Shown here: one piece after another, positions 1-64,000 of the stretch
How the letters are laid out: each line of letters starts with the position of its first letter
How positions within the stretch are numbered: the stretch's first letter is position 1
DNA from: an uncultured Myxococcales bacterium
GTDB lineage: Bacteria > Myxococcota_A > SURF-8 > CAYNVS01
Direction: 5' to 3'
NCBI GenBank assembly: GCA_964400725.1
Contig: CAYNVS010000005.1
Coordinates: 8,632-72,631, forward strand
Length of the DNA: 64,000 nucleotides
Program-made: the position numbers and the translations under genes
The notes under the pieces: generated by a model
Told to the model about the DNA's origin: nothing
Seen by the model: the letters and a program-made list of their open reading frames with translations, nothing else
Database searches by the model: none

Positions 1-738
1 TACGAACGCCGCTTTCCCCTCGTTGAAGAGCTGACTTACAAGCGCGCCGTTGGTCTCTTCGGGCGCGACCTTGAGCTTGTTGACCAGCTCCGCTAAAGCG
101 GCGAGCCCCGCCGCGTTCCCGTCGCTCTTAATATCCGGTCTGCCCGCGTCGTTGAACAACCGCCCGCCAAAACCGAAAAGGAAAGGCATCGCGTGATATG
201 GACTGGACGCCTCGAACGCCAAACCGTACGTCTTGCGCGACGGGTCGGTCAATTCCTTCGCTTTGGCGATAAGCTCGTTCAGCGTTTTCGGCGGTTCCGA
301 CGCGAGTTTTTTGTTGTAAAACAGCGCAAGCGACTTATAAGCCAGCGGCAGGCCGTAAAGCTCTCCGTCCGAGGAAAGCGCGCCAAGGCACTTATAGTCC
401 AACTCCGGCGCGTCAAAGGAGGGAGCGGCGACTACGAGCTTGTTGCGAACGTAATCGCCCAGTCTTTCGTGAGCGGCGACGAACAGATCGGGGCCGTTGT
501 CGTTCGGAATCGAGCTTGAGAGCTTGGTCGCGTAAGCGTCGAAGGGGACGCTGAGAGGCTCGACCGTCTCTTCGGGATGCAGCTTGTTCCATTCAAGAAC
601 GAGCTTGTTAAGCGCGGCCTCTTCGTCTCCGCGGTAGCTGTGCCAAAGTTTTATAACTCGCGGCTCCGCGCTAAAAGAGAGCGCGCAGCAAGCCAATACC
701 CCGAAGATTATCAACGGCGCAAAAATCTTTTTGTACAT
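1..738 (-). CDS. ABC transporter extracellular solute-binding protein (family 1, MalE-like), C-terminally truncated by window edge
   Basis: Complement ORF from ATG (complement of 736-738) runs off the window start. Translation MYKKIFAPLIIFGVLACCALSFSAEPRVIKLWHSYRGDEEAALNKLVLEWN...GELYGLPLAYKSLALFYNKKLA...FNEGKAAFV has a signal peptide and a sugar-SBP-like core. It is absent from the ORF track because there is no stop codon in the window. The plus-strand ORFs 193-519 and 577-894 are antisense shadows. Confidence 0.7.
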   Translation of the reverse strand, partial: MYKKIFAPLIIFGVLACCALSFSAEPRVIKLWHSYRGDEEAALNKLVLEWNKLHPEETVEPLSVPFDAYATKLSSSIPNDNGPDLFVAAHERLGDYVRNKLVVAAPSFDAPELDYKCLGALSSDGELYGLPLAYKSLALFYNKKLASEPPKTLNELIAKAKELTDPSRKTYGLAFEASSPYHAMPFLFGFGGRLFNDAGRPDIKSDGNAAGLAALAELVNKLKVAPEETNGALVSQLFNEGKAAFV

Positions 739-1014
739 ACATTATATAATTTGCCCCACAAGCCCGCGAAGTCAAGAGAAAGTTTATTCCGTTTTAACCC
801 GCGTCCGCCTTCCCTACAAGACTGGTTTAGCAACGCGGACGTCCAAGTAGAGCGCGACTTGCAGCGCAAACAGCAAACCGTCTCAAAATTGTAAAGCGCT
901 TAAAAAAGACTTGATAAAATTCGGCTAAAGTTATAAACGTATAATGTTTGCGTTAATTTTATTTGCGGTTTAACCAATTGTTTTCTTAAACTCTGATATA
1001 CGCGAGGTGAACAG

Positions 1015-2445
1015 ATGAAAAAAGTTTCGTTGCTTATGACCATAGCGGCCGCTCTGGCGGTTATGGCGATGGCGGCCGTCGGTTGCGGAACCAGCGGCGA
1101 CAACAACAACAACCAGATAAAGTGCACGTCCGACCAGATGTGCAACAACGGTCAGGTATGCGACACCGTAAACAAGGTCTGCATAGCCAAGTGCAACAAA
1201 AATTCCGACTGCGACAGCGGCGTATGCGTTTTAGGGCACTGCGTTCCCACAACCTCGGACGGCGACGTGGACGCGTTTGACAACAACGAAAGCTCGACCT
1301 GCACGCCCGGCCAGCAGACCTGCGTAGGCACGTCCATCTTCGCGTGCATAAACGGCTCTCTGCAAAAACAGACCGACTGCGCCACTTTGGGCATGGTTTG
1401 CACCGCGGGCAACTGCGTAAACGGCGGCGACACCGACGCCGAAACCCCGGCCTGCACCATCGACGCCAAACAGTGCGTAGTAGATAAAGTTTACACCTGC
1501 ACCGCCAGCGGCTGGAGCCAGACCGAAGACTGCGCCGCGAGCTCCAAAAAGTGCCAGAACGGCGCCTGCGTAGCCGTCGCGACCTGCACAAACAACGACA
1601 AACGCTGCAGCGGCAACATCGTCGAAACCTGCACTAACAACGCATGGGGCGTTACGACCGACTGCGCGGCTTTGGGCAAAACCTGCTCCAACGGCCAATG
1701 CGTAAGCGGCGGCGACGAAGACCCCGAAATTCAAACTTGCAACAACGGCGACATCCGTTGCGTAGGCAACATGACTCAGTCCTGCTCCAACGGAGCGTGG
1801 ATAAACGGAACCGACTGCGCGGCTTTGGGCAAAACCTGCTCCAACGGCCAGTGCGTAGGCGGCGGCGATCCGGACGTCGATAACCCCGTCGAAGTTGACA
1901 ACGGAACCTGCACCGTTGGCTCGACCCGCTGCGTAGGCAACGGCGTATTTAAGTGCAACTCCGCCGGCATGTGGGATTCAGTGGAAGACTGCGCCGCCAG
2001 CGGCAAAACCTGCGTGGACGGCGCCTGCACCGGCGGCTCGACGAACGAAGGATGCGCCAGCGGCACCACTTGCCAAGCGGTAAGCGACGGAGGAGCGATG
2101 GGCTGCTTGACCTCCAGCGGCGGACTTCCCTCCAACGCTCAGAAGGGCTGCGGCAATACGCCCTGCACCGGCAACGCCACTTGCTATTGCACCGAGAGCA
2201 CCTGCGCCGACGCCAACAACGTCTGCATATTCAACTGCGGAACCTGCGCCAGCGGCACCACTTGCCAAGCGGTAACCGACGGAGGAGCGATGGGCTGCTT
2301 GACCTCCAGCGGCGGAATCCCCTCCAACGCGCAAAAGGGCTGCGGAAACAACACCCCTTGCACCGGCAACGCCACCTGCTATTGCACCGAGAGCACCTGC
2401 GCCGACGCCAACAACGTCTGCATCGGCAACTGCTCTACTCTGTAA
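1015..2445 (+). CDS. secreted cysteine-rich repeat lipoprotein (about six tandem Cys-rich modules plus a duplicated C-terminal module)
   Basis: Signal peptide with lipobox AAVGC followed by GTSGDNNNNQ. Repeated modules of the type TCxxGxxxCxNGxWxxxTDCAALGKTCSNGQCV recur. The last two 64-aa modules are near-identical. RBS GAGGTG lies before the ATG and a terminator hairpin follows. Confidence 0.7.
   Translation: MKKVSLLMTIAAALAVMAMAAVGCGTSGDNNNNQIKCTSDQMCNNGQVCDTVNKVCIAKCNKNSDCDSGVCVLGHCVPTTSDGDVDAFDNNESSTCTPGQQTCVGTSIFACINGSLQKQTDCATLGMVCTAGNCVNGGDTDAETPACTIDAKQCVVDKVYTCTASGWSQTEDCAASSKKCQNGACVAVATCTNNDKRCSGNIVETCTNNAWGVTTDCAALGKTCSNGQCVSGGDEDPEIQTCNNGDIRCVGNMTQSCSNGAWINGTDCAALGKTCSNGQCVGGGDPDVDNPVEVDNGTCTVGSTRCVGNGVFKCNSAGMWDSVEDCAASGKTCVDGACTGGSTNEGCASGTTCQAVSDGGAMGCLTSSGGLPSNAQKGCGNTPCTGNATCYCTESTCADANNVCIFNCGTCASGTTCQAVTDGGAMGCLTSSGGIPSNAQKGCGNNTPCTGNATCYCTESTCADANNVCIGNCSTL
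2053..2439 (+). repeat. near-identical tandem direct repeat (~192 bp x2) inside the Cys-rich lipoprotein gene
   Basis: The string tgcgccagcggcaccacttgccaagcgg occurs at 2053 and again at 2245. The encoded peptides GCASGTTCQAVSDGGAMGCLTSSGGLPSNAQKGCGNTPCTGNATCYCTESTCADANNVCI and its copy differ by a few residues and one codon insertion. Confidence 0.8.
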
Positions 2446-2466
2446 GCGGAGTTAGACGAATTACAA

Positions 2467-2497
2467 AAAGCCCCTCGCTTGAGGGGCTTTTTTTTAC
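2467..2497 (+). terminator. Rho-independent terminator
   Basis: aaaaagCCCCTCgcttGAGGGGcttttttttac: GC stem-loop followed by a T8 run, immediately after the stop of the 1015-2445 gene. Confidence 0.75.
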
Positions 2498-2518
2498 AAG
2501 CAAAAGCGAAAGCGATAA

Positions 2519-3766
2519 ATGCGCGACAAACTGATTCTGGCCAACATTCGCGAGCTCGTTACTCTCTCCGGCGTTTTTTCCTCGCCGGAAAACCCTCTGG
2601 GCGTTCTGCGCGACGCCTGCGTTGCAATGGACGAAGGCGTAATCGCTTACGCGGGGGACTTTTCCTCCATTCCAGCATCCCTGCTTGACTCTGAAGTAAT
2701 GGACGCGGACGACCTTACCGTAATGCCGGGGCTCGTCGACTGCCATACTCACCTAGTTTTCGCCGGCAACCGCGCCGACGAATATTTAATGAAACTTTCG
2801 GGCGTTCCCTACATGGAAATCGCCCAAAGAGGCGGCGGCATTCTCGCCACCGTAGAAGCGACCCGCAAGGCGAGTCTTGAAGAGCTTATTGCATTGGGCT
2901 TGCCGAGACTTAAAAGAGCGTTGGCGCGCGGAATAACGACGGTGGAAATTAAATCGGGCTACGGGCTTGATACGGAGACCGAACTTAAACAACTTGAGGC
3001 GATAGACGCTCTTTCACAGCTTCAGCCAGTCGAAATAGTTCCGACGTTCATGGGCGCGCACGAGTTTCCGCCCGAATTCCGCGGAGACGAAGGCAAGAAG
3101 GAGCGTTACGTCGATTTGCTCTGCGAGGAAATGATTCCGGCGGTTGCGGAACAAGGCATAGCCGTATTCATCGACGTTTTTTGCGAACCGGGCGTCTTCA
3201 GCGTTCCGCAGGCCGAGCGCATATTGCTAAAAGGCGTGGAATTCGGGCTTATTCCGCGCCTTCACGCCGACGAGTTCGCCGACGGAAAAGCCGCTTCGCT
3301 GGCCGCGAGAATCGGCGCCAAAAGCGCGGATCATCTTCAGGCCGCGTCTATTGAGGGCTTGGAAGAAATGGCGAAAGCGGGAGTCGTCGCGACGCTGCTG
3401 CCTGGAGTGAATTTGTCGATGGGAAAAAAAGATTTTCCCGACGCGAAAAAAATGATCGAACTCGGATTAAAAATCGCAATCGCCACCGATTTCAACCCCG
3501 GAAGCAGCCCGACGCAAAACCTTCCGCTGGTTGCTGCCTTCGCGTGCGCGTTCATGCGCGTTCCGCCTCAAACCGCGCTGGCGGCTATTACTGCAAACGC
3601 CGCGTCCGCGCTAGGAATGCAGAGCAAGATTGGAAAGATTGAAGTCGGCATGCAGGCCGATTTGCTGGGCTTGAGAGCGGACGGCTGGGCGGACATTTTC
3701 TACAACTCCGGAGAAAACTTGACGGCGCTTGCGATTAAAAAAGGGAAATTGGAATTCGAGGCGTAA
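2519..3766 (+). CDS. hutI: imidazolonepropionase (histidine utilisation)
   Basis: Amidohydrolase with the HutI signatures DCHTHLVFAG and IAIATDFNPGSSP; 415 aa. Confidence 0.9.
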   Translation: MRDKLILANIRELVTLSGVFSSPENPLGVLRDACVAMDEGVIAYAGDFSSIPASLLDSEVMDADDLTVMPGLVDCHTHLVFAGNRADEYLMKLSGVPYMEIAQRGGGILATVEATRKASLEELIALGLPRLKRALARGITTVEIKSGYGLDTETELKQLEAIDALSQLQPVEIVPTFMGAHEFPPEFRGDEGKKERYVDLLCEEMIPAVAEQGIAVFIDVFCEPGVFSVPQAERILLKGVEFGLIPRLHADEFADGKAASLAARIGAKSADHLQAASIEGLEEMAKAGVVATLLPGVNLSMGKKDFPDAKKMIELGLKIAIATDFNPGSSPTQNLPLVAAFACAFMRVPPQTALAAITANAASALGMQSKIGKIEVGMQADLLGLRADGWADIFYNSGENLTALAIKKGKLEFEA

Positions 3767-3831
3767 AAGGCGCCTTTAGACCTAACGCCGCGCTTTAAAC
3801 TATTTTTTCGTCAAAATAAAAGGCTGCGAAC

Positions 3832-4272
3832 ATGGAGCTAAACTTAAGAAAAGCGGTAAGAAACGCGATTTTCGCGGAGGAATCGGCGCGCAGTCTGTAC
3901 GTCGCGCTTGAAAGCTATTCAAAGGACGAGCGGACGAAAAAATTTTTCGGTAAAATGGCGGCGGCGGAATTGAAGCATATCGAGATAATAGAGTCGTTCG
4001 CCGCGGAAAATAAAATAGAGCCGTCCGAAGAGGTTGACTCCGAATTCGCCTTGTTTGAAACCGCCTCCGAAGATTACAAATTCGATTTGTCCGACCCGCA
4101 TAACGCCATCGGCGCGGCGATAACGGCGGAAATTAAAGCCAAAAACGGTTACGAGGATTACGCGGCCAAATCGGAGGGAGACGTAAAACTCTTTTTTCTT
4201 AAAATGGCCTCGTTCGAGGAAGGGCATTACAAATCGTTGTTGAAAATGAGAGAGCGCTATTCGTCCGGCTGA
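3832..4272 (+). CDS. ferritin-like diiron protein, rubrerythrin family without rubredoxin domain (sulerythrin-like), paralog 1
   Basis: 146 aa with two ExxH motifs (ELKH, EEGH) in a four-helix-bundle-like layout. Paralogous to ORFs 4413-4847 and 37425-37871. Confidence 0.6.
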   Translation: MELNLRKAVRNAIFAEESARSLYVALESYSKDERTKKFFGKMAAAELKHIEIIESFAAENKIEPSEEVDSEFALFETASEDYKFDLSDPHNAIGAAITAEIKAKNGYEDYAAKSEGDVKLFFLKMASFEEGHYKSLLKMRERYSSG

Positions 4273-4412
4273 TAGCGGCGCCGCCGCAAAAGCCTTAGCT
4301 TAAATAATCTCAAAATGAGAACAAGTGTTGACCATTCGCGCCTTTAATTTGGCGCCCGGCCTTTCCGCATCGTATAATTATGCGCAAATTGTTTTGGAAA
4401 GGATGCGCGGTT

Positions 4413-4847
4413 ATGCAGGTTACTCTCGAACAAGCCGTTAGAAACGCCATAATGTCGGAGGAAAACGCCCGAAGATTTTACGAGCGGCTTTCGCGTTTTG
4501 TCGAAAACGAAGACGCGAAGCGTTTTTTCGTAAAAATGTCGGAAGAAGAGGAACGACACGCGGTCGCGCTGGCTAATTTGGCGCGGGACAAAACCTTGCG
4601 GCTGCCCAAAAACATCGACGTAGCGAGCGCCTTTTTAGAGCCTCGCCCCGGAACGGCCGACGCGAAGATTGAAACGCTGGAAGGCGCAATCGAGCTTGCC
4701 ATCGCGGCGGAAATCAACGCGCAGCTTTATTACGAGGCTCTCGCATCGACCGTCGAAGGAGAAGCTCAACTTTTTTTCGAGCGGATGGCGGAGGCGGAGT
4801 CGAGCCATTACGATATTCTAAACGACTATAAAAACCGACTGAAATAA
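4413..4847 (+). CDS. ferritin-like diiron protein, rubrerythrin family without rubredoxin domain, paralog 2
   Basis: Start moved to ATG 4413 (MQVTLEQAVRNAIMSEENARRFYERL), which has GGAAAGGA upstream. ExxH motifs EERH and ESSH. The N-terminal consensus LxxAVRNAI is shared with the 3832 ORF. Confidence 0.6.
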   Translation: MQVTLEQAVRNAIMSEENARRFYERLSRFVENEDAKRFFVKMSEEEERHAVALANLARDKTLRLPKNIDVASAFLEPRPGTADAKIETLEGAIELAIAAEINAQLYYEALASTVEGEAQLFFERMAEAESSHYDILNDYKNRLK

Positions 4848-5027
4848 CTTTCAATCTTTCGCCCCCCGCCAATCGCCGGCGCGAAATAACGCTAAATTAG
4901 GGAGCGGAAGCCGCGCGGACTGACCGCGGCGCCGAGAAGACGGCGTTAGAATTCGGCGTTTTTTTTTAGCGATTAACTCTTGCGCAAAAGAATAAATCAA
5001 ATTATAAATTATTTACGAGGTGTTTCA

Positions 5028-5723
5028 ATGATTACCGGAATGAACCACAACATAATGCACAACGGCAATTTGTACCATATACAAACGGAGGAATCCGGAC
5101 GAAAACATCCGCATGTAATCAGCCACCTCTTTCTCGACGGAGTAATTCTCGCGACCGAAAAAACGAGCTACGAGGAGCATCTGGCTCTTTCGGACGACGA
5201 TTTGCTTCCAATTCTTAAAAATCTAATGCAGCGGTCTCACCGCGCGATGATAAACCGGCTTGTTACAGGCGGTTACGATCACCTAAGCCAGACGATAAAA
5301 AGACCCGTTCAGCCCAAACCGGAGGTCGTTCTGGCCAACCTAGAAAAGACCGAGGACGAAACGACTCTTCAGTACGCCAAAGAGGCTGAAAACACCGTGG
5401 CCCGAAAAATCGCCGAGGAAACTACCAAACATACGGTCCGCCTGCAGACCGATGAGCCTTCTAAAGAGGAGCCTAAAGAAGAGAGGGCTCCGTCCGAAGA
5501 AAAAAAGCCGGCGGAAAGAGCCGGAACTTCTCAAAAAATCGCAGAAATAAGAACGCGCGCGGTTACGATGCCGGTCGTGAAAAGAACCGCTCCGGTGGAG
5601 CAGGACGAAGATTCGCTCGATTTGTATATGATATTCGGCGCTTCCAAAAAAGTGCCGCGCAACAGGGAAATATTTTCCCTTCGCGAAAAAATAGCCGCTC
5701 TTCTCGGCATTCCCAAAGAGTAA
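5028..5723 (+). CDS. hypothetical protein with E/K-rich disordered C-terminal half
   Basis: ATG 5028 (MITGMNHNIMH) is preceded by GAGGTG. No recognisable motifs. Confidence 0.4.
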   Translation: MITGMNHNIMHNGNLYHIQTEESGRKHPHVISHLFLDGVILATEKTSYEEHLALSDDDLLPILKNLMQRSHRAMINRLVTGGYDHLSQTIKRPVQPKPEVVLANLEKTEDETTLQYAKEAENTVARKIAEETTKHTVRLQTDEPSKEEPKEERAPSEEKKPAERAGTSQKIAEIRTRAVTMPVVKRTAPVEQDEDSLDLYMIFGASKKVPRNREIFSLREKIAALLGIPKE

Positions 5724-5765
5724 TAACCGCTTTGGCGTTTAATTTAACATCGAGGCAAATAAAAT

Positions 5766-5996
5766 ATGCAAGGAACCGAATTATTTACCGCTTATTTAGT
5801 TACATTCGGGTGGGCCGTTCTCGGTTCGATAAGCATGGCCGTCGGATTGCTGCTTATGCTTTTAGTTTTTACGAAAGCCACCCCGCAAATCGACGAATGG
5901 AAGGAGCTAAAACAAGGAAACGTAGCGGTCGCGATAGTTTTGGCCGCAGTAATAATCGCATGCGCAATGGTCGTATCCGCCATGGTGCGTCCCTAA
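5766..5996 (+). CDS. DUF350-family small membrane protein
   Basis: 76 aa with two TM helices flanking the conserved KQGNVAVAIVLAA segment typical of DUF350/YjfL proteins. Confidence 0.6.
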   Translation: MQGTELFTAYLVTFGWAVLGSISMAVGLLLMLLVFTKATPQIDEWKELKQGNVAVAIVLAAVIIACAMVVSAMVRP

Positions 5997-6051
5997 CGGT
6001 CGGTTTGACCCCTCGACTTTTGACGCGCATTGCCGGCGCGTCGTTCGTTAA

Positions 6052-8379
6052 ATGAAAATCCGAAAAAAAATACGCGCGCGAGGCGTCGTGCAAGGAGTGG
6101 GAATGAGGCCGAACGTAAAAAAAATCGCCGACGCGCTCGGCCTTTTCGGCTTCGTCAAAAACGATAAATCGGGCGTTGAAATTGAGGTCGAGGGAGAAGA
6201 ACGCGCCGTTGAAGAGTTCGAGAGGCGCGTAATTTCCGACGCTCCGCCTTCCGCTAAAATCGACGAAACGATTTCGTCGCGGCTGCCTTATTTCGGCTAC
6301 GAGCGTTTCTCGATTGAAAAAAGCGGCTTAGACGCGGGCAAAAGCGTAAGCGTGCCGGTCGATTTGCCTACGTGCGGCGATTGCAAGGCCGAAATGCTGT
6401 CGGCGTCGGACAGACGCCGCGGTTACGCCTTTATAAACTGCACAAATTGCGGGCCTAGGTTTACGATAATAAAATCGCAGCCTTACGACCGGCCTGCGAC
6501 GACGATGTCTCGCTTCGAGATGTGCCCTCAATGCCGCGCCGAATACGAAGACGCCTCCGACAGACGATTTCACGCGCAGCCTATCGCATGCCCGACTTGC
6601 GGCCCGACGCTTACTTTAATGGACGCGCGCGGCGCGGTTATTGAATGCGGCGACCCGGTCGGACGCGTTATTGACGAAATAATAAAAGGCAAAATCGTCG
6701 CGATAAAAGGAATCGGCGGATTTCATCTAGCCTGCGACGCGCGCAACGATGACGCTATAGCGGCGCTGCGCGCGCGCAAACGCAGGGACGAGCGTCCGTT
6801 TGCCGTAATGTTTAGGAACGCGACGGAAATAAAAAAAGCCGCGCACGTTTCGCCGCAGGAAGAAAAGCTGCTCCTCTCGCTCCGCGCGCCGATAGTTATT
6901 TTAAAGCGCAAAACGCCTTTTCCCTTTCCCGAATCGGTTTGCGCCGGTCTCCCGACGATCGGGGCGTTTCTGCCGTACGCGCCCCTTCATACGCTTTTAT
7001 TCGAGAGCGAAAACTCGCCCGAAGGAATGGCGCTGGTTATGACCAGCTGCAACGTCCACGACGAGCCGATTGTCTATATCGACTCATTCGATTCAAAGAG
7101 GCTTGGGGAATTGGCCGATTTAATTCTTACGCACAACCGCCCAATTCTCGTCCGCTGCGACGATTCCGTCGCCGCGGTTTATTCGGGAGAGGAAACGGTA
7201 TTACGCCGCGCGCGCGGCTACGTTCCGCAGTCGCTTCGTTTTGCCGCTCCGTTTAAAAAAACGGTTCTCGCGGTCGGCGCCGAGTTGAAAAATACGGTTT
7301 GCCTTTGCTTCGAGGAGCATGCGGTATTGAGCCAGCACGTCGGCGATTTGCAGAACGTCGAAACGTTCGACGCCTTCCTTGAGACGATCGGACACTTAGA
7401 GGGGCTCTTCGAGACGCGGCCTGAACTTTTAGTCCGCGACGCGCATCCCGATTTCTTGTCGAGCCGATACGCGGCAGAGCGCGCCGAAAAGGAAGGGCTG
7501 CAAATAATTTCGCTGCAACACCACGCGGCGCACGCGCTTTCCTGCATCGCGGAAAACGGTCTGTTTGAAAAAAGCTGCCTATGCCTGACCTTCGACGGAA
7601 CCGGACTTGGCTCGGACGGCGCGGTTTGGGGCGGAGAAATTTTCGAGGCGACGCCGGATAAAATAAAACGCGCCGGGCATATCGAGTATTTCCCTCAGCC
7701 GTTCGGCGATAAGAGCGCCAGACTCCCTTGGACGACCGCGCTGTGCATGGTTCGCCGTTTTGCGCCCGAAATCCGGCCGCCCGACTCGGTAGCGCGTTAC
7801 GCGCAAAGCGGCGCGGGCAAAATTCTAGACGAAACGCTTAAGCGGGGAGCCGGCAAAATGCCGCGCTCAAGCTCTATGGGGCGCTTGTTCGACGCGGTTT
7901 CCGCGCTGCTGGACGTTAATACCGAAGCCTCTTACGAGGCGCAAGCGGCGATAGCGCTTGAAAGCGTTTCCTTGCCGGACGTAGGGCTTGACGACGCGTA
8001 CGACATGCCGGTCGAGAGCGAAGGCGGCTTATTCGTCGCGAGAATTGCGCCGTTGATTAAGGGAATCATCGCCGACGCGGCGCGCGGCGCGGACGTTTCG
8101 GAAGCCGGAGGCAGGTTTCACGCCGCGGTAGTTTCTTCGTTTTCCTCAATGGCCGAGGCTTTGAGGGAAAAAAGCGGCATTAATAATATTGTGTTGTCCG
8201 GCGGATGTTTTTTAAATAGAATACTCGCCGAGAGATTTACCGCCGAATTGAAAAAACGCGGCTTCGACGTTTACGCCCATCGAACGGTTCCGCCCGGAGA
8301 CGGCGGCGTCTCGCTGGGTCAGGCGTATTACGCATGGAGATTGCAAAATGTGCATGGCTATACCTATGAAAGTTACTGA
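6052..8379 (+). CDS. hypF: [NiFe]-hydrogenase maturation carbamoyltransferase HypF
   Basis: Acylphosphatase-like N-terminus (VQGVGMRP). Two CxxC zinc-finger pairs (CGDCKAE...CTNCGPRF; CPQCRAEY...CPTCGP). YrdC-like and Kae1-like C-terminal domains. 775 aa. Confidence 0.93.
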   Translation: MKIRKKIRARGVVQGVGMRPNVKKIADALGLFGFVKNDKSGVEIEVEGEERAVEEFERRVISDAPPSAKIDETISSRLPYFGYERFSIEKSGLDAGKSVSVPVDLPTCGDCKAEMLSASDRRRGYAFINCTNCGPRFTIIKSQPYDRPATTMSRFEMCPQCRAEYEDASDRRFHAQPIACPTCGPTLTLMDARGAVIECGDPVGRVIDEIIKGKIVAIKGIGGFHLACDARNDDAIAALRARKRRDERPFAVMFRNATEIKKAAHVSPQEEKLLLSLRAPIVILKRKTPFPFPESVCAGLPTIGAFLPYAPLHTLLFESENSPEGMALVMTSCNVHDEPIVYIDSFDSKRLGELADLILTHNRPILVRCDDSVAAVYSGEETVLRRARGYVPQSLRFAAPFKKTVLAVGAELKNTVCLCFEEHAVLSQHVGDLQNVETFDAFLETIGHLEGLFETRPELLVRDAHPDFLSSRYAAERAEKEGLQIISLQHHAAHALSCIAENGLFEKSCLCLTFDGTGLGSDGAVWGGEIFEATPDKIKRAGHIEYFPQPFGDKSARLPWTTALCMVRRFAPEIRPPDSVARYAQSGAGKILDETLKRGAGKMPRSSSMGRLFDAVSALLDVNTEASYEAQAAIALESVSLPDVGLDDAYDMPVESEGGLFVARIAPLIKGIIADAARGADVSEAGGRFHAAVVSSFSSMAEALREKSGINNIVLSGGCFLNRILAERFTAELKKRGFDVYAHRTVPPGDGGVSLGQAYYAWRLQNVHGYTYESY

Positions 8380-8581
8380 AATTTCGGGCGCGGACGGAAA
8401 GTGCGAACTTTCCGGCGTGTCGCGAAGCGTCAGATTCGATCTCGTTCCGTCGGTCAAGATAGGCGATTACGTCCTAGTTCACGCCGGTTTCGCCATCGAG
8501 ACTATAGACGAGGATGAAGCGCAAAGAACGCTTGAATTATTCAAAGAGATGCTGGGCGGCGAAGAAGCGCCGGCAAGCTGA
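8348..8581 (+). CDS. hypC: hydrogenase maturation factor HypC
   Basis: The canonical MCMAIPMKV N-terminus has Cys2. 77 aa. Overlaps the hypF 3' end by 32 nt, indicating translational coupling. Confidence 0.9.
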   Translation: MCMAIPMKVTEISGADGKCELSGVSRSVRFDLVPSVKIGDYVLVHAGFAIETIDEDEAQRTLELFKEMLGGEEAPAS

Positions 8582-8588
8582 GGCGCGA

Positions 8589-9692
8589 ATGCCCGACAAA
8601 CTTAACGAACTCTTAAAAGGCTTTAAAGACAAATCGGCCGCGGAAGCGGTCGCGGCGCGCATAAAAGCCTCGGCGGCCAAAACCGACCGCGCGATAACGC
8701 TTATGGAAGTCTGCGGCACGCACACGATGAGCATAGCCAAGTTCGGAATCCGCTCGCTGCTGCCCGCAAACGTCAGGCTCGTAAGCGGGCCGGGCTGCCC
8801 CGTCTGCGTTACCCCTGCCGGCTACCTTGACGCCGCGTTTGAATTCGCCGCGAAGCCTAACGCGGTTATCGCCACCTTCGGAGACATGATGCGGGTTCCG
8901 GGCGGCGAGACGTCGCTTGAGCGCGAAAAGGCTAAGGGAGCGGACGCGCGCGTCGTTTATTCTCCGCTAGAGGCGCTTTCAATAGCGCAGGCAAACCCCG
9001 ATAAAGAAGTCGTCTTTCTCGCAATCGGCTTCGAGACGACAATTCCCGCCGTCGCCGCAACTTTAAATATTGCCAAGAGCCAAGGGATTAAAAATTTTTC
9101 GATATTGTGCGGGCACAAAATAGTGCCGCCGGCTTTGACCGCGCTTATGAGTATGCCCGATTTGAAGATTGACGGCTTTTTGCTGCCGGGACATGTTTCG
9201 GTTATTTTGGGCAGCGACGTTTACCGCGAACCGCTGGCGGCGCGCGGCGTCGGCGGAGTCGTCGCCGGTTTCGAGCCGCTGGACATACTCGCCGCCATTT
9301 CCGCTTTGGTCGAGGCCGCGGCCAATGGCCGCTTCGTCGTTGAGAATTCGTATTCCCGCGCCGTTCGACCGCAGGGTAATTTAGCGGCTCTGGCGCTCAT
9401 CGAACGGACGTTCGAGCCGGCCGATTCAATTTGGCGGGGGCTCGGCAAAATCCCGCTTTCTGGGCTGGCCTTAAGAAACGATTACAAAGAGTTCGACGCC
9501 GCGCTGAAGTTTGGCCTGGACGCGGATAAGCCGGAACGCCCGACCGCCTGCCGCTGCGGAAGCGTCCTTACCGGCGCTATAACGCCCGACGAGTGCCCGC
9601 TGTTCGGCAAAGCCTGCAATCCGTCTTCGCCCGTCGGGGCCTGCATGGTAAGCAGCGAAGGAACCTGCGCCGCTTATTACAAATACGGCTGA
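8589..9692 (+). CDS. hypD: hydrogenase maturation factor HypD
   Basis: Motifs CGTHTM, GPGCPVC and the C-terminal CPVC-type Fe-S motif are present. Start placed at ATG 8589 just after the hypC stop; the track ORF 8514 start overlaps hypC. Confidence 0.88.
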   Translation: MPDKLNELLKGFKDKSAAEAVAARIKASAAKTDRAITLMEVCGTHTMSIAKFGIRSLLPANVRLVSGPGCPVCVTPAGYLDAAFEFAAKPNAVIATFGDMMRVPGGETSLEREKAKGADARVVYSPLEALSIAQANPDKEVVFLAIGFETTIPAVAATLNIAKSQGIKNFSILCGHKIVPPALTALMSMPDLKIDGFLLPGHVSVILGSDVYREPLAARGVGGVVAGFEPLDILAAISALVEAAANGRFVVENSYSRAVRPQGNLAALALIERTFEPADSIWRGLGKIPLSGLALRNDYKEFDAALKFGLDADKPERPTACRCGSVLTGAITPDECPLFGKACNPSSPVGACMVSSEGTCAAYYKYG

Positions 9693-9850
9693 TTACGCAG
9701 CGCAATAAATCAAAGGCGTCATCGAGGAACGAACGCCATCCCGCCGAAAATATTAATAAATTCGGTCGCGGAGTTTGCCCCGCCGTCCTTATGAATTAGG
9801 CAAACCAGAAAGCTCGCGGGACGCTTTCTCGCAAAGAACCTTTTTAATTT

Positions 9851-9878
9851 TTGCTAAAGAAAAAAAATAAGGTATATT
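9851..9878 (+). promoter_or_regulatory. candidate sigma70-type promoter (TTGCTA-16-TATATT)
   Basis: Hexamers with 16-bp spacing lie about 50 bp upstream of the 9928 start codon in an AT-rich intergenic region. Confidence 0.25.
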
Positions 9879-9927
9879 TTAATTGTTCGATTTGAGACAA
9901 ACGTTTATTTTTTACGGAGAATTATAA

Positions 9928-11343
9928 ATGAAACAGGAAAAAATTTTAACGCCCTATTTAGCGGCTTTCGCGCTTGCGCTCTCTTTCGCGGTCTTCGCCG
10001 GATGCGGCTCCAGCGGAGGCGACAATAACAACAACGGCGACGGCGACTCCGAAAACGAGGCGGAAACTACCGGCCCGGATTCAATAGTTCCGCATAAAGA
10101 GAAAGTCGGCAAATTCCTAGTCGTTTACCTGAAGGGAACTCCGTACGAAATGGGCAAGCAGCAGGGAACTCTGCTGCACGACGAGCTCGTTCTGGCTATG
10201 CAGTACATCAACGACGACCCGCTTCTGGGAAGCATGGTCGGCGTTGCCCGCAAAAAGGGAATCGTCGATTTGGCCTACAGCATGTCATACGAAGACGTCA
10301 AGGAAGAATGCCGCGGATTGGTGGAAACCGCCGGCGACGCCGGCCTGGACATGGACAGCTGCCTTATTCTCAATTTCGGCGATATTTTGATGGAGTTCAT
10401 CACCGACGGCATGCCGGAAGCCGAAGCCGCTCCGATACTTAAACGCCTTCAGCCGGGCTGTTCGGAAGTAGCCGTCTCCGGCCCGGCAACCAAGGACGGC
10501 AAACTTTATCACGGCCGCATACTCGACTGGGATAAGATTCAGTACATACTGGACTACCCGACTATTTTCGTCCGCATTCCCGACGGCGGAATACCTCACG
10601 CCTTCATAGGGTTCCCGGCGAACTTGAGCCCGTATTCTGGAATCAACGCCGAAGGGCTTTCCATTGCGAGCAACGAAGTGCACGCGCCCGCCGCAACCGC
10701 CGACGTCGTTCCGGAGCACGACCTTAAGGGGAGAAGCCACGTGCAGATGCTAGCGCAGATTTTAAAAACCTGCAAAAATATGGACGAAGCCAAAGCGTTC
10801 GTCCGCGCGCAGGATCACATGACGATGGAGCTGTTTATGATCGCCGACGGCAATAACAAGCAGGCGGGCGTCTTCGAAATGACGAGCAAGAGTCTCGGCA
10901 TCCGCGAGCTGGCTGAAGGAGTAGTTTGGGCGACCAATCATTTTTTAGCGCCGGAAACAATTGGAAAAGACAAGCAGCCGATTAAAGAGGCGAACCTTCT
11001 GCGTTACGACCGTTTCGCCGAGCTGGTGAGCAAGGACGGCAAGGATACTCATTACGGCCAGTTCGACGGCGAAACGCTGATTTCGGTCATGCGCGACCGT
11101 AAAAATCCGTACACGGGCGAAATTTCCAGCCTGACGGAATTCGACAACGCTTTAAGCATCGCCACTTACGGCTCGTTGTTTGCCATCGTCTTCGAGCCCG
11201 CGGGTTTGAATTTCTGGGTCGCCGCCGGAACCATTCCGGTGCCGCAGCAGGAATACGTCGGCTTCAACCTCGGAAAGCTGCTGAATATTAAAGGCGCGAC
11301 AGACCCGGCCCCGGCTACTTATCCGGCGTACTCGGGGCAATAA
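9928..11343 (+). CDS. Ntn-hydrolase lipoprotein, peptidase C45 (acyl-CoA:6-APA acyltransferase-like) family
   Basis: Lipobox FAGCGSSGGDNNNNGDGDSE. Putative autoproteolytic G|C site in LQPGCSEVAVSGPATKDGKLYHGRILDWD, resembling C45/choloylglycine-hydrolase-type Ntn hydrolases. Confidence 0.55.
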   Translation: MKQEKILTPYLAAFALALSFAVFAGCGSSGGDNNNNGDGDSENEAETTGPDSIVPHKEKVGKFLVVYLKGTPYEMGKQQGTLLHDELVLAMQYINDDPLLGSMVGVARKKGIVDLAYSMSYEDVKEECRGLVETAGDAGLDMDSCLILNFGDILMEFITDGMPEAEAAPILKRLQPGCSEVAVSGPATKDGKLYHGRILDWDKIQYILDYPTIFVRIPDGGIPHAFIGFPANLSPYSGINAEGLSIASNEVHAPAATADVVPEHDLKGRSHVQMLAQILKTCKNMDEAKAFVRAQDHMTMELFMIADGNNKQAGVFEMTSKSLGIRELAEGVVWATNHFLAPETIGKDKQPIKEANLLRYDRFAELVSKDGKDTHYGQFDGETLISVMRDRKNPYTGEISSLTEFDNALSIATYGSLFAIVFEPAGLNFWVAAGTIPVPQQEYVGFNLGKLLNIKGATDPAPATYPAYSGQ

Positions 11344-11505
11344 ACAACGCTGAATTAACGCAATGTATTTGAAAATAAAAAGGGGGCTTCTCGTCGCATC
11401 GCAATGGTTCGCGATACGAACGGAGAAGCGCCGGCCGCAATCAATCGGCCGATTTGCCGTAAAAAGGCAAATGCGAAAACCTTTCATTGAAGCTCGGAGG
11501 CGCAA

Positions 11506-12738
11506 ATGTTCGACTATCTGCTAAACGAAACTCAAAAGAAACACAGGGATAAAGTCCGCGAGTTCGTAAAGGGGCTTTCGCCCGAGTTCGTTAAGTCAAT
11601 GGACAGAGAAGACGCGGAATATCCGCGTCATTTTCTTGAGGAACTGGGTAAAAACGGGCTGCTCGCCTGCCGCTTCGATAAAAAATACGGCGGACAGTCG
11701 CTCGACTGGGTTGCGGAAAGCGCGGCGCTGGCGGAAGTGGGAACGCTTGGAAGCTCGCTCGCCTGCCTGTTCTCGATGCCTTGCATCGTCGGCGAAGCGC
11801 TGCATTCGTTCGGAACAGAAGAACAAAAAATGAAGTATCTCAAACCGACGCTTGAAGGGAAGCTCGTCTGCGCGGAGGCTTTAACCGAGCCGCGCGGCGG
11901 AAGCGACTTCTTCGGCGCGACGACGACCGCCCGCGAGGACGGCGATTATTTTATTTTGAACGGACAAAAGCGGTTCATCGTCGGCGGGCAGGGCGCGGAT
12001 TACTTCATGGTTTACGCCCGCACGAACCCGGACGAAAAAGCCGCGGCCCACGAGAGAATCTCGGCGTTTATCGTCGATCGCGACGACTCGATAAAGATAG
12101 AGCACGTTTACGGCTTAATGGGAACGCGCGGAGGAGGCACGGCGCGCATAGTCTTCAACGAGACAAAAGTTCCTAAAGAGAACGTCATCCTAGGCAAAAA
12201 CGCCGGAGCGATAGTCTTCAATAAAATGATGGTTCCGGAGCGGTTGACGACGGCGTCCGGCAGCATAGGGCTTGCGAGAGCCGCGCTCGAGGTCGCAACT
12301 CGTTACTCGACGCGCCGCAAAGCTTTCGGCCAAAAAATAATGAAGTTTCAGGCGGTAAGTTTCCATATCGCGGAGGCGGTTGCGAGGCTTGACGCGGCGG
12401 CTTCGCTGGTTTACACAACGGCTTTGAAGGTCGATTCCGGTCAGGACGCGCGGCGCATGGTGAGCGAAGCGAAGAAAGTCTCCACCGAGGCGGCGTGGGA
12501 CGCGGTCAACCGCGCCATGCAAGTAATGGGAGGCATCGGCTACACCGACGTTTACCCGATTGAGCGCCTTCTGCGCGACTGCCGTATTATGATGATATGG
12601 ACGGGGACGAACGAGATTATGAACCTGCTCATCAGCCACGAGTGGTACAACGAGCATAGGGAGCGAGCGACCGAAGGACGCGACGTTGAGATAGACGCGA
12701 AGTCGTTCGATAAGAACGAAGAGAAAATTTACGAGTAA
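11506..12738 (+). CDS. acyl-CoA dehydrogenase family protein
   Basis: ACAD motifs ALTEPRGGSDFFG and IWTGTNEIMNLLI; 410 aa. Confidence 0.85.
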   Translation: MFDYLLNETQKKHRDKVREFVKGLSPEFVKSMDREDAEYPRHFLEELGKNGLLACRFDKKYGGQSLDWVAESAALAEVGTLGSSLACLFSMPCIVGEALHSFGTEEQKMKYLKPTLEGKLVCAEALTEPRGGSDFFGATTTAREDGDYFILNGQKRFIVGGQGADYFMVYARTNPDEKAAAHERISAFIVDRDDSIKIEHVYGLMGTRGGGTARIVFNETKVPKENVILGKNAGAIVFNKMMVPERLTTASGSIGLARAALEVATRYSTRRKAFGQKIMKFQAVSFHIAEAVARLDAAASLVYTTALKVDSGQDARRMVSEAKKVSTEAAWDAVNRAMQVMGGIGYTDVYPIERLLRDCRIMMIWTGTNEIMNLLISHEWYNEHRERATEGRDVEIDAKSFDKNEEKIYE

Positions 12739-12747
12739 CGCGGCGGG

Positions 12748-14007
12748 CTACTTGTTTTCAACGAAAGTAATCGTCAGCAGATAAATCTGCGTTCCTTTTT
12801 TACTGGTCTGTCCCGACAGCCACGTCGTATCCGTCATATCGAGCGGATTGGTGTAATTCGCCAGTAAAAAGGCATGCGCGTCGATGCGGCGGACGGCCAT
12901 GAAAGCGTTGTCGCCGCAGCCCGGCAAATCAAATACTTTTTCTACTTTGCGGGCGTCGCGGTTGATTTTATACAGCGCGCTCCCCTTGGGGCGCAGCGAA
13001 TAATCGACCAAATACTTGCTTTTTTGCTCGTCGAACGTCAACTCGCTTTTTCCTTGGTCGTAGGGGCCGCCTACGTCCCGGCGCGCGGCGAGGTAAATAT
13101 CGTTTCCGTGCCGAAACATCTCCGGCGAGTCGTAACGGTTTGGATCGCTTTTAGGCGAACATTCCCACTCCGAAAGAGCGTTTTTAGGCGCAAAGCAAAC
13201 GTGCGAACCGAAACCGGTCGCGTCGCCGTCCTCGTTGCGGGTAACGGCCCAAAGGTTTCCTTCGGCGTCGAACTCGAACGCGACTTCCGACACGCCCCCC
13301 TTGTAAACGTAATCCTTGCCGTTTACCTTTGTAAAGTTCTCGCCGTCTTCCGACTCTTTAAAATAAACTTCAATCTCCGAAGTTCCCGTCTCGTAATGGT
13401 TTCCTTTATAGGAAGTCATATAAACCCTGCCGTTGCGGACTTTTATGTCCCACGGAACTTCGCCGGCGTCAACCGCAAGCTCCGGCGCGCTCCAATCGCC
13501 GAGAGAGGCTCGCTTCACGCGCCACATCCCTTTAGGCTCGAAGGTAAACATGTCCGTTCCCGCCTCGAAGAAATACAGCCATATCCGGCCTTTGTAAGCC
13601 AGAAAGCGCGGCTCGCGCACGTCGGCGTCAACCGCTATTTCGCTCTCGAACTCCCACGTGGCGCCTTGGTCGAGGGATGAGGCGATTAACATTCGCGTAT
13701 ATTCGGAGGCGAAGTGATTGGGAGCGGTGCGCCACGCCATAAAAAGGCGGCCGTCGAAAAAGATAATATCGACGTTGTTGTTGGAGGCTTCGAGTTTGAT
13801 GGACGAGGGCAGCCCGGCGGAGGGAACGACCCAGCGGGGGGCGGAGGCTTGGGGCGTATACGTCTTATGATCGTCCGTAAAGTAATCGCCGGGGTCGTCG
13901 GATGGCACTTCTCCCGGCGCATCCGCGGAAGACGAGCCAGACGAACAACCGGTTAATAAGCAAAGCTCGGCGGCGGCGGCCAATAAAACGATAGCGATTA
14001 CGCGCAT
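12748..14007 (-). CDS. BNR/Asp-box repeat lipoprotein (sialidase-like beta-propeller)
   Basis: Lipobox LLTGCSSGSSS. Asp-box motifs SLDQGATWEF and SEDGENFTK. Confidence 0.55.
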   Translation of the reverse strand: MRVIAIVLLAAAAELCLLTGCSSGSSSADAPGEVPSDDPGDYFTDDHKTYTPQASAPRWVVPSAGLPSSIKLEASNNNVDIIFFDGRLFMAWRTAPNHFASEYTRMLIASSLDQGATWEFESEIAVDADVREPRFLAYKGRIWLYFFEAGTDMFTFEPKGMWRVKRASLGDWSAPELAVDAGEVPWDIKVRNGRVYMTSYKGNHYETGTSEIEVYFKESEDGENFTKVNGKDYVYKGGVSEVAFEFDAEGNLWAVTRNEDGDATGFGSHVCFAPKNALSEWECSPKSDPNRYDSPEMFRHGNDIYLAARRDVGGPYDQGKSELTFDEQKSKYLVDYSLRPKGSALYKINRDARKVEKVFDLPGCGDNAFMAVRRIDAHAFLLANYTNPLDMTDTTWLSGQTSKKGTQIYLLTITFVENK

Positions 14008-14057
14008 GGTTTGTTCCTTGAATGGTTTGACCGAGTTATATAATTATTGACTTAAAC

Positions 14058-14837
14058 CTATTTAAATTTTCCAAAATAGCCGTCGATTTCAGGTCTTAAT
14101 TCAATGCCGGCCATTTCAAAGCAATCAAGCAATTCGTCGTAAGTATTTTGCCCGCCCAGAAAATCCCAGAATTCGCGCCCGACCATCAATTCGCCGTCAA
14201 AATCGAGCATGCCTTTTAACGTCCATCGTTCGTATGGTTCCGGCTCGTAAGGATTGTAAGGAATAGCAATGCAGGACTGAACTTTTGCGGCTGGATATTC
14301 CGTTAAATAAAGCGCCGCCCACTCAAGCAGCGTGCGTTTAAAATCCTTGAAATTGCTCACGTTCGGTGTTGCCGTTTTTAAATCAAACATGTAAACCGTT
14401 CCGTTTTTGCTTTTTAAAAACAAATCAACTTTTACGGTTTTCAAAGCGTTTTTCTGACCGCTCTTACAAAATTTTCTAATTCTTTCAATTTCTTCCAATT
14501 TGTTAGGAGCGCTGTTTTTGCTTGTTGATAAATGATTTATAATACGTTGAATTTCTTTTTGCGCGTCTTCGTAAATAGCGTTTGGCAATTTATATTGTTT
14601 TTCCGCAGCTTCAAAAGTTGTTTTCGCAATCGCAACCGCTACCGGTTCATATATTGAGGTTCCGAATGTTGTATTGAGCGATTGTATAAAAGAAAATAAA
14701 GCCATTCTATCTTTTCCTAAAAGCCTGTAATGGAAAGGCATAGAATTGGTTTCCGGAGTATAGTTTTTGAATTTTTCTCTGAGAACGCTTGTAATGATAT
14801 TCTTGATTTCGATTTTTTGGTTAGAAGAAAAGGGCAT
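14058..14837 (-). CDS. type II restriction endonuclease candidate (PD-(D/E)xK fold)
   Basis: Low-GC gene immediately downstream of the methyltransferase (taaATG junction). The putative catalytic motif is VDLFLKSKNGTVYMFDLK, i.e. D...DxK. Confidence 0.5.
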   Translation of the reverse strand: MPFSSNQKIEIKNIITSVLREKFKNYTPETNSMPFHYRLLGKDRMALFSFIQSLNTTFGTSIYEPVAVAIAKTTFEAAEKQYKLPNAIYEDAQKEIQRIINHLSTSKNSAPNKLEEIERIRKFCKSGQKNALKTVKVDLFLKSKNGTVYMFDLKTATPNVSNFKDFKRTLLEWAALYLTEYPAAKVQSCIAIPYNPYEPEPYERWTLKGMLDFDGELMVGREFWDFLGGQNTYDELLDCFEMAGIELRPEIDGYFGKFK

Positions 14838-15213
14838 TTATTTTTCCTTTAGATGAAAAATAATTTCGGCATAGGCGGTAGATCTGTCCTTTTCGACGCG
14901 GTTTAATACCGGCCTCTTGAATCGCTCGACAATTTTCATTCCCGATTTTTCCGCAATTAGCGGATAAAGATTAAATTTATCGTTGGCTACCAAAAAAACA
15001 TCATAATTATCTTGAAGATATTTTTTGCAATTATTTAAAACCGAGGATATTCCAGCCGCATACGCTTCCTTGGCGGCTTTTGTCTGTCCGTTTAAAAGAC
15101 GTCCTATTTCTTGTTCGTCTTTTCTTTCAAATCCAAATATTTCATACGCGTAAGCGTGCTGCTCGTGGTAATCAATTACCCCGACATATGGAGGACTGGA
15201 GAAAATGCCCTTA
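14838..15213 (-). CDS. DNA methyltransferase C-terminal catalytic segment (motif IV SPPY) in +1 frame relative to the upstream segment
   Basis: Translation KKKKIKGIFSSPPYVGVIDYHEQHAYAYEIFG... shows SPPY (motif IV), typical of N6-adenine/N4-cytosine MTases. The segment has no start codon of its own. It opens right after an in-frame stop inside the A8 tract and ends at a taa directly abutting the REase ATG. Confidence 0.6.
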
Positions 15214-16440
15214 ATCTTTTTTTTCTTTTATAAGTTCAGCCAATTTGGCGTTTTTTTGTTCGACTTCGGCTATTAAATCAACGGTAGAGCTGTCCGCCGC
15301 CAAACAAATTTGGAATGTATCCGTTCTTAATTTATCAAATTCAATAATTCTTTTTATGGAATCGTTCGAATATCTTATCCACCAGTCTAGAATTGAGAAC
15401 AACGGTTTGCATATTTTGCCGTGTTTCTTGCAGTAATATGTTCGAGTTACAGGTTCCTTTAAAGTGCCTAAATCGGCGTGAGTCGTAGCCCTGCACGACC
15501 TAGCGGTGCGGCTTAAAATAACCGCTAAAACTTTTTTAAGGTTTTTATCCTCAACGTTTTTAATTTCATTAAAAACAAAGTCGATTTCGTTTCTAACCGG
15601 CAGTAAGTACCATGTCGCCAGAAAAGAGTCGTTTTCTTTTTTGTATATTTCCAACTTGTATTCTTCAACCAAAGAATAGTATATAGGAAGAAATTCATTC
15701 TCACATCGCGTCGAATACTCGCCCTCTTCAATTTCTTTCAAATTGATTTTACGTCTATAATCGGGAGACGGAAAATATTTCTCGTTAAATTTATCAAGTT
15801 CGCATTGCAGTCTCTTTTCAAAAGCGGCGTTTATATTGTTTTTATTAAATTCAATTAATTTAACCGTTATCTGATTGATTATTCTGTTTAGTCTGGCAAC
15901 GTCATGTCGTTCTATTTTTACGTTTGAAATCATAGCGTTAAAGGCCGAAATATCCGCTCCTACCGCATGAATTCCCAATTCATTTGCCTGCACAAGCGTG
16001 GTTCCGCTTCCGGCAAAAGGATCTAAAATAATATCGCCTTTTGTAAAATATATAGTCTTTTTATAGTCGTCGACGCGCGAGTCCAGAAAATATTCCACTA
16101 ATTGCGGAATGAATTTACCTTTATATGGATGGATACGATGGACGTGTTTAGTTCGTTCAGATTCAGAATATTCCGAAAATGATAATTTCCAATTTAAATC
16201 TTCGCCCAGCGCTTTTTTCCAATCGCATTCGTTTTTAATTTGGTCGTAATAACTTTTCAGCTCATTAATATCTACGCAGGTCGAGCCGTTAAATGAATAT
16301 TTTTTTACTTTGCCGTATTGCAGCAAATAAGAAATATTTGAAATCGAAACCGGACGATTATTATATTGCGTCGCCCAAACGCTTGCTTCTTTCAGCTTTA
16401 CAAGACTTGCGTCTTTGTCTTCGGAAGTTCTGAAAACCAT
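15211..16440 (-). CDS. DNA methyltransferase N-terminal segment (motif X/I DPFAGSGTT plus TRD), alpha-class organisation; interrupted by frameshift
   Basis: HPYKGKFIPQLVEYFL...ILDPFAGSGTTLVQANELGIHAVGADIS gives the AdoMet-binding motif I block. About 270 aa of variable TRD follows. The ORF ends ...AELIKEKKD at the A8 run, with the SPPY segment in the next frame. Confidence 0.7.
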   Translation of the reverse strand: MVFRTSEDKDASLVKLKEASVWATQYNNRPVSISNISYLLQYGKVKKYSFNGSTCVDINELKSYYDQIKNECDWKKALGEDLNWKLSFSEYSESERTKHVHRIHPYKGKFIPQLVEYFLDSRVDDYKKTIYFTKGDIILDPFAGSGTTLVQANELGIHAVGADISAFNAMISNVKIERHDVARLNRIINQITVKLIEFNKNNINAAFEKRLQCELDKFNEKYFPSPDYRRKINLKEIEEGEYSTRCENEFLPIYYSLVEEYKLEIYKKENDSFLATWYLLPVRNEIDFVFNEIKNVEDKNLKKVLAVILSRTARSCRATTHADLGTLKEPVTRTYYCKKHGKICKPLFSILDWWIRYSNDSIKRIIEFDKLRTDTFQICLAADSSTVDLIAEVEQKNAKLAELIKEKKD

Positions 16441-16544
16441 TAAAATTAACTTCTTTTCATTTTAAAGCTATAAAAACTAAACAACGATACAACGTTTTTC
16501 CTAATAGAGTCAAGCATAAGCTATTGCTATATAATTATATAGCG

Positions 16545-18746
16545 TTATAACCCCGCCCTCGCTACCTTTATAACGCCGCGCACTCGCCGCAGGGCCGCAA
16601 CAAGCTTCTCAAGCTCGGCTACGCCGTTTACGTGCGCGGTAAAAATCATCGTGGCGGCGGCGTCAACGGTTTGCAAGTCGGCGGCGACAATGTTTACGCT
16701 CATTTTCCTAAAAACCTCGCCAATGGCCGAAAGCATTCCGGGCTTGTCCGCCGTGGTTACGCGCAGCCGAACGCGCATCGCGCCCCCTTGGCCCGCCCAC
16801 TTCGCGCTGACAAGCCGGTCGGGTTCGTTGCGCGGAACGCGGTCGCAGTCCCGGCGATGCACGGTTACCCCGCGCCCGCGGGTTATATAGCCGATTATTT
16901 CGTCCCCTACTATCGGAGAGCAGCAGCGCGCGTAATTTACCAACATGCCGCCAACCCCTTCGATTATCACGTCCCCCTTCAGTTTGCCGGCGCTCGCGGG
17001 CATCTGCGCGGGCTCGACGTCCTGCGCGTTCACCAAATCTTCAATGCGCTCCTCAACCGCGACGAAGACTTCGCGTTCCGGCAGCAACATTTTTACCAAA
17101 GAAGACGCGGTCAGCGTTCCGCGGCCCAGACACAAATATAAGTCGTCAATCGTCCGTTTGTTGGTTTTTTCCAACATTTGAGCCACCGCGGTCTGGTCTT
17201 TTAGCGCCTTTGAGAGGCTCGTATCCTTTTCCTTCAGCGCCTTTTCCAGCAGCTCGCGCCCCAGCTCTTTGTCCGCCTCGCGCCGCTCTTCGGTGAGAAA
17301 GTGCTTTATTTTGGCCTTGGCGCGCTCGGTTTTGACTATATTTAGCCAGTCCTTCGACGGTTTCCCCTTCGGGTGAGTGATTATCTCGACGGTGTCGCCG
17401 TTCTTCAACGCGGCGTCTATCGTGCTTATGCGCCCGCCGATTTTCACCCCCACGCACCTGTCGCCGACGCTGGAGTGAATCGCGTAAGCGAAGTCGAGAG
17501 CCACGGCGCCCTTCGGCAGCTCGCGGACGTCTCCTTTGGGAGTAAAGACGAACACCTCGTCGTCGAACATGTCGGTGTGCAGCGCGTCGAGCAGCGCCGG
17601 ATCGGACAAGTCCTTGCCCGCGGCTATGGCTTCGTGCAGAGAGCCGTAGCTCTTTACCCCGTCGGCTTTTACCTTTCCTTCTTTATAAATCCAGTGCGCC
17701 GCTACGCCGTGCTCCGCGATTTCGTGCATTTCGCGGGTGCGGATTTGTATCTCTATCCGCTCGGCGTTTGGGCCGATGACCGCCGTATGCAGCGATTGAT
17801 AGCCGTTAGGCTTGGGCGCGGCTATATAGTCGTCGAACTGCCCCGGTATAGGGCGGTAGGCGGAGTGAACCATGCCTAGAACCTGGTAGCATTCGTGTTT
17901 TTCTTCCACGATGACGCGAAAGGCGGTAATATCGTAAAGTTCGTCAAAGTCCAGCTTGCGGCGTTCCAGTTTTTTTTGAATCGACCAGAAATGTTTCGGT
18001 CTGCCCGAAATTTGTCCTTTTATTCCCGCATCTGCGAGCAGTTTTGAAAGCTCTTCCTTAACGTTGGATATGTATTCCTCGCGGGCGCTTCTTTTAAGGG
18101 CGACGAGGCTTTTAAGCTCGTTGTAACGCTCCGGCTCTAAAAATCGAAACGCTAAATCCTCCAGCTCGCTTTTTATGGAATAAACTCCCAAACGATTTGC
18201 GAGCGGCGCGTATATCTCTATGGTTTCCTTGGCTATTTGCAGCCTCACGTCCGGTTCGAGGTATTGCAGCGTGCGCATGGAGTCGAGCCTGTCGGCGAGT
18301 TTGATAAGCAGAACGCGTATGTCTTTTGCGAGCGTGAGCACGAGGCGTCGGAAGCTCTCCGGCTGGTTTGAGCCGCCGTGGCGGTAGCTGTACTTGCTTA
18401 TCCTCGCCGCGCCCGCCACTATCTCGGCCGTTTTAGAACGAACTTCCGGCAGGGACGCGATTTCTTCCAAGGTAGTTTTTTCCTCCTCAAACGGCGCAAG
18501 CAGCAGCGCGCCTTGAAGAGACGACAAATCGAGCTTCAGCTCCGACAGCGACAACGCCATTCCAAGCGGGTGAACGACGAACGGATCGCCGGATGCGCGC
18601 TTCAAACCCTCAAGTTTATTGTGAGAAAATTCAATCGCCGCCGAGAGCATGAGCATCTCGTCCGGTTTGAGATAAGCGCCGGCGTTTTCAATTAGAGCAA
18701 ACTTAAGCTGCTCCGCCGTCGCTCTTTTTATGTCCGAAATCGACAT
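16545..18746 (-). CDS. relA: RelA/SpoT-family (p)ppGpp synthetase with degenerate HD hydrolase motif
   Basis: Synthetase motifs LYDITAFRVIV and YQSLHT, with TGS and ACT C-terminal domains. The hydrolase HD dyad is replaced (FVVHPLGMA...LLLAPFEEE instead of LLHDvvEDT). 733 aa. Confidence 0.85.
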   Translation of the reverse strand: MSISDIKRATAEQLKFALIENAGAYLKPDEMLMLSAAIEFSHNKLEGLKRASGDPFVVHPLGMALSLSELKLDLSSLQGALLLAPFEEEKTTLEEIASLPEVRSKTAEIVAGAARISKYSYRHGGSNQPESFRRLVLTLAKDIRVLLIKLADRLDSMRTLQYLEPDVRLQIAKETIEIYAPLANRLGVYSIKSELEDLAFRFLEPERYNELKSLVALKRSAREEYISNVKEELSKLLADAGIKGQISGRPKHFWSIQKKLERRKLDFDELYDITAFRVIVEEKHECYQVLGMVHSAYRPIPGQFDDYIAAPKPNGYQSLHTAVIGPNAERIEIQIRTREMHEIAEHGVAAHWIYKEGKVKADGVKSYGSLHEAIAAGKDLSDPALLDALHTDMFDDEVFVFTPKGDVRELPKGAVALDFAYAIHSSVGDRCVGVKIGGRISTIDAALKNGDTVEIITHPKGKPSKDWLNIVKTERAKAKIKHFLTEERREADKELGRELLEKALKEKDTSLSKALKDQTAVAQMLEKTNKRTIDDLYLCLGRGTLTASSLVKMLLPEREVFVAVEERIEDLVNAQDVEPAQMPASAGKLKGDVIIEGVGGMLVNYARCCSPIVGDEIIGYITRGRGVTVHRRDCDRVPRNEPDRLVSAKWAGQGGAMRVRLRVTTADKPGMLSAIGEVFRKMSVNIVAADLQTVDAAATMIFTAHVNGVAELEKLVAALRRVRGVIKVARAGL

Positions 18747-18797
18747 GCGCCGCCTTGCAACTTCCTGAATAAAAGCGGCTTTTTAACCGCGGTTTCG

Positions 18798-20510
18798 TCA
18801 GTCGGCGAGCAGCTTTTTAAGGCTGGTGAGAATATTCAAAGGCGTAAAATCCTTGGCGCGCTCGCTCTTTTCAATAATGTAGGTAATTATCTCTTTGGTT
18901 TTGTCAAGAGAATCGTTGATGACTATGTAATCGAACTTAGCGTACTGCCTAATTTCGGCCTTAGCGATGGAAAGCCTTCTCTCAATCTCTTTGGGGTCGT
19001 CGGTTTTGCGCTCGCGCAGGCGGCGGGCGAGCTCTTCGTACGAAGGCGGCAGGATGAAAATAAGCTCCGCGTTGGGGAAGCGCTTGCGTATCCCGTCGGC
19101 GCCCTGAACGTCTATGTCCAGCACGGCGTTTTTACCGGCGTTGAGTATATCGTTGACCGACCGCCAAGAAGTTCCGTAATAGTGAAGCCCGTACACGAAC
19201 GCGTGCTCCGCAAATTCGTCGTTCTCGACCATTTTTTTAAAGGTCGTCTCGTCGACAAAGTGATACTCCCGTCCGTTTTGCTCGTTGCCGCGCGGCTTGC
19301 GCGTGGTGTGGCTTATCGAAAGCGAGAAATCGGGAAATCGCTCAACGATGAAGTTGCAAATTGTGGACTTCCCCGCGCCCGACGGGGCGGATACGACTAG
19401 AACTCGCGGAGGGGGAAGTTTATCGTCAATGGTAAAGTCATCTGAGTTGGACTCGTGTGAAATTTTATTTGCAATGTTAGAATCATCTTGATCAATCATC
19501 GAAGGCTCTTCATCCTGACTAGGAAGATATTTTAACAAATTATAGATTTCTTTATGTTCTCTGGGCATGCAAGATCGGGAGTCGTTACAGATATAAGGCT
19601 CAATAATCCCAAGCTCAGAAGGAAGTTGGTCTCTAATTTTTCTTAAATCATTTTGAAATTCTTCATCCTTGATTTGCATTGGATCTGGGTTTCGCCATTT
19701 AAAAAGTTTCACATTTAACTCTGTTTCCCAATGATTTGGTCTAATGGGATTAGAGTAAGTGACCCAAATAATAGGATAAGGGAAATCATTCCAAACTCCT
19801 TTAAGTTTTTCATAGCCAACAATTTTACCTTTAATAGCACAGGGAATACTTTTTTCACCAAGTAATTGAGCTAAATCTAGAGAGATTACCATTAATTCCG
19901 TATAAGAATATTTTGAAATCCTAAAGCCTATGTCAATTTCTGGGCCAATATAATCAATAACTTTATTTTCGCCTTCATTGCCGGCACTTAATGATAACTC
20001 AATTTCTCGATTTCTAATTGGAAAACCTGCTGTCCAGCCCGCACCTTTTAGCCGCAAACTTGGTTTGGAAATACCCTCAATAGTTTTTAAAAAACATTCA
20101 GTAATATTTGTTATCTCTTCACGGTTGTCTACAGCGTAGGTGTAAAGTAACTCATCGCCCAATATTTTCCAGATCCTTCCTTTTTCAAGCAATTTTTTTT
20201 CTGTTTTTCTAAGATGTTGTTTAAACTGACTATTAAACTGCTTAAAAGTTGTTTCTATGACAGTTTGCCAATTATAAGTCTCTTTGGTGATGTTTGCTAA
20301 TATATGTCCTATACCACTTTTATTATCTAAATTTTTATATAAACAATCGCTTGGAGATATATTGTTCGCCTCTAGGTAGGATAGGACAATGTCTTTCCTT
20401 TCCTTATATATTTTTAGAAGGCGTTCATGGTTAAATACGGATTTTAAAGCGGTCGAATTTTCTATATCAACACTTAGAAACAGCCTAAATGTCGGTTTTA
20501 AAGCTTGCAT
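18798..20510 (-). CDS. gmk: chimeric protein: novel low-GC N-terminal region (aa 1-370, weak nucleotidyl-cyclase-like D...GD...R motifs) fused to guanylate kinase (aa 375-570)
   Basis: C-terminus VLVVSAPSGAGKSTICNF...HTTRKPRGNEQNGREYHFV...YGTSW...LDIDVQG is canonical Gmk encoded in GC-rich DNA. The N-terminal ~1.1 kb is conspicuously AT-rich and encodes FRLFLSVDIENSTAL...WKILGDELLYTYAV...IDYIGPEIDIGFRISKYS. It is one continuous ORF. Confidence 0.7.
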   Translation of the reverse strand: MQALKPTFRLFLSVDIENSTALKSVFNHERLLKIYKERKDIVLSYLEANNISPSDCLYKNLDNKSGIGHILANITKETYNWQTVIETTFKQFNSQFKQHLRKTEKKLLEKGRIWKILGDELLYTYAVDNREEITNITECFLKTIEGISKPSLRLKGAGWTAGFPIRNREIELSLSAGNEGENKVIDYIGPEIDIGFRISKYSYTELMVISLDLAQLLGEKSIPCAIKGKIVGYEKLKGVWNDFPYPIIWVTYSNPIRPNHWETELNVKLFKWRNPDPMQIKDEEFQNDLRKIRDQLPSELGIIEPYICNDSRSCMPREHKEIYNLLKYLPSQDEEPSMIDQDDSNIANKISHESNSDDFTIDDKLPPPRVLVVSAPSGAGKSTICNFIVERFPDFSLSISHTTRKPRGNEQNGREYHFVDETTFKKMVENDEFAEHAFVYGLHYYGTSWRSVNDILNAGKNAVLDIDVQGADGIRKRFPNAELIFILPPSYEELARRLRERKTDDPKEIERRLSIAKAEIRQYAKFDYIVINDSLDKTKEIITYIIEKSERAKDFTPLNILTSLKKLLAD

Positions 20511-20518
20511 TATCGGGG

Positions 20519-21040
20519 TTAATCGTTAAAAAGTGTTTTTGATCTTATTTCTATTGCATGGACAGAAACCCTAAAAAATGAGGACAGCAAACTTTTATCC
20601 GCAGAAAGTTCTTTGTATTTTTTTTCAAAAACAATTTTAGGCATCAAAAAGGCAGCGGCGAATCTGTTAGCTTGCCATTCCTCTTTATTTGATCCTTGCC
20701 GATAGAATGTTATTGGTTCTTCTTCGCCTGTTTGAGCGTCATAATGTAAAAAATAATGACCTAACTCATGCGCAATGGTAAAATTATCTCTTAGAGAAGT
20801 ATCAAAAGGGACTAATAAAATCGAGAAATCGTTTTTCTTTCGAATAATTAATGACGCCGGAGAAAAAATATTATCCGACAAAGACTCAATCTTTCCACCG
20901 AGAAGATTTACAACAGTATTTAGAAATGGTCTAACCTCATCTTCATACTTATTCGCATCTTTTTCAAAATGCATTCTAGCTTTGCCAGCTAAAGCCTCTA
21001 TTTTTTCATTACTGAAAAAAAGTAGTTTTTTTCTACCCAT
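20519..21040 (-). CDS. ImmA/IrrE-family (DUF955) zinc metallopeptidase
   Basis: HEXXH-type signature FTIAHELGHYFLHYDAQ. Start set at the second ATG (MGRKKLLFF), which is preceded by GAGAGGAGAG. Low-GC gene 8 nt upstream of the chimeric gmk gene. Confidence 0.65.
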   Translation of the reverse strand: MGRKKLLFFSNEKIEALAGKARMHFEKDANKYEDEVRPFLNTVVNLLGGKIESLSDNIFSPASLIIRKKNDFSILLVPFDTSLRDNFTIAHELGHYFLHYDAQTGEEEPITFYRQGSNKEEWQANRFAAAFLMPKIVFEKKYKELSADKSLLSSFFRVSVHAIEIRSKTLFND

Positions 21041-21170
21041 ATTAGCTCTCCTCTCAACAAACACACAATAATATTAAAAAGCTTAACCAGCTTCTTGTCA
21101 AGCGATATTATAAAATTATAACAAATTAAATAATATTAAGCCAATATTAAGGCTTGTTTAACAAGATAAA

Positions 21171-22793
21171 TTACTTGATATTCCACGTTTTCCAATCTCC
21201 GGGGGGCGGCATGACCGGATTTTCCTTGAAAGCCCTTACCACCGCCTCGAAGACGGTAACGCCCATGTCTATCGACGGGCTCTTTTTCAGCATGTAATAT
21301 CCGTCGCCGCCGTTAGCCAAAAAAGTTATGGTTGCGACGGAGTACGTTTTATCGACCTCCAGCGGACGGCCTCCTATCATCACGCGGTAAATTTTGCCGT
21401 CTTTTGCGTAAACGCGCGCCCCCGCAAGCTGCAAAAAGCCTCCTTTGAGCTTCGCTTCCTTGTCGAGCCTCGAAAGGGACTCCGAAAGTATCATCAGCAG
21501 TTTGTCGCCGGTCATTTCAAGCCGCAGTATTTGGTTGGGAAAAGGCAGCGCGGAAACGATGTCGAGGTAACGCACGTCTCCTTTTTCAATCGGAGCGCGA
21601 ATCGCTCCGGAATTTATAAACCCGACGTCCGCCTTCCCTTCTTTTCTTATTATCTCGGCTATCATGGTTCCCAGCTCGAAACTTCCCGCCTCGCCGCCGT
21701 GATCGTAATTTAAAGCAAGGTCTTTCGTCAGCTCGCCCGCCTTTTGCGGCATCGAATTTTTCGCCAGCGAAACGAATTTCTCGACTATTATTTCAACCTG
21801 CGGGTCTTTTTCAATTTTCTCGGTTACAAATATCTCGCGCGCTTCTTCCACGTAAGAAGAGCCGCCTTCAAGAATAATTTTAATCTTTCCAACGATTCCT
21901 CCGTGCGCCTGAGCCTGCGCGACGAATATTCCGCGCCCCTTGGGCGGCGTGATTAGTTTGTGCGTGTGTCCGCCGACAACGCCCAATATGGGAATGGGCG
22001 TATTCGTTTTGGAGAGCTTCTCCGCAAGCGCAAAGTCTTCCTCGTCTCCCATGTGCGAAACGATTAAGACGTAATCGTGAGTCTCCGCAAGCGTAGGCAG
22101 CAAAGAGTCAAGCGTTTCCATCGGATCGGCGAAAGCTAGTCCTTCTACGTTTTTCTCGTCCGTCAACAGCGGCGTCTGAGCGTTGGCAATGCCGACGAGA
22201 GCGATTTTCTTTCCGCCTTTCGTAAAAAAGCTGGCGTAGGGCGCGAAAAGCGGCTTTCGCGTTCCTTCGTATAAAATGTTCGCCGCGATAATCTTAAACT
22301 CCGCGCCGCGAGCGAGCTGTAAAAGGCGCTCCTTGCCGTAATCGAACTCGTGGTTGCCCACGGTCATTACTTCCAGCCCTACCGCGTCCATCGCCTTAAA
22401 TTCCGCCATCCCTTTGGTAAAAAGAGACTGCGGAGTCCCTTGCATAACGTCTCCGGCGGCTATAAAAAGCGCGTCGCATCCCAAAGAATCGGCTTCCGCC
22501 TTCTCTGAGTTGATTACCGTTTTAATGCGGGACGCTCCTCCGCGGTAACTTCCGGCTCCCGCGCCGGTAGGGGTAATATGGCAGTGAAAGTCGTTGATGT
22601 GAAGAATTACAAGACATTGTTTGGAGTTGTCGGAAACTAAAGAAGGAGCCTGCCCGCACGAAAAAAATACCGCCGCCGAAACGGCTATTAAAACAAGCGC
22701 CAACTCAAACGCAAAAAAGTTCGGTTTGCCTCTTTTTATTACGCTTCCGCCCCCAGCCGCCGGCTCGTTCGCCGATAAAAACATTTTATTCAT
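21171..22793 (-). CDS. bifunctional metallophosphatase / 5'-nucleotidase (UshA family), secreted
   Basis: LHINDFHCHI and GNHEFDYG metallophosphoesterase motifs, N-terminal TM/signal segment, and a C-terminal 5'-nucleotidase domain. Confidence 0.85.
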   Translation of the reverse strand: MNKMFLSANEPAAGGGSVIKRGKPNFFAFELALVLIAVSAAVFFSCGQAPSLVSDNSKQCLVILHINDFHCHITPTGAGAGSYRGGASRIKTVINSEKAEADSLGCDALFIAAGDVMQGTPQSLFTKGMAEFKAMDAVGLEVMTVGNHEFDYGKERLLQLARGAEFKIIAANILYEGTRKPLFAPYASFFTKGGKKIALVGIANAQTPLLTDEKNVEGLAFADPMETLDSLLPTLAETHDYVLIVSHMGDEEDFALAEKLSKTNTPIPILGVVGGHTHKLITPPKGRGIFVAQAQAHGGIVGKIKIILEGGSSYVEEAREIFVTEKIEKDPQVEIIVEKFVSLAKNSMPQKAGELTKDLALNYDHGGEAGSFELGTMIAEIIRKEGKADVGFINSGAIRAPIEKGDVRYLDIVSALPFPNQILRLEMTGDKLLMILSESLSRLDKEAKLKGGFLQLAGARVYAKDGKIYRVMIGGRPLEVDKTYSVATITFLANGGDGYYMLKKSPSIDMGVTVFEAVVRAFKENPVMPPPGDWKTWNIK

Positions 22794-22813
22794 CCGCCGC
22801 CGTCAACCCGCGA

Positions 22814-23884
22814 TCAATCGGCCGCCAACGGCCTTTCTTCTTCCATTTTAACCAGCCGCGCCGCCGCAAACCCTTTATCTACCTTAACCTTTCCTCCGCC
22901 GCGTTCCGGCGCGTCGAATAGAACGTCGCTCATAATTTCCTCTATGATGCCGCGAAGGGCGCGCGCTCCCAGCTTTTTTTTATGAGCGTATTCGGCTATT
23001 TCCCAAAGAGCCTCGTCCTCAAACGCAAGCTCTACGTTGTCTCGCGACAGCAGCTCTACGTACTCTTTCACGACGCTGTCAGGCGGGTCTTTTAAAATGC
23101 GGAACAACGCCTCGGCGTTCAAAGCGTCGAGCTCTACCACCACCGGAATGCGCCCCAGAAGCTCCATTATCATTCCGTATTCGGTCAGCTTTTTAACCGT
23201 AAGGCGTCTGACGGTTTTCTCTTTTTTGGCGTTAAAGCCAATCCCGCCTTGGTCCCGGTAATCCCAAACGTCGCTGAAGGTGCCCGCGCAAATGAAGAGA
23301 ATATTTGAGGTATCGACCTGCGTGAAGTCGTGCTTGCTCCAGTGCTGCGTTACGTCCAGCGGGACGAATATTTTCCTCCCTTCAATTATTTTAAGAAGAG
23401 CCTGCTGCACGCCCTCGCCGCCGATGTCGCGCGAGCCCGCGCCGGTGCGCATTCCGCCGTTGCGGCGCGCCAGTTTATCTATTTCGTCTATGAAAATTAC
23501 GCCGCGCTCGCATTCGGCGACGTCCAGTTCGCAGGCGAACAGCAGCTCGCCCACCATGACTTCCACGTCTTTGCCGTAGTAACCCGCCTCGGTGTACTCG
23601 GTGGCGTCGGCGACGGTCATTTTAACGTCAAGTATGCGCGCTATGTGCCTTGCAATGTGCGTCTTGCCGCAGCCGGTAGGCCCGGCTAAAAGAATGTTTG
23701 ACTTGCGAAGAAGCGTGTTCTCGCCCGCCGTTACTGCGTTGACTCGTTTTATATGATTGTAGGCCGCTATTGCAACCGCTTTCTTGGCGTTATCCTGCCC
23801 GACGACGTATTTGTCCAGCTCTTCGTAAATCTGCCGCGGAAAAAGCGGAGGAAGAGATTTTTTTACTTGATGCTTTAAAACCAT
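22814..23884 (-). CDS. clpX: ClpX-like AAA+ unfoldase lacking the N-terminal zinc-binding domain
   Basis: LPPLFPRQIYEELDKYVVGQDNAKKAVAIAAYNHIKR, Walker A GPTGCGKT, pore loop GYYG and IGF loop (GGIGFNA) are all ClpX-like. Starting from MVLKHQ (RBS GAGAGG) there is no C4 zinc finger. Confidence 0.75.
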   Translation of the reverse strand: MVLKHQVKKSLPPLFPRQIYEELDKYVVGQDNAKKAVAIAAYNHIKRVNAVTAGENTLLRKSNILLAGPTGCGKTHIARHIARILDVKMTVADATEYTEAGYYGKDVEVMVGELLFACELDVAECERGVIFIDEIDKLARRNGGMRTGAGSRDIGGEGVQQALLKIIEGRKIFVPLDVTQHWSKHDFTQVDTSNILFICAGTFSDVWDYRDQGGIGFNAKKEKTVRRLTVKKLTEYGMIMELLGRIPVVVELDALNAEALFRILKDPPDSVVKEYVELLSRDNVELAFEDEALWEIAEYAHKKKLGARALRGIIEEIMSDVLFDAPERGGGKVKVDKGFAAARLVKMEEERPLAAD

Positions 23885-23994
23885 ATGCGACCTCTCGGCG
23901 TAAAAAAACAAATTTACAGCCGCAGTTTATATTACTAGACAAAAAATTTAAAGAAATTAGTTTAACGCCGCGGGAAAAGTTGAGAAGGCGGAAA

Positions 23995-24072
23995 TGGAGG
24001 GAACGCTCGGAATTGAACCGAGAACCTTCGGGGCCACAACCCGACGCTCTAACCAGGTTGAGCTACGTTCCC
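23995..24072 (-). tRNA. tRNA-His (anticodon GTG), CCA encoded, no encoded G-1
   Basis: Manual fold: acceptor GGGAACG/CGTTCCC, D-arm GCTC-AACCTGGTTA-GAGC, anticodon stem TCGGG/CCCGA with loop TTGTGGC, variable loop AGGTT, T-arm CTCGG-TTCAATT-CCGAG, discriminator T, then CCA. Confidence 0.8.
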
Positions 24073-24289
24073 TCGGAACAATGTTTATATAGTCCGCGGC
24101 TCTTTCGTGTCAAGAAAATTTTTGATTTTCCCGCGTTCGCGTCCGGCTTATTTTTAGTTTTATTGAGTCAAATAGAAGCGGCGCGGCTTTTGCGTCCAAG
24201 TTTAACGTAAACTATAAACGCTTTCGCGGCAGGGCGCGTTCGCCTCCGAATGCCGCTTTTTCGCTTTCGCTGCCCGCCCAAAGAAAGAA

Positions 24290-24318
24290 AAGACGCCTCA
24301 TTGAGGCGTCTTTTTAAA
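24290..24318 (-). terminator. Rho-independent terminator downstream of cysK (potentially bidirectional)
   Basis: AGACGCCTCattgAGGCGTCT hairpin flanked by T/A runs, 18 nt below the cysK stop. Confidence 0.65.
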
Positions 24319-24335
24319 CGCGCGAAATAGTCCGC

Positions 24336-25304
24336 TTACGCGGTAATTCCCTCGAATAAAATCGTGGAAAGATAACGCTCGCCGGCGTCCGGCAAAATAA
24401 CCACAATCGTTTTGCCCTTGTTTTCGGGCAAGGCGGCAAGCCTTGCCGCAACCGCAGCCGCGGCTCCCGATGAAATGCCCGCCGTGATTCCCTCTTCCTT
24501 GTGCAGTCTTCTCGCAAACTCCACAGCTTCCTCGTTCTCGACGGTTTGAACGTCGTCAACCAAGCTCAAATCGAGGACGTCCGGCTTGAAGCCGGCGCCG
24601 ATGCCCTGAATTTTATGCGGCGAAGGCTTGGGCTCCTCTCCTTTGCGTATCGCCGTCAGCACGGGGGAAAACGCGGGCTCAACAGCGACGGACGCAATAT
24701 TTTTTCCGCGCTCTTTTTTAAAATAGCGCGAAACGCCGGTAATCGTGCCGCCGGTTCCCACTCCGGAAACGAAAATATCGACGTTTCCGTCGGTATCGTT
24801 CCAAATTTCGGGGCCGGTGGTTTTAAAATGAATTTCCGGGTTGGCCGGATTTTTAAACTGCTGCGGAACAAAGTATTTCGCGGGGTCGTTCGCGGCGATT
24901 TCTTCGGCCTTCGCCACCGCCCCTTTCATGCCTTTGGCGCCTTCGGTTAAAACTATTTCAGCGCCGAACGCCTTGAGCATCTTGCGCCGCTCAATCGACA
25001 TCGTTTCGGGCATTGTCAGTATTATGGGGTAATTACGGGCAGCCGCGGCAAAAGCCAAAGCTATGCCGGTGTTGCCGCTGGTCGGCTCGACAATCGTAAC
25101 GCTTCGGCTGCCGGGCTTCAATATTCCGTCCCGCTCCGCGGCCAGCACTAGCGCCGCGCCAAGCCTGCACTTGACCGAATACGCCGGGTTGCGTCCCTCT
25201 ATTTTAGCCAAAACCGTAGCGCCAAGCCCCTGCGTAACGCGGTTTAATCTCACCAGCGGCGTGTTTCCCACGCTCGAAATATTATCCTCGTAAATCCTCG
25301 CCAT
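24336..25304 (-). CDS. cysK: cysteine synthase A (O-acetylserine sulfhydrylase)
   Basis: PLP-dependent fold with [15 protein letters not shown] and the [10 protein letters not shown] glycine loop; 322 aa. Confidence 0.93.
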
Positions 25305-25570
25305 GTAACTCTCCTTTTCTTAAAAAAATTAAATCGGCTGCCGCGTTTCAAATCGACCGCTCGAATTTACACAATCCCGCCGCGGAGGCGAACCTTTTGG
25401 GGGAAATCGAAAGCAAATAGTTGACTGCAGCCGTAATAAAATTCATAATCAAAACAGAAGCCGGGCAGTCTAGCCAGCAATCGGTAGTAAGCGCTTTTGT
25501 TTTATGTTTTTTAATAAAATACATATCGCTTGCCTTTATTGGTTAAGCGGGTTACAATTTAAATATTATA

Positions 25571-25593
25571 ATGTTGATAATAATTGTCAACAT
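25571..25593. promoter_or_regulatory. inverted repeat ATGTTGA-N9-TCAACAT, candidate Rrf2-regulator operator in the cysK/rrf2 divergent region
   Basis: Perfect 7-bp arms in atgttgataataattgtcaacat, about 35 bp upstream of the rrf2 start codon. Confidence 0.35.
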
Positions 25594-25628
25594 TAAAACG
25601 ACAAATTTTTTCGGAGCAGAGGCAAACT

Positions 25629-26072
25629 ATGGAAGGGCTCTCAACAAAAGGGAGATACGCTGCGAGAATTATGCTTAGACTCGCCATGCAGAAGGACGGA
25701 ACGCCGCTTCAGGTAGGCAAAATCGCCCAAATGGAGCAAATCGCTCCGTTGTACATCGAGCAGATTTTAATTAAACTCAAGCAGGCGCAGATTGTACGCA
25801 GCGTCCGCGGCGCTAAAGGCGGGTATTTTTTAGCGCGCCCTGCGGAAGAAATAACGGTGGCTAATATTCTCGAAGCGGCGGAGGGAAGCGTCGCGCTGGC
25901 GCGCTGCATGGACGACGCGTGCGTTAGGGCGACCGGCTGCGCGACTAATCGAGTATGGAAACAGGCGACGGAAGCGATGTACAAGGTTTTCGAGTCGATA
26001 ACGCTTGCCCGGCTTGCGAAGGACGCGGAAGATTTGGCCGCCGAAAACGCTCCGGCAAGTTACGAAATTTAA
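25629..26072 (+). CDS. Rrf2-family Fe-S transcriptional regulator (IscR/CymR-like)
   Basis: MEGLSTKGRYAARIMLRLA wHTH N-terminus. Three-Cys cluster CMDDACVRATGC with IscR-like spacing. Start at ATG 25629 with RBS GGAGCAGAGG. Divergent from cysK. Confidence 0.8.
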   Translation: MEGLSTKGRYAARIMLRLAMQKDGTPLQVGKIAQMEQIAPLYIEQILIKLKQAQIVRSVRGAKGGYFLARPAEEITVANILEAAEGSVALARCMDDACVRATGCATNRVWKQATEAMYKVFESITLARLAKDAEDLAAENAPASYEI

Positions 26073-26145
26073 ATTTATCGCTTTAGGCCGAAAATAAAAA
26101 CGGCGCGTAATGCGCCGTTTTTGTTTGCATTTCCCAAAGCGTTGG

Positions 26146-28551
26146 TTAATTGACGCGCGGCCCTACCGCGGCGGTTTTGTTTTTTTCGTCCTCTTCGTCG
26201 TCTTTCAACGGATCTTCTTTCAGTACGGCCGATTTTTCCACGAAGGGATCGCTTATGAGAGCGGCTTTGAGAGCCTCGTCCAAGTCGGCTACGCAAAGAA
26301 TTTGCATATCCTTTTTCGCCTCTTCCGGAACGTCTTCAAGATTAGGCTCGTTCTCCTTGGGAATAACGACCGTTTTAATTCCGCTTCTATGCGCCGCGAG
26401 AAATTTTTCCTTCAGCCCGCCGATGGACAGAACTCTGCCGCGAAGCGTCAGCTCGCCCGTCATGGAAACGTCGCGTCTTACGGGTATGCCGGTGAGCGCG
26501 CTGGCTATCGCCGTCGCGATGGTTATGCCGGCGCTCGGCCCGTCCTTGGGAACCGCTCCCTCAGGCACGTGAATATGAATGTCGGTTTTTTTGAAAATTT
26601 TGGAAGAAATTCCCAAACGGTTGGCGCGCGAGCGAATGTACATCAAGGCGGCCTTGGCGCTTTCCTGCATGACTTCGCCCAGCTTGCCGGTAATCGTCAG
26701 CTTGCCGTCGCCCGGCACGATTACGACTTCTATATTAAGCAGCTCGCCGCCGAACTCCGTCCATGCCATTCCGTTTGCGACGCCTACGAGATTTTCTTTT
26801 TCGGAATCGGTTCTTTGGTATTTAGGCACGCCCAAATGCGACCTTACGACGTCTTTGTTCACCGTCCATTCGCGTTCGGTTCCGCCCCGCTCGCGCAAAG
26901 CCTCGACCGCTATTTTACGGTCGATAGTAGCGATGGCGCGCTCAAGCGAGCGCACGCCCGCCTCGCGGGTGTAGCTGTTTATTACTTCCTTAAGCGCGTC
27001 GTCTTCAAACGCGACCTTAATTTTATCCAGTCCGTTGGCTTTTATCTGTTTGGGAATCAGATAACGACGGGCGATTTCCATCTTCTCGTCTTCTGAGTAT
27101 CCGTTAAGCTCTATAATTTCGAGCCTGTCGCGCAGCGGCGCGGGTATTGCGTTAAGGTAGTTCGCCGTGGTGATGAAGAGAACTTTGCTCAAGTCGTAAT
27201 CCACGTCTAAAAAGTGATCCTGAAATTTGTTGTTCTGCTCCGGGTCGAGAGCCTCAAGCAGCGCGCTTGCCGGATCGCCTCTAAAGTCGGAGCTGAGCTT
27301 GTCTATCTCGTCAAGCAGAAGCACCGGATTAATAGTTCCGGCTTTCTTCATGTGCATTATTATTTTGCCGGGCATGGAGCCGATGTAAGTGCGCCGGTGT
27401 CCGCGTATTTCGGCTTCGTCCCTCACTCCGCCCAAGCTCATGCGGACGAATTTGCGGCCTGTCGCGCGGGCGATGGAGCTCGCGATGCTCGTTTTGCCGA
27501 CTCCCGGAGGCCCGACAAAGCAGAGTATAGGCCCTTTTAACTCGCCCGAAAGCATGCGCACCGCCAAATACTCCAGTATGCGCTCTTTTACTTTTTTAAG
27601 ACCGTAGTGGTCTTCTTCCAAAATGCGCGACGCCTCGTTGATGTCTTCCACGTCGGCTGTCTGCTCGTTCCAAGGAATGCCGACCAGCCAGTCGATATAA
27701 TTGCGGCTCACGGCGGCCTCGGCGCTCATCGGCGACATCATTCTAAGCCTTTTAAGCTCGCGCGACGCCTTTTCCTTCGCCTCTTCGCTCATCCCCTTCT
27801 TCTCGATTTGGGTTTCGAGCTCCTTCATCTCGGCGCGGTAGTCGTCCTCCAAGCTGGCGGGCTGGTTCTCCGGCCTCTGCGCTTCCGCCGGGCGCGTTCT
27901 CTGCTGAACGGTTTTTTGACGCTTTTCGGCCTGCATGTTTTCGATTTCGTTCTTCAGCAGATTGAGCACCTTAGACAAGCGCGCCACCGGATCGGTCGTT
28001 TCCAGCAGCTCCTGTTTGTACTCCAGCTTGAAGTTCACCGCGACCGGAATAAGGTCGGCGACCTGACCGGGCTCCTGCGCCATTTTGAGCGGCTTTAAAA
28101 TGTCCCGCGGAATTTTCTTCTGATAATCGAGATAATTCTCAAGCACGGAGTAAACCTGCCGCCGCAGACTTTCCACGTCGTTGGGCTGGTAAATCGCCGC
28201 CGGTATTTCTTCCAAAGGCGCGACCTGCGCCACAAGTTTATCGCCCGATTCTACGAACTGCATTAGCCGCGCGCGCTTCTTTCCTTCTATCAGCACGCGC
28301 ATGGTGCCGTCCGGCAGGCGCATAAGCTGCACTATGCGTCCAATCGCGCCGACGTCGTAAACGTCGTTGGGCGAGGGATCGTTAATCTGCGCCTGTTTCT
28401 GCGCTACCAGCCACAGCCTTCTGTCTTTAGAGAAAGCCATTTCGAGAGCTTTAATCGAGCGTTCCCTGCCGACGAACAGCGGTATCATCATTTGAGGAAA
28501 GACTACGACGTCTCTTAATGGAATTACCGGTAAAATTTCAAATTCATTCAT
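26146..28551 (-). CDS. lon: ATP-dependent Lon protease
   Basis: Lon N-domain ([29 protein letters not shown]), Walker [10 protein letters not shown], and proteolytic-domain catalytic Ser in DGPSAGI; 801 aa. Confidence 0.96.
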
Positions 28552-28724
28552 TGATGCCTCTCGTATTAAAACCGGCGAAAAGCGTCTTCGCCTTATACTA
28601 CAATTGCAATTAAAAAGAATTTGTCAAACTTATAAGACGTTTTTCATGCGGACGAAAACGCTTAAAACCCTTTGCTAAACGGCGTTTGCTTCGTTTTTTT
28701 GAAAAAATAAGCGGGCTTAAAAAC

Positions 28725-29343
28725 TCATTCGACCGCAAACAATTCCGCCAGCTTTCCGCCTTTGTAAACCTCTATTTTCGCCGGAAAATATCCTTTAGTC
28801 AGCGGGTCGTCCCAGTCGAGGAATCTAATCTCCACCCTTTCTTTCGGCTCCCTGCCCAATATCAGCTTTACCGGATGAGATTTTTCCTTGTTGAACCAAG
28901 CCTGCGGCGCCTTCGCGTCTCCTTCGAGAGCGCCGATTACAAAGCACGGCTCTCCTTCCCAGCGCGCCAGCCCTCTTACCTTTAAATCGATTTCATTTCC
29001 ATGGAGAAATTGTATCGCCAGCGTATCGTCGAAAAGAGAGTTAAAGTATTTATAAATGAGCTTCGCGGCGGCGTCCTTGCCCGCGCCTTCTCCTTTCAAA
29101 GAGACCTTAACCGACCCCTTGCCGTCGAAGGCGAACTCCGCCGATCGAGCGTCTTTTATCTTGTCCGGCGAGCCGTCCACAACCAGCGACTTCGCTGTAT
29201 AAATTTTTTCCGGCCTGTTTTTCCAAACCGACGCGGCCTGTTTAAGGATCGCCTCGGAGGGAATTACGTAAGCGGCGAAACAAAGCGCCGCTGCGGCAAG
29301 CAGGGCGGACGACAATTTGAATTTTATAAAATTAGTTTTCATA
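28725..29343 (-). CDS. hypothetical secreted protein
   Basis: Start at ATG (complement of 29341-29343) giving MKTNFIKFKLSSALLAAAALCFAAYV, a signal peptide. No diagnostic motifs; the upstream in-frame extension in the track ORF is unlikely to be translated. Confidence 0.4.
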
Positions 29344-29595
29344 AAGAAAATTATCGGCAAAACGGCCGAACAGTCAAATCGATTTCCATGAAAGAAACGC
29401 CGCAATTCAACGAACCTTCGGGTTTTAATAAAATCTTCAATGCTGCCCCGGATCGGCGCGCCCGGGCTGCCCCTGTTTGGCAATAACCCGAAACATGCCG
29501 GCATGCCGGCGCGCTCTTTTTTAAAACCTTGACATCCCGCGCCGCGTCAATTAGGTATAAATGAAACCCTCTTTGAAAAGGAGTTGACGACAAAC

Positions 29596-31167
29596 ATGAC
29601 GTTCGCCGACATTTTGACCTACGTCCTGCTGGCCGCCGCAATAGCCACGCTCGCCTTCAACATATACAGATACGCGAAAGGGCTGCGCGATTCCCCCCGC
29701 GACATGTGGCTTCTCTTTCTTTACAAATTTGTGGAATACGCCGCGTACGCCGCGATGAACATGGCCATAATACTTTGGCTTTCCAAAGACTGCGGGTTGG
29801 GCGACGTCGCCGCCGGAACGTACATTTCCGGCTGGTCTATCATGCTTTCCATAATGGGAATGATTACCGGCGCGCTCGTCGATACAGTAGGCATTAAGCG
29901 CATTCTCCTGTTAAGCATAGCCGCGCTTATGATTTCCCGCTTCTTTATGTCGTGGCTCACCAACCCGATACTCGTTTTCATCGCCGGATTTTTCCCGCTC
30001 GCGATAGGCTTCGCCATAGTCGGGCCGCTCGTTTCGGTCGCGATAAAGCGCTTTACAACTAAGGAGGGAGCCGCGCTCGGTTTCGGCCTTTTCTACGTCA
30101 TAATGAACATCGGCTACGCAATCGGCGGCTGGTTCTTCGACTACGTGCGGAACCTATACGCTATTAAAGACGCCGCCGGCAAAGTAATAGACGAGAACGC
30201 CGGCACGATGCTTTTAGGCGTTCATTTCTCAACTTATCAAATGTTTTTCCTTTACGGCTTCATCGCCACGTGCTTCAGCCTTCTAGTCGCATTATTTATC
30301 CGCGAAGGCGTTGAAATGACGGAAAACGGCGTCGTCGTCAAGCCGCGCAAGGAGTTCGGCAAAGGATTCGACGCGATTAAAAACGCCTCGAAAGAGACCG
30401 GATTGATGATTAAGTCCGTCATTACCGAAAAGTATTTCTGGATATTCATAGGAATGCTTTCGATAACTCTCTTCGTCAGGTTTGTCTTCTTTCACTTCCA
30501 TTACACTTTTCCCAAATACGGCATCCGCGTTTTGGGCGAAGGCGCGAAAATCGGCTCTATCTACGGCGTGCTAAATCCTGTGCTCATCGTTTTCCTAGTT
30601 CCTCTTGTAGCGTCTCTTACTAAAAAAGTAAGCTCTTACCGAATGATGATCGTCGGCTCCATCGTCTCGTCGCTGTCTTGCTTTGTGGCGGCCATGCCGG
30701 GGCATTACTTCGCCTTTCTAACCGACACCGCGCTGGGCGAAATTATTTTTATCAAATGGCTCGGCCTTGCCCCGACCATGCAGGCTTTGCACGCCGCGCC
30801 GCCTTCGCCCGCGTACTGGCCGCTGATAGTTATGATTACCGTCTTCACCGTAGGCGAGGCTATTTGGTCTCCGCGCCTGATGCAGTTCACCGCGGAGATA
30901 GCCCCGAAGGGGAAGGAAGGAGCGTATATCGCGCTGTCGGTTCTGCCGTTCTTTCTGGCAAAATTCGTCGTCGGGCCGATGTCGGGCTTGCTGTTAAAGT
31001 ATTACGTTCCGGTCGATTCGGCGGGAAAGGCTTTGCCGCATTACCCTGAACACCACATGATTTGGATATGGATAGGCGGAATGGCGGTATTTACTCCGAT
31101 AGGGCTGCTTGTCTTCCGCGGTCTCTTCCATAAAAAACACGAACAAGAAGCGGAGGCTTCAAGTTAA
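29596..31167 (+). CDS. MFS-type transporter (12 predicted TM segments)
   Basis: Multiple hydrophobic helices throughout. RBS AAAGGAG lies 11 nt before ATG 29596; the track start 29584 is a TTG. Confidence 0.6.
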   Translation: MTFADILTYVLLAAAIATLAFNIYRYAKGLRDSPRDMWLLFLYKFVEYAAYAAMNMAIILWLSKDCGLGDVAAGTYISGWSIMLSIMGMITGALVDTVGIKRILLLSIAALMISRFFMSWLTNPILVFIAGFFPLAIGFAIVGPLVSVAIKRFTTKEGAALGFGLFYVIMNIGYAIGGWFFDYVRNLYAIKDAAGKVIDENAGTMLLGVHFSTYQMFFLYGFIATCFSLLVALFIREGVEMTENGVVVKPRKEFGKGFDAIKNASKETGLMIKSVITEKYFWIFIGMLSITLFVRFVFFHFHYTFPKYGIRVLGEGAKIGSIYGVLNPVLIVFLVPLVASLTKKVSSYRMMIVGSIVSSLSCFVAAMPGHYFAFLTDTALGEIIFIKWLGLAPTMQALHAAPPSPAYWPLIVMITVFTVGEAIWSPRLMQFTAEIAPKGKEGAYIALSVLPFFLAKFVVGPMSGLLLKYYVPVDSAGKALPHYPEHHMIWIWIGGMAVFTPIGLLVFRGLFHKKHEQEAEASS

Positions 31168-31172
31168 ATGAA

Positions 31173-31197
31173 AAAAGGCTCGAAAGAGCCTTGTTTA
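31173..31197 (+). terminator. Rho-independent terminator after the MFS transporter gene
   Basis: aaaaaaGGCTCgaaaGAGCCttgtttat immediately after the stop codon. Confidence 0.6.
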
Positions 31198-31356
31198 TAT
31201 CCAATAACGCGTTTGGATTGTATTCTACTATATCTTTACGCGTTCCGAACTCAACCGGAATTAGCGAAGCCGCCGCATCTTCTTATACAGGCTTATGGCA
31301 ACCTTCGGCATCCTCAGAACGCGTGAGCGCAACAAACGATTGAAAAAAATAAGGCC

Positions 31357-31383
31357 AAACTAAAAAGCCCCCGTTCGGGGGCT
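31357..31383 (-). terminator. Rho-independent terminator after the 31396-34071 gene (bidirectional hairpin)
   Basis: GCCCCCGttcGGGGGC hairpin; on the minus strand it is followed by TTTTTAGTTT. Confidence 0.65.
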
Positions 31384-31395
31384 TTCGCGTTTAAT

Positions 31396-34071
31396 TTATG
31401 GGCCGCCGACGGGCGACGGGGGGCATTCCCAATCGCCGTTCTTGCGTTTAATCGTCCAGCAAACCTGATCGCCCGTGTTTTTCATCGAGCCGGAGTAACC
31501 CGAATCGCTGCATATCCAGTTGCCGAAGCCAAGCAGCGGGTCAAACAGGTAAATCGTAAAGTTGATTTTGGCCGTCCAGAGACAGAACTGCTCGTTGAAA
31601 ATATCCACCGCCAGATGGTCGCAGTTGTAAATGTACTTCGCGCAGAAGGTCCATACGCCGTCTTGGGCGTGGTTTGTAATAATTTGTTCGCGCTTGCCGC
31701 TGGCGCACGTCGTCGCCCACTCCACCATCGTTCCGGCGCCGTAAGTTCCGAAGTTGCACGTCGCGCTCGAATTCATGTCTTTTTCCGAGCATCTGCTCCC
31801 CATCGGAGACTTGAGGTCTAAATCGACCTGCGCCTTCGCGTTGCAGCCGTCGTAAACCAATAAAATTCCCAAATCGCGGTTGCACTGCGCGTTTACCGCG
31901 ACCCATCCTTCATATTCCGTCCAAGCGCCCAAATCGTCCATAACGTCGAGAGCGATTTCGTAGTCGCCGCTAGCGTCGAACGTAACGGTAACGTCTTCGA
32001 CTCCGATGCTGCCGTCGGTATCGTGCGGGTATGGGCAGGGTTTTACGTTCGCGTAGTAGTTGTAAGGCTTTAACGTCGCCTGACTGCCGGCAGGCTTTTT
32101 GCGTATGCGCCAGCAGTAACTTTTTATGTTGGAATCGGAGTCTTCGTCGTAGCTGCCGCCTCCGAAGAAAGACTTTTCCTCTCCGCATTTAAGGCCGTTG
32201 ATTGGAGCCGTTACCGGCGCGCCGTGCGGCTGCGTGGATATAACCGCCACCGGTTTGACGTTTTCCGGCCTGCCGGTGCACATAACCGGGAAGAGAGCCA
32301 AACCGATTTCATCGTGGTTGGGCCGCTCGTTCCTCATGTTGCGTTCGCAAATCCTGACGGTGGATTCGGTATTAATATCGCATGCGCGGCATCCGGCAGT
32401 TCCTGCTACGCACCATTCGACCTTTAGATACGCCATGTCGTCGCGTTTTACGGCTTTATTTTGCGAGTTGTACTTCGGCTGCGGTACGTAATGAATTATT
32501 ACGCTTTGGAACTCGTTCGGGTCTAGCGTTATCGGCTCGTAAGGGACGTTGTCGAACGCGTGATCGACGTAGAAGCTGGCGTTAGGCGTATCCACCGTAA
32601 AGGGAACGTCGGTATATAATTTATGTATAAGTATCGTATTTCCGCTGTTGTTGTAAATAGTTACTTCGGTCGTGCACTCCTTGCCGTATTCGCATTTTCC
32701 GTGGCAGGCTATAGGGTTGGGGTTAGCCATTAAAATGTAGCTGTCCGACTCGCCGCTCAAATCAACCGTTGTAACCTGCTGCGACTGGTCTTGGCTGTCG
32801 TTGAATATTTGTATATGGTCGCCCGCTACGCCGTTTTCGTACGGGTGGAAATAAACTCCCACAGTGGCGCACGCGCGAGGATTTTCGTTGGATTCGCATA
32901 CCTTGGTATTGTTGTTGCAGCCCCACTTCGGATGCCCCTTTTGGCAGTAAGCCTCGTCCGCGCTTCCGTCGGTTTTAGCGCAGCTTAATACGCAATGCCC
33001 TTCGGAGCACGTAAGTCCGGACAGATTGGCGGTATCGCTTCCGGGCGCGCGGCAGTCTTTGTTGATTGAGCATAAAGCCGGAAGGCTGTTTATCGGCGGA
33101 GGGCACGGATCGACTTCCCCTTTGGGGTCGAGAAGAATCGGATGCAGCGTGGATATTGACGGAGTTACCAGGCTGAACATTCCGTTTTGTCCGGCAAGGC
33201 TGATTTCGTCTATTTTAAGAACGTTGTTTCCGGCCGGGTCTCCAGAGTTCCAAACGTGAAGCCAAGTGTAGGCGGGCGGCGCGCCGACGTCAACGTTGCC
33301 GAAGTAAATCATTCCGGTAATAGCGTCATAATAGTTCGGGTCGCCGGCGACGCTTATTTTGCGGTCGCCTTTGAACTGCGATTGAAGAGTAACGCGTTGA
33401 ATATAACCGTTTGAAGCGTTGGAGGCGATTTCAATGACGGCGGAGTCGATGCCGTTGTCCACCGGTTGATAGCAAATTGAAATAGGCATAAGCTGTCCAA
33501 GCGGCGGAATGGAAATAGGTTTCTTGTCGATAATGTCCTGGGGCAGAGTAGTCTCGTCGATTTTGAATTCCTGCGTTTGGTTTTGATCGTAATAAATTTC
33601 GTAAATTACCAGAACGTCCGTTCCTTGGTTGCTTATAGAGAGCTCTTTGCAGACGGGGCTTCCCATCAGCACGGCGCCGAAGTTTATCGGGTTGTTGTAA
33701 ACCAAATACGCTTTGCCGGACTGTTCTGCGGGCTCGTAATCGGTTTCCGCGGCGTTGGAAACGCAGCAGGAGCGCGCCGTGTTGCAGTGATAATTGGCGG
33801 GGCATTCCGAATTGAGCGAGCACGACTTGAGACATTGATCGGAGTCGGACGGAAGCTCTACGTCCTTGTCCTCGTCGGGGAACTCAGGCTCGCCCCATAT
33901 AGGAGCGCAAACGCCATGGACGGTATCGCAGAGAAAGTTCATAGGGCAATCTTCGTCAATCGAGCAGTGATGGCCTATGACAACGTCTTCCACGGCTTTG
34001 CAGCCGGCGCCCCAAACCGCCAGCGCGGCAATAAACGCCGCAGCCAATAAAATCAAACTTTTAGCTTTCAT
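31396..34071 (-). CDS. large secreted cysteine-rich lipoprotein (~890 aa), hypothetical
   Basis: Start at the third in-frame ATG (MKAKSLILLAAAFIAALAVWGAGC) gives a signal peptide plus lipobox. Cys-rich modules (HCSIDEDCPMNFLCDTVHGVCAP; LCSINKDCRAPGS...CSEGHCVLSC) resemble those of ORF 1015. Confidence 0.6.
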   Translation of the reverse strand: MKAKSLILLAAAFIAALAVWGAGCKAVEDVVIGHHCSIDEDCPMNFLCDTVHGVCAPIWGEPEFPDEDKDVELPSDSDQCLKSCSLNSECPANYHCNTARSCCVSNAAETDYEPAEQSGKAYLVYNNPINFGAVLMGSPVCKELSISNQGTDVLVIYEIYYDQNQTQEFKIDETTLPQDIIDKKPISIPPLGQLMPISICYQPVDNGIDSAVIEIASNASNGYIQRVTLQSQFKGDRKISVAGDPNYYDAITGMIYFGNVDVGAPPAYTWLHVWNSGDPAGNNVLKIDEISLAGQNGMFSLVTPSISTLHPILLDPKGEVDPCPPPINSLPALCSINKDCRAPGSDTANLSGLTCSEGHCVLSCAKTDGSADEAYCQKGHPKWGCNNNTKVCESNENPRACATVGVYFHPYENGVAGDHIQIFNDSQDQSQQVTTVDLSGESDSYILMANPNPIACHGKCEYGKECTTEVTIYNNSGNTILIHKLYTDVPFTVDTPNASFYVDHAFDNVPYEPITLDPNEFQSVIIHYVPQPKYNSQNKAVKRDDMAYLKVEWCVAGTAGCRACDINTESTVRICERNMRNERPNHDEIGLALFPVMCTGRPENVKPVAVISTQPHGAPVTAPINGLKCGEEKSFFGGGSYDEDSDSNIKSYCWRIRKKPAGSQATLKPYNYYANVKPCPYPHDTDGSIGVEDVTVTFDASGDYEIALDVMDDLGAWTEYEGWVAVNAQCNRDLGILLVYDGCNAKAQVDLDLKSPMGSRCSEKDMNSSATCNFGTYGAGTMVEWATTCASGKREQIITNHAQDGVWTFCAKYIYNCDHLAVDIFNEQFCLWTAKINFTIYLFDPLLGFGNWICSDSGYSGSMKNTGDQVCWTIKRKNGDWECPPSPVGGP

Positions 34072-34274
34072 TTTAACGCCTGTAAGTCCTTTTGTTCGTC
34101 GTTGCATTTTTTCAATCGCCAACGCAAACGCGCTTATAAAATCAATTAACATAATACATCATTTTGTATTATAACCCCAGCGGCGGCGCAGGTCAACCGA
34201 CTTTTGCGAAATTATTATATGAATTCAAATAAGAATCGCGATTCGGCGCGCGCTTTAATTTACGGCGTTTTGTT

Positions 34275-35606
34275 TTATTGCAACGGCTTGGTATTCTCCG
34301 AGACGATTTCTCCCCATTTGTCCGCCTGAAGCGTAAACGTATCAAACGGCTCGTCGTACTTGCCAAGCTCGAACGCCGACATGGTAAGCTTGTCGCATCC
34401 GGCTTCGAAATACAAAAAGTGATGAACGTAACGATTTACCTTCGTTTCCGGCCATTCCTTGCAATATTCGTCAAGAGTTCCGCCTCCGCCGCCTAAAATC
34501 ATGTGCGCCACGCCGTCTTTCATGCCGCGCTCGTAGTCGTGCGTATGCCCCGAAAGGTAAGCGTGAAATTTATTGGCGGCAAGCATCGGCCAAAGCCATT
34601 CGCGAACCGTAACGTTGCCGTCGTAGCCGCAGTCGCCGGGCGACCAACTTTCGGAAAACGCGTTTTGATGCCCGACGGCAATTCTCCAAGTGGCGGCTTT
34701 GGCCTCAGGCGATTCTATCGCGCCCTTCAACCATTTGGAAATCGGCGTCTCGTGCGGATTTTCCGGGTCGATGACTATGTCGAACCAAGCTTTGTTCGTG
34801 TCTATCATCACAAAAAATACGTTTCCATAGGTAAACGAATAAAAACTTTCCGACTCCGGATCGTCTGGAAGCGAAGGCGGATAGCTCGCGTATTTATAAA
34901 AGAAAGGGCTGTTTCCTTCGTGGTTGCCGATGGCTACAAACAACGGAACCGAATGACCGATCGGACGAAGCGGGTCGTAAAATTCGGTTTTCCAGCCGGG
35001 TCCCCAGCCCCCGCTTCCGACTTCGTCGCCGGCGTGAATGGTAAGATAAGGCTGTTTGGCCGCCATCGCCTCGAACAAAAGCGAGCTCACCTCCGGATGA
35101 CTCTGCGTGTCGGAAATCGCCACAAATTTAATAGGCGCGCCCTTATGCGGGGCGGTATAAAATTCGTAAACCGGCGAGCTTTTATCGCAGGATGAAACCT
35201 TATAATAATATCGGGTATCCGCGGTCAGACCCGTTGCGCGTATTTCGTGCATAGTCTTTGGCTCCGCGTCTTCGGCCAGCAGGTCGAGCTTATCGGCCGT
35301 TTTGCCGTATTCAACCTTTGAGCCGCACTCCGTTTCCGTTTCCCACATTATTGTCGTAGAAGTTTCGTCCGTGAACATAAGATACGGCCCTATGTAAAAA
35401 ACTTCTTCCTTATTAATTGTAAAGGGTCTGGCGGCTATTTCCGCAGGGCAAAGAGGCGTTTCCTCGGCTTCGAGCGATTCTTGTTCCAAATCCAAATCGT
35501 CGTCCGAATTCGTTTTCGCGTCTGACGATTCTGCGCAGCCGAAAAAGAAGGCGGCGCATAAAAACAAAATTGCGGCGGACGGCGGCAATAGACGTTCTTT
35601 CTTCAT
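34275..35606 (-). CDS. metallophosphoesterase lipoprotein, purple-acid-phosphatase-like
   Basis: Lipobox FFFGCAESS. Calcineurin-like motifs GDEVGSGG, GNHEGN and GHTHDYER after an N-terminal FN3-like region. Confidence 0.7.
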   Translation of the reverse strand: MKKERLLPPSAAILFLCAAFFFGCAESSDAKTNSDDDLDLEQESLEAEETPLCPAEIAARPFTINKEEVFYIGPYLMFTDETSTTIMWETETECGSKVEYGKTADKLDLLAEDAEPKTMHEIRATGLTADTRYYYKVSSCDKSSPVYEFYTAPHKGAPIKFVAISDTQSHPEVSSLLFEAMAAKQPYLTIHAGDEVGSGGWGPGWKTEFYDPLRPIGHSVPLFVAIGNHEGNSPFFYKYASYPPSLPDDPESESFYSFTYGNVFFVMIDTNKAWFDIVIDPENPHETPISKWLKGAIESPEAKAATWRIAVGHQNAFSESWSPGDCGYDGNVTVREWLWPMLAANKFHAYLSGHTHDYERGMKDGVAHMILGGGGGTLDEYCKEWPETKVNRYVHHFLYFEAGCDKLTMSAFELGKYDEPFDTFTLQADKWGEIVSENTKPLQ

Positions 35607-35952
35607 TTTTTAACGCTCCTGAGGCTTTGATTCTGCATAAAACCGGAACTTAAACGCGCAGTTTCCGGCTGGAAACTCTATTCTAACGAAAAACTAACAC
35701 AAAACGCGCGTTCCGACAAGCGAAACGCTTAACTAAAGCGGCCGGGAAAATAGATAGAAAATTCCTTTCCGCCCGGAATGTCCGGCTTGAACAAAAACGC
35801 GAAAACCGCCTAGAACGCGGAGTTTTTTATTTGATTGCGCCGTTTTTCGACTTCTTAACCATCCAAGCGCATGCGCCCAATCTTTAATTAGGAATAAACG
35901 GTAAGAAGTCTGATTTTTCAACTGTAAAAGGCCTTGACAATACGGCTTTAAT

Positions 35953-35970
35953 GATAATAGTTTCTATTAA
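35953..35970. promoter_or_regulatory. candidate Fur/PerR box (ATAATAG-ttt-CTATTAA inverted repeat)
   Basis: gATAATAGtttCTATTAac lies 17-34 bp upstream of the perR-like start, a 7-N3-7-type AT-rich palindrome similar to Per/Fur boxes. Confidence 0.35.
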
Positions 35971-35986
35971 CGTTAAGGAGAAACGA

Positions 35987-36436
35987 ATGGAAGCGACCTC
36001 TTCAAAAAGAAAAAAAGTTTCAAGCAAGCGGACGCGGACGACGCGTCAGAAGAAAATCGTTTTAAACTATCTTCAAAGCGTGCGCTGTCATCCTACCGCG
36101 GAAGAAACGTACGAGTCGGTTAAAAAAGCGGCTCCCAAAATAAGTCTTTCGACCGTTTACCGAATTCTCGAATCGCTTGCCGAAGACGGAATAATTTTGA
36201 AACTGGCAAGCCCCGACGGCCCCATGCGCTTCGACGGCTTCGTTCACAACCACAAACATATTCGCTGCTGCGTCTGCGGAAAAACGGAAGACGTCGCCGA
36301 TGGTATTGACATCGAGCTGAAAATGCCCAAAATGGATATAAACGGCTTTGAAAACGTCAAGGTTAATCTCGAAATTACAGGAATTTGTCCCGAATGCGTA
36401 AAACGCTCGGAAAATATTGAAAAAGACCGTTCTTAA
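35987..36436 (+). CDS. perR: Fur-family transcriptional regulator, PerR-like
   Basis: Fur-family wHTH (YRILESLAEDGIILKL) with CxxC...CxxC structural Zn site (CCVCGKT...CPEC). RBS AGGAGA. Heads an operon of peroxide/superoxide defence genes. Confidence 0.8.
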   Translation: MEATSSKRKKVSSKRTRTTRQKKIVLNYLQSVRCHPTAEETYESVKKAAPKISLSTVYRILESLAEDGIILKLASPDGPMRFDGFVHNHKHIRCCVCGKTEDVADGIDIELKMPKMDINGFENVKVNLEITGICPECVKRSENIEKDRS

Positions 36437-36462
36437 TTTTACAATCTGAAAGGAGACTGACT

Positions 36463-36717
36463 ATGGGATGCTGTTGCTGCAAGCCGAAGACCGAAGCTAA
36501 GGAAAAGACCGGACTGGACGAAACGCAGAAGAAAATTATCAAGGCTATGGCCGAGATTAAAAAACCGTCGGGATGCAAAGACATCGCGGACAAGGCTGGA
36601 CTGGAATCGCCGTCGGTGGCGGGCAAACTGCGCGGATTAAAAACAGCCGGCTTGGTTGAAAGCCCGGAAGAAGGAAAATACGTTCTAACCGCTTCGGGCA
36701 AAAAAGAAGCGAAATAA
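36463..36717 (+). CDS. small poly-cysteine (MGCCCC) winged-helix-like protein
   Basis: 84 aa. The N-terminus MGCCCCKPK is followed by an HTH-like segment IADKAGLESPSVAGKLRGLKTAGLVE. RBS AAAGGAGA. Sits between perR and rbr. Confidence 0.5.
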   Translation: MGCCCCKPKTEAKEKTGLDETQKKIIKAMAEIKKPSGCKDIADKAGLESPSVAGKLRGLKTAGLVESPEEGKYVLTASGKKEAK

Positions 36718-36789
36718 AAATGCGCGAATCGTTGAATTTGCGCCGTATAAACGCTAAACTCACGTCTTAATTCCTGAAAGGAGAATACG

Positions 36790-37368
36790 ATGGCCTCGAT
36801 TAAAGGGACGAAAACCGAACAGAATTTGCTTAAAAGTTTCGCCGGAGAATCTCAGGCGCGCAACCGTTACGCGTTTTTTGCAAGCGCGGCCAAAAAAGAA
36901 GGCTACGAGCAAATCGCGGCAATATTCGAGGAAACCGCCAACCATGAAAAAGAACACGCCAAGCGTTTCTTCAGCTTTCTCGAAGGCGGAGAGCTTGAGA
37001 TTACGGCGTCTTTTCCGGCGGGAGTAGTGGGAACCACGCTTGAAAACCTTAAAGCCGCCGCAATGGGCGAAAATCACGAGCATACCAGCATGTATCCAGA
37101 GTTTGCAGCCGTCGCCCGCGAAGAAGGCTTCGCCGAGATAGCGCTTCTGTTTGATAACGTCGCCAAGGCCGAAAAATACCATGAAGAACGCTACCTTGCG
37201 CTCGCAAAGAACGTCGAGGAAGGTACGGCTTTCAAAAAAGAGGGAAAGGTCGCGTGGAGATGCAGGAATTGCGGATTCATTCACTACGGCGAGGAAGCTC
37301 CCAAGCAGTGCCCCGCGTGCAAGCACGCCCAGTCTTACTTCGAGCTGTGGGTCGAGCGCTGGGCGTAA
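36790..37368 (+). CDS. rbr: rubrerythrin
   Basis: Diiron ferritin-like domain with C-terminal rubredoxin-like CxxC...CxxC ([24 protein letters not shown]); 192 aa. Confidence 0.93.
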
Positions 37369-37424
37369 AGCCTTTAAGCGCTGTGAACATATAGGCCAAA
37401 TCAACGAAAAAAAGGAGAACTATA

Positions 37425-37871
37425 ATGAGCCATCTGGACGAGATTTTTGACTATGCGATAGAAAAAGAGCAGGAAGCGCACGATTTCTACGTTTCGCTCG
37501 CCGGGAAAATGAAGAACCCGACGGTTGCCGAAATCTTTAAAGGTTTCGCGCATGAAGAAGCCGGACACAAGAAGAAGCTGGAAGCCCTGAAGGCCGGCAA
37601 GATGGAAATGAAAGTTAAAGAAAGCGTGAAAGACCTCAAAATCGGCGATTATCTAGTCGATATGAAACCGGGCGCGGAAATGACTTTTCAGGACGCTCTT
37701 ATAATCGCAATGAAACGCGAAAAAGCCTCGTTCAAGCTGTACTCGGATTTGGCCGAAATATCAAACGACGCCGAGGCGCGTCAGATTTTTCTGGGACTCG
37801 CCCAGGAAGAGGCGAAGCATAAGCTCCGCTTCGAGCTCGAATACGACGAAATGATTTTAAAAGACAACTAA
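37425..37871 (+). CDS. ferritin-like diiron protein, rubrerythrin family without rubredoxin domain, paralog 3
   Basis: ExxH motifs EAGH and EAKH; 148 aa; RBS AAGGAG. Confidence 0.6.
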   Translation: MSHLDEIFDYAIEKEQEAHDFYVSLAGKMKNPTVAEIFKGFAHEEAGHKKKLEALKAGKMEMKVKESVKDLKIGDYLVDMKPGAEMTFQDALIIAMKREKASFKLYSDLAEISNDAEARQIFLGLAQEEAKHKLRFELEYDEMILKDN

Positions 37872-37909
37872 TTTACAATGCTCCTCAAAGGAGCGGAAGG
37901 AGACCCAAA

Positions 37910-38422
37910 ATGGAAAGAACAGGCATTATTACTTTTAAAGGAAACCCCCTCACCCTTATCGGCGAAGAGGTTAAGGTCGGCGGCGCCGCCCCCAATTTTA
38001 CCGTATTGAAAAACGATCTGTCGCCTGTATCTCTATCGGATTTCGCCGGAAAAACATTAATAATTTCGGCGGTTCCGTCGCTCGACACCCCCGTATGCGA
38101 TACGGAAACAAGAAAATTCAACAAGATTGCGACGGAATTGGGCGAGAACGTCGTCGTTCTCACCGTCAGCATGGATCTGCCTTTCGCTCAGGCTAGATGG
38201 TGCGGAGCCGCGGGCATCGACAAAGTCGTAACCGCATCCGACCATAAAGACGCTTCTTTCGCATCCGCCTTCGGCCTTCTCATCAAAGAGCTTCGGCTGC
38301 TGGCCCGCTCGGTCTTCGTCGTTGACGGAAAAGGGGTTTTACGCTACGCTCAACTTGTTAAGGAAGTTACGGAAGAGCCGAATTACGAGGAAGTAATTAA
38401 CGCGGTTAAGGAAATTCTGTGA
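37910..38422 (+). CDS. tpx: thiol peroxidase (atypical 2-Cys peroxiredoxin)
   Basis: Tpx N-terminus FKGNPLTLIGEEVKVGGAAPNFTV and peroxidatic Cys in SLDTPVCDTE; 170 aa. Confidence 0.9.
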   Translation: MERTGIITFKGNPLTLIGEEVKVGGAAPNFTVLKNDLSPVSLSDFAGKTLIISAVPSLDTPVCDTETRKFNKIATELGENVVVLTVSMDLPFAQARWCGAAGIDKVVTASDHKDASFASAFGLLIKELRLLARSVFVVDGKGVLRYAQLVKEVTEEPNYEEVINAVKEIL

Positions 38423-38445
38423 ATTTTTATTGGAAGGAGGACTAA

Positions 38446-38826
38446 ATGACGGAAAGAAACAGCGTATATAAATGCTCGGTATGCGGCAATATCGTTGAAG
38501 TTCTGCACGGCGGCGCGGGAGAATTGGTTTGCTGCGGCGTTCCGATGAAGAAGCTCAACGAGGGCGAAGTCGATGCGGCAAAAGAAAAACACGTGCCGGT
38601 AATCGAGAAAATCGAGGGCGGATACAAAGTCAAGGTTGGCGGCGTCGCGCACCCGATGGAAGAAAAACATTATATCGAATGGATTGAGCTCGTTACGCCT
38701 AACCGCGTAATGCGCAAATATCTCAAGCCCGGCGAAGCTCCCGAAGCCGAGTTTAAAACTTGCGCGACGGAAGTAACCGCCCGCGAATACTGCAACCTTC
38801 ACGGGTTGTGGAAGGCGACTCTGTAA
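38446..38826 (+). CDS. dfx: desulfoferrodoxin (2Fe superoxide reductase)
   Basis: Desulforedoxin-like N-terminus ([12 protein letters not shown]...LVCCG) and SOR domain HVPVIE...[13 protein letters not shown]; 126 aa. Confidence 0.92.
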
Positions 38827-38856
38827 CAATAGCTACCTCTTGAAAGGAGGCTTACA

Positions 38857-39348
38857 ATGCTGAAACCCAAAGTATTAAAAGCGTTGAACGACCAAATCAA
38901 CGAAGAGATTTTCTCAGCGTATCTGTATTACGCTATGTCCGCGTGGTTCGAAACGCAGAAGTTCTCCGGTTTCGCCGCGTGGATGCGCGTTCAGGCGGTC
39001 GAAGAGATGAAGCACGCAGACAAGATTTACAAATTCATACTTGAGCGCGGCGGCGAAGTGGAACTGAAAGCGGTTGCGGCGCCGAAAGCGACGTGGAAAA
39101 CCCCGCTCGAAGCGTTCGAGGCGGCGTTGAAGCACGAAGAGCACATCACGGCCTGCATCCATAAGCTGCTTGAGCTTGCCCGCGCGGAAAAAGATTACCC
39201 GACCGAAATCATGCTCGGCTGGTTCGTAACGGAACAAGTCGAGGAGGAAGCGCAGACCGGCGACATCGTCGATAAGCTGAAGATGGTCGGAACGAGCGTA
39301 GGCGGCGTATTCCAGCTGGATCACCGCCTAGGAAAGCGCGAAGATTAG
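38857..39348 (+). CDS. ftn: non-haem ferritin
   Basis: Ferritin four-helix-bundle signature (NEEIFSAYLYYAMSAWFE...EEMKHADKIYKFI); 163 aa. Confidence 0.88.
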   Translation: MLKPKVLKALNDQINEEIFSAYLYYAMSAWFETQKFSGFAAWMRVQAVEEMKHADKIYKFILERGGEVELKAVAAPKATWKTPLEAFEAALKHEEHITACIHKLLELARAEKDYPTEIMLGWFVTEQVEEEAQTGDIVDKLKMVGTSVGGVFQLDHRLGKRED

Positions 39349-39377
39349 TTCCCGCGTCAATCGACAAATTCGCGAAA

Positions 39378-39406
39378 CAAAAGGCAGGCGCAAAGCCTGC
39401 CTTTTT
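39378..39406. terminator. bidirectional Rho-independent terminator between ftn (+) and gltX (-)
   Basis: aaaaGGCAGGCgcaaaGCCTGCCtttttattt: GC stem with A-run upstream and T-run downstream. Confidence 0.75.
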
Positions 39407-39416
39407 ATTTCATCAT

Positions 39417-40895
39417 TTACATCGCTCGCTTGAGCCGCTTTTTAATCGTCTCCGCCGGCAGCAAAGTTAGAACGTCGTGCAGCGGCAACCCGCGGAGCCT
39501 GCCCGTCAGCATTGCTCGCAGCGGTTTGTATGCCTGCATCCCTTTGCGGCCGGTAAGCTCGCAGAATTTATTTAAAAATTCCTCCGCCTGAGCGGGCGTA
39601 AGGGAGTCTGTTTCAAACGGCTCGAACGCCGCCAGCGTTTCAAGCGCAATTTGCGGCAAAGTCTTGTTTTCCTCTTTGTTTAAAACCGCCGCCGCTTGAG
39701 CGTCCGGCGCGAATTCGCTCGTAAAATCTACGATTTTCTCCGCAAGCTCCTTTAACGTGGAGCTTTCGCTCTTCAACGCGCAGGCCGCGCCGCGCAAGGC
39801 CGCTTCGTCCGCCCACGGCTCCAATACCGGCGAACCGGACAAAATGAAAGGTTCGACCAGCGCGAACGCCTCGTCGCCGGTCTTTTCTCGCAGATGGCGG
39901 GCGTTCAACCGCTCAAGCCTTTTTACGTCGTGCACCGCCGCGGCTTTGCCGTAGCGGTTTATCTCGAAACTTTCAACGCATTGCGCGACCGTTTTGAAGT
40001 CGTCCTCGCCTTCGGCGAGCCCCGCTCCCATTATCGTCAGATGATTGACGACCGCCTCCGGCAAAAAACCCGCCTCTTTAAGGCTTGCGACGTCCGCGCT
40101 GCCCAGCCGCTTTGAAAGGGGCTTTCCTTCCGGATCGACGATTAAAGGCAAATGCGCGAATTTAGGCGGCTGCGCGCCGAGAGCTTTCATAATTTCCACC
40201 TGACGCGCAGTGTTGGAAAGATGGTCGTCGCCGCGGATAATATGAGTGATGCGCATGGCCGCGTCGTCGTACGCGCCCGCGAAAATAAATAAAAAACTGC
40301 CGTCGGCGCGGACGATTACCGGATCGCCGCCGAGACTTTCGCTGTTGAACTCCAGCGTTCCGCGCAGCATGTCGCAAACTTCCACCATCTTATCGTCCGG
40401 CAGGCGGAAACGCCAAACGTGCGGCTCGCCCGCCGTTACGCGCGCGCGCGCTTCTTCGGGCTTGACGCCGCGGCACAGGTTGTCGTATTTAGGCGGTTTT
40501 CCGCTTCGACGCTGCGTTTCTTTAAGTATTGAAAGCCGCTCCTGCGAGCAGAAGCACGGGTATGCGAACCCTTTATCGGCAAGTTCCGCAAGCGCGCCTT
40601 TAAACAGCTCAAGCCTTTGCGATTGAAAGTAAGGCGCGTAAGCGCCGCCTTGCTCAGGCCCTTCGTCCGCGTCCATGCCTAGCCATTTAAGGTCGCGTAT
40701 AATCGACTGCACGCTTTCCGGCGAGCTCTTTGCGGCGTCGGTGTCTTCGATTCGCAGAATGAACGAGCCGCCTCGGCTTCTGGCGAAAAGCCAATTTATC
40801 AAAGCCGTACGTACGTTTCCTAAATGGAGCGTCCCCGACGGACTCGGCGCAAATCTTACTCTTACGGCGTCTTTGCCGCGCGCTTCGCAATTCAT
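39417..40895 (-). CDS. gltX: glutamate--tRNA ligase
   Basis: Class I aaRS HIGH-type motif (PSPSGTLHLGNVRTAL) and KMSK-type loop (PLSKRLG); 492 aa. Confidence 0.93.
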   Translation of the reverse strand: MNCEARGKDAVRVRFAPSPSGTLHLGNVRTALINWLFARSRGGSFILRIEDTDAAKSSPESVQSIIRDLKWLGMDADEGPEQGGAYAPYFQSQRLELFKGALAELADKGFAYPCFCSQERLSILKETQRRSGKPPKYDNLCRGVKPEEARARVTAGEPHVWRFRLPDDKMVEVCDMLRGTLEFNSESLGGDPVIVRADGSFLFIFAGAYDDAAMRITHIIRGDDHLSNTARQVEIMKALGAQPPKFAHLPLIVDPEGKPLSKRLGSADVASLKEAGFLPEAVVNHLTIMGAGLAEGEDDFKTVAQCVESFEINRYGKAAAVHDVKRLERLNARHLREKTGDEAFALVEPFILSGSPVLEPWADEAALRGAACALKSESSTLKELAEKIVDFTSEFAPDAQAAAVLNKEENKTLPQIALETLAAFEPFETDSLTPAQAEEFLNKFCELTGRKGMQAYKPLRAMLTGRLRGLPLHDVLTLLPAETIKKRLKRAM

Positions 40896-40919
40896 TTGTT
40901 TTCTCTTTTTCGCTTCGTT

Positions 40920-41756
40920 TTATCTCGCGCCTTGTTTAAGGCCGAGCAGTCTATATATCCTGAAGCACAAATAGGCAAGCATAATCAGCAGGCTTACGTC
41001 CACGAGAAGCGAATTTTTAAGATCGGCGGGCATTACGTTTTCTTCGATTATATACGCATTCTCGTCAAGCCGCTCGAAGCTCTTCGTTTCGCTCAGGTCT
41101 TTGAGGAATTTATAATAAGGGTAATCGCCCATTTTGCGCAGCCTGCCGAAAACCTTAACGCTGCCGACGGCTTCCTCGTCCTCGTACCGCTTTTCCGACA
41201 CCACGAAGACCGACGGATTTTCCGCGAAAGCAAACAACGTTCTGCGGTTGCCTTTGTATAAAAGAGGAGTCTTGCGCGCGCTGGGCGTTCCGGTCATGCT
41301 GACGTAGCTGTTTTCGGCGTTTTTAACGCCCGGTTTCCAGTCTATCGCGTAACCCAAATCCGCCGGAGCGCTTGTCGAGAAATAATAATAGGCGTCGTGT
41401 CTCGTCAAAACAATCGCCGCCAATCCTAGAATTATTCCGGCGCACATTATTACAATCGTTCCCATCCTCTGCATGGCGGTGGGCTGGTAGTTCTTGCCGC
41501 CGATAAATAAGGAATGCGTTTTTTCGACTTTTTTGCGTCTGGCCTCGCGCCTCTTCCTGCGCTCGGAATAAGCAAGCCTCTTCGCGGAGTCGTCCTCTTC
41601 CTCGTTTTCTTCCGGCTTCAACTCTTCTTCCTTTTCTCCGGCGTCCTTGGCGATAGAATCCTTCGGCATATCGTCTTTGCCGTAAGAGTAAGGCGCCGCC
41701 GTTCTCTTTTTCATTTCTTCGGGTTCTTTAGTCATGTCGCTTCTCGCAGTTGGCAA
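40920..41756 (-). CDS. hypothetical membrane protein (acidic/basic disordered N-terminus, two TM segments)
   Basis: E/K/R-rich N-terminal 80 aa, TM helix IVIMCAGIILGLAAIVL, and a C-terminal TM. No diagnostic motifs. Confidence 0.4.
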   Translation of the reverse strand: MPTARSDMTKEPEEMKKRTAAPYSYGKDDMPKDSIAKDAGEKEEELKPEENEEEDDSAKRLAYSERRKRREARRKKVEKTHSLFIGGKNYQPTAMQRMGTIVIMCAGIILGLAAIVLTRHDAYYYFSTSAPADLGYAIDWKPGVKNAENSYVSMTGTPSARKTPLLYKGNRRTLFAFAENPSVFVVSEKRYEDEEAVGSVKVFGRLRKMGDYPYYKFLKDLSETKSFERLDENAYIIEENVMPADLKNSLLVDVSLLIMLAYLCFRIYRLLGLKQGAR

Positions 41757-41760
41757 AGTA

Positions 41761-43563
41761 TTATTTCGCCGGTTTCCAATCCATGAAGGGAACTACCGCC
41801 GGTTCCTTGTATATGCCCGACGCGAATTCTTCCGTCAATCCGGCTTTTTGCAGCGTGCCGTAATCGTAAAAAACGTGCCCCATCGCGGTTGTCGAACGAG
41901 TTTTATTTATTTGTTTTCCAAGTTCCGCCGCGTCTATATATCCGCCCGAAAACGAAGAATCTTCAAAGTCGCTTCCGGCGTAAACAAACCTTTTTTTCGC
42001 CCTCGCCGTATGGTCGTCTATTAAGAAATTGAAATCGGTGTAAGAGCCGTAAGTCGAGCGCGTATGCCAGTAAATCATCGGAATAATCGCGTCTATCGTT
42101 CCGGCGGCGTCCCACGCGTACGGGTCTTGGTAATACTCGGTCAAACCTTCGGAGCTGTTCCAGCCCCGCGTATCTAGGTAAATTCCCCACGTTGCGGCGC
42201 TTAATACTACGTACGGCTTAACCAGCGCTATGCGGTTGTAAACAGCCGCCACAAGAGCGTTAAGCTGGCCGGTCTGCCACTTGCCGCGAGTCAGCGAAGA
42301 GTCGGACGAATGCGCCTGATTATACAGCGCATTGCTCGTCTCGTCGTAGCTGTAACCGGGGCCGGGGTAGCGTATGCGGTCGAGATGCACGCCGTCAACG
42401 TCGTATTTGGCGATAATGTCTTCGACTATGTCCGCGAGATATTCCCAAACCGCCGGGTTTCCAGGACTGACGAAAATGTACTCGCTTCCCAGCGGCATCG
42501 GCGCGCCCGAACTGTCCGCCATTATCCAATCGGGATGGGTATAATATAAATGTTTCGGCGACGCGTTCGCCGACGGAGCGGTCGAACCGTTCCATACCGT
42601 AAGCGCGTTAATCCAAGCGTGAAGTTCAACCCCTTCGGCCTTTGCGGCGTCTATAGCGGTTTGCAGCGGGTCCCATCCGGGGTCTTTGCCGAGAGTCCCC
42701 GACAGTTCCGACGCCCACGGCTCGTACGCCGATTTATAAAAAGCGTCGGCGCGTCCGCGAACCTGAAAATAAACCTGATTGAACCCCCACGCCGCGCAGT
42801 TTTGAATTATTTTTTTTACCTCCGCCGCGCTCGAAAACGTCCATCTATTTACCCATACGCCCCGCGCCTCGTAAACGGGACGGGCGTAAATCGTAATTTC
42901 CTGCGCCGCTTCCGCGCCTAAATAAACCGCTTTTATCGTCGTTTTCCCTTCTCCAGCCGCCTTGAACAATCCATTGGTCTGTTCGTACGGTTTTATTTTG
43001 CCTTCGTCCAGCGACGACCATTGAGCGTCGCCGGTTACGTCGATTTCCCCGCCCCCGTCCGCGGGTTTGTATTTCGCCTCCAGCCTGAAATCGTAAGACA
43101 AAAGCGCCTTGCCGCGCTTAGGAGTTATCGTAAGCGTTCCTATCGGCGGCTCTTCCTCCGCTTCCGCAAGCTCTTCTTCGGCCTCTTCTTCCGTCGTTTC
43201 CTCTTCCGGCTCCTCGGCTGTTTGCTCTTCTTCCGCGGGTTCGTCGATTTGCTCTTCCGGCAACGACTCGGCTTCGATAATTTCCAACGCCGCCTCGTCG
43301 TCAAACGACTCGGCGCCGCCTTCCTCCGCCGATTCTTCCTTAGTCTCCGTTTCTTCCGGAGCCGTCTCGTCTTCGTCGCCGCCCGCAGCCATGCAGCCGC
43401 CTCCCGGAAGCGGAACAGTCCCTTCGGGGCAGTAACGAGACTCCGTTTCCGTCGTTGACGATGAGCACCCCGCCCCGAATATAAAGAGCGCGATTACGAG
43501 CCAAGCAGCCGCCGATACGACCGAGCCGCCAAAAGAAATTTTTAAATTGAAAACGGTTTTCAT
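41761..43563 (-). CDS. putative glycoside hydrolase lipoprotein, GHL10/DUF187-like (family-10-like TIM barrel)
   Basis: Lipobox FGAGCSSS. Long E-rich acidic low-complexity stretch. Catalytic-domain-like GWDPLQTAIDAAKAEGVELHAWINALTVWN. Confidence 0.5.
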   Translation of the reverse strand: MKTVFNLKISFGGSVVSAAAWLVIALFIFGAGCSSSTTETESRYCPEGTVPLPGGGCMAAGGDEDETAPEETETKEESAEEGGAESFDDEAALEIIEAESLPEEQIDEPAEEEQTAEEPEEETTEEEAEEELAEAEEEPPIGTLTITPKRGKALLSYDFRLEAKYKPADGGGEIDVTGDAQWSSLDEGKIKPYEQTNGLFKAAGEGKTTIKAVYLGAEAAQEITIYARPVYEARGVWVNRWTFSSAAEVKKIIQNCAAWGFNQVYFQVRGRADAFYKSAYEPWASELSGTLGKDPGWDPLQTAIDAAKAEGVELHAWINALTVWNGSTAPSANASPKHLYYTHPDWIMADSSGAPMPLGSEYIFVSPGNPAVWEYLADIVEDIIAKYDVDGVHLDRIRYPGPGYSYDETSNALYNQAHSSDSSLTRGKWQTGQLNALVAAVYNRIALVKPYVVLSAATWGIYLDTRGWNSSEGLTEYYQDPYAWDAAGTIDAIIPMIYWHTRSTYGSYTDFNFLIDDHTARAKKRFVYAGSDFEDSSFSGGYIDAAELGKQINKTRSTTAMGHVFYDYGTLQKAGLTEEFASGIYKEPAVVPFMDWKPAK

Positions 43564-43576
43564 CGCGCTTTGCGCC

Positions 43577-45451
43577 TTATTCCGAAAGTTCCGCCCGCAG
43601 CGCTTCGATGGCTTTGACTTCGCCTAGACAAATAAGAACGTCTCCGGCGGTAATTTTCGTCTCTTCGGGAGGGTTGTAAGCGTAGCTTCGTTTGTTTCTA
43701 TCGAACAGCGCGACGACCGAAAAGTTGCTGCGATATTTTCGCGTAATTTCTCCGATGGATTTGCCGACGCCTTTGTTTTTCTCGTCTATTTCTATGTCCT
43801 CGAAGCGCATCGGCGTGTCTTTTAGCCTTAGCATTTGGTCGAGAAACGTTACCACCGAAGGACGAACCATTTCGCTGGCCATGCGCATACCGCCGGTTCG
43901 ATTTGGGGTTACCACCGCGTTGGCTCCGCTGCGCCGCAGCTTGTCGTCGAACCCTCTGGCCACCGCCTTGGCGACTATGCGGATTTTCGGGTTGTTCTGG
44001 CGGCTGGTAACGGTAATGACCAGATTATCCTTGTCGTTAGCAAGCGAGGCGATAATCCCTTTCGCTCTATCCAGACCGGCCGCGAAAAGAATTTCGTCTT
44101 CCGCCGCGTCGCCGACGATGAATGGAAATTCGCCGTAAACTTCCACGAGTTTGTTCAGGCGCTCCTCGGAAAGGTCTATCGCCACGAAGTCGCGCTTCGT
44201 ATTATGCAGCTCTTCGATAATGGACGAGCCCGTCTCTCCGGCTCCGCAAACGATTATATGGTCTTTTAATTCTTCGATTTTTCTTTGCATCTTGCGTCTC
44301 CACATTAATTTTTGAAGCTGCCCTTCGACGAAAAAGGCCGTAAGATTTGACACGAAGAACAATATTATTCCCATGCCGGAATACAGCATGATAATGGTGT
44401 AAATGCGCACTATGGGCAGGTTGTCCAACGGAGTTATTTCTCCGTAACCGACCGTTGTCAGCGTTATGACCGTCATGTACAGGCAGTTGAGGAACGACCA
44501 GTTTTGATTGTAATACAATCCAAAAATATAATAGCCTACGCCGCCGATAAGATTTGTAACGAGGAAAAGACCGAGAGAGAAAATAAGTTTTTGTATCGTC
44601 TTATCGCGCAGGCTGTCGAGCGAAAAAACGAATCTGTCCCATAGCGATTCGTTTTCTTTTTTAACCGAATAAGAGCGTTTGCGGCTTCGGTTAAGTCTTT
44701 TCCGTATCTGCCTGTCAAGCAAAAACGCGGTAAGATTTGAAAGAAAGATAAGAATGACGGCCATTCCCGCGTAAATAAGAAATATCGTGTAAAGTCTCGC
44801 CGCCGGAAACGACTCCATCGGCGTAATTTCGCCGTAGCCTATCATCGTGAGGCTCGTGACGGTCATGTAAAGGCAGTTGAGAAATGTCCAGTTCTGCCCG
44901 TAATAAACGCCGAACAGGTAATAGCCAAGCGCTCCAAAAACGTTAAGACCGGCAAAAATCGAGGCCGAAATAATTAATTTCTTGAAGTTCTTATCTCTAA
45001 GAGCGTCTAGCGAAATTATTATCCTGTCCCACAGAGATTCCGCTTCTCTTTGGGCTGTCGGCGTCTCTCCTTCGCCGTCGAACCCTCTTTTATGAAGCTG
45101 CGCGTCTATGAAAAACGCCGTCAGATTGGACGCGAAAAAGAGCGCGACCGCCGCGCCGCCATAAATCAGGAAAATCGTAAACAATCTTACCGCCGGCAGA
45201 TGCTCCATATGGAGAATTTCGCCGTAGCCTACGGCGGCGAGGCTCGTAACCGTCATGTAAAGGCAGTTAAGGTAAGTCCAGCCGCGGCCGTAATATACGC
45301 CGAACAGGTAATAGCCGACGCTGCCTAATAAGTTAAGCGCGACGAAAAGCCAAACAGCGTAGAAAACCTTGTTTCCGGCCGGCTTATCGCGCAGCTCCGC
45401 TACCAGCGCGAGCAAATTCTCCCATACGGATTTCTTATTGCCGGAAGGCAT
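43577..45451 (-). CDS. K+ channel-like protein with three tandem 2TM pore modules and one C-terminal RCK (TrkA-N) domain
   Basis: Three consecutive M1-P-M2 units with filters SLAAVGYGEI, SLTMIGYGEIT and TLTTVGYGEITP. The RCK domain follows (IIVCGAGETGSSIIEELHNTKRDFVAIDLSEERL...). 624 aa. Confidence 0.8.
   Translation of the reverse strand: MPSGNKKSVWENLLALVAELRDKPAGNKVFYAVWLFVALNLLGSVGYYLFGVYYGRGWTYLNCLYMTVTSLAAVGYGEILHMEHLPAVRLFTIFLIYGGAAVALFFASNLTAFFIDAQLHKRGFDGEGETPTAQREAESLWDRIIISLDALRDKNFKKLIISASIFAGLNVFGALGYYLFGVYYGQNWTFLNCLYMTVTSLTMIGYGEITPMESFPAARLYTIFLIYAGMAVILIFLSNLTAFLLDRQIRKRLNRSRKRSYSVKKENESLWDRFVFSLDSLRDKTIQKLIFSLGLFLVTNLIGGVGYYIFGLYYNQNWSFLNCLYMTVITLTTVGYGEITPLDNLPIVRIYTIIMLYSGMGIILFFVSNLTAFFVEGQLQKLMWRRKMQRKIEELKDHIIVCGAGETGSSIIEELHNTKRDFVAIDLSEERLNKLVEVYGEFPFIVGDAAEDEILFAAGLDRAKGIIASLANDKDNLVITVTSRQNNPKIRIVAKAVARGFDDKLRRSGANAVVTPNRTGGMRMASEMVRPSVVTFLDQMLRLKDTPMRFEDIEIDEKNKGVGKSIGEITRKYRSNFSVVALFDRNKRSYAYNPPEETKITAGDVLICLGEVKAIEALRAELSE
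44282..45430 (-). repeat. three tandem ~390-bp direct repeats encoding the pore modules of the K+ channel gene
   Basis: Nucleotide-level similarity between units (e.g. gtcatgtaaaggcagttgag near 44470, 44860 and 45250). Protein repeats span aa 8-136, 137-265 and 266-390. Confidence 0.8.
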
Positions 45452-45474
45452 GAATTAATCCTCCGATGCGTTCA

Positions 45475-48138
45475 TTAATGCGAATTAATCGTAATTTTTT
45501 GACCGTACCAGCTGGAAACCTCAACTCTCGGCTTCTCCCCGTCCGCAAGAGCTTCGTCAAATCTTATTTTAATCGTTTTTTTGCCTCTGGGAAGCAAGGT
45601 TACGTAGTTATCGGAGTAGTAACTGGGTATAATCTCTTCGCCGTCGCTTTTTACCAGCCGCAGCTTAACCATAAAGGCTATTCTTTGACCGAGGTTGGAA
45701 AGCGCAACTTCAACTTCCGATCCGTTTGTCGTCGCAAGCGCGGTAATATCCGTCGCCGGCAAATTTGGCAGAGCCTTTAAGTCGGCGTATTGCGATACGG
45801 GAGTATGATGGAAATCCGTATTGGCAAAATCCATCGTTTCGGCTTTCGTCGAAAGCGCATAGACGTTTTGCGTTAGTTCTTCGCCTTCAGAATTGGCCAG
45901 CGTAAGAAATACTAAATAGGCCGTTCCAAGTTTATCTTTCAAATTTTCAAGAGCCGCCGCAAGCTCTAGTATTTTCATCGTTCCGTCCGCCTCGACCGAT
46001 AATCCTTCTTTTGCAATCTCGAAGAGTTTTTCCGAGCCGGTCGAGTATATAGCCGCCTTTGCCGATATTTTCTCGGCTTTTTCATAGGAGTTGTTTACTA
46101 TCCATACGCTCGAATCGTCGTACGAATAAATAATGTGCAGCGGTTCTAAAGCCTTCTTCGCCCCGAAATAGCCGCCCGCCTGCCTATAATAATAATCGTG
46201 CAAATGCCATATCAGCGAAGGCCAAGAATTGTTGTACATCCATTGAATTACTCCTGTTGTTTTGGCGTATTTATTCCGTCCGTACGCCTCGAACATCGCC
46301 CGCTCTCCCTCGTAGGCCAAATATTCGGCCTTCCATAAAAAATCCTCAAGACTTTTAGGCTCGCCGAGGCGTTCTTTCATCGCTTCGTAAAAAATAGAAA
46401 TTCCTATAAACGCGCCCTGCCCCGTATGCCATTTCCATACGTCGTCCATAGGCCACAGGCTTTCTTTCGGAATAAAATTAACAAGGCTTTCGTATGGAGG
46501 AATCGAAGGCCCTGGACCCGTTTCGGTGTTGAATCCGTAAGCTCCGCCGTATTGTTTATCCGCAAGCCAGTAACTTGGCGGAATCCAGTTATATGGGCCG
46601 GTCATTTTTACGCCGGAAGGCCCGGTAACCTCGCTTGCTTCGTCGTCCGCGCTGGAGCCGACGGGATTTGGCCACTGCAAATCTTTCAATACCTGCAAAT
46701 ACATACGCTCGACGTCCGGAGCCGGCGGATCGTCGCTGCCGTACCACCAAACGAGAAGACTTGGATGTTTGCGAAGTTTTTTAATAAGACTGACAAGCGA
46801 CTCTTTCGCTATGTTCTTATGCTCTTGGCTCCAATTTGCGGAGTTCTGCCACGAGTCGCAGCAGCACCATCCGGCGATGAGCAGCAGTCCCGCTTTATCG
46901 CACTTGTTCATAAATCTGTCGGTCTCGAATTTGCCTTCCAAACGCAAAGCGTTAAGCCCTAAGTCCAGCGCGTAGGCGACGTCAATATCCTCCTTCTCCG
47001 GAAATTCTCTAACGAGCATATCGTAAGTGTAGCCGCCGCCGTTTATAAAGATTTTTTTGCCGTTTATCTTATATTGAACCCAGTTCTCCTCGGTCATTTC
47101 CGCCGTAATCTCTCGGATTCCGAAGTCGAATGTAAGTTTGTCCGAAATGCGTTCGCCAGCATAAACCGACAAAGTCATCGTATAAAGTTCCGGCTTTCCC
47201 ATTCTCGCCGGAAACCATAGTCTCGGATTTTCCAATATAAGCTCAGGCGCGTCGTTGTAAGAAATAGTCGCGTCTTTTATCTCGTTCGCGCCCAAATCAA
47301 ATTTTTTTTCAAACTTTAAATTGTCCGTCTCTCCTTTGAGAGTAACCGCCACCGGTTTGTCGGAGTAATTCTCAATCTCGGCGACTACCGTAAGATTGGC
47401 TTTGTTCTCCCCTTCGAGCTTGGCGGCGACCATCGGATGACGCAGCGCGACCGGCGCGTCGGTCAAGCTGAGATAAACGCGGCGGTAAAGCCCCATATTT
47501 CTATCGGGCGGTTGAGGGTTCCAATCGACCCAGCTTATAGCCAAGTCTTCGTGAATCTCCGGCGCGAAAACCTGAACCGCCAAAACGTTGGGCTTGTCGA
47601 AGACGAGCTTATCGGTAACGTTGAAGAAATATTCGCGAAAAGTTCCTATAACGTCTGATTGCGAGGCGATTTTTTCCCCGTTAAGCCAAATATCGGCTTT
47701 GTAGTTTATACCCTCAAAGTTCAGCCAGACGTTCTTCTTCTTCGAATAATTTGGCAGAGTTATCTCTTTACGGTACCACCACCCCTTCTTATACGGGCTG
47801 TCGTCGGGCATTCTCCAAAAACCCGGCGAATACCCCTCGAAATTCCGCATCTCGTTTGAATAATAAGGATTTGGCAGTTTGCCCGCCTGAACCAAAGCCG
47901 CCAAAACGGTATTGGGAACCGTTATCGAAGTCCACCCCGACGCGTCGTACGCCGGCGTAGAAAGAGCGGAGCCGTCGTCTCCGACATCTGAGGAAACGGC
48001 TAGTTTCCATCCTTCCTTCAGCGGAATGACGCTTTCCGCCGTTATTTTCGCTCCGTCCGTTTTTCCGCACGAAAGAGCCAGCGCGGCGAACGCCAGCGCC
48101 CCGACCGCCGTAAAAAAATAATATTTGCAGGCCGTCAT
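45475..48138 (-). CDS. glycoside hydrolase family 2 lipoprotein (beta-mannosidase / exo-beta-D-glucosaminidase-like)
   Basis: Lipobox ALSCG. The GH2 sugar-binding N-domain motif KKGWWYRKEITLP is present. Length of 887 aa and domain order are typical of GH2 exo-glycosidases. Confidence 0.75.
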   Translation of the reverse strand: MTACKYYFFTAVGALAFAALALSCGKTDGAKITAESVIPLKEGWKLAVSSDVGDDGSALSTPAYDASGWTSITVPNTVLAALVQAGKLPNPYYSNEMRNFEGYSPGFWRMPDDSPYKKGWWYRKEITLPNYSKKKNVWLNFEGINYKADIWLNGEKIASQSDVIGTFREYFFNVTDKLVFDKPNVLAVQVFAPEIHEDLAISWVDWNPQPPDRNMGLYRRVYLSLTDAPVALRHPMVAAKLEGENKANLTVVAEIENYSDKPVAVTLKGETDNLKFEKKFDLGANEIKDATISYNDAPELILENPRLWFPARMGKPELYTMTLSVYAGERISDKLTFDFGIREITAEMTEENWVQYKINGKKIFINGGGYTYDMLVREFPEKEDIDVAYALDLGLNALRLEGKFETDRFMNKCDKAGLLLIAGWCCCDSWQNSANWSQEHKNIAKESLVSLIKKLRKHPSLLVWWYGSDDPPAPDVERMYLQVLKDLQWPNPVGSSADDEASEVTGPSGVKMTGPYNWIPPSYWLADKQYGGAYGFNTETGPGPSIPPYESLVNFIPKESLWPMDDVWKWHTGQGAFIGISIFYEAMKERLGEPKSLEDFLWKAEYLAYEGERAMFEAYGRNKYAKTTGVIQWMYNNSWPSLIWHLHDYYYRQAGGYFGAKKALEPLHIIYSYDDSSVWIVNNSYEKAEKISAKAAIYSTGSEKLFEIAKEGLSVEADGTMKILELAAALENLKDKLGTAYLVFLTLANSEGEELTQNVYALSTKAETMDFANTDFHHTPVSQYADLKALPNLPATDITALATTNGSEVEVALSNLGQRIAFMVKLRLVKSDGEEIIPSYYSDNYVTLLPRGKKTIKIRFDEALADGEKPRVEVSSWYGQKITINSH

Positions 48139-49196
48139 TGATTTTCCTTTTCGGATAGGGAGCCGAAGATTTTTTCAATGTTCGCTTTATACGGGGGGTG
48201 TATAACTCCTCTATCGGTAATAATCGCCGTTACGAGCTGGTGCGGAGTCAAGTCGAAGGAAGGATTGTAAACGACCGCGTCCTTAGGAGCGATCTGTTTT
48301 CCGTTAAACATTTTCATCTCTTCCGCGTTCCTGCTTTCGATTATTATTTGATCCTTCGATGCGGTCGCGACGTCGACCGTGGAAGCGGGCGCGGCGACGT
48401 AAAACGGGATTCCGTGCATACGCGCCAGCGAAGCGATGGAATACGTGCCTATTTTGTTGGCCACGTCTCCGTTGGCGGCTATTCTGTCGGCGCCGGTAAT
48501 AACAAGATCGACCTTTCCCTGCTGCATTAAAAAGCCGGCCATGTTGTCGCATATCAGCGCGCACGGAATCTCGTCCTGCATCAGCTCCCATGCGGTAATG
48601 CGCGCCCCTTGCAGCACGGGCCGCGTTTCGTCCACCCAAACGTGAATTTTTTTCTTTTGGGCGACGGCGCTGCGTATTACCCCCAAAGCCGTTCCGTGCC
48701 CTCCGGTGGCTAAAGCGCCGGCGTTGCAATGCGTAAGAACGTTCGAGGAATCCGGAATAAGATCGGCGCCGAAAACTCCCATTCGGACGTTCATTTCAAC
48801 GTCCTCGCGGTGAATGGCCTGAGCCTCCTTTAAAAGATAATCGGTAATCCGCGGAGTCGGACGGTCGGCGTGCTTAATCGCCGTCTTTTCCATTCGGTCG
48901 AGCGCCCAAAACAGATTAACGGCCGTCGGACGCGTCGAGCGCAGAAGCTCGGACGCTTTTCGCAAAATTTGCAGATATTCTCCAAGCTCGCATTCCTCGC
49001 ATTGGCGCATTCTGAGAACCAACCCGTAGGCGGCCGCTATGCCTATAGCGGGAGCTCCGCGCACTTCCAGCTTTTTTATCGACTGAGCGACATCCTCGGC
49101 GGTCTTGCAAATTTTGCGCGTCAATTCCGCCGGAAGAGCCGTCTGATCTATTATTTCAAGTCCTTCTTCCGTCCATTTCACGGGCGAAATTATCAT
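48135..49196 (-). CDS. mtnA: S-methyl-5-thioribose-1-phosphate isomerase (eIF-2B alpha/beta/delta family)
   Basis: Family motifs LEVRGAPAIGIAAAYG; 353 aa; overlaps the GH2 start by 4 nt. Confidence 0.82.
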   Translation of the reverse strand: MIISPVKWTEEGLEIIDQTALPAELTRKICKTAEDVAQSIKKLEVRGAPAIGIAAAYGLVLRMRQCEECELGEYLQILRKASELLRSTRPTAVNLFWALDRMEKTAIKHADRPTPRITDYLLKEAQAIHREDVEMNVRMGVFGADLIPDSSNVLTHCNAGALATGGHGTALGVIRSAVAQKKKIHVWVDETRPVLQGARITAWELMQDEIPCALICDNMAGFLMQQGKVDLVITGADRIAANGDVANKIGTYSIASLARMHGIPFYVAAPASTVDVATASKDQIIIESRNAEEMKMFNGKQIAPKDAVVYNPSFDLTPHQLVTAIITDRGVIHPPYKANIEKIFGSLSEKENQ

Positions 49197-49257
49197 AGTC
49201 GTATCCTTCCCTGCTTTTTATCGGCGCTTCGGAGCGCTTAATCGTTCCGCCTAAATT

Positions 49258-49620
49258 TTATTTTTTCCTGTCCAGAAAATTATCTAAGGTTTTCTTGTCG
49301 TAGCTGTCCAGCTCGTCCTGCTGCTTGCCGTGCAAATCTTGTATCTCGCGCTTCCCCTTGTTTACGTTTTCGTCGGCGTTTTCAACGGCTTTGTCCCATA
49401 TGTCGTCGGCTTTGCCGGTGATGGCCGCCCAGCTTTTTGTAAGGTAATCCACGCCTAAAGCGTTGTCGATATGCCACAGCCCCCTATGACCGTCCCACGA
49501 TACGAACGCCATTACGACGTATAATATCGCTAAAACGACCGCGCTTTTTATGGCGACCAATATGACGTCTTGAATTACGAAAAAAAATCCTCTCTCTCCC
49601 CTTTTCGCCTTCATAGCCAT
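49258..49620 (-). CDS. hypothetical small membrane protein
   Basis: 120 aa with one TM helix (VILVAIKSAVVLAILYVVMAFV) and a charged C-terminus. Confidence 0.4.
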   Translation of the reverse strand: MAMKAKRGERGFFFVIQDVILVAIKSAVVLAILYVVMAFVSWDGHRGLWHIDNALGVDYLTKSWAAITGKADDIWDKAVENADENVNKGKREIQDLHGKQQDELDSYDKKTLDNFLDRKK

Positions 49621-49767
49621 TTTACCCTCCGTAATCCTTTCAATGCGCGCCTATTCGCTCGCCGAATTCGGCTCCAAAAACGCCGCCGCGCTTTCATTGG
49701 CGAACGCACATCATAATTATATCTTATGCTCATCTGACGGCAAAAGCAACGCTCTTAAAAACGCTTC

Positions 49768-51918
49768 TTACAGCCTCGATTTTGAAACCCTTAAGGCGAA
49801 CTCTACGCCTTCCAGCAGGCGCGGAAGAGAAATCTCGAAATAAAGCGCCGTTCCCTGATAATTGCGCTCAAAACCCGCCTCGGATACCGATACGGTCTCA
49901 ATCGGATGAGCCGCGCACCGCGTCGGCTCGGACAACCACACATCCAGCGCGACGCCCCTGTATTCGTCGATAATTTTAATCGAGCTTGCGGTTGCGTCTA
50001 TTTCAGCGTTCAGCGGCGTTTTTTCTCCGCCGTCAATAGATATGCCGCGGTAGTCGTCCAGCGCGTTAAGCGTAAAGTCGTACTCTATATAAACGCTTTT
50101 ATCGTCGAGCTCTGCGCCTTGTTCGAGATTTGCGTTTTCCAGCCAGAAGCCGAAACCGATTTCCGTTTTGTCCGCCGCGACCGCAAAATATTTTCCTACG
50201 TCGGCGCTCGCGCCCTCCGTCAAAGCGACTGAGCCCGCCGTAAAGCAGACGTTTATCGTCTCTCCGTCGGCCTCGCATTCGTCCAAATTCATGGGCGTAT
50301 TGTGCAAAGCTCCGAGCGCGTCGAACGCCTGACTCCTGAAATCCTCGGCCTTCAGCCCTTTCTTCGCGACAAAGGCGCGGAAAGGCAGTCTCGTCCATTT
50401 GTCGATTACCAGATATTTATCCAGCCCTTTCTCTTTCGAGGCGACTATATCGTGAATGGATGCGGGTTTTTCGCCTTCTTCCGCTTCCTTTTCCGCGTCC
50501 TTAACTTTTCGGTGATACGCTTCCATGCGCCGGGTCAGAACGTCGGTGTAAGAAACGCGCTCCTCAAGGTCGCACCATAAGTAAAGGCATCCGCCTTCCC
50601 TTCCGCTGAAAACGGCCGTGTGCGAAGACGCGCAGACTATCGCGTCGCTTCGGTTGCCGTCGCAGTTGAAATCGACGTTCTTTACCGCCGACGGCTTGTT
50701 CCACGGCAAAAGCCTGTCGGCCTCGATAAGCCTGTCGTACACGGCGCCGCGTAAAAACGGCAGATAAAGCCCGCCGAACAAACCGTGCCAGTAGGCGTCG
50801 TTGCACTGTCCCATTAACATCGCGAAGTCCGCTTCGCCGACTTTTTTAGAGTTCTTTTTATCCTCAAGCAGAACGTTTATTTCTTTGCTTAAAAACTGCA
50901 TGTACTTGTGCATGCGGTTCGATTCCTCGTACTTCGTCAGAAATTCGTCCCAGAAGCCGCCTTTTATTTTAGCGAATCCTCTTTCGCCCAGCTCGCGGTA
51001 AAGCTCTTCCTGCTCTATCGTCGCCTCCGGCGGCAGAGCCCATTCCATCATTTCGCGGTAGCTGGTGGTCGGCAACGCGACTCGGCCGTTGGAAATTTTC
51101 GCGTCCGCGACTTCGGAAAGAAGAGCGGTATTTAACCAGTCTGAATTTTCCTCAACGGCCGTTAGAAATTTTTCAAGCCACTTTTTTTCGTAAACCCACT
51201 CGAAGGTGCCCGGCCATACGCCGAATTTTTCGCCGTCGTCAAGATAGGTCAATACATGCCCGATGCCGGAGTCCTTTTTTATTAGATTCAGCGGCTCGCC
51301 TTCCAGCTCCTTCGCCCATTCTTTCAACTCGGCGATGAATTCTTTCACTTCCTTGAAAGGAACGCGGTAGCGCAAAGCCTCGCTTATCGGGAATATTTTC
51401 GTAGTAAAGCCGTGTTTGTCCGCGGCAAAGTACCCTTCGAGGTTGCGGCGTTTCATTCCCGAATAGAAAAAGTGATAATCGTCCACCGCGACGTACTCCA
51501 CGCCCAAAGGCGCGAGTACGCTCGGCAGCGCCGGCTCCCATATGCGCTCGGTGAGCCATATTCCGCGCGGCGTCGCGCCGAACAGCTCGTTTGTAAGAGC
51601 GTTCATCAGCTTAATCTGACGCGCAACGTCGGAGGGCGGAATGGAGCAGAGTATCGCCTCGGATATTCCGCTTCCAAGAATTTCCGCCCGCCCTTTTTCG
51701 ATAAGGCGGCGGATTTTTTTTAGATAATCAGGCTCATGCTCTTTAAGCCAAAGAAGCAGCGGACCTGAGAAATGGACGTTCCATTTAACGCTCGGATGTT
51801 TTTCAATAGTTTCTATGAACGGCATGTAACAGCGCGCCAGCGAATCCTTCATCACATGGTCGAAATTTCCATAAGGCTGGTGATTGTGAATGCCGATGCA
51901 AAGAGTCAGCTTGCTCAT
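49768..51918 (-). CDS. glycoside hydrolase family 57 (alpha-glucan-active: 4-alpha-glucanotransferase / branching-enzyme-like)
   Basis: GH57 signatures IGIHNHQP and HFSGPLLLWLKEHEP; 716 aa. Confidence 0.8.
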   Translation of the reverse strand: MSKLTLCIGIHNHQPYGNFDHVMKDSLARCYMPFIETIEKHPSVKWNVHFSGPLLLWLKEHEPDYLKKIRRLIEKGRAEILGSGISEAILCSIPPSDVARQIKLMNALTNELFGATPRGIWLTERIWEPALPSVLAPLGVEYVAVDDYHFFYSGMKRRNLEGYFAADKHGFTTKIFPISEALRYRVPFKEVKEFIAELKEWAKELEGEPLNLIKKDSGIGHVLTYLDDGEKFGVWPGTFEWVYEKKWLEKFLTAVEENSDWLNTALLSEVADAKISNGRVALPTTSYREMMEWALPPEATIEQEELYRELGERGFAKIKGGFWDEFLTKYEESNRMHKYMQFLSKEINVLLEDKKNSKKVGEADFAMLMGQCNDAYWHGLFGGLYLPFLRGAVYDRLIEADRLLPWNKPSAVKNVDFNCDGNRSDAIVCASSHTAVFSGREGGCLYLWCDLEERVSYTDVLTRRMEAYHRKVKDAEKEAEEGEKPASIHDIVASKEKGLDKYLVIDKWTRLPFRAFVAKKGLKAEDFRSQAFDALGALHNTPMNLDECEADGETINVCFTAGSVALTEGASADVGKYFAVAADKTEIGFGFWLENANLEQGAELDDKSVYIEYDFTLNALDDYRGISIDGGEKTPLNAEIDATASSIKIIDEYRGVALDVWLSEPTRCAAHPIETVSVSEAGFERNYQGTALYFEISLPRLLEGVEFALRVSKSRL

Positions 51919-52261
51919 GGCGATAAAACCTTTCTTTATTCGTTTCGCTTCGTTGCTTTAAATGGATTTTACTTTTGAGCGTCCGCGAATGCAAGCCTTA
52001 ACGAGTTTGCGTCCGCGACAAATAAGCGGTTTATAACGTTTCTCGAAAGTTTTTTCCGATTGAATTTCCTTTTCTAGCCCGGTCTCTCGGCGCATTTTAC
52101 CTTCGTCAAAATACTAGGGATGTGCGGGAAAAGGCATTGCGTTCAAATAGCTGTAAAAGCAAAATATCCGTTCGCTCCGAGTAAACGCGCAAGCGTTTGT
52201 ATCGAGGGGCTTTCCTGAAATAAACGACAAAACTTTCGACAACCGCCATAAAACCCCGCGC

Positions 52262-52296
52262 AATAAAAAACCCCGAGACCTTTCGGTTTCGGGGCG
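52262..52296 (-). terminator. Rho-independent terminator downstream of the XRE regulator gene
   Basis: The minus-strand sense reads CCCCGAAACCGAAAGGTCTCGGGG followed by TTTTTTATTG. Confidence 0.75.
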
Positions 52297-52341
52297 TATT
52301 TACAAACCCTGTAAAACGTTTTTACTTTTGTCGCAGTTATA

Positions 52342-52674
52342 CTATTTCTTCTTTTTTAAAGCAGTAATCGGCGTCGTCGGCTTCTTGGAAACGACTTTCT
52401 CCGGCTCTTTCGCCTCGCGCGCGGCCTTTCCCTTTTCCTGAACGTACTGCTCGTAGTTCGGGAAAACGTCCTCAACCGAGGGGGGCGCGTCGATGGCGAG
52501 CTTGGTATAGGCTTCGCGCAGCGATTTCATAATTTTGCGGATGGTGCCCAGATGATAGTTGTTCCCTTCCTCTATTCGCTTTACGGTGATGACGCTCACC
52601 CCGGCCGCCTTGGCCAGCTCGTTGGGGCTCATCATCGCTCTGAGTCTGTATTTGGTCAGGTTGTTCTCGTGCAT
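52342..52674 (-). CDS. XRE-family helix-turn-helix transcriptional regulator
   Basis: HTH_XRE core LRAMMSPNELAKAAGVSVITVKRIEEG; 110 aa with a basic C-terminal tail. Confidence 0.75.
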   Translation of the reverse strand: MHENNLTKYRLRAMMSPNELAKAAGVSVITVKRIEEGNNYHLGTIRKIMKSLREAYTKLAIDAPPSVEDVFPNYEQYVQEKGKAAREAKEPEKVVSKKPTTPITALKKKK

Positions 52675-52794
52675 TTATATCTCCATGTCAGTAGCAAAAC
52701 ATTTATTTAATTTAGCCCTAATTTACTCCTATTGTCAATAAAATTCAGAAGTAAAAATGCACAAAACTTTTTGTCGCGAAAAGCGGCCTCCAGT

Positions 52795-55700
52795 CTAGGC
52801 TCGGCGTCCCGCCAGCATCCGTTTCCACTGGGCGTCGAAGAGTCTGTCTATGGTCGAGAAGCACGCCGGCCTGCGGTCGAACTGCTTTGCCGCGTCGGAT
52901 ACGGCGACGAATTTGGCCTTGCCGTTTTCTCTCGCAAATTCTTTCGCGAACAGGAGCTCTCCGCCGTTTCCGTCCCCGCCGTCGCTCCAAAGGAACGAGC
53001 CGGTCTCGCCTATCGTCTTAATCGGCGCGTAATACGGGTTCGCTTCCGCTATCATGGCGCGCGCGTCTTCAAGCGTCGGCTCCGCGCGGCCCGCCGCGAG
53101 GGCGTAAACGCCGCTTAAAACCTCGAAGCCCGTCTTGCCCGCCGGCGGCTCGAACACGCGCTTGAAAGCCGTTACTCTGCGTTCGGCGCTGGTCGCGCTT
53201 CCTTCCTGCTCGAAATAAGCGCTGCCGGGAATTGCGACGTTCGCCGCGCGCGTCGTTTCGGTCTCGAACATATCCACGACGCCCACGAACTCGGCCTGTC
53301 CCATAAGCTCGGCGTATTCGCGGTTAATGGCGAAGTCTTCGCCGAAAATAAACAGCCCCTTAATCTTGCGCTCCGCAATCATCTGTCTCAGCTCCATCAG
53401 CGAGCGGGCTCCCGAAAAAGAGGCGCCCTTAAAGCGCGGACTCTGAGAAACCGCGTCCGCGTGGGCCGACAAGTCTTTGTGCCCCTGATAGTTGGAATGT
53501 TCGTGCGCGAACATTATTCCGTTGTTCTCCTTGCCGATTTTGCCCGTCAGCAGAAGAATGTTGGCTATCATTTGCAAATCGCCGCCGCTGCGCTCCAGCG
53601 CCGAATCGATATTGTAAACAAAGACGACGCTCTTCGCCGGGTCGGCGATCAGGTTCGCGAACTTTTCAATTTTTTCTTTCTCTACGCCGGTCGCCTTTTC
53701 GGCTTTGTCCGCGGAGACGTTTACGGTTTTCGCAAACTCTTCGTACCCTTCGGTTCGGGCGTCTATGAAAGCGCGGTCAAGCAGGTTGTTTTTAATAATG
53801 TAATTAGCCGCCGCGCTTAACAGCGTCGCGTTGGTTCCGCGCTTGCCGTCCAGCCGCAAAGCGGAATGCGCCGTCAATTCGCTTTCGGTCGAGCTTACGC
53901 AGACCAAAGCGGCTCCGCGCTTTGCGGCGCGCTTTATTGAGAACCCAAGCACCGGATTTTCTCTCGTTACGTCGCTGTTTATTACGACGATTACGTCGGC
54001 GCGCTCAAGCTGCCTGCGGGAAAGCGTCGAGGCGGTAAGACCAAATCCGGCGTACAGGTCCCGGTCTTCGTCGTTGCGCGCCGTGTCGTAAAGGCTCGCG
54101 ATATTGTTGGTTTTAAAAACGCCGCGGGCGAGACGCTCGACAAGCATTACCTCTTCGTTGCTCGCTTTGGGCGAAATGAAGAACGCGACGCTGCCCGCGC
54201 CGTGCTTGTCCGCAACCGCTTTGAGTCCTTCGACGAGCTTTTTCTGCGCCGCGGCCATGTTTGTCGGAATTCGCTTTCCGCCTTCTATTATATGCGGCTC
54301 CCGCAGACGCATATCGGTAAGAATGTACCGATTGCCAAAGCGGCCTCTCATGCAAAGCTCGCCGTTTACGAACCGCGACTCTTTTTTGGCCGTTACGTAC
54401 CACACGTCGTCGTTCTTCTTGTTGAAGACGAGCCTGCATCCTACGCCGCAGTAGCCGCATAACGACTCGCTCTCAGTCGTCCGCCACGGCCCCGGCTTTT
54501 TTACGTCGAGGGCGAAGTCTATCGCTCCCGTGGGGCAGACTTCGATGCAGTTTCCGCAACTGATGCACGTGGTATTTTGCAGCGGCTTTTCCATCGACGG
54601 GCGGACAATCATGTCGTAGCCGCGGTTGATGAAGCCCAGCGCCGAGACCATTTGCAGGTCGGCGCACAAACGGACGCACTTGCCGCAAAGAATGCACTTG
54701 TTCGGGTCGAGCGTAATGTACGGGTGGCGGTCGTCAACCTTATACTTCTTCACCTTGCCGGAGAAACGCTTCTGGTCGGCGGCGTATTCGCCCGCGTAAC
54801 GCTTGAGGTCGCATGTAAATACCGCCGAGCAGCCGCACGACAGGCAGCGCTCGGTTTCGTGTTTCGCGCTCTCGGCCGTAACTCCGTGGTCGAGTTCCGT
54901 CCACGTCGAGATTCTCGTCGCGGGGTCGTCTTTTACCGTATGGCTGCGATGCGTCTTTTCGTATTTCGCGAAGAAGTCGGCGGGAAGCTCGCTCAAATTC
55001 GTTTTTTTGCTTAAAAACTCTTTATAAGCCGGAACCAGCTTGCCGGTTTGAATGTATTTGTCGATGGTATAAGCCGCTTTGCGCCCGGCGCCTATCGCGT
55101 CGGCGGCGGCCATCGGCCCGCTTTCGGCGTCTCCGCCCGCGAACACGCCCGGCACGTTGGTGGCGTAAGCGTCTTTCTCGACGATAATAGTCTCCCACTT
55201 TGTACTCTTCACGTCGCCCATGGCGTTGCCGCGAAGGCCCGTAAGGTCAACGTCTTGGCCGATGGCGGCGATTATCATGTTGCACGGGACGTCCTCTTCC
55301 GAGCCTTCCAGCGGCACGGGGCGGCGTCTGCCGGACGCGTCCGGCTCGCCCAGCGTCATTTTCTGGCAGCGCAGAGCCTTCAGGCTTCCATTTTCGCCGC
55401 GCACTACTTCCATGGGCGCAACAAGATATTTAATCTCGACGCCTTCGTCCAGCGCGTCCTGCACTTCTTCAGGGTCGGCGGGCATTTCCTCGGCGGTTCT
55501 GCGGTATAGCACCTGCACTTTGGCCGCGTTGCAGCGAAGCGCGGTGCGCGCCGCGTCGATTGCGGTGTTGCCGCCGCCGACCACGACGACCGTCCCTTTC
55601 AATTCCGGGGGAGCCGCCGCTTTTTTAACTTCGCCTAAAAAGTCCACGCCGCCGACGACGCCCGGCGTATCTTCGTTTTTAATGCGCATCGGCTTGGCCT

Positions 55701-56574
55701 TCTGGGCGCCAAGCGCGAGGTAAATCGCCTCGAACCCTTGCGCCTTCAGGTCGTCAAGCGAGAAATCTTTGCCCAAACGCTTGTTCGTCTCGACATCGAC
55801 GCCGTGGTCGGTGATGTACTGTATTTCTTTGTCCAGCGTCTCCTGCGGCAGACGGTAGTCGGGGATGCCGTACCTTAACATGCCGCCTAGCTTTGGCTGA
55901 GCGTCGAACACTTTAACCTTGTAACCGGCGCGGGCAAGGAAGTAAGCGGCCGTAAGGCCCGCGGGCCCGCCGCCGACTATCGCGACCTTATGCCCGTTTG
56001 AGGGCGGAACTGCCGGCTTGGGCAGGTTATCGTTCTCAAGGTCGGAGACGTAACGCTTTACAAAGTTGATGCCAACCGCGGATTCGTCCACTTCGCGCCT
56101 TCTGCACGCCGCCTCGCAGTAACGAACGCAAACTCTGCCGCAGACCAGCGGAAACGGGTTGGTGGAGCGTATCAGCTCCAGCGCCTCGTAATGCCTGCCG
56201 GCGTGCGCCAGCGCAAGGTAACCCTGCACGTCAACGTCGATGGGGCATTTCTCGTAACAGGGGCCGCGGCAGTCGGCGAAATGATTGGACATGAGCATGT
56301 CCAGCGCGTCCTTGCGGGCCTTGTAAACGCGTTCGTTGTCGGTTGTGATAACCATGCCTTCGCGCGCTTCGGTCGTGCACGAAAGGACGAGCTTCGCGAA
56401 CCCTTCGACTTCGACGACGCAAAGCAGGCAGCTTCCTACCGCCGGAAGCCTCGGGTCGTAGCAGAGAGTCGGTATCTCCACGCCGTTTTCCCGCGCGACG
56501 TCAAGAATTGTCTTCCCCGCCGCCGTCGTAATTTCGGCGCCGTTGATTTTAACTTTTATAGTGTTAGCCATAAG
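52795..56574 (-). CDS. NuoG-like Fe-S subunit with embedded GltD/NfnB-like FAD-NAD(P)H oxidoreductase domain (Bfu-family large subunit; no H-cluster or FDH catalytic motifs)
   Basis: Starting at MANTIKVKING (RBS AAGAGG), the domain order is 2Fe-2S (CYDPRLPAVGSCLLC), then His-ligated 4Fe-4S (HFADCRGPCYEKC), then a GltD-type Cys cluster (LVCGRVC...CEAAC). The FAD/NAD(P) domain follows (VAIVGGGPAGLTAAYFLARAG), then 2x[4Fe-4S] (CILCGKC...CISCGNC), the MopB Fe4S4 domain (CGYCGVGC), and a molybdopterin-like domain lacking the Sec/Cys-His catalytic pair. Confidence 0.7.
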   Translation of the reverse strand, partial: LMANTIKVKINGAEITTAAGKTILDVARENGVEIPTLCYDPRLPAVGSCLLCVVEVEGFAKLVLSCTTEAREGMVITTDNERVYKARKDALDMLMSNHFADCRGPCYEKCPIDVDVQGYLALAHAGRHYEALELIRSTNPFPLVCGRVCVRYCEAACRRREVDESAVGINFVKRYVSDLENDNLPKPAVPPSNGHKVAIVGGGPAGLTAAYFLARAGYKVKVFDAQPKLGGMLRYGIPDYRLPQETLDKEIQYITDHGVDVETNKRLGKDFSLDDLKAQGFEAIYLALGAQKAKPMRIKNEDTPGVVGGVDFLGEVKKAAAPPELKGTVVVVGGGNTAIDAARTALRCNAAKVQVLYRRTAEEMPADPEEVQDALDEGVEIKYLVAPMEVVRGENGSLKALRCQKMTLGEPDASGRRRPVPLEGSEEDVPCNMIIAAIGQDVDLTGLRGNAMGDVKSTKWETIIVEKDAYATNVPGVFAGGDAESGPMAAADAIGAGRKAAYTIDKYIQTGKLVPAYKEFLSKKTNLSELPADFFAKYEKTHRSHTVKDDPATRISTWTELDHGVTAESAKHETERCLSCGCSAVFTCDLKRYAGEYAADQKRFSGKVKKYKVDDRHPYITLDPNKCILCGKCVRLCADLQMVSALGFINRGYDMIVRPSMEKPLQNTTCISCGNCIEVCPTGAIDFALDVKKPGPWRTTESESLCGYCGVGCRLVFNKKNDDVWYVTAKKESRFVNGELCMRGRFGNRYILTDMRLREPHIIEGGKRIPTNMAAAQKKLVEGLKAVADKHGAGSVAFFISPKASNEEVMLVERLARGVFKTNNIASLYDTARNDEDRDLYAGFGLTASTLSRRQLERADVIVVINSDVTRENPVLGFSIKRAAKRGAALVCVSSTESELTAHSALRLDGKRGTNATLLSAAANYIIKNNLLDRAFIDARTEGYEEFAKTVNVSADKAEKATGVEKEKIEKFANLIADPAKSVVFVYNIDSALERSGGDLQMIANILLLTGKIGKENNGIMFAHEHSNYQGHKDLSAHADAVSQSPRFKGASFSGARSLMELRQMIAERKIKGLFIFGEDFAINREYAELMGQAEFVGVVDMFETETTRAANVAIPGSAYFEQEGSATSAERRVTAFKRVFEPPAGKTGFEVLSGVYALAAGRAEPTLEDARAMIAEANPYYAPIKTIGETGSFLWSDGGDGNGGELLFAKEFARENGKAKFVAVSDAAKQFDRRPACFSTIDRLFDAQWKRMLAGRRA

Positions 56575-56585
56575 CCTTACCTCTT

Positions 56586-58355
56586 TTAGTCCTTCCACAC
56601 CGCGTTGAAGTTGCAAACCGTTATGCACTTGCCGCACTTAATACACTTCGCATGGTCGATTACGTGAGCGGCCTTGCGCTCGCCGGTTATTGCGCCCGAA
56701 GGGCAGTCCTTTGCGCAAAGCGTGCAGCCGGTGCACTTCGCCGCGTCTATGGAATAATTCACAAGCAGCGCGCACGAATGCGCCGGGCATTTTTTATCGT
56801 TAATGTGCGCCTCGTACTCCTCGCGGAAGTATTTAATGGTGGTCAGCGCGGGGTTAGGAGCCGTCTGGCCCAAGCCGCACTGGCTGGTATTGCGGATGAA
56901 CTCGCCAAGTTCCTCCAGCTTGTCGAGGTCTTCGGGTTTTCCCTTCCCTTCGACGATGCGGTTTAAAATTTCCAGCATTCTCAGCGTGCCGACGCGGCAG
57001 CTGGTGCATTTGCCGCACGACTCGTTCTGAGTGAATTCCAAAAAGAAGCGCGCCATCTCAACCATGCAGGTGTCTTCGTCCACTACTATCATTCCGCCCG
57101 AACCCATGATTGCGCCGGTGGAAGTAATCTTTTCGTAGTCGATTTGCGTGTCGCCCATGCTTGCCGGAATGCAGCCGCCGGACGGGCCGCCGATTTGAAT
57201 GGCCTTAAATTTTTTGTCGTCTTTAATTCCGCCGCAGATGTCGAAGACGATGTCGTTGATGGTTATTCCCATCGGCACTTCGACGAGGCCGGAGCGTTTT
57301 ACTTTGCCGGCCATGGCGAAAACTTTCGTCCCCTTGCTCTTCTCGGCGCCGAACGCGGCGAATTTCTCCGGACCGTTGAGGATAATCCACGGCAGGTTTG
57401 CGAACGTCTCGACGTTGTTGATGTTTGAGGGTTTGCCCCAAACTCCCTTGACCGCCGGATAAGGCGGACGGACGCGCGGAGTGCCGCGCCTGCCTTCTAT
57501 GGAATTGATGAGGGCCGTTTCCTCGCCGCAGACGAACGCGCCCGCGCCTTCTTTAATTTTAAGATGGAACGAGAAATTCGTTCCGAAAATATTATCGCCC
57601 AACAATCCGCGCTCGGTCGCCTGCTTTATGGCGTTGCGGAGGCGGAAAATCGCCTTGGGGTACTCCGCGCGGCAGTAAATATAACCGAAGTTCGCGCCTA
57701 TCGCGTAGCCGCACATCATCATTCCTTCCAGAACCGAGTGCGGATCGCTTTCCAGCACCGACCTGTCCATGAACGCGCCCGGATCGCCTTCGTCGGCGTT
57801 GCAAATTACGTATTTCTCGTTTCCCGGCGATTGGCGGGCGAATTTCCATTTGACGCCCGTCGGAAACCCGGCGCCGCCGCGGCCTCTGAGGCCGGACTTG
57901 GTTACTTCCTCAATGAGCTGTTCCGGCGTCATCGTTTTGAGAACTTTTTCAATCGCCTTGTAGCCGTCCACGGCGAGATAGTCGTCGATGGACATCGGGT
58001 CGATTACGCCGCAGTTGCGCAGAACTATGCGCTGCTGCTTTGCCACGAACGGAGCTTCTTCGCCTTCTTTGAAGTCTTTAAGCACGAGCCATTCGGGGAT
58101 GGGCGCGCCCTTCTCGACGTGTTCCTCGAAGATTTTTTCCGCGCGTTCGGGGGTTACGTCGCCGTATAAAAATTTCTCGCCGTCCTTCTTCACCTCGACG
58201 AGGACTTCTCGGTAACACATTCCCATGCAGCCCGTTTCTCCGACCGCGACGCCCGGAAGTTTTTTAGTCTGGGCTATTTCATGGAGTTTTTCGAGCACTT
58301 TGTCCGCTCCGGCGCTGCTTCCGCACGTTCCGGTTCCGACCGTTATCGTTATCAT
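56586..58355 (-). CDS. NuoF-like NAD(P)H-binding flavoprotein subunit (HydB/HndC-type) with N-terminal 2Fe-2S thioredoxin-like and C-terminal 2x[4Fe-4S] domains
   Basis: GRGGAGFPTGVKWKF FMN/NADH motif, thioredoxin-like Cys motif ETGCMGMCY, and C-terminal ferredoxin Cys clusters CTGCTLCAKDCP and CIKCGKCITVC; 589 aa. Confidence 0.85.
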   Translation of the reverse strand: MITITVGTGTCGSSAGADKVLEKLHEIAQTKKLPGVAVGETGCMGMCYREVLVEVKKDGEKFLYGDVTPERAEKIFEEHVEKGAPIPEWLVLKDFKEGEEAPFVAKQQRIVLRNCGVIDPMSIDDYLAVDGYKAIEKVLKTMTPEQLIEEVTKSGLRGRGGAGFPTGVKWKFARQSPGNEKYVICNADEGDPGAFMDRSVLESDPHSVLEGMMMCGYAIGANFGYIYCRAEYPKAIFRLRNAIKQATERGLLGDNIFGTNFSFHLKIKEGAGAFVCGEETALINSIEGRRGTPRVRPPYPAVKGVWGKPSNINNVETFANLPWIILNGPEKFAAFGAEKSKGTKVFAMAGKVKRSGLVEVPMGITINDIVFDICGGIKDDKKFKAIQIGGPSGGCIPASMGDTQIDYEKITSTGAIMGSGGMIVVDEDTCMVEMARFFLEFTQNESCGKCTSCRVGTLRMLEILNRIVEGKGKPEDLDKLEELGEFIRNTSQCGLGQTAPNPALTTIKYFREEYEAHINDKKCPAHSCALLVNYSIDAAKCTGCTLCAKDCPSGAITGERKAAHVIDHAKCIKCGKCITVCNFNAVWKD

Positions 58356-58418
58356 TTCATTACCTCTTATTTTGAATTGCCAAACTGAAGTCGCCGCTTC
58401 CGCTTTGCTCGTTGCGGC

Positions 58419-58925
58419 TTAAATGTTGTCGGGCGACTCGCCTCTTTGGTATTTCTTTAATATTTTCCGCAGCTTTTGCGGCGTGAGCCTTCCGTAAGTC
58501 TTGTCGTTAATCATAACGACGGGCGCCAGGCTGCAACAGCCCAGACACGCCACGGGAGACAGCGTGAATTTGCCGTCCTCGGTCGTGTCGCCGTTGGTCA
58601 GCGCAAGCTCGTCCTCGATTATCTCTTTGAGCTGCTTGGCGTTGTTGACGTGGCAGGCGGTTCCGTCGCACAGGCGTATAAGATACTTGCCCAGCGGCTT
58701 CAGTCTGAACTGCTTGTAAAAGGTGATTACGCCGTAAATCTCGGCTTCCGGAACTCCCGTAACTCCGCTGATGTACCGGATGGACGTCTCGCTGATGTAG
58801 CCGTAGCTCTCCTGAGCGGACTGAAGCAGGGGGATGAGCTGCCCCTTTTCGCCTTCATAGTTCCATAAATCTGTGTTGATTTTTGGGAAATTTTTACTCT
58901 CGCCGCTATTTTCGTTCATAGTCAT
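58419..58925 (-). CDS. NuoE-like 2Fe-2S thioredoxin-like ferredoxin subunit (HydC/HndA-type)
   Basis: Cys pattern RLCDGTACHVNN...CLGCCSLAPVVMIND; 168 aa. Confidence 0.85.
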   Translation of the reverse strand: MTMNENSGESKNFPKINTDLWNYEGEKGQLIPLLQSAQESYGYISETSIRYISGVTGVPEAEIYGVITFYKQFRLKPLGKYLIRLCDGTACHVNNAKQLKEIIEDELALTNGDTTEDGKFTLSPVACLGCCSLAPVVMINDKTYGRLTPQKLRKILKKYQRGESPDNI

Positions 58926-58999
58926 GTTGGGCTCCGTTTGGTTGTTTTCCGCCGCCTCGCCTCTCTTGCCGGCGCGGCTTTCGGCGTCAATATAGCCGT

Positions 59000-59992
59000 T
59001 TATTCCTCGAACATCTTTAAAATCTTCGCGAACTTCGTACGGACGATTCCATCTATCGGCCTTATCTCTTCGGAGGAAATCCTCTCAAGCTCTTTAAAGT
59101 TATCGGCCTTCAGCAAAAGAACCGCGTCGTATTTGCCTTTAACCGCGTCGCACGAAACGACGCAGTCCAGCAGGTAAAGCTGCGGGAACGCCGCGCCGAA
59201 CTTGTCTTTTTCTATTTCCGCCAGCAGGTACGCCGACACCTTATCGTCGTCGGCCTTGCCGTCCTGGCCGCCGAAGCTGCGCTTCTTTTCGTAATCTTTA
59301 ATGAAACCCGAAAGAGCTTCTTCCACCTGCGGCGTAACTACCGGGCAGAATTCTATTTCGCCTATTTCTTTCATCGGCTTTATCTGCGAAGCGATGACTT
59401 CGTCGATTTCCTCGCTCGTATCGCCGTTGACCATGAGAGCCAAGTCGTAAACTCCCTTTACCGCGTCGCAGTAAAGGACGTTGTCGAGAAAGTAAAGCCT
59501 GCGAAACAGCTCTCCGGCGTTTTTCTTATCGGCTATTTTAATGAAACAATAAGCCGTAACCGAGCGTTTTGTTTTTACCGTTGACATTTCCATACCTTCC
59601 TTTGAGGCAAATTCGGGAAGAGTTTGCAAAAGACGCGACAGCGTTTCCGCCTCGAACGGCTTAAAAAGCAGTTCGTCGCCGCCCCGCGACTTCGTTTCGT
59701 TCGCCAAATTTTCGCCGCCGTAGCCCGAAGTTAAAATTACGGGCAGATTCGGACGACGAGACTTTATGACTTCAATCAGTTTGAGGCCGTTGATGTCGGG
59801 AAGGTACAAGTCCGCAATTACGGCCTCGAACGGCCTTCCCAGCGCGACCGCTTTTTCTATCTTCAAGAGCGCCTCAATTCCGCGCTCCGCCTCTTCAATC
59901 GCAAAGCCCGCTTTTGCGAGCGCGGCGATAACCTTTTTTCGCTGCCCCGCTTCGTTGTCGATTATAAGAACCTTGCCGCCTTTAGCGACCAT
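59000..59992 (-). CDS. response regulator: REC domain fused to two tandem Lrp/AsnC-type RAM (ACT-like) ligand-binding domains
   Basis: REC motifs (KVLIIDNE, phospho-acceptor in VIADLYLPD, TSGYG, LFKPF). Two repeats follow of the type YCFIKIADK...VLYCDAVKGVYDLALMV and AYLLAEIEKDK...VVSCDAVKGKYDAVLLLKA. No DNA-binding domain. Confidence 0.65.
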   Translation of the reverse strand: MVAKGGKVLIIDNEAGQRKKVIAALAKAGFAIEEAERGIEALLKIEKAVALGRPFEAVIADLYLPDINGLKLIEVIKSRRPNLPVILTSGYGGENLANETKSRGGDELLFKPFEAETLSRLLQTLPEFASKEGMEMSTVKTKRSVTAYCFIKIADKKNAGELFRRLYFLDNVLYCDAVKGVYDLALMVNGDTSEEIDEVIASQIKPMKEIGEIEFCPVVTPQVEEALSGFIKDYEKKRSFGGQDGKADDDKVSAYLLAEIEKDKFGAAFPQLYLLDCVVSCDAVKGKYDAVLLLKADNFKELERISSEEIRPIDGIVRTKFAKILKMFEE

Positions 59993-60105
59993 ACGCGTCT
60001 CCTCCCGACGGCGGCTCTCCGCCGCGGCTTGAATCAGCTTTTCCGGCGAATTTTTAACGCTCGCCCTGCAATATAAGGATTAAAAAGAGCCCGCGCGAAA
60101 ACCGG

Positions 60106-60123
60106 CCGTCAAAAATTTTGACG
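60106..60123. promoter_or_regulatory. palindrome CCGTCAAAA-A-TTTTGACG, candidate operator upstream of the REC-RAM / Bfu operon (or weak ribD terminator)
   Basis: GTCAAAAATTTTGAC has perfect 7-bp arms with a 1-bp spacer, extended to 9/10 bp by flanking GC. It lies in the 265-bp gap between ribD and the response-regulator gene. Confidence 0.3.
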
Positions 60124-60257
60124 CCCGCTTTTTTGCGTTGAGTTGATTATACGGAAAAAAGGCAAAAAGCAAAGAGAATTATAGAACTAATTTATTGCGA
60201 CGAATTGCCCGTTCGCCATCATCTGCTTTTCGTTTTAACAGACCGCCGAAACGCCCA

Positions 60258-61361
60258 TCACAAGGGTTTAAAAGTAATAAAAGCGTCGTTCTCAACCCTT
60301 TTGACTTCCATTTTGCCCAGCTTCACCGCCTCGGCCAGCTTCTCGCATCCGTTAAAATCAGCCAATTTTACGCCGTCGCCGAAAATATACGGCGTATAAA
60401 AAAGCGAAACGCGGTCGTAAAGTCCGGCTTGTAAAAACGAGCCGATGACCTTGCCGCCGCCTTCTATTATAACGCTCGTAATTCCTTCGTTCCACAGGCG
60501 CTCGGACAGCGCGTTCAAATCGAGAAAACCGTCCGCGTTCGCCGGAAGAGTCTCGACGAGCGCGCCGGCCTTTTCAAGCGCGATCCGGCTTTTAGCGCCG
60601 GCGTTTTTACGGCAGAAAACAATAGTTTTCGCCGATTTGTCGGCGAATACGAAAGCCTTCGGGTTTACGCTCAAAGAGCCGTCCAGTATCAACCGCGCCG
60701 GCTGAGCCACGTCCCCGACTCCGCGCGCGGTCAAGCGCGGATTATCGAGATTAATAGTCTTGGCTCCGACCAGTATTCCCTGCATCGCGGCGCGGAGACG
60801 GTGAACCAAAACATGCGATTTTCTGCCGCTCATGCCGCTTGCGGTCTGCCCCGAATCGCCGCTTTTGGTCGCAATGAAGCCGTCCAGCGACAGCGCCGCC
60901 TTTATCAGAAAATAAGGCCGCCCCTTCGCCTGAGAAACCAAGAAAGGCTCGTTTAGCTCCTTCGCCTCTTTCTCGCATACGCCCGTTATGACTTCGACTC
61001 CTTTGGAACGCAAATATTCCGCGCCCCCTTTCGCCTTCGGGTTCTCGTCCAGCGCGGCAATGACGACGCGCTTTATTCCGGCCTTAAGTATCGCCTCCGC
61101 GCATGGCGGCGTTTTGCCGAAATGGTTGCACGGTTCCAACGTAACGTACATAGTCGCGCCGCCGGTTTTGCCCGGCGCCAAAGCTATCGCCTCCGCCTCC
61201 GCGTGGCATTGTCCGTAACAATGATGATACCCTTCCGATATAATTCTGTCCCCATCGACGATTACCGCGCCGACCATCGGGTTGGGTTTTGTATTGCCGA
61301 GCCCTTTCGCCGCCAGCCGCAGCGCCTTTTTCATGTAATACGCGTGATTTATTTCGGCCAT
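60258..61361 (-). CDS. ribD: bifunctional riboflavin biosynthesis deaminase/reductase
   Basis: CMP/dCMP-type deaminase zinc motif (CHAEAEAI...EPCNHFGKTPPCAEAI) plus a C-terminal RibD reductase domain; 367 aa. Confidence 0.9.
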   Translation of the reverse strand: MAEINHAYYMKKALRLAAKGLGNTKPNPMVGAVIVDGDRIISEGYHHCYGQCHAEAEAIALAPGKTGGATMYVTLEPCNHFGKTPPCAEAILKAGIKRVVIAALDENPKAKGGAEYLRSKGVEVITGVCEKEAKELNEPFLVSQAKGRPYFLIKAALSLDGFIATKSGDSGQTASGMSGRKSHVLVHRLRAAMQGILVGAKTINLDNPRLTARGVGDVAQPARLILDGSLSVNPKAFVFADKSAKTIVFCRKNAGAKSRIALEKAGALVETLPANADGFLDLNALSERLWNEGITSVIIEGGGKVIGSFLQAGLYDRVSLFYTPYIFGDGVKLADFNGCEKLAEAVKLGKMEVKRVENDAFITFKPL

Positions 61362-61382
61362 TTTATACAGAGCCCCAAATTA

Positions 61383-62933
61383 TTATTTTGTAGGAATCAT
61401 GCTCGCGCCGCCCGTGGTGAGAAGCAGTTTCAAATCGTCGTCGTTGAACTCCAGTCCTCCGCCGACGAACCATGCGCGCATTTTGTCGTTTAATATTTGG
61501 TCGATGCCCGCCGTAATGAAAAGTCTGTGTTCGAGGAAGGTAAGCGAGGTCTGCGCCTTCCAATTCGGGTTCTGGTCCAGCGCAAAGTCGTAGAACTGCG
61601 TATTAATGCGCCAGAAGTCGTCGAAGAAATGCAGGTCAAGCCCGACGCCTCCGGTGTTTTCGATTATTCCGAAATACGCCGACGGCCAGAACCACCAAGT
61701 TACTTCCAGCGTGCGGTAATATAATAAGGTAAATTTAAACGAATACTCGGTCTGCGTCTCGAAAACTTCTTCGCCGCTTTGCCCGACGAGCTTCCCCTGC
61801 GCGTCGTAAACCTTGTTCGACGTAGCGGTTTTTGTGCGAGTTATCTTTCCCCACGGGTCGGATACCGCTCCGATAATGTACGCTTTGTTCTTGTTCGGTT
61901 TTATATTAAGGTAAACGTAGGTTTTAGCCGCGTTCTCCATCGGATAGTAGTTCGACTCTAAATGAAACTGAAGCTGTAATTTGTCGGCTTTTTCAACCGC
62001 TTTCTTCGCGGTGTCCACTATGTAAGCGACGTCGTTGGCTACCTTCTCGTCGTTCAGCAGCTTGCCGACCGTTCCTTTGCCGTCTTTTATGTTGCCGGTA
62101 ATTACTTCGACGTTGTCGATGACCTTATCGAGTTTGTCCATTATGCCGTCCAGCCGCTTGGAAATGCGATCGACCGCCGGACCGCTGGTTTTGAGAACGG
62201 ATTTTTCGTCCATGAGAGAGACTTTTATTTCGTCGGTAATCGTCTTAAGGTTTCCCAGCGCGTCTTTAAGGTCGGTTTGTACGGTTTGCGCCAGACCGTT
62301 GGCTTTAATGGCCGCGTTGTCGGCGTTAATCACCAGCGAATTCACCGCGTCCTTGTTGTCGGCAACGATTTCATTTATATTTTTCGTCAGTTCCAGAACG
62401 TTTTTCATAATTTCGTCGAGAGTATTAGCTTTTCCGTCCGGGGCGACGCCCGCGAGGCTGCTTTTGAGCGAAGCCGTAATGGCCTTAACGTCGTGCGAGA
62501 TGTCGCCGAATTTATTCATCAGCTCTTCCATCTGCACCGAATCCTTTGAGTTTTGTATCTGTTCGCCGTCTTTTAACAACCCGGCGTCGGGCGTTCCCGG
62601 CGTTATTTCAATCAGCGAAGTCCCTAGCAGCGACTCTTGTATTTTCTTTGCCGTCGCGTTTTTATAGAGCTTTAATTCTTTGCGGACGCGCAGATAAATG
62701 CGGGCGTTGTCGCCGTCCAGAGTTATCGTCTCGATTTCGCCGACGGGAATGCCCGACACGAGCACCTGCGACTTTTTCACAAGTCCTTTGGCCGACGGAA
62801 AGACTACCGAGACGCCGTAACCGGCTCCGCCAGTAACCGGGGAATCGTCCGACTCGAAAATTAAAACGACCGCGACCGCCGCCACGGCGATGCTCAAAAG
62901 CCCTACTTTCAACGGGGTTATAAACGTCTTCAT
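61383..62933 (-). CDS. MCE/MlaD-domain protein with extended C-terminal domain
   Basis: Start at ATG (MKTFITPLKVGLLSIAVAAVAVVLIF TM anchor). MlaD/MCE core (VSVVFPSAKGLVKKSQVLVSGIPVGEIETITL), then coiled-coil-like and a ~200-aa beta-rich C-terminal region. Confidence 0.65.
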   Translation of the reverse strand: MKTFITPLKVGLLSIAVAAVAVVLIFESDDSPVTGGAGYGVSVVFPSAKGLVKKSQVLVSGIPVGEIETITLDGDNARIYLRVRKELKLYKNATAKKIQESLLGTSLIEITPGTPDAGLLKDGEQIQNSKDSVQMEELMNKFGDISHDVKAITASLKSSLAGVAPDGKANTLDEIMKNVLELTKNINEIVADNKDAVNSLVINADNAAIKANGLAQTVQTDLKDALGNLKTITDEIKVSLMDEKSVLKTSGPAVDRISKRLDGIMDKLDKVIDNVEVITGNIKDGKGTVGKLLNDEKVANDVAYIVDTAKKAVEKADKLQLQFHLESNYYPMENAAKTYVYLNIKPNKNKAYIIGAVSDPWGKITRTKTATSNKVYDAQGKLVGQSGEEVFETQTEYSFKFTLLYYRTLEVTWWFWPSAYFGIIENTGGVGLDLHFFDDFWRINTQFYDFALDQNPNWKAQTSLTFLEHRLFITAGIDQILNDKMRAWFVGGGLEFNDDDLKLLLTTGGASMIPTK

Positions 62934-63221
62934 TTCATTTTTTTCAAAAACAACCGTAAGATAATATATTATACGCCTCAATACCGCAAGAAAATGTGCG
63001 AGCGCCGCCGGTTTTCATATAAAACGCGCAAGAAGCGGAGCGGCGCAAAGATTTTATATAATAAATTCCGCCTGTTTCCGAAAACTACGGAATAAATTAT
63101 ACGCGGCTCTTAGAAATACAAGTTGCCGTTTTCCGCCGTTTGGTATATATAAATTATATTATTGGCGCGAAGGCTTATTGCCGATTAACCGCTTTAATAA
63201 GTTTAACTTGCGAGGTTCGAC

Positions 63222-64000
63222 ATGAGAAACAGTTCAATAATTTTCCGAGCTTTTATTTTCGCGGCGGCGCTGCCGGTCATTACGCTCTTCGGCTGCTCTT
63301 CCGGCGGAGGAGAAACTAACGACAACGGCGACGAGGAAGCCGCGGCCGAAACCGACAAGGACAGAGACGCGGACTCGAGAGAAAACGACGAAGAATTAAT
63401 AATGGATGAAGAGCCGGCGGCGGAGGAAGAGCCCGTAGTCGAGGACGACTCGGAGAACGAAGGCGCCGCCGAGGAAGAAGCCGAGCCGGAAATTGAAGAA
63501 TCGCTGCCGCCGTGCAACGGAGCCTGCCAAGGAAACGACGTTTGCCACGAGCAGATAAAAGGCGGCGAATGCCTTAAAAACTGCAACACGGGCGAAAGCG
63601 ACAAAGTTGCGGACGCCTTCTGTTACGCCCAGACGGTAGGCGAAGGTCAAAGCGCCTTCGACTTCTACTGCCGCGCCGACGGACAATGCCGCCTGACGGA
63701 GTTCGGCGAAACCTGCGCATCCCGCGCTCAAAAAGCCGCCGACGGATTCGCTATAGACTGCGCGGCCGCATGCCAAAAGATGAACGCCTGCACGCCGGGC
63801 GAAACGGGATGTCTGGCGCGCTGCAACTCCGGCTCTTACGAGTGGAACTCCGGTTTCTCCGCCCGCTTGGGCGAATGCTTTGTAAACGCGCAGGACTGCG
63901 GTTCCGGAGGCAACCTGGGCAACTACTGCTTTGGAAAGGTTTTTTCAGATATGCAGACAGCCGGCGAAATTCCGGCGTACGCGTCGGACGGCTGCTCCGC
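63222..64000 (+). CDS. cysteine-rich lipoprotein, 3'-truncated by window edge
   Basis: ATG 63222 (MRNSSIIFRAFIFAAALPVITLFGCSSGGGETNDNGDEE...) with lipobox and acidic linker, then Cys-rich modules. It has no stop before the window end, so it is absent from the ORF track. Confidence 0.65.
   Translation, partial: MRNSSIIFRAFIFAAALPVITLFGCSSGGGETNDNGDEEAAAETDKDRDADSRENDEELIMDEEPAAEEEPVVEDDSENEGAAEEEAEPEIEESLPPCNGACQGNDVCHEQIKGGECLKNCNTGESDKVADAFCYAQTVGEGQSAFDFYCRADGQCRLTEFGETCASRAQKAADGFAIDCAAACQKMNACTPGETGCLARCNSGSYEWNSGFSARLGECFVNAQDCGSGGNLGNYCFGKVFSDMQTAGEIPAYASDGCS

Follow-up and report, generated by a model that had tools for sequence, protein, structure and literature searches.

A cysteine-armed mini winged-helix protein, member of a large family linked to PerR-type genes, in an oxidative-stress operon of an uncultured Myxococcales bacterium

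Why does an operon headed by a PerR-like regulator gene carry, directly behind it, a second small gene whose 84-aa product begins with a run of cysteines? The locus lies in a 64,000-nt stretch of contig CAYNVS010000005.1 (assembly GCA_964400725.1), referred to below as the window. The original prediction, made from the sequence alone, described a compact PerR-headed oxidative-stress operon of seven co-directional genes with GGAGG-type RBSs and a single terminal terminator, and this description was borne out by both the gene content and the family scores. The operon is one plus-strand unit (35934-39405) with a sigma-70-like promoter, seven genes and one terminator (Table 1), flanked by genes of the minus strand. 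All seven ORFs were found, their sequences match named families (Pfam/NCBIfam profiles), and an (A)GGAG(G) RBS stands 6-9 nt before the start codon of every gene. The rubrerythrin-like protein gave no rubredoxin-domain match in the Pfam scan, and the ferritin remained under the cut-off of NF007638 (119.6 bits vs 178). No other convincing terminator was found in the operon by the terminator scan; as the convergent gene gltX has its stop codon only 12 nt away, the terminator probably ends both transcripts. As one part of our best explanation, we regard the unit as self-contained and autoregulated, an oxidative-stress operon belonging to a strict anaerobe; we hold this reading with middling confidence.

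Table 1. Features of the operon and their positions in the window
Feature	Position	Strand	Evidence
-35 element TTGACA	35934-35939	+	consensus scan; starts block 100% conserved in relative L008
-10-like element AATAGT, 16-nt spacer after TTGACA	35956-35961	+	consensus match only
Candidate Fur-family (PerR) operator, perfect 6-3-6 palindrome TAATAGTTTCTATTA	35955-35969		sequence
perR-like Fur-family regulator, 149 aa	35987-36436	+	PF01475 87.3 bits
Mini winged-helix protein, 84 aa, MGCCCCKPK...	36463-36717	+	AGGAG RBS 8 nt upstream
Rubrerythrin, 192 aa, C-terminal rubredoxin-like domain	36790-37368	+	NF045767 296.9 bits (cut-off 200); PF02915, PF21349
Rubrerythrin-like ferritin-fold protein, 148 aa	37425-37871	+	PF02915 58.3 bits, residues 6-138
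Thiol peroxidase (Tpx), 170 aa	37910-38422	+	NF001808 214.9 bits (cut-off 123)
Desulfoferrodoxin (two-iron superoxide reductase), 126 aa	38446-38826	+	TIGR00320 206.1 bits (cut-off 146.9); PF06397, PF01880
Non-heme ferritin, 163 aa	38857-39348	+	PF00210 155.7 bits
Intrinsic terminator, 11-bp stem, A-run before, T-run after	39379-39405	+	terminator scan

The start of the first gene, as read earlier, had to be corrected to the ATG at 35987, which is preceded by an AAGGAG RBS and matches the JGI gene call (149 aa); the upstream ATG at 35951 falls within the promoter. The top NCBIfam matches of the product are PerR models, all below their cut-offs (91.5 bits vs 180 for the equivalog), and its best PDB match is PerR of Bacillus subtilis (2FE3, E 3.5e-19). 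In an ungapped stretch of this alignment, H35, D83, H89, H91 and D102 correspond to H37, D85, H91, H93 and D104, the five regulatory-site ligands of the B. subtilis protein, and C94/C97 correspond to C96/C99. The second CxxC (CPEC) aligns to the C-terminal CxxC, so that all five ligands and both CxxC motifs are kept. The dN/dS of this gene is 0.20 in comparison with L008, an 87%-identical relative.

The -35/-10 pair has 10 of 12 consensus matches in the consensus scan, and its -10-like element is overlapped by TAATAGTTTCTATTA. A Per box over the promoter had been proposed from the outset; the overlap stands, while the sequence of the box is to be replaced by this palindrome; the 160 nt before perR contain no other one whose arms reach 6 bp. 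In the window it has a single exact match. At up to 3 mismatches it has 4 matches against 1.27 expected, and since 5 of 100 shuffles reach this number, it is not statistically remarkable by itself. What supports it as a putative operator is a phylogenetic footprint: in L008 a 57-nt stretch running from CTTGACA up to the perR ATG, palindrome included, is 100% identical, and the region upstream of CTTGACA is fully diverged and unalignable. With only two close orthologous promoters in existence, the footprint is consistent with either a PerR site or a site of the mini-protein. Other operons combining FUR with a mini-winged-helix gene have AT-rich Fur-like boxes at the equivalent position, and at one locus (L098) that has no adjacent FUR gene a perfect 7-1-7 palindrome, TAGTAATCATTACTA, precedes the mini-protein gene.

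The 84-aa ORF is a genuine gene of the winged-helix fold class, as the original prediction of a tiny wHTH-like protein had it. Its dN/dS against L008 is 0.09 (20 codons differ synonymously and 11 non-synonymously), and its AlphaFold2 (AF2) model shows a confident winged helix (pLDDT 80). The predicted elements (helices 20-32, 38-45, 49-62 and 77-83; wing strands 65-69 and 72-75) would form a minimal winged helix-turn-helix preceded by a flexible, basic, lysine-rich Cys arm, residues 1-19 being disordered; the pI of the protein is 9.1. The four consecutive Cys noticed at the N-terminus are indeed present as residues C3-C6 (encoded at 36469-36480), and C38 lies at the edge of the beta-sheet. Codons 1-11 are changed at 0 of 33 nt in L008, compared to 38 of 219 nt for the remaining codons, so not even the synonymous sites of the Cys-tail codons vary, and residues 45-66, comprising the recognition helix and wing, have synonymous changes only. 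The AF2 models predict a disordered Cys arm in both subtypes of the family and no preformed metal site.

The claim that the mini-protein fits no known family proved correct with respect to curated families: all its Pfam and NCBIfam matches are generic winged-helix models below cut-off, and the family has no dedicated model in either collection. What had been missed is a large uncharacterized family. The mini-protein is a member of this family rather than an orphan or an oddity, as an exhaustive HMMER search retrieved 62 other cluster representatives (E<=1e-3) and a profile search 471 clusters. A Cys-rich N-terminal arm starting from residue 3 or 4 is the family hallmark: at least one Cys occurs within the first 15 residues in 114 of 164 small members (70%), with two or more in 84, and in 105 of the 114 the first one occupies position 3 or 4. 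Cys accounts for 9.9% of the residues in the tail and for 3.6% of those elsewhere. The Cys pattern is not fixed across the family; as for conservation of the run, CCCC is limited to the nearest orthologs (it is kept in the three closest available sequences, P0001, P0004 and P0002), the usual pattern being CxC or CxCxC; homologs share the Cys-rich arm, not the literal run. Members of the RCKY subtype have a nearly invariant Cys3 in the tail and an invariant Cys in the wing, the latter being absent from the window protein. A tail Cys is missing in about 30% of members, for the most part archaeal ones from housekeeping contexts.

Linkage of this family to Fur/PerR is evident well beyond the window. 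A FUR gene is located immediately upstream, overlapping or no more than 26 nt away, in the window and at L087, L090, L097, L092/93, L100 and L101, and at L085 after a gap of 69-75 nt. Genes for rubrerythrin, peroxiredoxin, desulfoferrodoxin, rubredoxin or FprA follow downstream in the window and at L085, L087, L090, L096, L097, L098 and L099, and genes of these types are found on both sides at L029-L047. Fur/PerR and the winged helix even form a single polypeptide in five clusters (P0024, P0054, P0058, P0061 and P0125) that share less than 50% identity with one another. Among de-duplicated loci, which are not phylogenetically independent, 14 tail-Cys loci have a FUR or ROS-gene neighbor and 13 of 27 do not, compared to 3 with and 27 without for the other loci (odds ratio 9.7, Fisher p 0.001). 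A genetic tie to Fur/PerR or anaerobic ROS-detoxification genes is seen for many Cys-tailed members and for almost every multi-Cys-tailed one sampled. Some of the 13 tail-Cys loci without a FUR or ROS-gene neighbor adjoin Znu-like ABC transporter or respiratory-complex genes. The conserved adjacency, the overlapping or abutting frames and the fusions lend support to a PerR-linked role, and a family so often adjoining, overlapping or fused to PerR-type genes suggests that PerR probably has an unrecognized partner. The fusion proteins have no Cys arm, indicating that the arm is not essential for every PerR-linked member.

Our best reading, to which we would give about an even chance, is that the mini-protein is a thiol- or metal-sensing accessory acting with PerR; the function suggested for the family as a whole draws on context and analogy. 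The PerR-type repressor most likely binds the palindrome over the -10 element, and the promoter would stay off until peroxide inactivates the repressor. The mini-protein would be co-produced with PerR at about the same level and act together with it at the promoter, contacting either the DNA beside PerR or PerR itself. Its thiolate-rich arm and its core cysteine may make up a metal-thiolate site or join in a reversible disulfide, adding thiol-based sensing (of O2, disulfide stress or metal status) on top of the iron-catalyzed histidine oxidation of PerR. What we infer here is that the protein binds DNA or PerR, how its arm works chemically, and in which direction it regulates.

The mini-protein could instead be an independent second repressor or activator that binds a separate operator and responds to a signal of its own (e.g. 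zinc, sulfane sulfur or electrophiles), PerR being co-transcribed but not contacted. This would agree with the loci that have no adjacent FUR (L094, L098, L099, L056, L088 and many MPC-type loci) and with a weak but consistent similarity to the DNA-binding domains of ArsR/SmtB, MarR and MntR/IdeR. We consider it unlikely, as reading frames overlapping Fur recur and fusion into a single polypeptide is seen at least five times independently, both of which speak for one complex, and as the AF2 model has none of the dimerization helices used by ArsR and MarR.

Somewhat more doubtful is a metallochaperone or metal buffer, the Cys arm of which would hold Zn, Fe or Cu and either pass it on to PerR or the operon's iron enzymes (rubrerythrin, desulfoferrodoxin and ferritin) or keep it from them, with the winged helix as a docking module only. 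The CxC, CxCxC and CCCC arms do resemble metallothionein motifs, all other operon products are metalloproteins or a metal store, some relatives (L027 and L034) adjoin Znu-like ABC transporter genes, and a dedicated partner would be compatible with co-translation with PerR and with the fusions. On the other hand, the basic recognition helix and wing, superfluous for a chaperone, are the best-conserved surface, the fusions have lost the arm, and approximately 30% of members are without tail Cys.

A non-regulatory role appears more doubtful again: either a protein adaptor or, as in Sso10a, a basic DNA-coating protein that would shield DNA during oxidative stress, its thiols serving as a local oxidant sink. 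An adaptor is conceivable because the only solved structure matching the family profile (7UEB chain E; E 1.3e-12 with A3 and 1.4e-9 with A6) was modeled as "PscE" (UniProt Q8KDI3) of the Chlorobaculum tepidum reaction center-FMO supercomplex, a helix-turn-helix accessory subunit touching PscC and FMO and contacting protein and lipid (PMC9529944). PscE has the helix layout and the SPxRC wing motif of the family; unlike the mini-protein, it is ~59 aa long, apparently has no Cys arm and was modeled as a photosystem subunit, not a regulator or DNA binder. The DNA-coating variant could draw on matches to the Sso10a family and structure and on the high pI, and both on the housekeeping contexts of archaeal members. 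However, the window protein alone matches PscE only marginally (E 0.038, pairwise), the names PscE and PscF are applied inconsistently in later literature, and one small gene beside a repressor gene points to expression at a low, stoichiometric level, not to a coating protein. Finally, a spurious ORF or mere Cys-rich leader peptide, for which one could cite its shortness and the absence of a curated family or named homolog, is effectively refuted by the low dN/dS, the confident fold, the good RBS, hundreds of homologs in conserved synteny, and a spacer to rbr with no conserved attenuator-like structure (z = -0.88; stem broken in L008).

With the PerR-linked accessory as the preferred reading, the operon can be compared with described systems. 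PerR-headed anaerobe operons include perR-rbr-rdl of Desulfovibrio vulgaris and perR-rbr-roo of Geobacter (PMC545781). These delta-proteobacterial operons likewise place PerR ahead of rubrerythrin-type detoxification genes, with a predicted palindrome at the -10 element. The box in the window (6-3-6, TAATAG/CTATTA) differs from TTATAATnATTATAA. Gene 1, in which the Zn(Cys)4 motifs and all five regulatory-metal ligands known from B. subtilis PerR (2FE3/3F8N) are preserved, falls short of the PerR equivalog cut-offs. A second, Cys-tailed winged-helix gene is present in none of the described PerR operons, and our literature search found no such report.

Other winged-helix proteins to compare are thiol-based MarR-type peroxide sensors (OhrR, MgrA/SarZ) and minimal archaeal proteins (Sso10a, Lrs14); Foldseek places MarR-family domains and Sso10a on top (TM-score 0.6-0.7). 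OhrR illustrates the principle of a reactive N-terminal Cys as the sensor. The mini-protein differs in being half the length of MarR and devoid of its dimerization helices, in scoring far under the cut-offs of MarR HMMs, and in having its Cys in a disordered arm instead of helix alpha1. Its best NCBIfam match is an ArsR/SmtB subfamily model (25.2 bits vs cut-off 55; PF01022, 19.9 vs 22), from which it departs by having neither alpha1 nor the long alpha5 dimerization helix and by a context of PerR and ROS genes rather than metal efflux. The likeness to ArsR/SmtB sensors lies in a winged-helix core with a flexible N-terminal arm of vicinal or clustered Cys, such as the arm of the alpha3N site in CadC. 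In ArsR of C. glutamicum, one monomer contributes Cys15-Cys16 and the other Cys55 to the binding of As(III) (PMC11868830). The arm of the mini-protein may follow the logic of these two sensors, its Cys possibly pairing with a Cys beside the DNA-binding helices.

The examination of ORFs, sequence and profile matches bore out the original prediction of a co-directional seven-gene operon, with seven plus-strand ORFs lying between minus-strand genes (see table). As also described, strong GGAGG-type ribosome-binding sites, with a (A)GGAG(G) motif 6-9 nt before every start codon, are present throughout, and a terminator scan returned a single strong terminator, at the end of the operon; consecutive genes are separated by 23-72 nt. 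The perR start was assigned to 35987 rather than to the ATG at 35951, with an AAGGAG ribosome-binding site and a JGI call likewise of 149 aa. The 72-nt spacer separating the mini-protein gene from rbr was also considered as a site of attenuation or termination, but this was dismissed: its fold is no better than shuffles (z = -0.88) and its stem is broken in Logan contig L008 (coding region 87% identical to the window). The terminal terminator itself carries an A-run 5' of the stem and a T-run 3' of it; the convergent gltX has its stop codon only 12 nt away, so the terminator is probably bidirectional and shared. The operon recurs in identical copies in several metagenome samples, from both JGI and Logan. 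Overall, for an anaerobe this is an ordinary ROS operon of the PerR type.

Features of the operon and of its surroundings in the window
Feature	Coordinates	Strand	Evidence or remark
Lipoprotein-like metallophosphatase (upstream neighbour)	end at 35606	minus	
Promoter, TTGACA element	35934		spacer 16 nt
Promoter, AATAGT element	35956		
Palindrome TAATAGTTTCTATTA	35955-35969		perfect, 6-3-6, overlapping -10
Fur-family, PerR-like gene	35987-36436	plus	PF01475 87.3 bits (gathering score 23.1), residues 16-130
84-aa ORF (mini-protein)	36463-36717	plus	generic winged-helix matches only, all sub-threshold
Rubrerythrin	36790-37368	plus	NF045767 297 bits (cut-off 200)
Rubrerythrin-like, without rubredoxin domain	37425-37871	plus	PF02915 58 bits
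Thiol peroxidase	37910-38422	plus	NF001808 215 bits (cut-off 123)
Desulfoferrodoxin	38446-38826	plus	TIGR00320 206 bits (cut-off 147)
Ferritin	38857-39348	plus	PF00210 156 bits
Terminator	39379-39405		sole strong one
gltX (downstream neighbour)	39417-40895	minus	
ORF of 716 aa	49768-51918	minus	
Near-copy of the palindrome, CAATAGTTTCTATGA	51804-51818		2 mismatches, within the 716-aa ORF
ORF of 1280 aa	52795-56637	minus	

Two observations were made on the surroundings. The nearest non-self GltX is just 45% identical, and the top GltX matches are spread over Deltaproteobacteria, Elusimicrobiota, Actinobacteria and Krumholzibacteriota; the source of the window appears to be an uncultured, deep-branching, poorly sampled anaerobe lineage. 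Judged by eye, the 1280-aa ORF looks like a fusion in which a 2Fe-2S ferredoxin-like N-terminus is joined to a flavoprotein resembling the glutamate synthase small subunit and to a molybdopterin/formate-dehydrogenase-like C-terminus.

The product of the first gene carries a Fur-family domain scoring well over the Pfam gathering score. Among solved structures it is matched best by B. subtilis PerR (2FE3, E 3.5e-19) and next by S. pyogenes PerR. The alignment with 2FE3 is ungapped over the metal-ligand stretch (offset +2), so that H35, D83, H89, H91 and D102 align with His37, Asp85, His91, His93 and Asp104 (Asp rather than Glu at 104), the regulatory metal site of the B. subtilis protein. Likewise, C94/C97 align with C96/C99 and the second CxxC (CPEC) with the C-terminal CxxC, the two motifs that form its structural Zn(Cys)4 site. 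The NCBIfam PerR models are still the top ones, above the Fur and Zur models, although their equivalog cut-offs are not reached (NF052545, 91.5 bits vs 180; NF047406, 87.6 vs 200). Judged by its diagnostic residues the protein is PerR-like; it is not a certified PerR equivalog, because the best PerR models stay below cut-off.

The candidate Per box claimed for the promoter overlaps the -10 element and is supported by a phylogenetic footprint rather than by motif statistics, which alone are unremarkable (4 matches in the window at <=3 mismatches vs 1.27 expected, with 4 reached in 5 of 100 shuffles). In L008, the 57 nt from CTTGACA to the ATG are 100% identical to the window, and the sequence upstream of CTTGACA is unalignable. 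The near-copy in the 716-aa ORF, the second-best copy, is intragenic and part of a count within chance range; it is most likely a chance match. Other operons combining a Fur-family regulator (FUR) gene with a mini winged-helix gene have different AT-rich Fur-like boxes at or just past the -10 element, such as AAATCATTATC (in both L090 and L097) and ATGATATCGATTATCAT (in L092), a diversity that fits the lineage-specific PerR boxes predicted in delta-proteobacteria (PMC545781).

The codon comparison with L008 indicates that the 84-aa ORF is a real gene. The two copies differ by 20 synonymous and 11 non-synonymous codon changes, with a dN/dS (Nei-Gojobori) of 0.09, as compared to 0.20 for perR and 0.03 for the partial rbr; within residues 45-66 (the recognition helix and the first wing strand) all changes are synonymous. 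The first 11 codons (MGCCCCKPKTE; 36463-36495 in the window, 695-727 in L008) show 0 of 33 nt changed, compared with 38 of 219 (17%) in the remainder, meaning that the Cys-rich tail is constrained even at silent sites. This pattern suggests a constraint beyond the protein sequence, e.g. on translation initiation or coupling; the 26-nt spacer between perR and the mini-protein gene has a single change. The basic product (pI 9.1) is modelled by AF2 (pLDDT 80, from a 59-sequence alignment) as a minimal winged helix: a disordered stretch (residues 1-19, with the CCCC run at pLDDT < 50) is followed by helix 20-32, a short strand, helices 38-45 and 49-62, wing strands 65-69 and 72-75, and helix 77-83. 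Foldseek against the PDB returned only generic winged-helix domains (MarR-type, IdeR/MntR, Sso10a).

A search for homologues of the mini-protein and their genomic context, the check proposed with the original prediction, revealed a family with many members beside FUR/ROS genes. A word-index search returned near-identical orthologues only, and the sole match in a scan of GTDB genomes was a TetR-type regulator sharing just the word DETQKKII, which was discarded. An exhaustive HMMER search of 1.84 billion representatives gave 63 proteins at E<=1e-3, nearly all of 66-95 aa, including an 87%-identical orthologue (P0002, E 4e-40); the next relatives (E 3e-15 to 1e-11) are similar over residues 9-84, i.e. 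over the whole domain. The family profile extended this set to 471 clusters. Two long multi-stretch matches (P0019, P0057) were discarded as repetitive unrelated proteins, and a frameshifted, error-ridden assembly of the same locus (L009, protein P0003) was left out. The original prediction had placed the mini-protein outside known families, and indeed a dedicated Pfam or NCBIfam model is absent: 59 members tested against these collections scatter over generic models (Mrr_N, MarR_2, HTH_5, IclR, TrmB, Csa3 HTH, Sso10a), and source annotations read "hypothetical", "MarR", "ArsR", "predicted transcriptional regulator" or, twice at JGI, "Fur family, peroxide stress response regulator". Our literature searches found no report of a PerR-associated Cys-rich winged helix or of its sequence motifs, and the reconstruction of delta-proteobacterial PerR regulons (PMC545781) has no second, Cys-tailed winged-helix gene.

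The Cys run that drew attention to the protein is matched in most of the family by a Cys-rich arm, but the literal CCCC is limited to the three closest orthologous sequences (P0001, P0004, P0002), and P0066 has CC. Typical N-termini are MGCGC, MSCACAC, MAGCGCGC, MKCGCGCAC, MSGCGCGCAC, MGCCKK and MPC(K/R). Of 164 small members starting with Met, 114 (70%) carry at least one Cys in residues 1-15, and 84 carry several. In 105 of these 114 tails the Cys series opens at position 3 or 4; the second residue is A, S, G or P in 130 of the 164 members, and Cys makes up 9.9% of the tail as compared to 3.6% elsewhere. The window protein, starting with MGCCCC, has the same arrangement. Three subtypes can be told apart: (a), with a single-Cys MPC tail and a core Cys in PxGC, found in varied contexts, some archaeal-looking; (b), archaeal (Bathyarchaeia-like), with only a core Cys in PAGC and no tail Cys; and (c), Desulfobacterota-type, with a multi-Cys tail, an invariant wing Cys (SPVRCKY) and frequent Cys residues in PCG and VSC. 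The window protein is a hybrid, joining a subtype (a) core (C38, wing EEGKY) to a multi-Cys tail.

The genomic context was assessed in 80 metagenome loci, biased toward subtypes (a) and (b), by screening with the window proteins and clustering of neighbours, and for subtype (c) by exact-protein look-ups. The arrangement in the window (perR, a 26-nt gap, the mini-protein gene, rbr) recurs as Fur/PerR and/or ROS-gene adjacency in L085, L087, L090, L097, L092, L100 and L101. The first two have PerR, winged helix, rubrerythrin and then desulfoferrodoxin (with ferritin in L085); L090 and L097 have FUR, winged helix, Rbr, Prx, Dfx, Rd, a gene of no known function and FprA; L092/93, L100 and L101 have a stand-alone FUR and winged-helix pair with overlapping or abutting frames. 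Five loci with an MPCARKPK tail (L029, L038, L039, L041, L047) have, in this order, rubrerythrin-like, rubrerythrin, winged-helix and neelaredoxin genes. In L096, the contig end is just upstream of winged helix, Rbr, Prx, cytochrome c, Dfx, Ftn and Rd; L098 has winged helix and rubredoxin, and L099 winged helix and Prx. Stress genes are absent from L094 and, with housekeeping archaeal surroundings, from the subtype (b) loci, and in L056 and L088 the winged helix follows DmsB/NrfD-type complex genes. In 57 de-duplicated, phylogenetically non-independent loci, a FUR/ROS neighbour is present vs absent in 14/13 loci with a tail Cys and in 3/27 without (odds ratio 9.7, p 0.001); two loci (L092, L014) were misclassified by automatic start choice, and their correction strengthens the association. 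For multi-Cys tails, 10 of 11 contexts have a FUR/ROS neighbour (counting L092, whose tail was missed by the script), and L101, outside this set, adds one more FUR pair.

Several of these loci show further features. L098, with no adjacent Fur gene, has a perfect 7-1-7 palindrome, TAGTAATCATTACTA (3960-3990), just 5' of the ribosome-binding site; by its appearance this is a box of the Fur/PerR type, served in trans. The FUR and winged-helix pair of L092/L093 and L101 (from different samples) is divergent from the same ABC-2-type transporter operon (ATPase and permease, with TatD and/or ThiF genes next), which may be a conserved regulatory target. In place of the Fur gene, L094 (3758-3949) and L099 (3719-3928) each have a small called ORF (63 aa and 69 aa, respectively); neither matches Pfam, and the two show no obvious mutual similarity. 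Single-Cys (MPC/MAC) members on two thermophile-type contigs adjoin Znu-like ABC transporter genes, for the binding protein in L027 (5252-6617) and for the ATPase and permease in L034 (2050-3697), which hints that some relatives are metal-uptake regulators.

Five clusters (P0024, P0054, P0058, P0061, P0125), which share less than 50% identity among themselves, encode the Fur/PerR domain and the winged helix as one polypeptide. All of the linkers except that of P0058 have an internal Met, and at least two, read from the protein sequences, possibly still encode a Shine-Dalgarno (e.g. ...EKEKGGVK-MSESE..), which suggests that the fusions arose by recent stop codon loss between coupled genes. The Cys arm is absent from the fusions other than P0125. 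Together with the overlapping frames, these fusions provide the strongest evidence for PerR and the mini-protein acting together. In two further loci (L055, 377-1057; L089, 3669-4352), archaeal-type members are C-terminal in ORFs of ~225 aa, after a conserved ~150-aa domain (…YILRISTDPWVKQVYDLKKYYPG…); these may represent another type of fusion, or else an in-frame upstream gene. Overall, the second gene belongs to a large unannotated family of Cys-arm mini winged-helix proteins genetically coupled to PerR.

As to its function, we give about an even chance to the mini-protein being a thiol- or metal-sensing accessory that would work with PerR at the promoter. By ArsR/SmtB-like logic, the N-terminal Cys arm would complete a site with a Cys beside the DNA-binding helices. 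Outside the tail, both of the modelled subtypes have a conserved Cys within or next to the beta-sheet, either on beta1 (C36 or C38) or in the wing, and in standard winged-helix topology the beta1 and wing positions would be neighbours. On the other hand, this reading is weakened by the variable Cys pattern, by the absence of the PerR context in many relatives, and by the arm being disordered in the AF2 models of both; for RCKY members (wing motif SPVRCKY), modelled with respect to folding of the arm back on the core cysteines, the arm had pLDDT < 50, giving no structural support to a preformed site. That the protein is an independent second regulator is unlikely; relatives standing apart from PerR would suit it, and the fusions point to joint action. 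It is improbable, too, that the mini-protein is an obligate second subunit of some anaerobe PerRs. In such a heteromeric sensor the thiolate arm would share with PerR, or control, a metal or Fe-S centre, a covalent link would replace the arm in lineages with fused genes, and the wider family would consist of protein-binding winged-helix adaptors (cf. PscE, below). We find it quite doubtful that the protein is a metallochaperone or metal buffer, a role that the Cys-rich arm and the co-translation with PerR would suit and that would not need the conserved recognition helix and wing.

The remaining functional alternative, an adaptor or a DNA-protecting protein, is more doubtful again, and what bears on it is a solved structure. 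The only good PDB match of the family profile is 7UEB_E, "PscE" (E 1.3e-12 and 1.4e-9 with profile versions A3 and A6), whose aligned segment carries the SPxRC wing motif; the window protein by itself matches it marginally (E 0.038). Puskar et al. (PMC9529944) built this C. tepidum protein (Q8KDI3) de novo into cryo-EM density; in their description it is a "helix-turn-helix subunit" that touches both PscC and FMO2. A 2026 simulation paper (PMC13220206) presents PscE and PscF as small membrane proteins under other locus tags (CT0081, CT1067), and this discrepancy in names and tags between the two papers calls for caution and makes the placing of a regulator-like winged helix in photosystem density worth a second look. 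Should the assignment prove correct, it would demonstrate a protein-adaptor use of this fold, making a PerR-binding rather than a DNA-binding mode possible. Finally, a spurious ORF is hardly credible given its codon conservation.

As the textbook peroxide sensor in Gram-positive bacteria and in anaerobes, PerR is regarded as working by itself. If it had a conserved partner with a thiolate-rich arm, co-translated with it and in some cases fused to it, this would imply a two-protein sensor in many strict anaerobes (Desulfobacterota, the Bathyarchaeia-type archaea of the wider family, and the deep-branching digester lineage of the window), which could account for the discrimination of O2, peroxide, metal and thiol stress; were the partner an obligate subunit, a pure H2O2 sensor would become a combined sensor of O2, thiol and peroxide. 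With the family defined, hundreds of mini-proteins labelled "hypothetical" or "MarR/ArsR-like" could also be annotated better, and Cys-arm sensing would gain a very small, tractable model.

Among known systems, a lipid-anchor reading of MGCCCC was rejected: bacterial lipoproteins have a signal peptide with a hydrophobic core and then a lipobox, L-[AS]-[GA]-C, whereas here the Cys run starts at residue 3 and is followed by KPKTEAKEK, with no signal peptide, hydrophobic segment or lipobox. MarR proteins, about 140 aa long, have dimerisation helices at both termini; the mini-protein has 84 aa and scores below the MarR cut-offs (PF01047, 13.9 bits vs 24.6; PF12802, 13.7 vs 27). The ArsR/SmtB cut-offs are likewise not reached (NF033788, 25.2 bits vs 55; PF01022, 19.9 vs 22). 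The ArsR/SmtB fold is alpha1-alpha2-alpha3-alphaR-beta1-beta2-alpha5, with a dimer interface from alpha1 and alpha5, whereas the AF2 models of the mini-protein and of RCKY members show three helices and a wing, closed off by a short helix at the C-terminus; in the mini-protein alpha1 is missing since residues 1-19 are disordered. CadC is a comparable ArsR/SmtB sensor with an N-terminal Cys arm. In C. glutamicum ArsR the site is formed by Cys15-Cys16 and Cys55' (PMC11868830). As candidate residues for such a sensory site the mini-protein has Cys3-6 and Cys38; the arm is a family hallmark, and no structured site is predicted. By these comparisons, the mini-protein belongs to neither the ArsR/SmtB nor the MarR family, and yet plausibly works like an N-arm ArsR sensor.

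Follow-up and report, generated by a model that had tools for sequence, protein, structure and literature searches.

The window, a stretch of 64,000 nucleotides from an uncultured Myxococcales bacterium, carries three co-directional ORFs on the minus strand which encode, in this order, a NuoE-like subunit, a NuoF-like subunit and a large subunit. A gene for a receiver domain and two RAM domains (REC-RAM) lies directly upstream of the first of them, and three hyp genes are found some 43 kb away. The features, in window coordinates, are:

59000-59992, minus strand: gene for a receiver plus two RAM domains, 330 aa, directly upstream of the NuoE-like gene
58419-58925, minus strand: NuoE-like small subunit (StnA, NfnC or BfuC elsewhere), 168 aa, thioredoxin-like [2Fe-2S] domain
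56586-58355, minus strand: NuoF-like subunit (StnB, NfnB or BfuB), 589 aa
56287-56571, minus strand: large subunit (StnC, NfnA or BfuA), residues 1-95, NuoG/HydA-type [2Fe-2S] domain (Fer2_4)
54847-56286, minus strand: large subunit residues 96-575, GltD/NfnL-like module (Fer4_20, Pyr_redox_2)
54472-54846, minus strand: large subunit residues 576-700, NuoG-type cluster region (Fer4_Nqo3)
52795-54471, minus strand: large subunit residues 701-1258, MopB/FdhF-like domain (Molybdop_Fe4S4, Molybdopterin)
6052-8379, strand opposite to the operon: hypF
8348-8581, strand opposite to the operon: hypC
8514-9692, strand opposite to the operon: hypD

The third ORF spans 52795-56637 (minus strand), and its likely start is the ATG at 56571, 14 nt past the NuoF-like stop, with AAAGAGGTAAGG in front of it. 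From this start the gene occupies 52795-56571 (minus strand) and its product has 1258 residues; the original prediction put the length at 1259 aa, one residue too long. Its gene order agrees with the ORF layout, and the same order is kept in every relative with a contig of sufficient length. Whether the large-subunit gene might instead be two separate ORFs had also been raised. The identical, single 1258-aa ORF occurs in an independent assembly (Logan SRR6476076, L001), and the 120 closest homologues of the large subunit all share its Pfam architecture and are 1168-1290 aa long, so the fused gene is not an assembly artefact.

The domains of the large subunit follow one another as [2Fe-2S] domain, GltD/NfnL-type FAD-NADPH module, NuoG-type clusters and truncated MopB domain. 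Pfam places Fer2_4 at residues 3-79, Fer4_20 at 100-180, Pyr_redox_2 at 195-496, Fer4_Nqo3 at 617-684, Molybdop_Fe4S4 at 701-750 and Molybdopterin at 780-1144; Fer2_4, Pyr_redox_2, Molybdop_Fe4S4 and Molybdopterin are among the families that had been anticipated. Both Pfam and the alignments bear out the proposal that a GltD/NfnB-type FAD-NAD(P)H module is inserted behind the N-terminal [2Fe-2S] domain, whose ligands C37, C48, C51 and C65 are invariant in the 120 homologues. The inserted module has the residues for two [4Fe-4S] sites (H97, C101, C105, C109, C144, C148, C152, C156 and K172), an FAD site made up of GGGPAG and R240, and an NADPH site, GGGNTAIDAAR...YRR. The NuoG-type region that follows provides C576/579/581/587, H616, C626/629/632/636 and C669/672/675/679, every one of these cysteines being invariant in the same 120 homologues. 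Over the whole large subunit 27 cysteines together with H97 and K172 are invariant, a set that suffices for the one [2Fe-2S] and six [4Fe-4S] clusters that StnC of Sporomusa ovata also has.

All three proteins are matched best, over their full length, by chains of the StnABC (8oh5) and NfnABC (9bov, 9n5u) complexes, whose structures are solved; 9n5u is presumably the Nfn-Bfu of Thermococcus sibiricus. For the large subunit the values are 6e-234 (9bov/9bp5), 1e-223 (8oh5/8oh9) and 2e-169 (9n5u). The NuoF-like subunit matches 9bov_B (3.2e-249), 8oh5_B (4.5e-249) and 9n5u (4e-241) and is about 62% identical to StnB and NfnB along its full length. In Pfam it has Complex1_51K, NADH_4Fe-4S and, at residues 535-585, a C-terminal Fer4 dicluster. 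A thioredoxin-like domain at its N-terminus is joined by a site for FMN and NADH, an N3-type [4Fe-4S] cluster and, at the C-terminus, a ferredoxin-like domain with 2x[4Fe-4S]. The dicluster and the CPAxSC linker motifs align with those of 9bov_B and 8oh5_B, and the two terminal domains, thioredoxin-like and ferredoxin-like, are described hallmarks of the bifurcating module. The NuoE-like subunit (Pfam 2Fe-2S_thioredx, 1.9e-52) matches 9bov_C at 8.8e-53, 9n5u_C at 2.9e-50 and 8oh5_A at 7.6e-46, with HydC (8a6t_C, 2.1e-48) ranking between the latter two.

The operon is thus a new member of the already characterised Stn/Nfn-Bfu (BfuABC) family, and its fused large subunit is an ordinary one. S. 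ovata has these three genes in an identical order, with the domains of the large subunit arranged alike; its StnC was purified and subjected to enzyme assays (Kremp 2020, PMC7483475), and a cryo-EM structure of StnABC is available (8oh5, with 8oh9 also in the PDB; Kumar 2023, PMC10482914). The published map of StnC, with [2Fe-2S] at 1-101, a GltD-like part at 102-565 and a catalytically inactive FdhF-like part at 683-1172, equals the Pfam map of the large subunit in the window. NfnABC (Nfn-Bfu) of Caldicellulosiruptor saccharolyticus (9bov/9bp5; Li 2025, PMC11829005) is the top PDB hit of each of the three subunits, and its NfnA has the same three domains (NTD, NfnL-like and Fdh/NuoG-like). 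The statement in the original prediction that the architecture matches no characterised enzyme accordingly fails, since StnC (PMC7483475, PMC10482914) and this NfnA (PMC11829005) both have it. Identity over residues 5-750 is 44-46%, 44% to StnC (1172 aa) and 46% to NfnA (1178 aa) for the N-terminal 750 residues, and lies within the 31-76% published for candidate StnC proteins.

Alignment of the GltD-like module with StnC, the C. saccharolyticus NfnA, T. maritima NfnB and GltD equates K172 with StnC K170 and R240 with StnC R239. Both StnC residues have been functionally tested, and K170 is strictly conserved and mutationally essential; the cysteines and lysine of the FAD-proximal cluster of NfnA are likewise conserved in the window. 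The large subunit belongs to a subclade of about 1250 aa spread across many uncultivated anaerobes, in which the canonical GltD cysteine at position 144 is kept; in the window protein V115 stands where StnC has C114. StnC, in contrast, has Ile at the position of C144, and NfnA shows the StnC pattern. A C114A mutant of StnC retains 50% activity. Valine at this position is shared with 9n5u_A. The archaeal T. sibiricus complex has the GltD-in-NuoG fusion and the BfuBC core in common with the window, but its large subunit is of 963 aa, with Leu in place of Cys at window position 144 and a truncated C-terminal domain without some of the cluster cysteines.

The three genes very probably encode a heterotrimeric, electron-bifurcating NADH-dependent reduced-ferredoxin:NADP+ oxidoreductase (transhydrogenase), and in this the Stn/Nfn-like activity originally predicted holds up, the best matches being StnABC and NfnABC chains. 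Such a transhydrogenase keeps the NADH, NADPH and ferredoxin of anaerobes in balance. Going by the solved homologues, NADP(H) would bind at the FAD of the GltD/NfnL-like module, and single electrons would pass through the large subunit, along its chain of [4Fe-4S] and [2Fe-2S] clusters, as far as the NuoF-like FMN. Together with the adjacent NuoF-like and NuoE-like clusters, this FMN would split or merge electrons between NAD(H), reacting at the FMN, and ferredoxin, reacting at the NuoF-like C-terminal 2x[4Fe-4S] domain. The analysis establishes the domain architecture, the ligand residues and the family; the substrates, the bifurcation and the in vivo direction of the window enzyme are predictions. 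The GltD-like module is homologous to NfnB/NfnL (4ylf_B 7e-85, 5jca_L 7e-77) of the NfnAB/NfnSL enzymes, which have the same overall reaction. The latter, however, have two subunits with the NfnB FAD as bifurcating site, while for Stn-type enzymes the GltD-like FAD is proposed to be non-bifurcating and the NuoEF-like module to bifurcate; the window operon has no NfnA/NfnS-like subunit.

A non-bifurcating NADPH-linked oxidoreductase, acting on ferredoxin or on another acceptor (sulfur or polysulfide as with Nso, or as with SfrAB), with the NuoEF module merely adding an NAD(H) site that is not energetically coupled, is improbable. NCBIfam PRK12814 matches the N-terminal 638 residues at 605 bits, under its cut-off of 916 bits. 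That model resembles SfrB, a GltD-type protein that forms a subunit of its own in SfrAB of Geobacter sulfurreducens (Coppi 2007). SfrAB combines a GltD-like NADPH/FAD subunit with an FdhF/NuoG-like subunit that lacks the pterin cofactor. Each of the two has its own gene and there are no NuoE/NuoF-like partners, whereas in the window both parts are one polypeptide within a NuoEF operon. The homologous archaeal Nso complex of T. litoralis was first reported as an NADPH-dependent sulfur oxidoreductase/reductase, but according to Kremp et al. it probably works as Stn. The T. sibiricus homologue, for which NAD+-dependent coupling has been shown biochemically (Schut 2022; JBC 2025, PMC12018979), needs NAD+ for NADPH-dependent ferredoxin reduction, and the NuoF/NuoE-like subunits of the window, about 62% identical to StnB/NfnB, carry every hallmark of the bifurcating BfuBC core.

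Very unlikely, too, is catalysis in the MopB domain, which would make the enzyme a formate dehydrogenase linked to NAD(P), or another molybdopterin enzyme, of the FdhF-NuoEF type. The C-terminal 558 residues do align with formate dehydrogenase catalytic subunits (YjgC 3e-54, FdhF-type about 1e-46), and the [4Fe-4S] site C705/708/712/740 is intact. Alignment with E. coli FdhH, however, shows the Sec/Cys-His pair of the MopB domain to be absent, Sec140, His141 and Arg333 corresponding to A831, R832 and H1023, so that the Mo/W ligand and the catalytic His and Arg are all replaced; the peptide TNNIASLYDTAR stands where the original prediction had placed it in lieu of that pair. Position 831 is L, A, V, I, R or G, and Cys in none of the 120 homologues. 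The FdhH alignment stops near residue 580 of 715, indicating that domain IV is missing, and Pfam does not find Molydop_binding in the large subunit. The MopB domain is non-catalytic, probably a structural remnant that mediates oligomerisation (tetramerisation); its equivalent in StnC has no activity and lies outside the electron path yet is required for assembly. Compared with StnC, the MopB-like part in the window is longer and less degenerate, and the Fdh-like domain of the C. saccharolyticus NfnA aligns only up to window residue 1153. Real formate dehydrogenases score higher with the MopB-like part of the window protein (164-188 bits) than do StnC (127) and NfnA (111), so the subclade cannot be regarded as a mere close copy of the enzymes characterised so far.

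Least likely is that the operon encodes part of a HydABC/Hox-like bifurcating hydrogenase, of the [FeFe] or [NiFe] kind, and is thereby tied to the hyp genes: the NuoE/NuoF-like subunits do match HydBC and NiFe-Bfu (7t2r) strongly, and HydABC, the founding Bfu enzyme, shares a homologous bifurcating core and large-subunit N-terminal [2Fe-2S] and ferredoxin-like clusters, but in place of its H-cluster domain the window protein has the GltD-like module and the MopB remnant, with no Fe_hyd_lg_C domain and, as predicted, none of the motifs TSCCP, MPCxxK and CxxGCxxGG in the large subunit, and no [NiFe] large or small subunit gene adjoins the operon. The role of hypFCD is in [NiFe]-hydrogenase maturation and they are unrelated to the operon; that it leaves them unexplained, as had been remarked, is true but trivial given the distance and the opposite strand.

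For the Stn/Nfn-Bfu operon the one new lead is the REC-RAM gene, which may regulate the enzyme. Its product has Response_reg at residues 8-121 and AsnC_trans_reg (RAM, the Lrp/AsnC ligand-binding domain), with no DNA-binding domain in its 330 aa. An AF2 model (pLDDT 84) has REC at 7-124, RAM1 at 145-219 and RAM2 at 252-324; D61, K111 and P112 are invariant and D12/D13 nearly so. The S. ovata Stn genes follow a Wood-Ljungdahl cluster, and no REC-RAM gene is reported there. In most of the relatives examined the gene partners the operon, immediately preceding the NuoE-like gene in L078, L080-L085 and L089-L091, and in L079 the upstream gene is RAM-only. In two divergent relatives, L087 and L088, the NuoE-like subunit and the RAM-RAM part form a single fused protein, suggesting that the REC-RAM protein is a regulatory fourth component, a regulator or accessory of the enzyme.

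The three minus-strand genes that the original prediction had read as the operon of a bifurcating enzyme, with a GltD/NfnB-like module embedded in the large subunit ahead of a MopB-like C-terminus, are borne out on both counts by ORF inspection and Pfam domain annotation, as set out here.

58419-58925, minus strand: NuoE-like gene, 168 aa; 2Fe-2S_thioredx
56586-58355, minus strand: NuoF-like gene, 589 aa; Complex1_51K, NADH_4Fe-4S and a C-terminal Fer4 dicluster
52795-56637, minus strand: large-subunit ORF; the plausible start is the ATG at 56571, giving 1258 aa
large subunit, residues 3-79: Fer2_4
large subunit, residues 100-180: Fer4_20
large subunit, residues 195-496: Pyr_redox_2
large subunit, residues 617-684: Fer4_Nqo3
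large subunit, residues 701-750: Molybdop_Fe4S4
large subunit, residues 780-1144: Molybdopterin

The ATG at 56571 is 14 nt past the stop codon of the NuoF-like gene and behind a Shine-Dalgarno-like AAAGAGGTAAGG. Pfam finds no match to Molydop_binding (PF01568) in the large subunit. An identical large-subunit ORF is encoded in an independent Logan assembly, and the 120 closest homologues are of similar length (1168-1290 aa) with the same domain list, the insertion included, so the fusion is a single gene, as expected, and not an assembly artefact. A promoter and terminator scan and a sigma-54 consensus search gave matches no commoner than in shuffled sequence.

The operon is a further member of the known Stn/Nfn-Bfu transhydrogenase (BfuABC) family. 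The same three solved complexes are the top three PDB matches for both larger subunits: NfnABC of Caldicellulosiruptor saccharolyticus (Csac; 9bov/9bp5, PMC11829005), StnABC of Sporomusa ovata (8oh5/8oh9, PMC10482914) and another NfnABC (9n5u), presumably that of the archaeon Thermococcus sibiricus (Nfn-Bfu, PMC12018979). In that order the E-values are 6e-234, 1e-223 and 2e-169 for the large subunit, 3e-249, 5e-249 and 4e-241 for the NuoF-like protein, and 9e-53, 8e-46 and 3e-50 for the NuoE-like protein, with which HydC (8a6t_C) ranks third, above the StnABC chain. The large subunit aligns over its full length (query 4-1229 to 8oh5_C, query 5-1153 to 9bov_A), and the NuoF-like protein aligns end to end with StnB and NfnB with all cysteine motifs matched. 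Identity over large-subunit residues 5-750 is 44% to StnC and 46% to Csac NfnA, and that of the whole NuoF-like protein is about 62% to both StnB and NfnB, figures with an error of about 1 percentage point as they were computed on StnC, NfnA, StnB and NfnB sequences recovered from alignments. The original prediction of an Stn/Nfn-like transhydrogenase was thus right, the predicted substrates being those of the homologues, and its statement that the architecture matches no characterised enzyme was wrong, the domain order being that of StnC. Of 74 loci obtained by scanning genome contigs with the large subunit, nearly all proved on re-analysis to be other GltD-family proteins without NuoE or NuoF partners, and they gave no useful synteny.

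Gene order and domain order agree with this assignment. The NuoE-like and NuoF-like genes and the gene for the GltD-NuoG-fusion large subunit follow each other in the order published for the S. ovata Stn genes SOV_1c07740-07760 (Kremp 2020). Within the large subunit a [2Fe-2S] domain is succeeded by a GltD/NfnL-like FAD-NADPH module with two [4Fe-4S] clusters, then by NuoG-type clusters and a non-catalytic FdhF-like part. StnC is a 1172-aa fusion with its [2Fe-2S] domain at 1-101 and its GltD-like NADPH/FAD part with two [4Fe-4S] clusters at 102-565, beyond which are NuoG-type clusters and an FdhF-like part (683-1172) that is catalytically inactive and required for tetramer assembly (PMC10482914). 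Candidate StnC proteins in print are of 31-76% identity and 891-1241 aa. The features of the BfuBC core are also present, namely the [2Fe-2S] site of the NuoE-like subunit and the thioredoxin-like domain at the N-terminus, FMN/NAD site and C-terminal 2x[4Fe-4S] domain of the NuoF-like subunit; the N-terminal thioredoxin-like and C-terminal ferredoxin-like domains of the latter are published hallmarks of the bifurcating module.

Stn was purified in 2020 and is a ferredoxin-dependent NADH:NADP+ oxidoreductase (Kremp 2020), and Schut et al. 2022 place such enzymes in clade 53 of the BfuABC family under the name Nfn-Bfu. By analogy, the operon product is predicted to show tightly coupled NADPH oxidation dependent on both ferredoxin and NAD+, and to form a tetramer of heterotrimers. 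NADP(H) would exchange at the GltD-like module's FAD, from which single electrons would reach the FMN of the NuoF-like subunit along the chain of large-subunit clusters. Bifurcation or confurcation would then take place at the FMN and the adjacent clusters of the NuoF-like and NuoE-like subunits, with the FMN as the probable site for NAD(H) and the C-terminal dicluster domain as that for ferredoxin. In vivo the enzyme could make NADPH from NADH and reduced ferredoxin, or work in reverse.

The cofactor ligands are those to be expected of an StnC relative. Twenty-seven cysteines together with H97, H616 and K172 vary little or not at all in the 120 homologues, ligands sufficient for one [2Fe-2S] and six [4Fe-4S] clusters, which is the cofactor count of StnC. 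K172 aligns with StnC K170 and R240 with StnC R239, an arginine near the FAD, and both are invariant in the 120 homologues. In StnC, K170 is an unusual, strictly conserved lysine ligand of the FAD-proximal [4Fe-4S] cluster, and the Stn authors found that K170A and K170C lose most activity.

From StnC and Csac NfnA the window protein differs in three respects: a valine, V115, at the position of StnC Cys114 together with a cysteine at 144, a less decayed MopB part, and a conserved extra gene upstream. With regard to the first, every one of the 120 homologues has V, I, P or A at position 115, and the 9n5u NfnA chain, like the window protein, has Val there. The cysteine is not family-defining: according to the Stn authors C114 is 3.5 A from cluster C7, C114A retains 50% activity, and some homologues of unknown function have Val or Ile in its place. 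Position 144 is Cys in 120 of 120 homologues, Ile in StnC and Csac NfnA and Leu in 9n5u_A, and Cys144 is the canonical cysteine in the motif 'VCGRVCP' found in T. maritima NfnB and GltD. This subclade-wide swap within a GltD-type Fe-S motif involves nucleotides ~56227-56229 (residue 115) and ~56140-56142 (residue 144).

Over the C-terminal 568 residues the identity to E. coli FdhH (K-12 genome) is 26%, with Sec140, His141 and Arg333 of the latter replaced by A831, R832 and H1023, which upholds the claim that the MopB part lacks the Sec/Cys-His pair. The alignment ends near residue ~580 of the 715 of FdhH and so domain IV is absent. At the Mo/W-ligand position, 831, the residue in the 120 homologues is L, A, V, I, R or G and in no case Cys, so that the MopB part is non-catalytic across the clade; the equivalent of Arg333 is Arg in 83 of the 120 and His in the window protein. 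With genuine formate dehydrogenases the MopB-like part (52795-54471, minus strand) scores 188 bits (YjgC) and ~164 bits (FdhF-type), as against 127 for the StnC remnant and 111 for that of Csac NfnA, and is therefore less decayed than these, though still without an active site.

Other enzyme classes fare less well. Canonical NfnAB (NfnSL) has only its NfnB/NfnL-like module represented, embedded in a NuoG-like protein, and no NfnS-like gene is adjacent. A Mo/W formate dehydrogenase is rejected by alignment and Pfam, the Sec/Cys ligand, the adjacent His, the catalytic Arg and domain IV all being missing. An [FeFe]-hydrogenase of the HydABC type can be dismissed, as the large subunit has no Fe_hyd_lg_C match and, as originally stated, none of the H-cluster patterns TSCCP, MPCxxK and CxxGCxxGG.

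The subclade to which the window large subunit belongs has a median length of 1250 aa (120 homologues), and its members are from Thermodesulfobacteriota, Syntrophus, Syntrophorhabdus, Anaerolineae, Riflebacteria/Ozemobacter, Acidobacteria and metagenomic bins; the nearest relative of the window protein is only 63% identical. Placement by way of Lon gave best named matches of just 55-59% identity, scattered over Myxococcales, Thermodesulfobacteriota, Binatia and Verrucomicrobiae, and for Lon and the operon proteins alike no named relative exceeds about 60-63%. Databases name these proteins 'formate dehydrogenase major subunit', 'glutamate synthase small chain' or 'FAD-dependent oxidoreductase'. 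Their reassignment to the Stn/Nfn-Bfu transhydrogenases, the enzymes by which anaerobes balance NADH, NADPH and ferredoxin, extends the range of the family far past Firmicutes and into poorly sampled lineages.

The extra gene encodes a protein with a receiver domain (REC) and two stretches of the Lrp/AsnC ligand-binding domain, RAM (Pfam AsnC_trans_reg). Its positions in the window and in the operon loci of relatives (L numbers), with two variants of the arrangement, are as follows.

59000-59992, minus strand: REC-RAM-RAM gene of the window, 330 aa, 74 nt upstream of the NuoE-like gene, with a strong ribosome-binding site GGGAGGAG
L078 1459-2472; L080 1598-2605; L081 1554-2552: REC-RAM-RAM gene
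L082-L085 7001-~8000: REC-RAM-RAM gene
L089 5548-6573; L090 241-1257; L091 4920-5945: REC-RAM-RAM gene
L079 1976-2566: RAM-RAM-only gene without a receiver, 196 aa, upstream of the NuoE-like gene
L087 2150-3223: single ORF, 357 aa, with RAM-RAM at the N-terminus of NuoE
L088 969-2159: single ORF, up to 397 aa, with RAM-RAM at the N-terminus of NuoE

Pfam gives Response_reg at 3.8e-17 as well as the two RAM stretches, and an AF2 model based on 36 family members (pLDDT 84, pTM 0.78) has the receiver at 7-124 and, beyond a disordered linker, RAM1 at 145-219 and RAM2 at 252-324 with a helix between them, both RAMs being beta-alpha-beta-beta-alpha-beta folds and disordered linkers joining the domains. 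The signature of a two-component receiver is complete in the 36 members: D12 and D13 of the acidic pocket are nearly invariant, and the phospho-acceptor D61, K111 and P112 are invariant. No helix-turn-helix was found by Pfam, even at E<=1, or in the AF2 model, and the protein is not an Lrp/AsnC-type transcription factor since the N-terminal helix-turn-helix ahead of RAM in such factors is missing. Foldseek of the model against the PDB returned receiver domains only, leaving the RAM-RAM half uncovered. Among 1.84 billion representative proteins a profile search found ~60-70 full-length members, the other matches being generic receivers, so the family is small and clade-specific. A redox or metal site at Cys175 and Cys281, which are invariant in the RAM repeats, is unsupported; a cysteine at this position is common in the general AsnC_trans_reg motif. 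A literature search found no receiver-plus-RAM response regulators, an absence that is weak evidence, and the Bfu survey has no mention of a REC-RAM-type component.

In the window and in ten loci of relatives, reached from both ends, the REC-RAM-RAM gene is beside the NuoE-like gene and co-directional with it. From large-subunit homologues it was found upstream of NuoE in three of the first four look-ups (L078, L080 and L081), and from REC-RAM homologues (29-36% identical) all four loci, L082-L085, have it beside NuoE-NuoF and a 1228-1267-aa large subunit; in the metagenome loci L089, L090 and L091 it is also upstream of the NuoE-like gene. The fusion proteins of L087 and L088 are only 45% identical to each other, and so the fusion is recurrent and no sequencing accident. 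L086, where the large subunit is 1183 aa, has no REC or RAM gene upstream of NuoE and a malic enzyme gene (1009-2328) there instead.

Glutamate dehydrogenase genes also adjoin the operon, at L079 465-1820 and L087 11302-12657, and together with the malic enzyme gene they hint at a link to NADPH and amino-acid metabolism, which would fit an amino-acid-sensing RAM. There is a histidine kinase gene downstream of the large subunit in L078 (8937-10829), L081 (8809-10866), L083 (14316-end) and L084 (14069-end), and another is near the operon in L082 (4206-6611); some of the kinases contain PAS domains, and behind some of their genes are genes for sigma-54 activator response regulators. No histidine kinase gene is near the operon in the window.

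The ordinary alternative for the REC-RAM-RAM protein is that it may regulate expression of the operon by way of a partner. The lack of a DNA-binding domain, the adjacency to the NuoE-like gene, the receiver-less version in L079 and the fusions to NuoE in L087 and L088 point also to another role, and it is possible, if somewhat doubtful, that in the ~1250-aa subclade the RAM-RAM module acts on the enzyme through the NuoE-like subunit as a fourth, regulatory component. The tandem RAM, ACT-like and small-molecule-binding, would dock on the NuoE-like subunit, whose domain movement is thought, in a published proposal, to gate bifurcation. The usual fusion to a receiver would subject bifurcation to a histidine kinase, to a metabolite (an amino acid, for instance) or to both, giving control at the protein level instead of, or besides, transcriptional control. 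Were the REC-RAM-RAM protein to bind the NuoE-like subunit, it would provide a handle on the proposed conformational gating. We know of no dedicated regulatory subunit so far described for a Bfu-type bifurcating enzyme, and a fourth component of this kind would be the first.

The operon is flanked by unrelated housekeeping and carbohydrate genes, with RibD and MlaD upstream of the REC-RAM gene and, downstream of the operon, genes for a small XRE-type HTH protein, a GH57 amylase/glucanotransferase, an MtnA-like member of the IF-2B family and a GH2 protein. The XRE-type HTH gene (52342-52674, minus strand, 110 aa) starts 120 nt downstream of the large subunit and has a sigma-70-like promoter match at 52738-52709; as none was seen in the relatives' loci examined, it is probably outside the system. 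The hypF (775 aa), hypC (77 aa, MCMAIP start) and hypD genes (6052-9692, plus strand) are ~43 kb from the operon and on the other strand, and serve [NiFe]-hydrogenase maturation and not the operon, in keeping with the original view that the operon does not explain them; the window showed no structural genes for a hydrogenase. Rfam finds one tRNA only in the window. A 570-aa ORF at 18798-20510 (minus strand) has a guanylate kinase domain only at 369-548, its N-terminal ~370 residues being without a Pfam match. Genes for a TdeIII-type restriction endonuclease and an N6/N4 DNA methylase at 14058-16440 (minus strand), with a GC content of 0.37 against about 0.52-0.56 in the flanks, are probably a horizontally acquired restriction-modification island. 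An oxidative-stress cluster at 35951-39348 (plus strand) encodes a Fur-family regulator, rubrerythrin, a peroxiredoxin (Redoxin/AhpC-TSA) and ferritin, and there is a second rubrerythrin-like gene at 4380-4847, a set consistent with an anaerobe.
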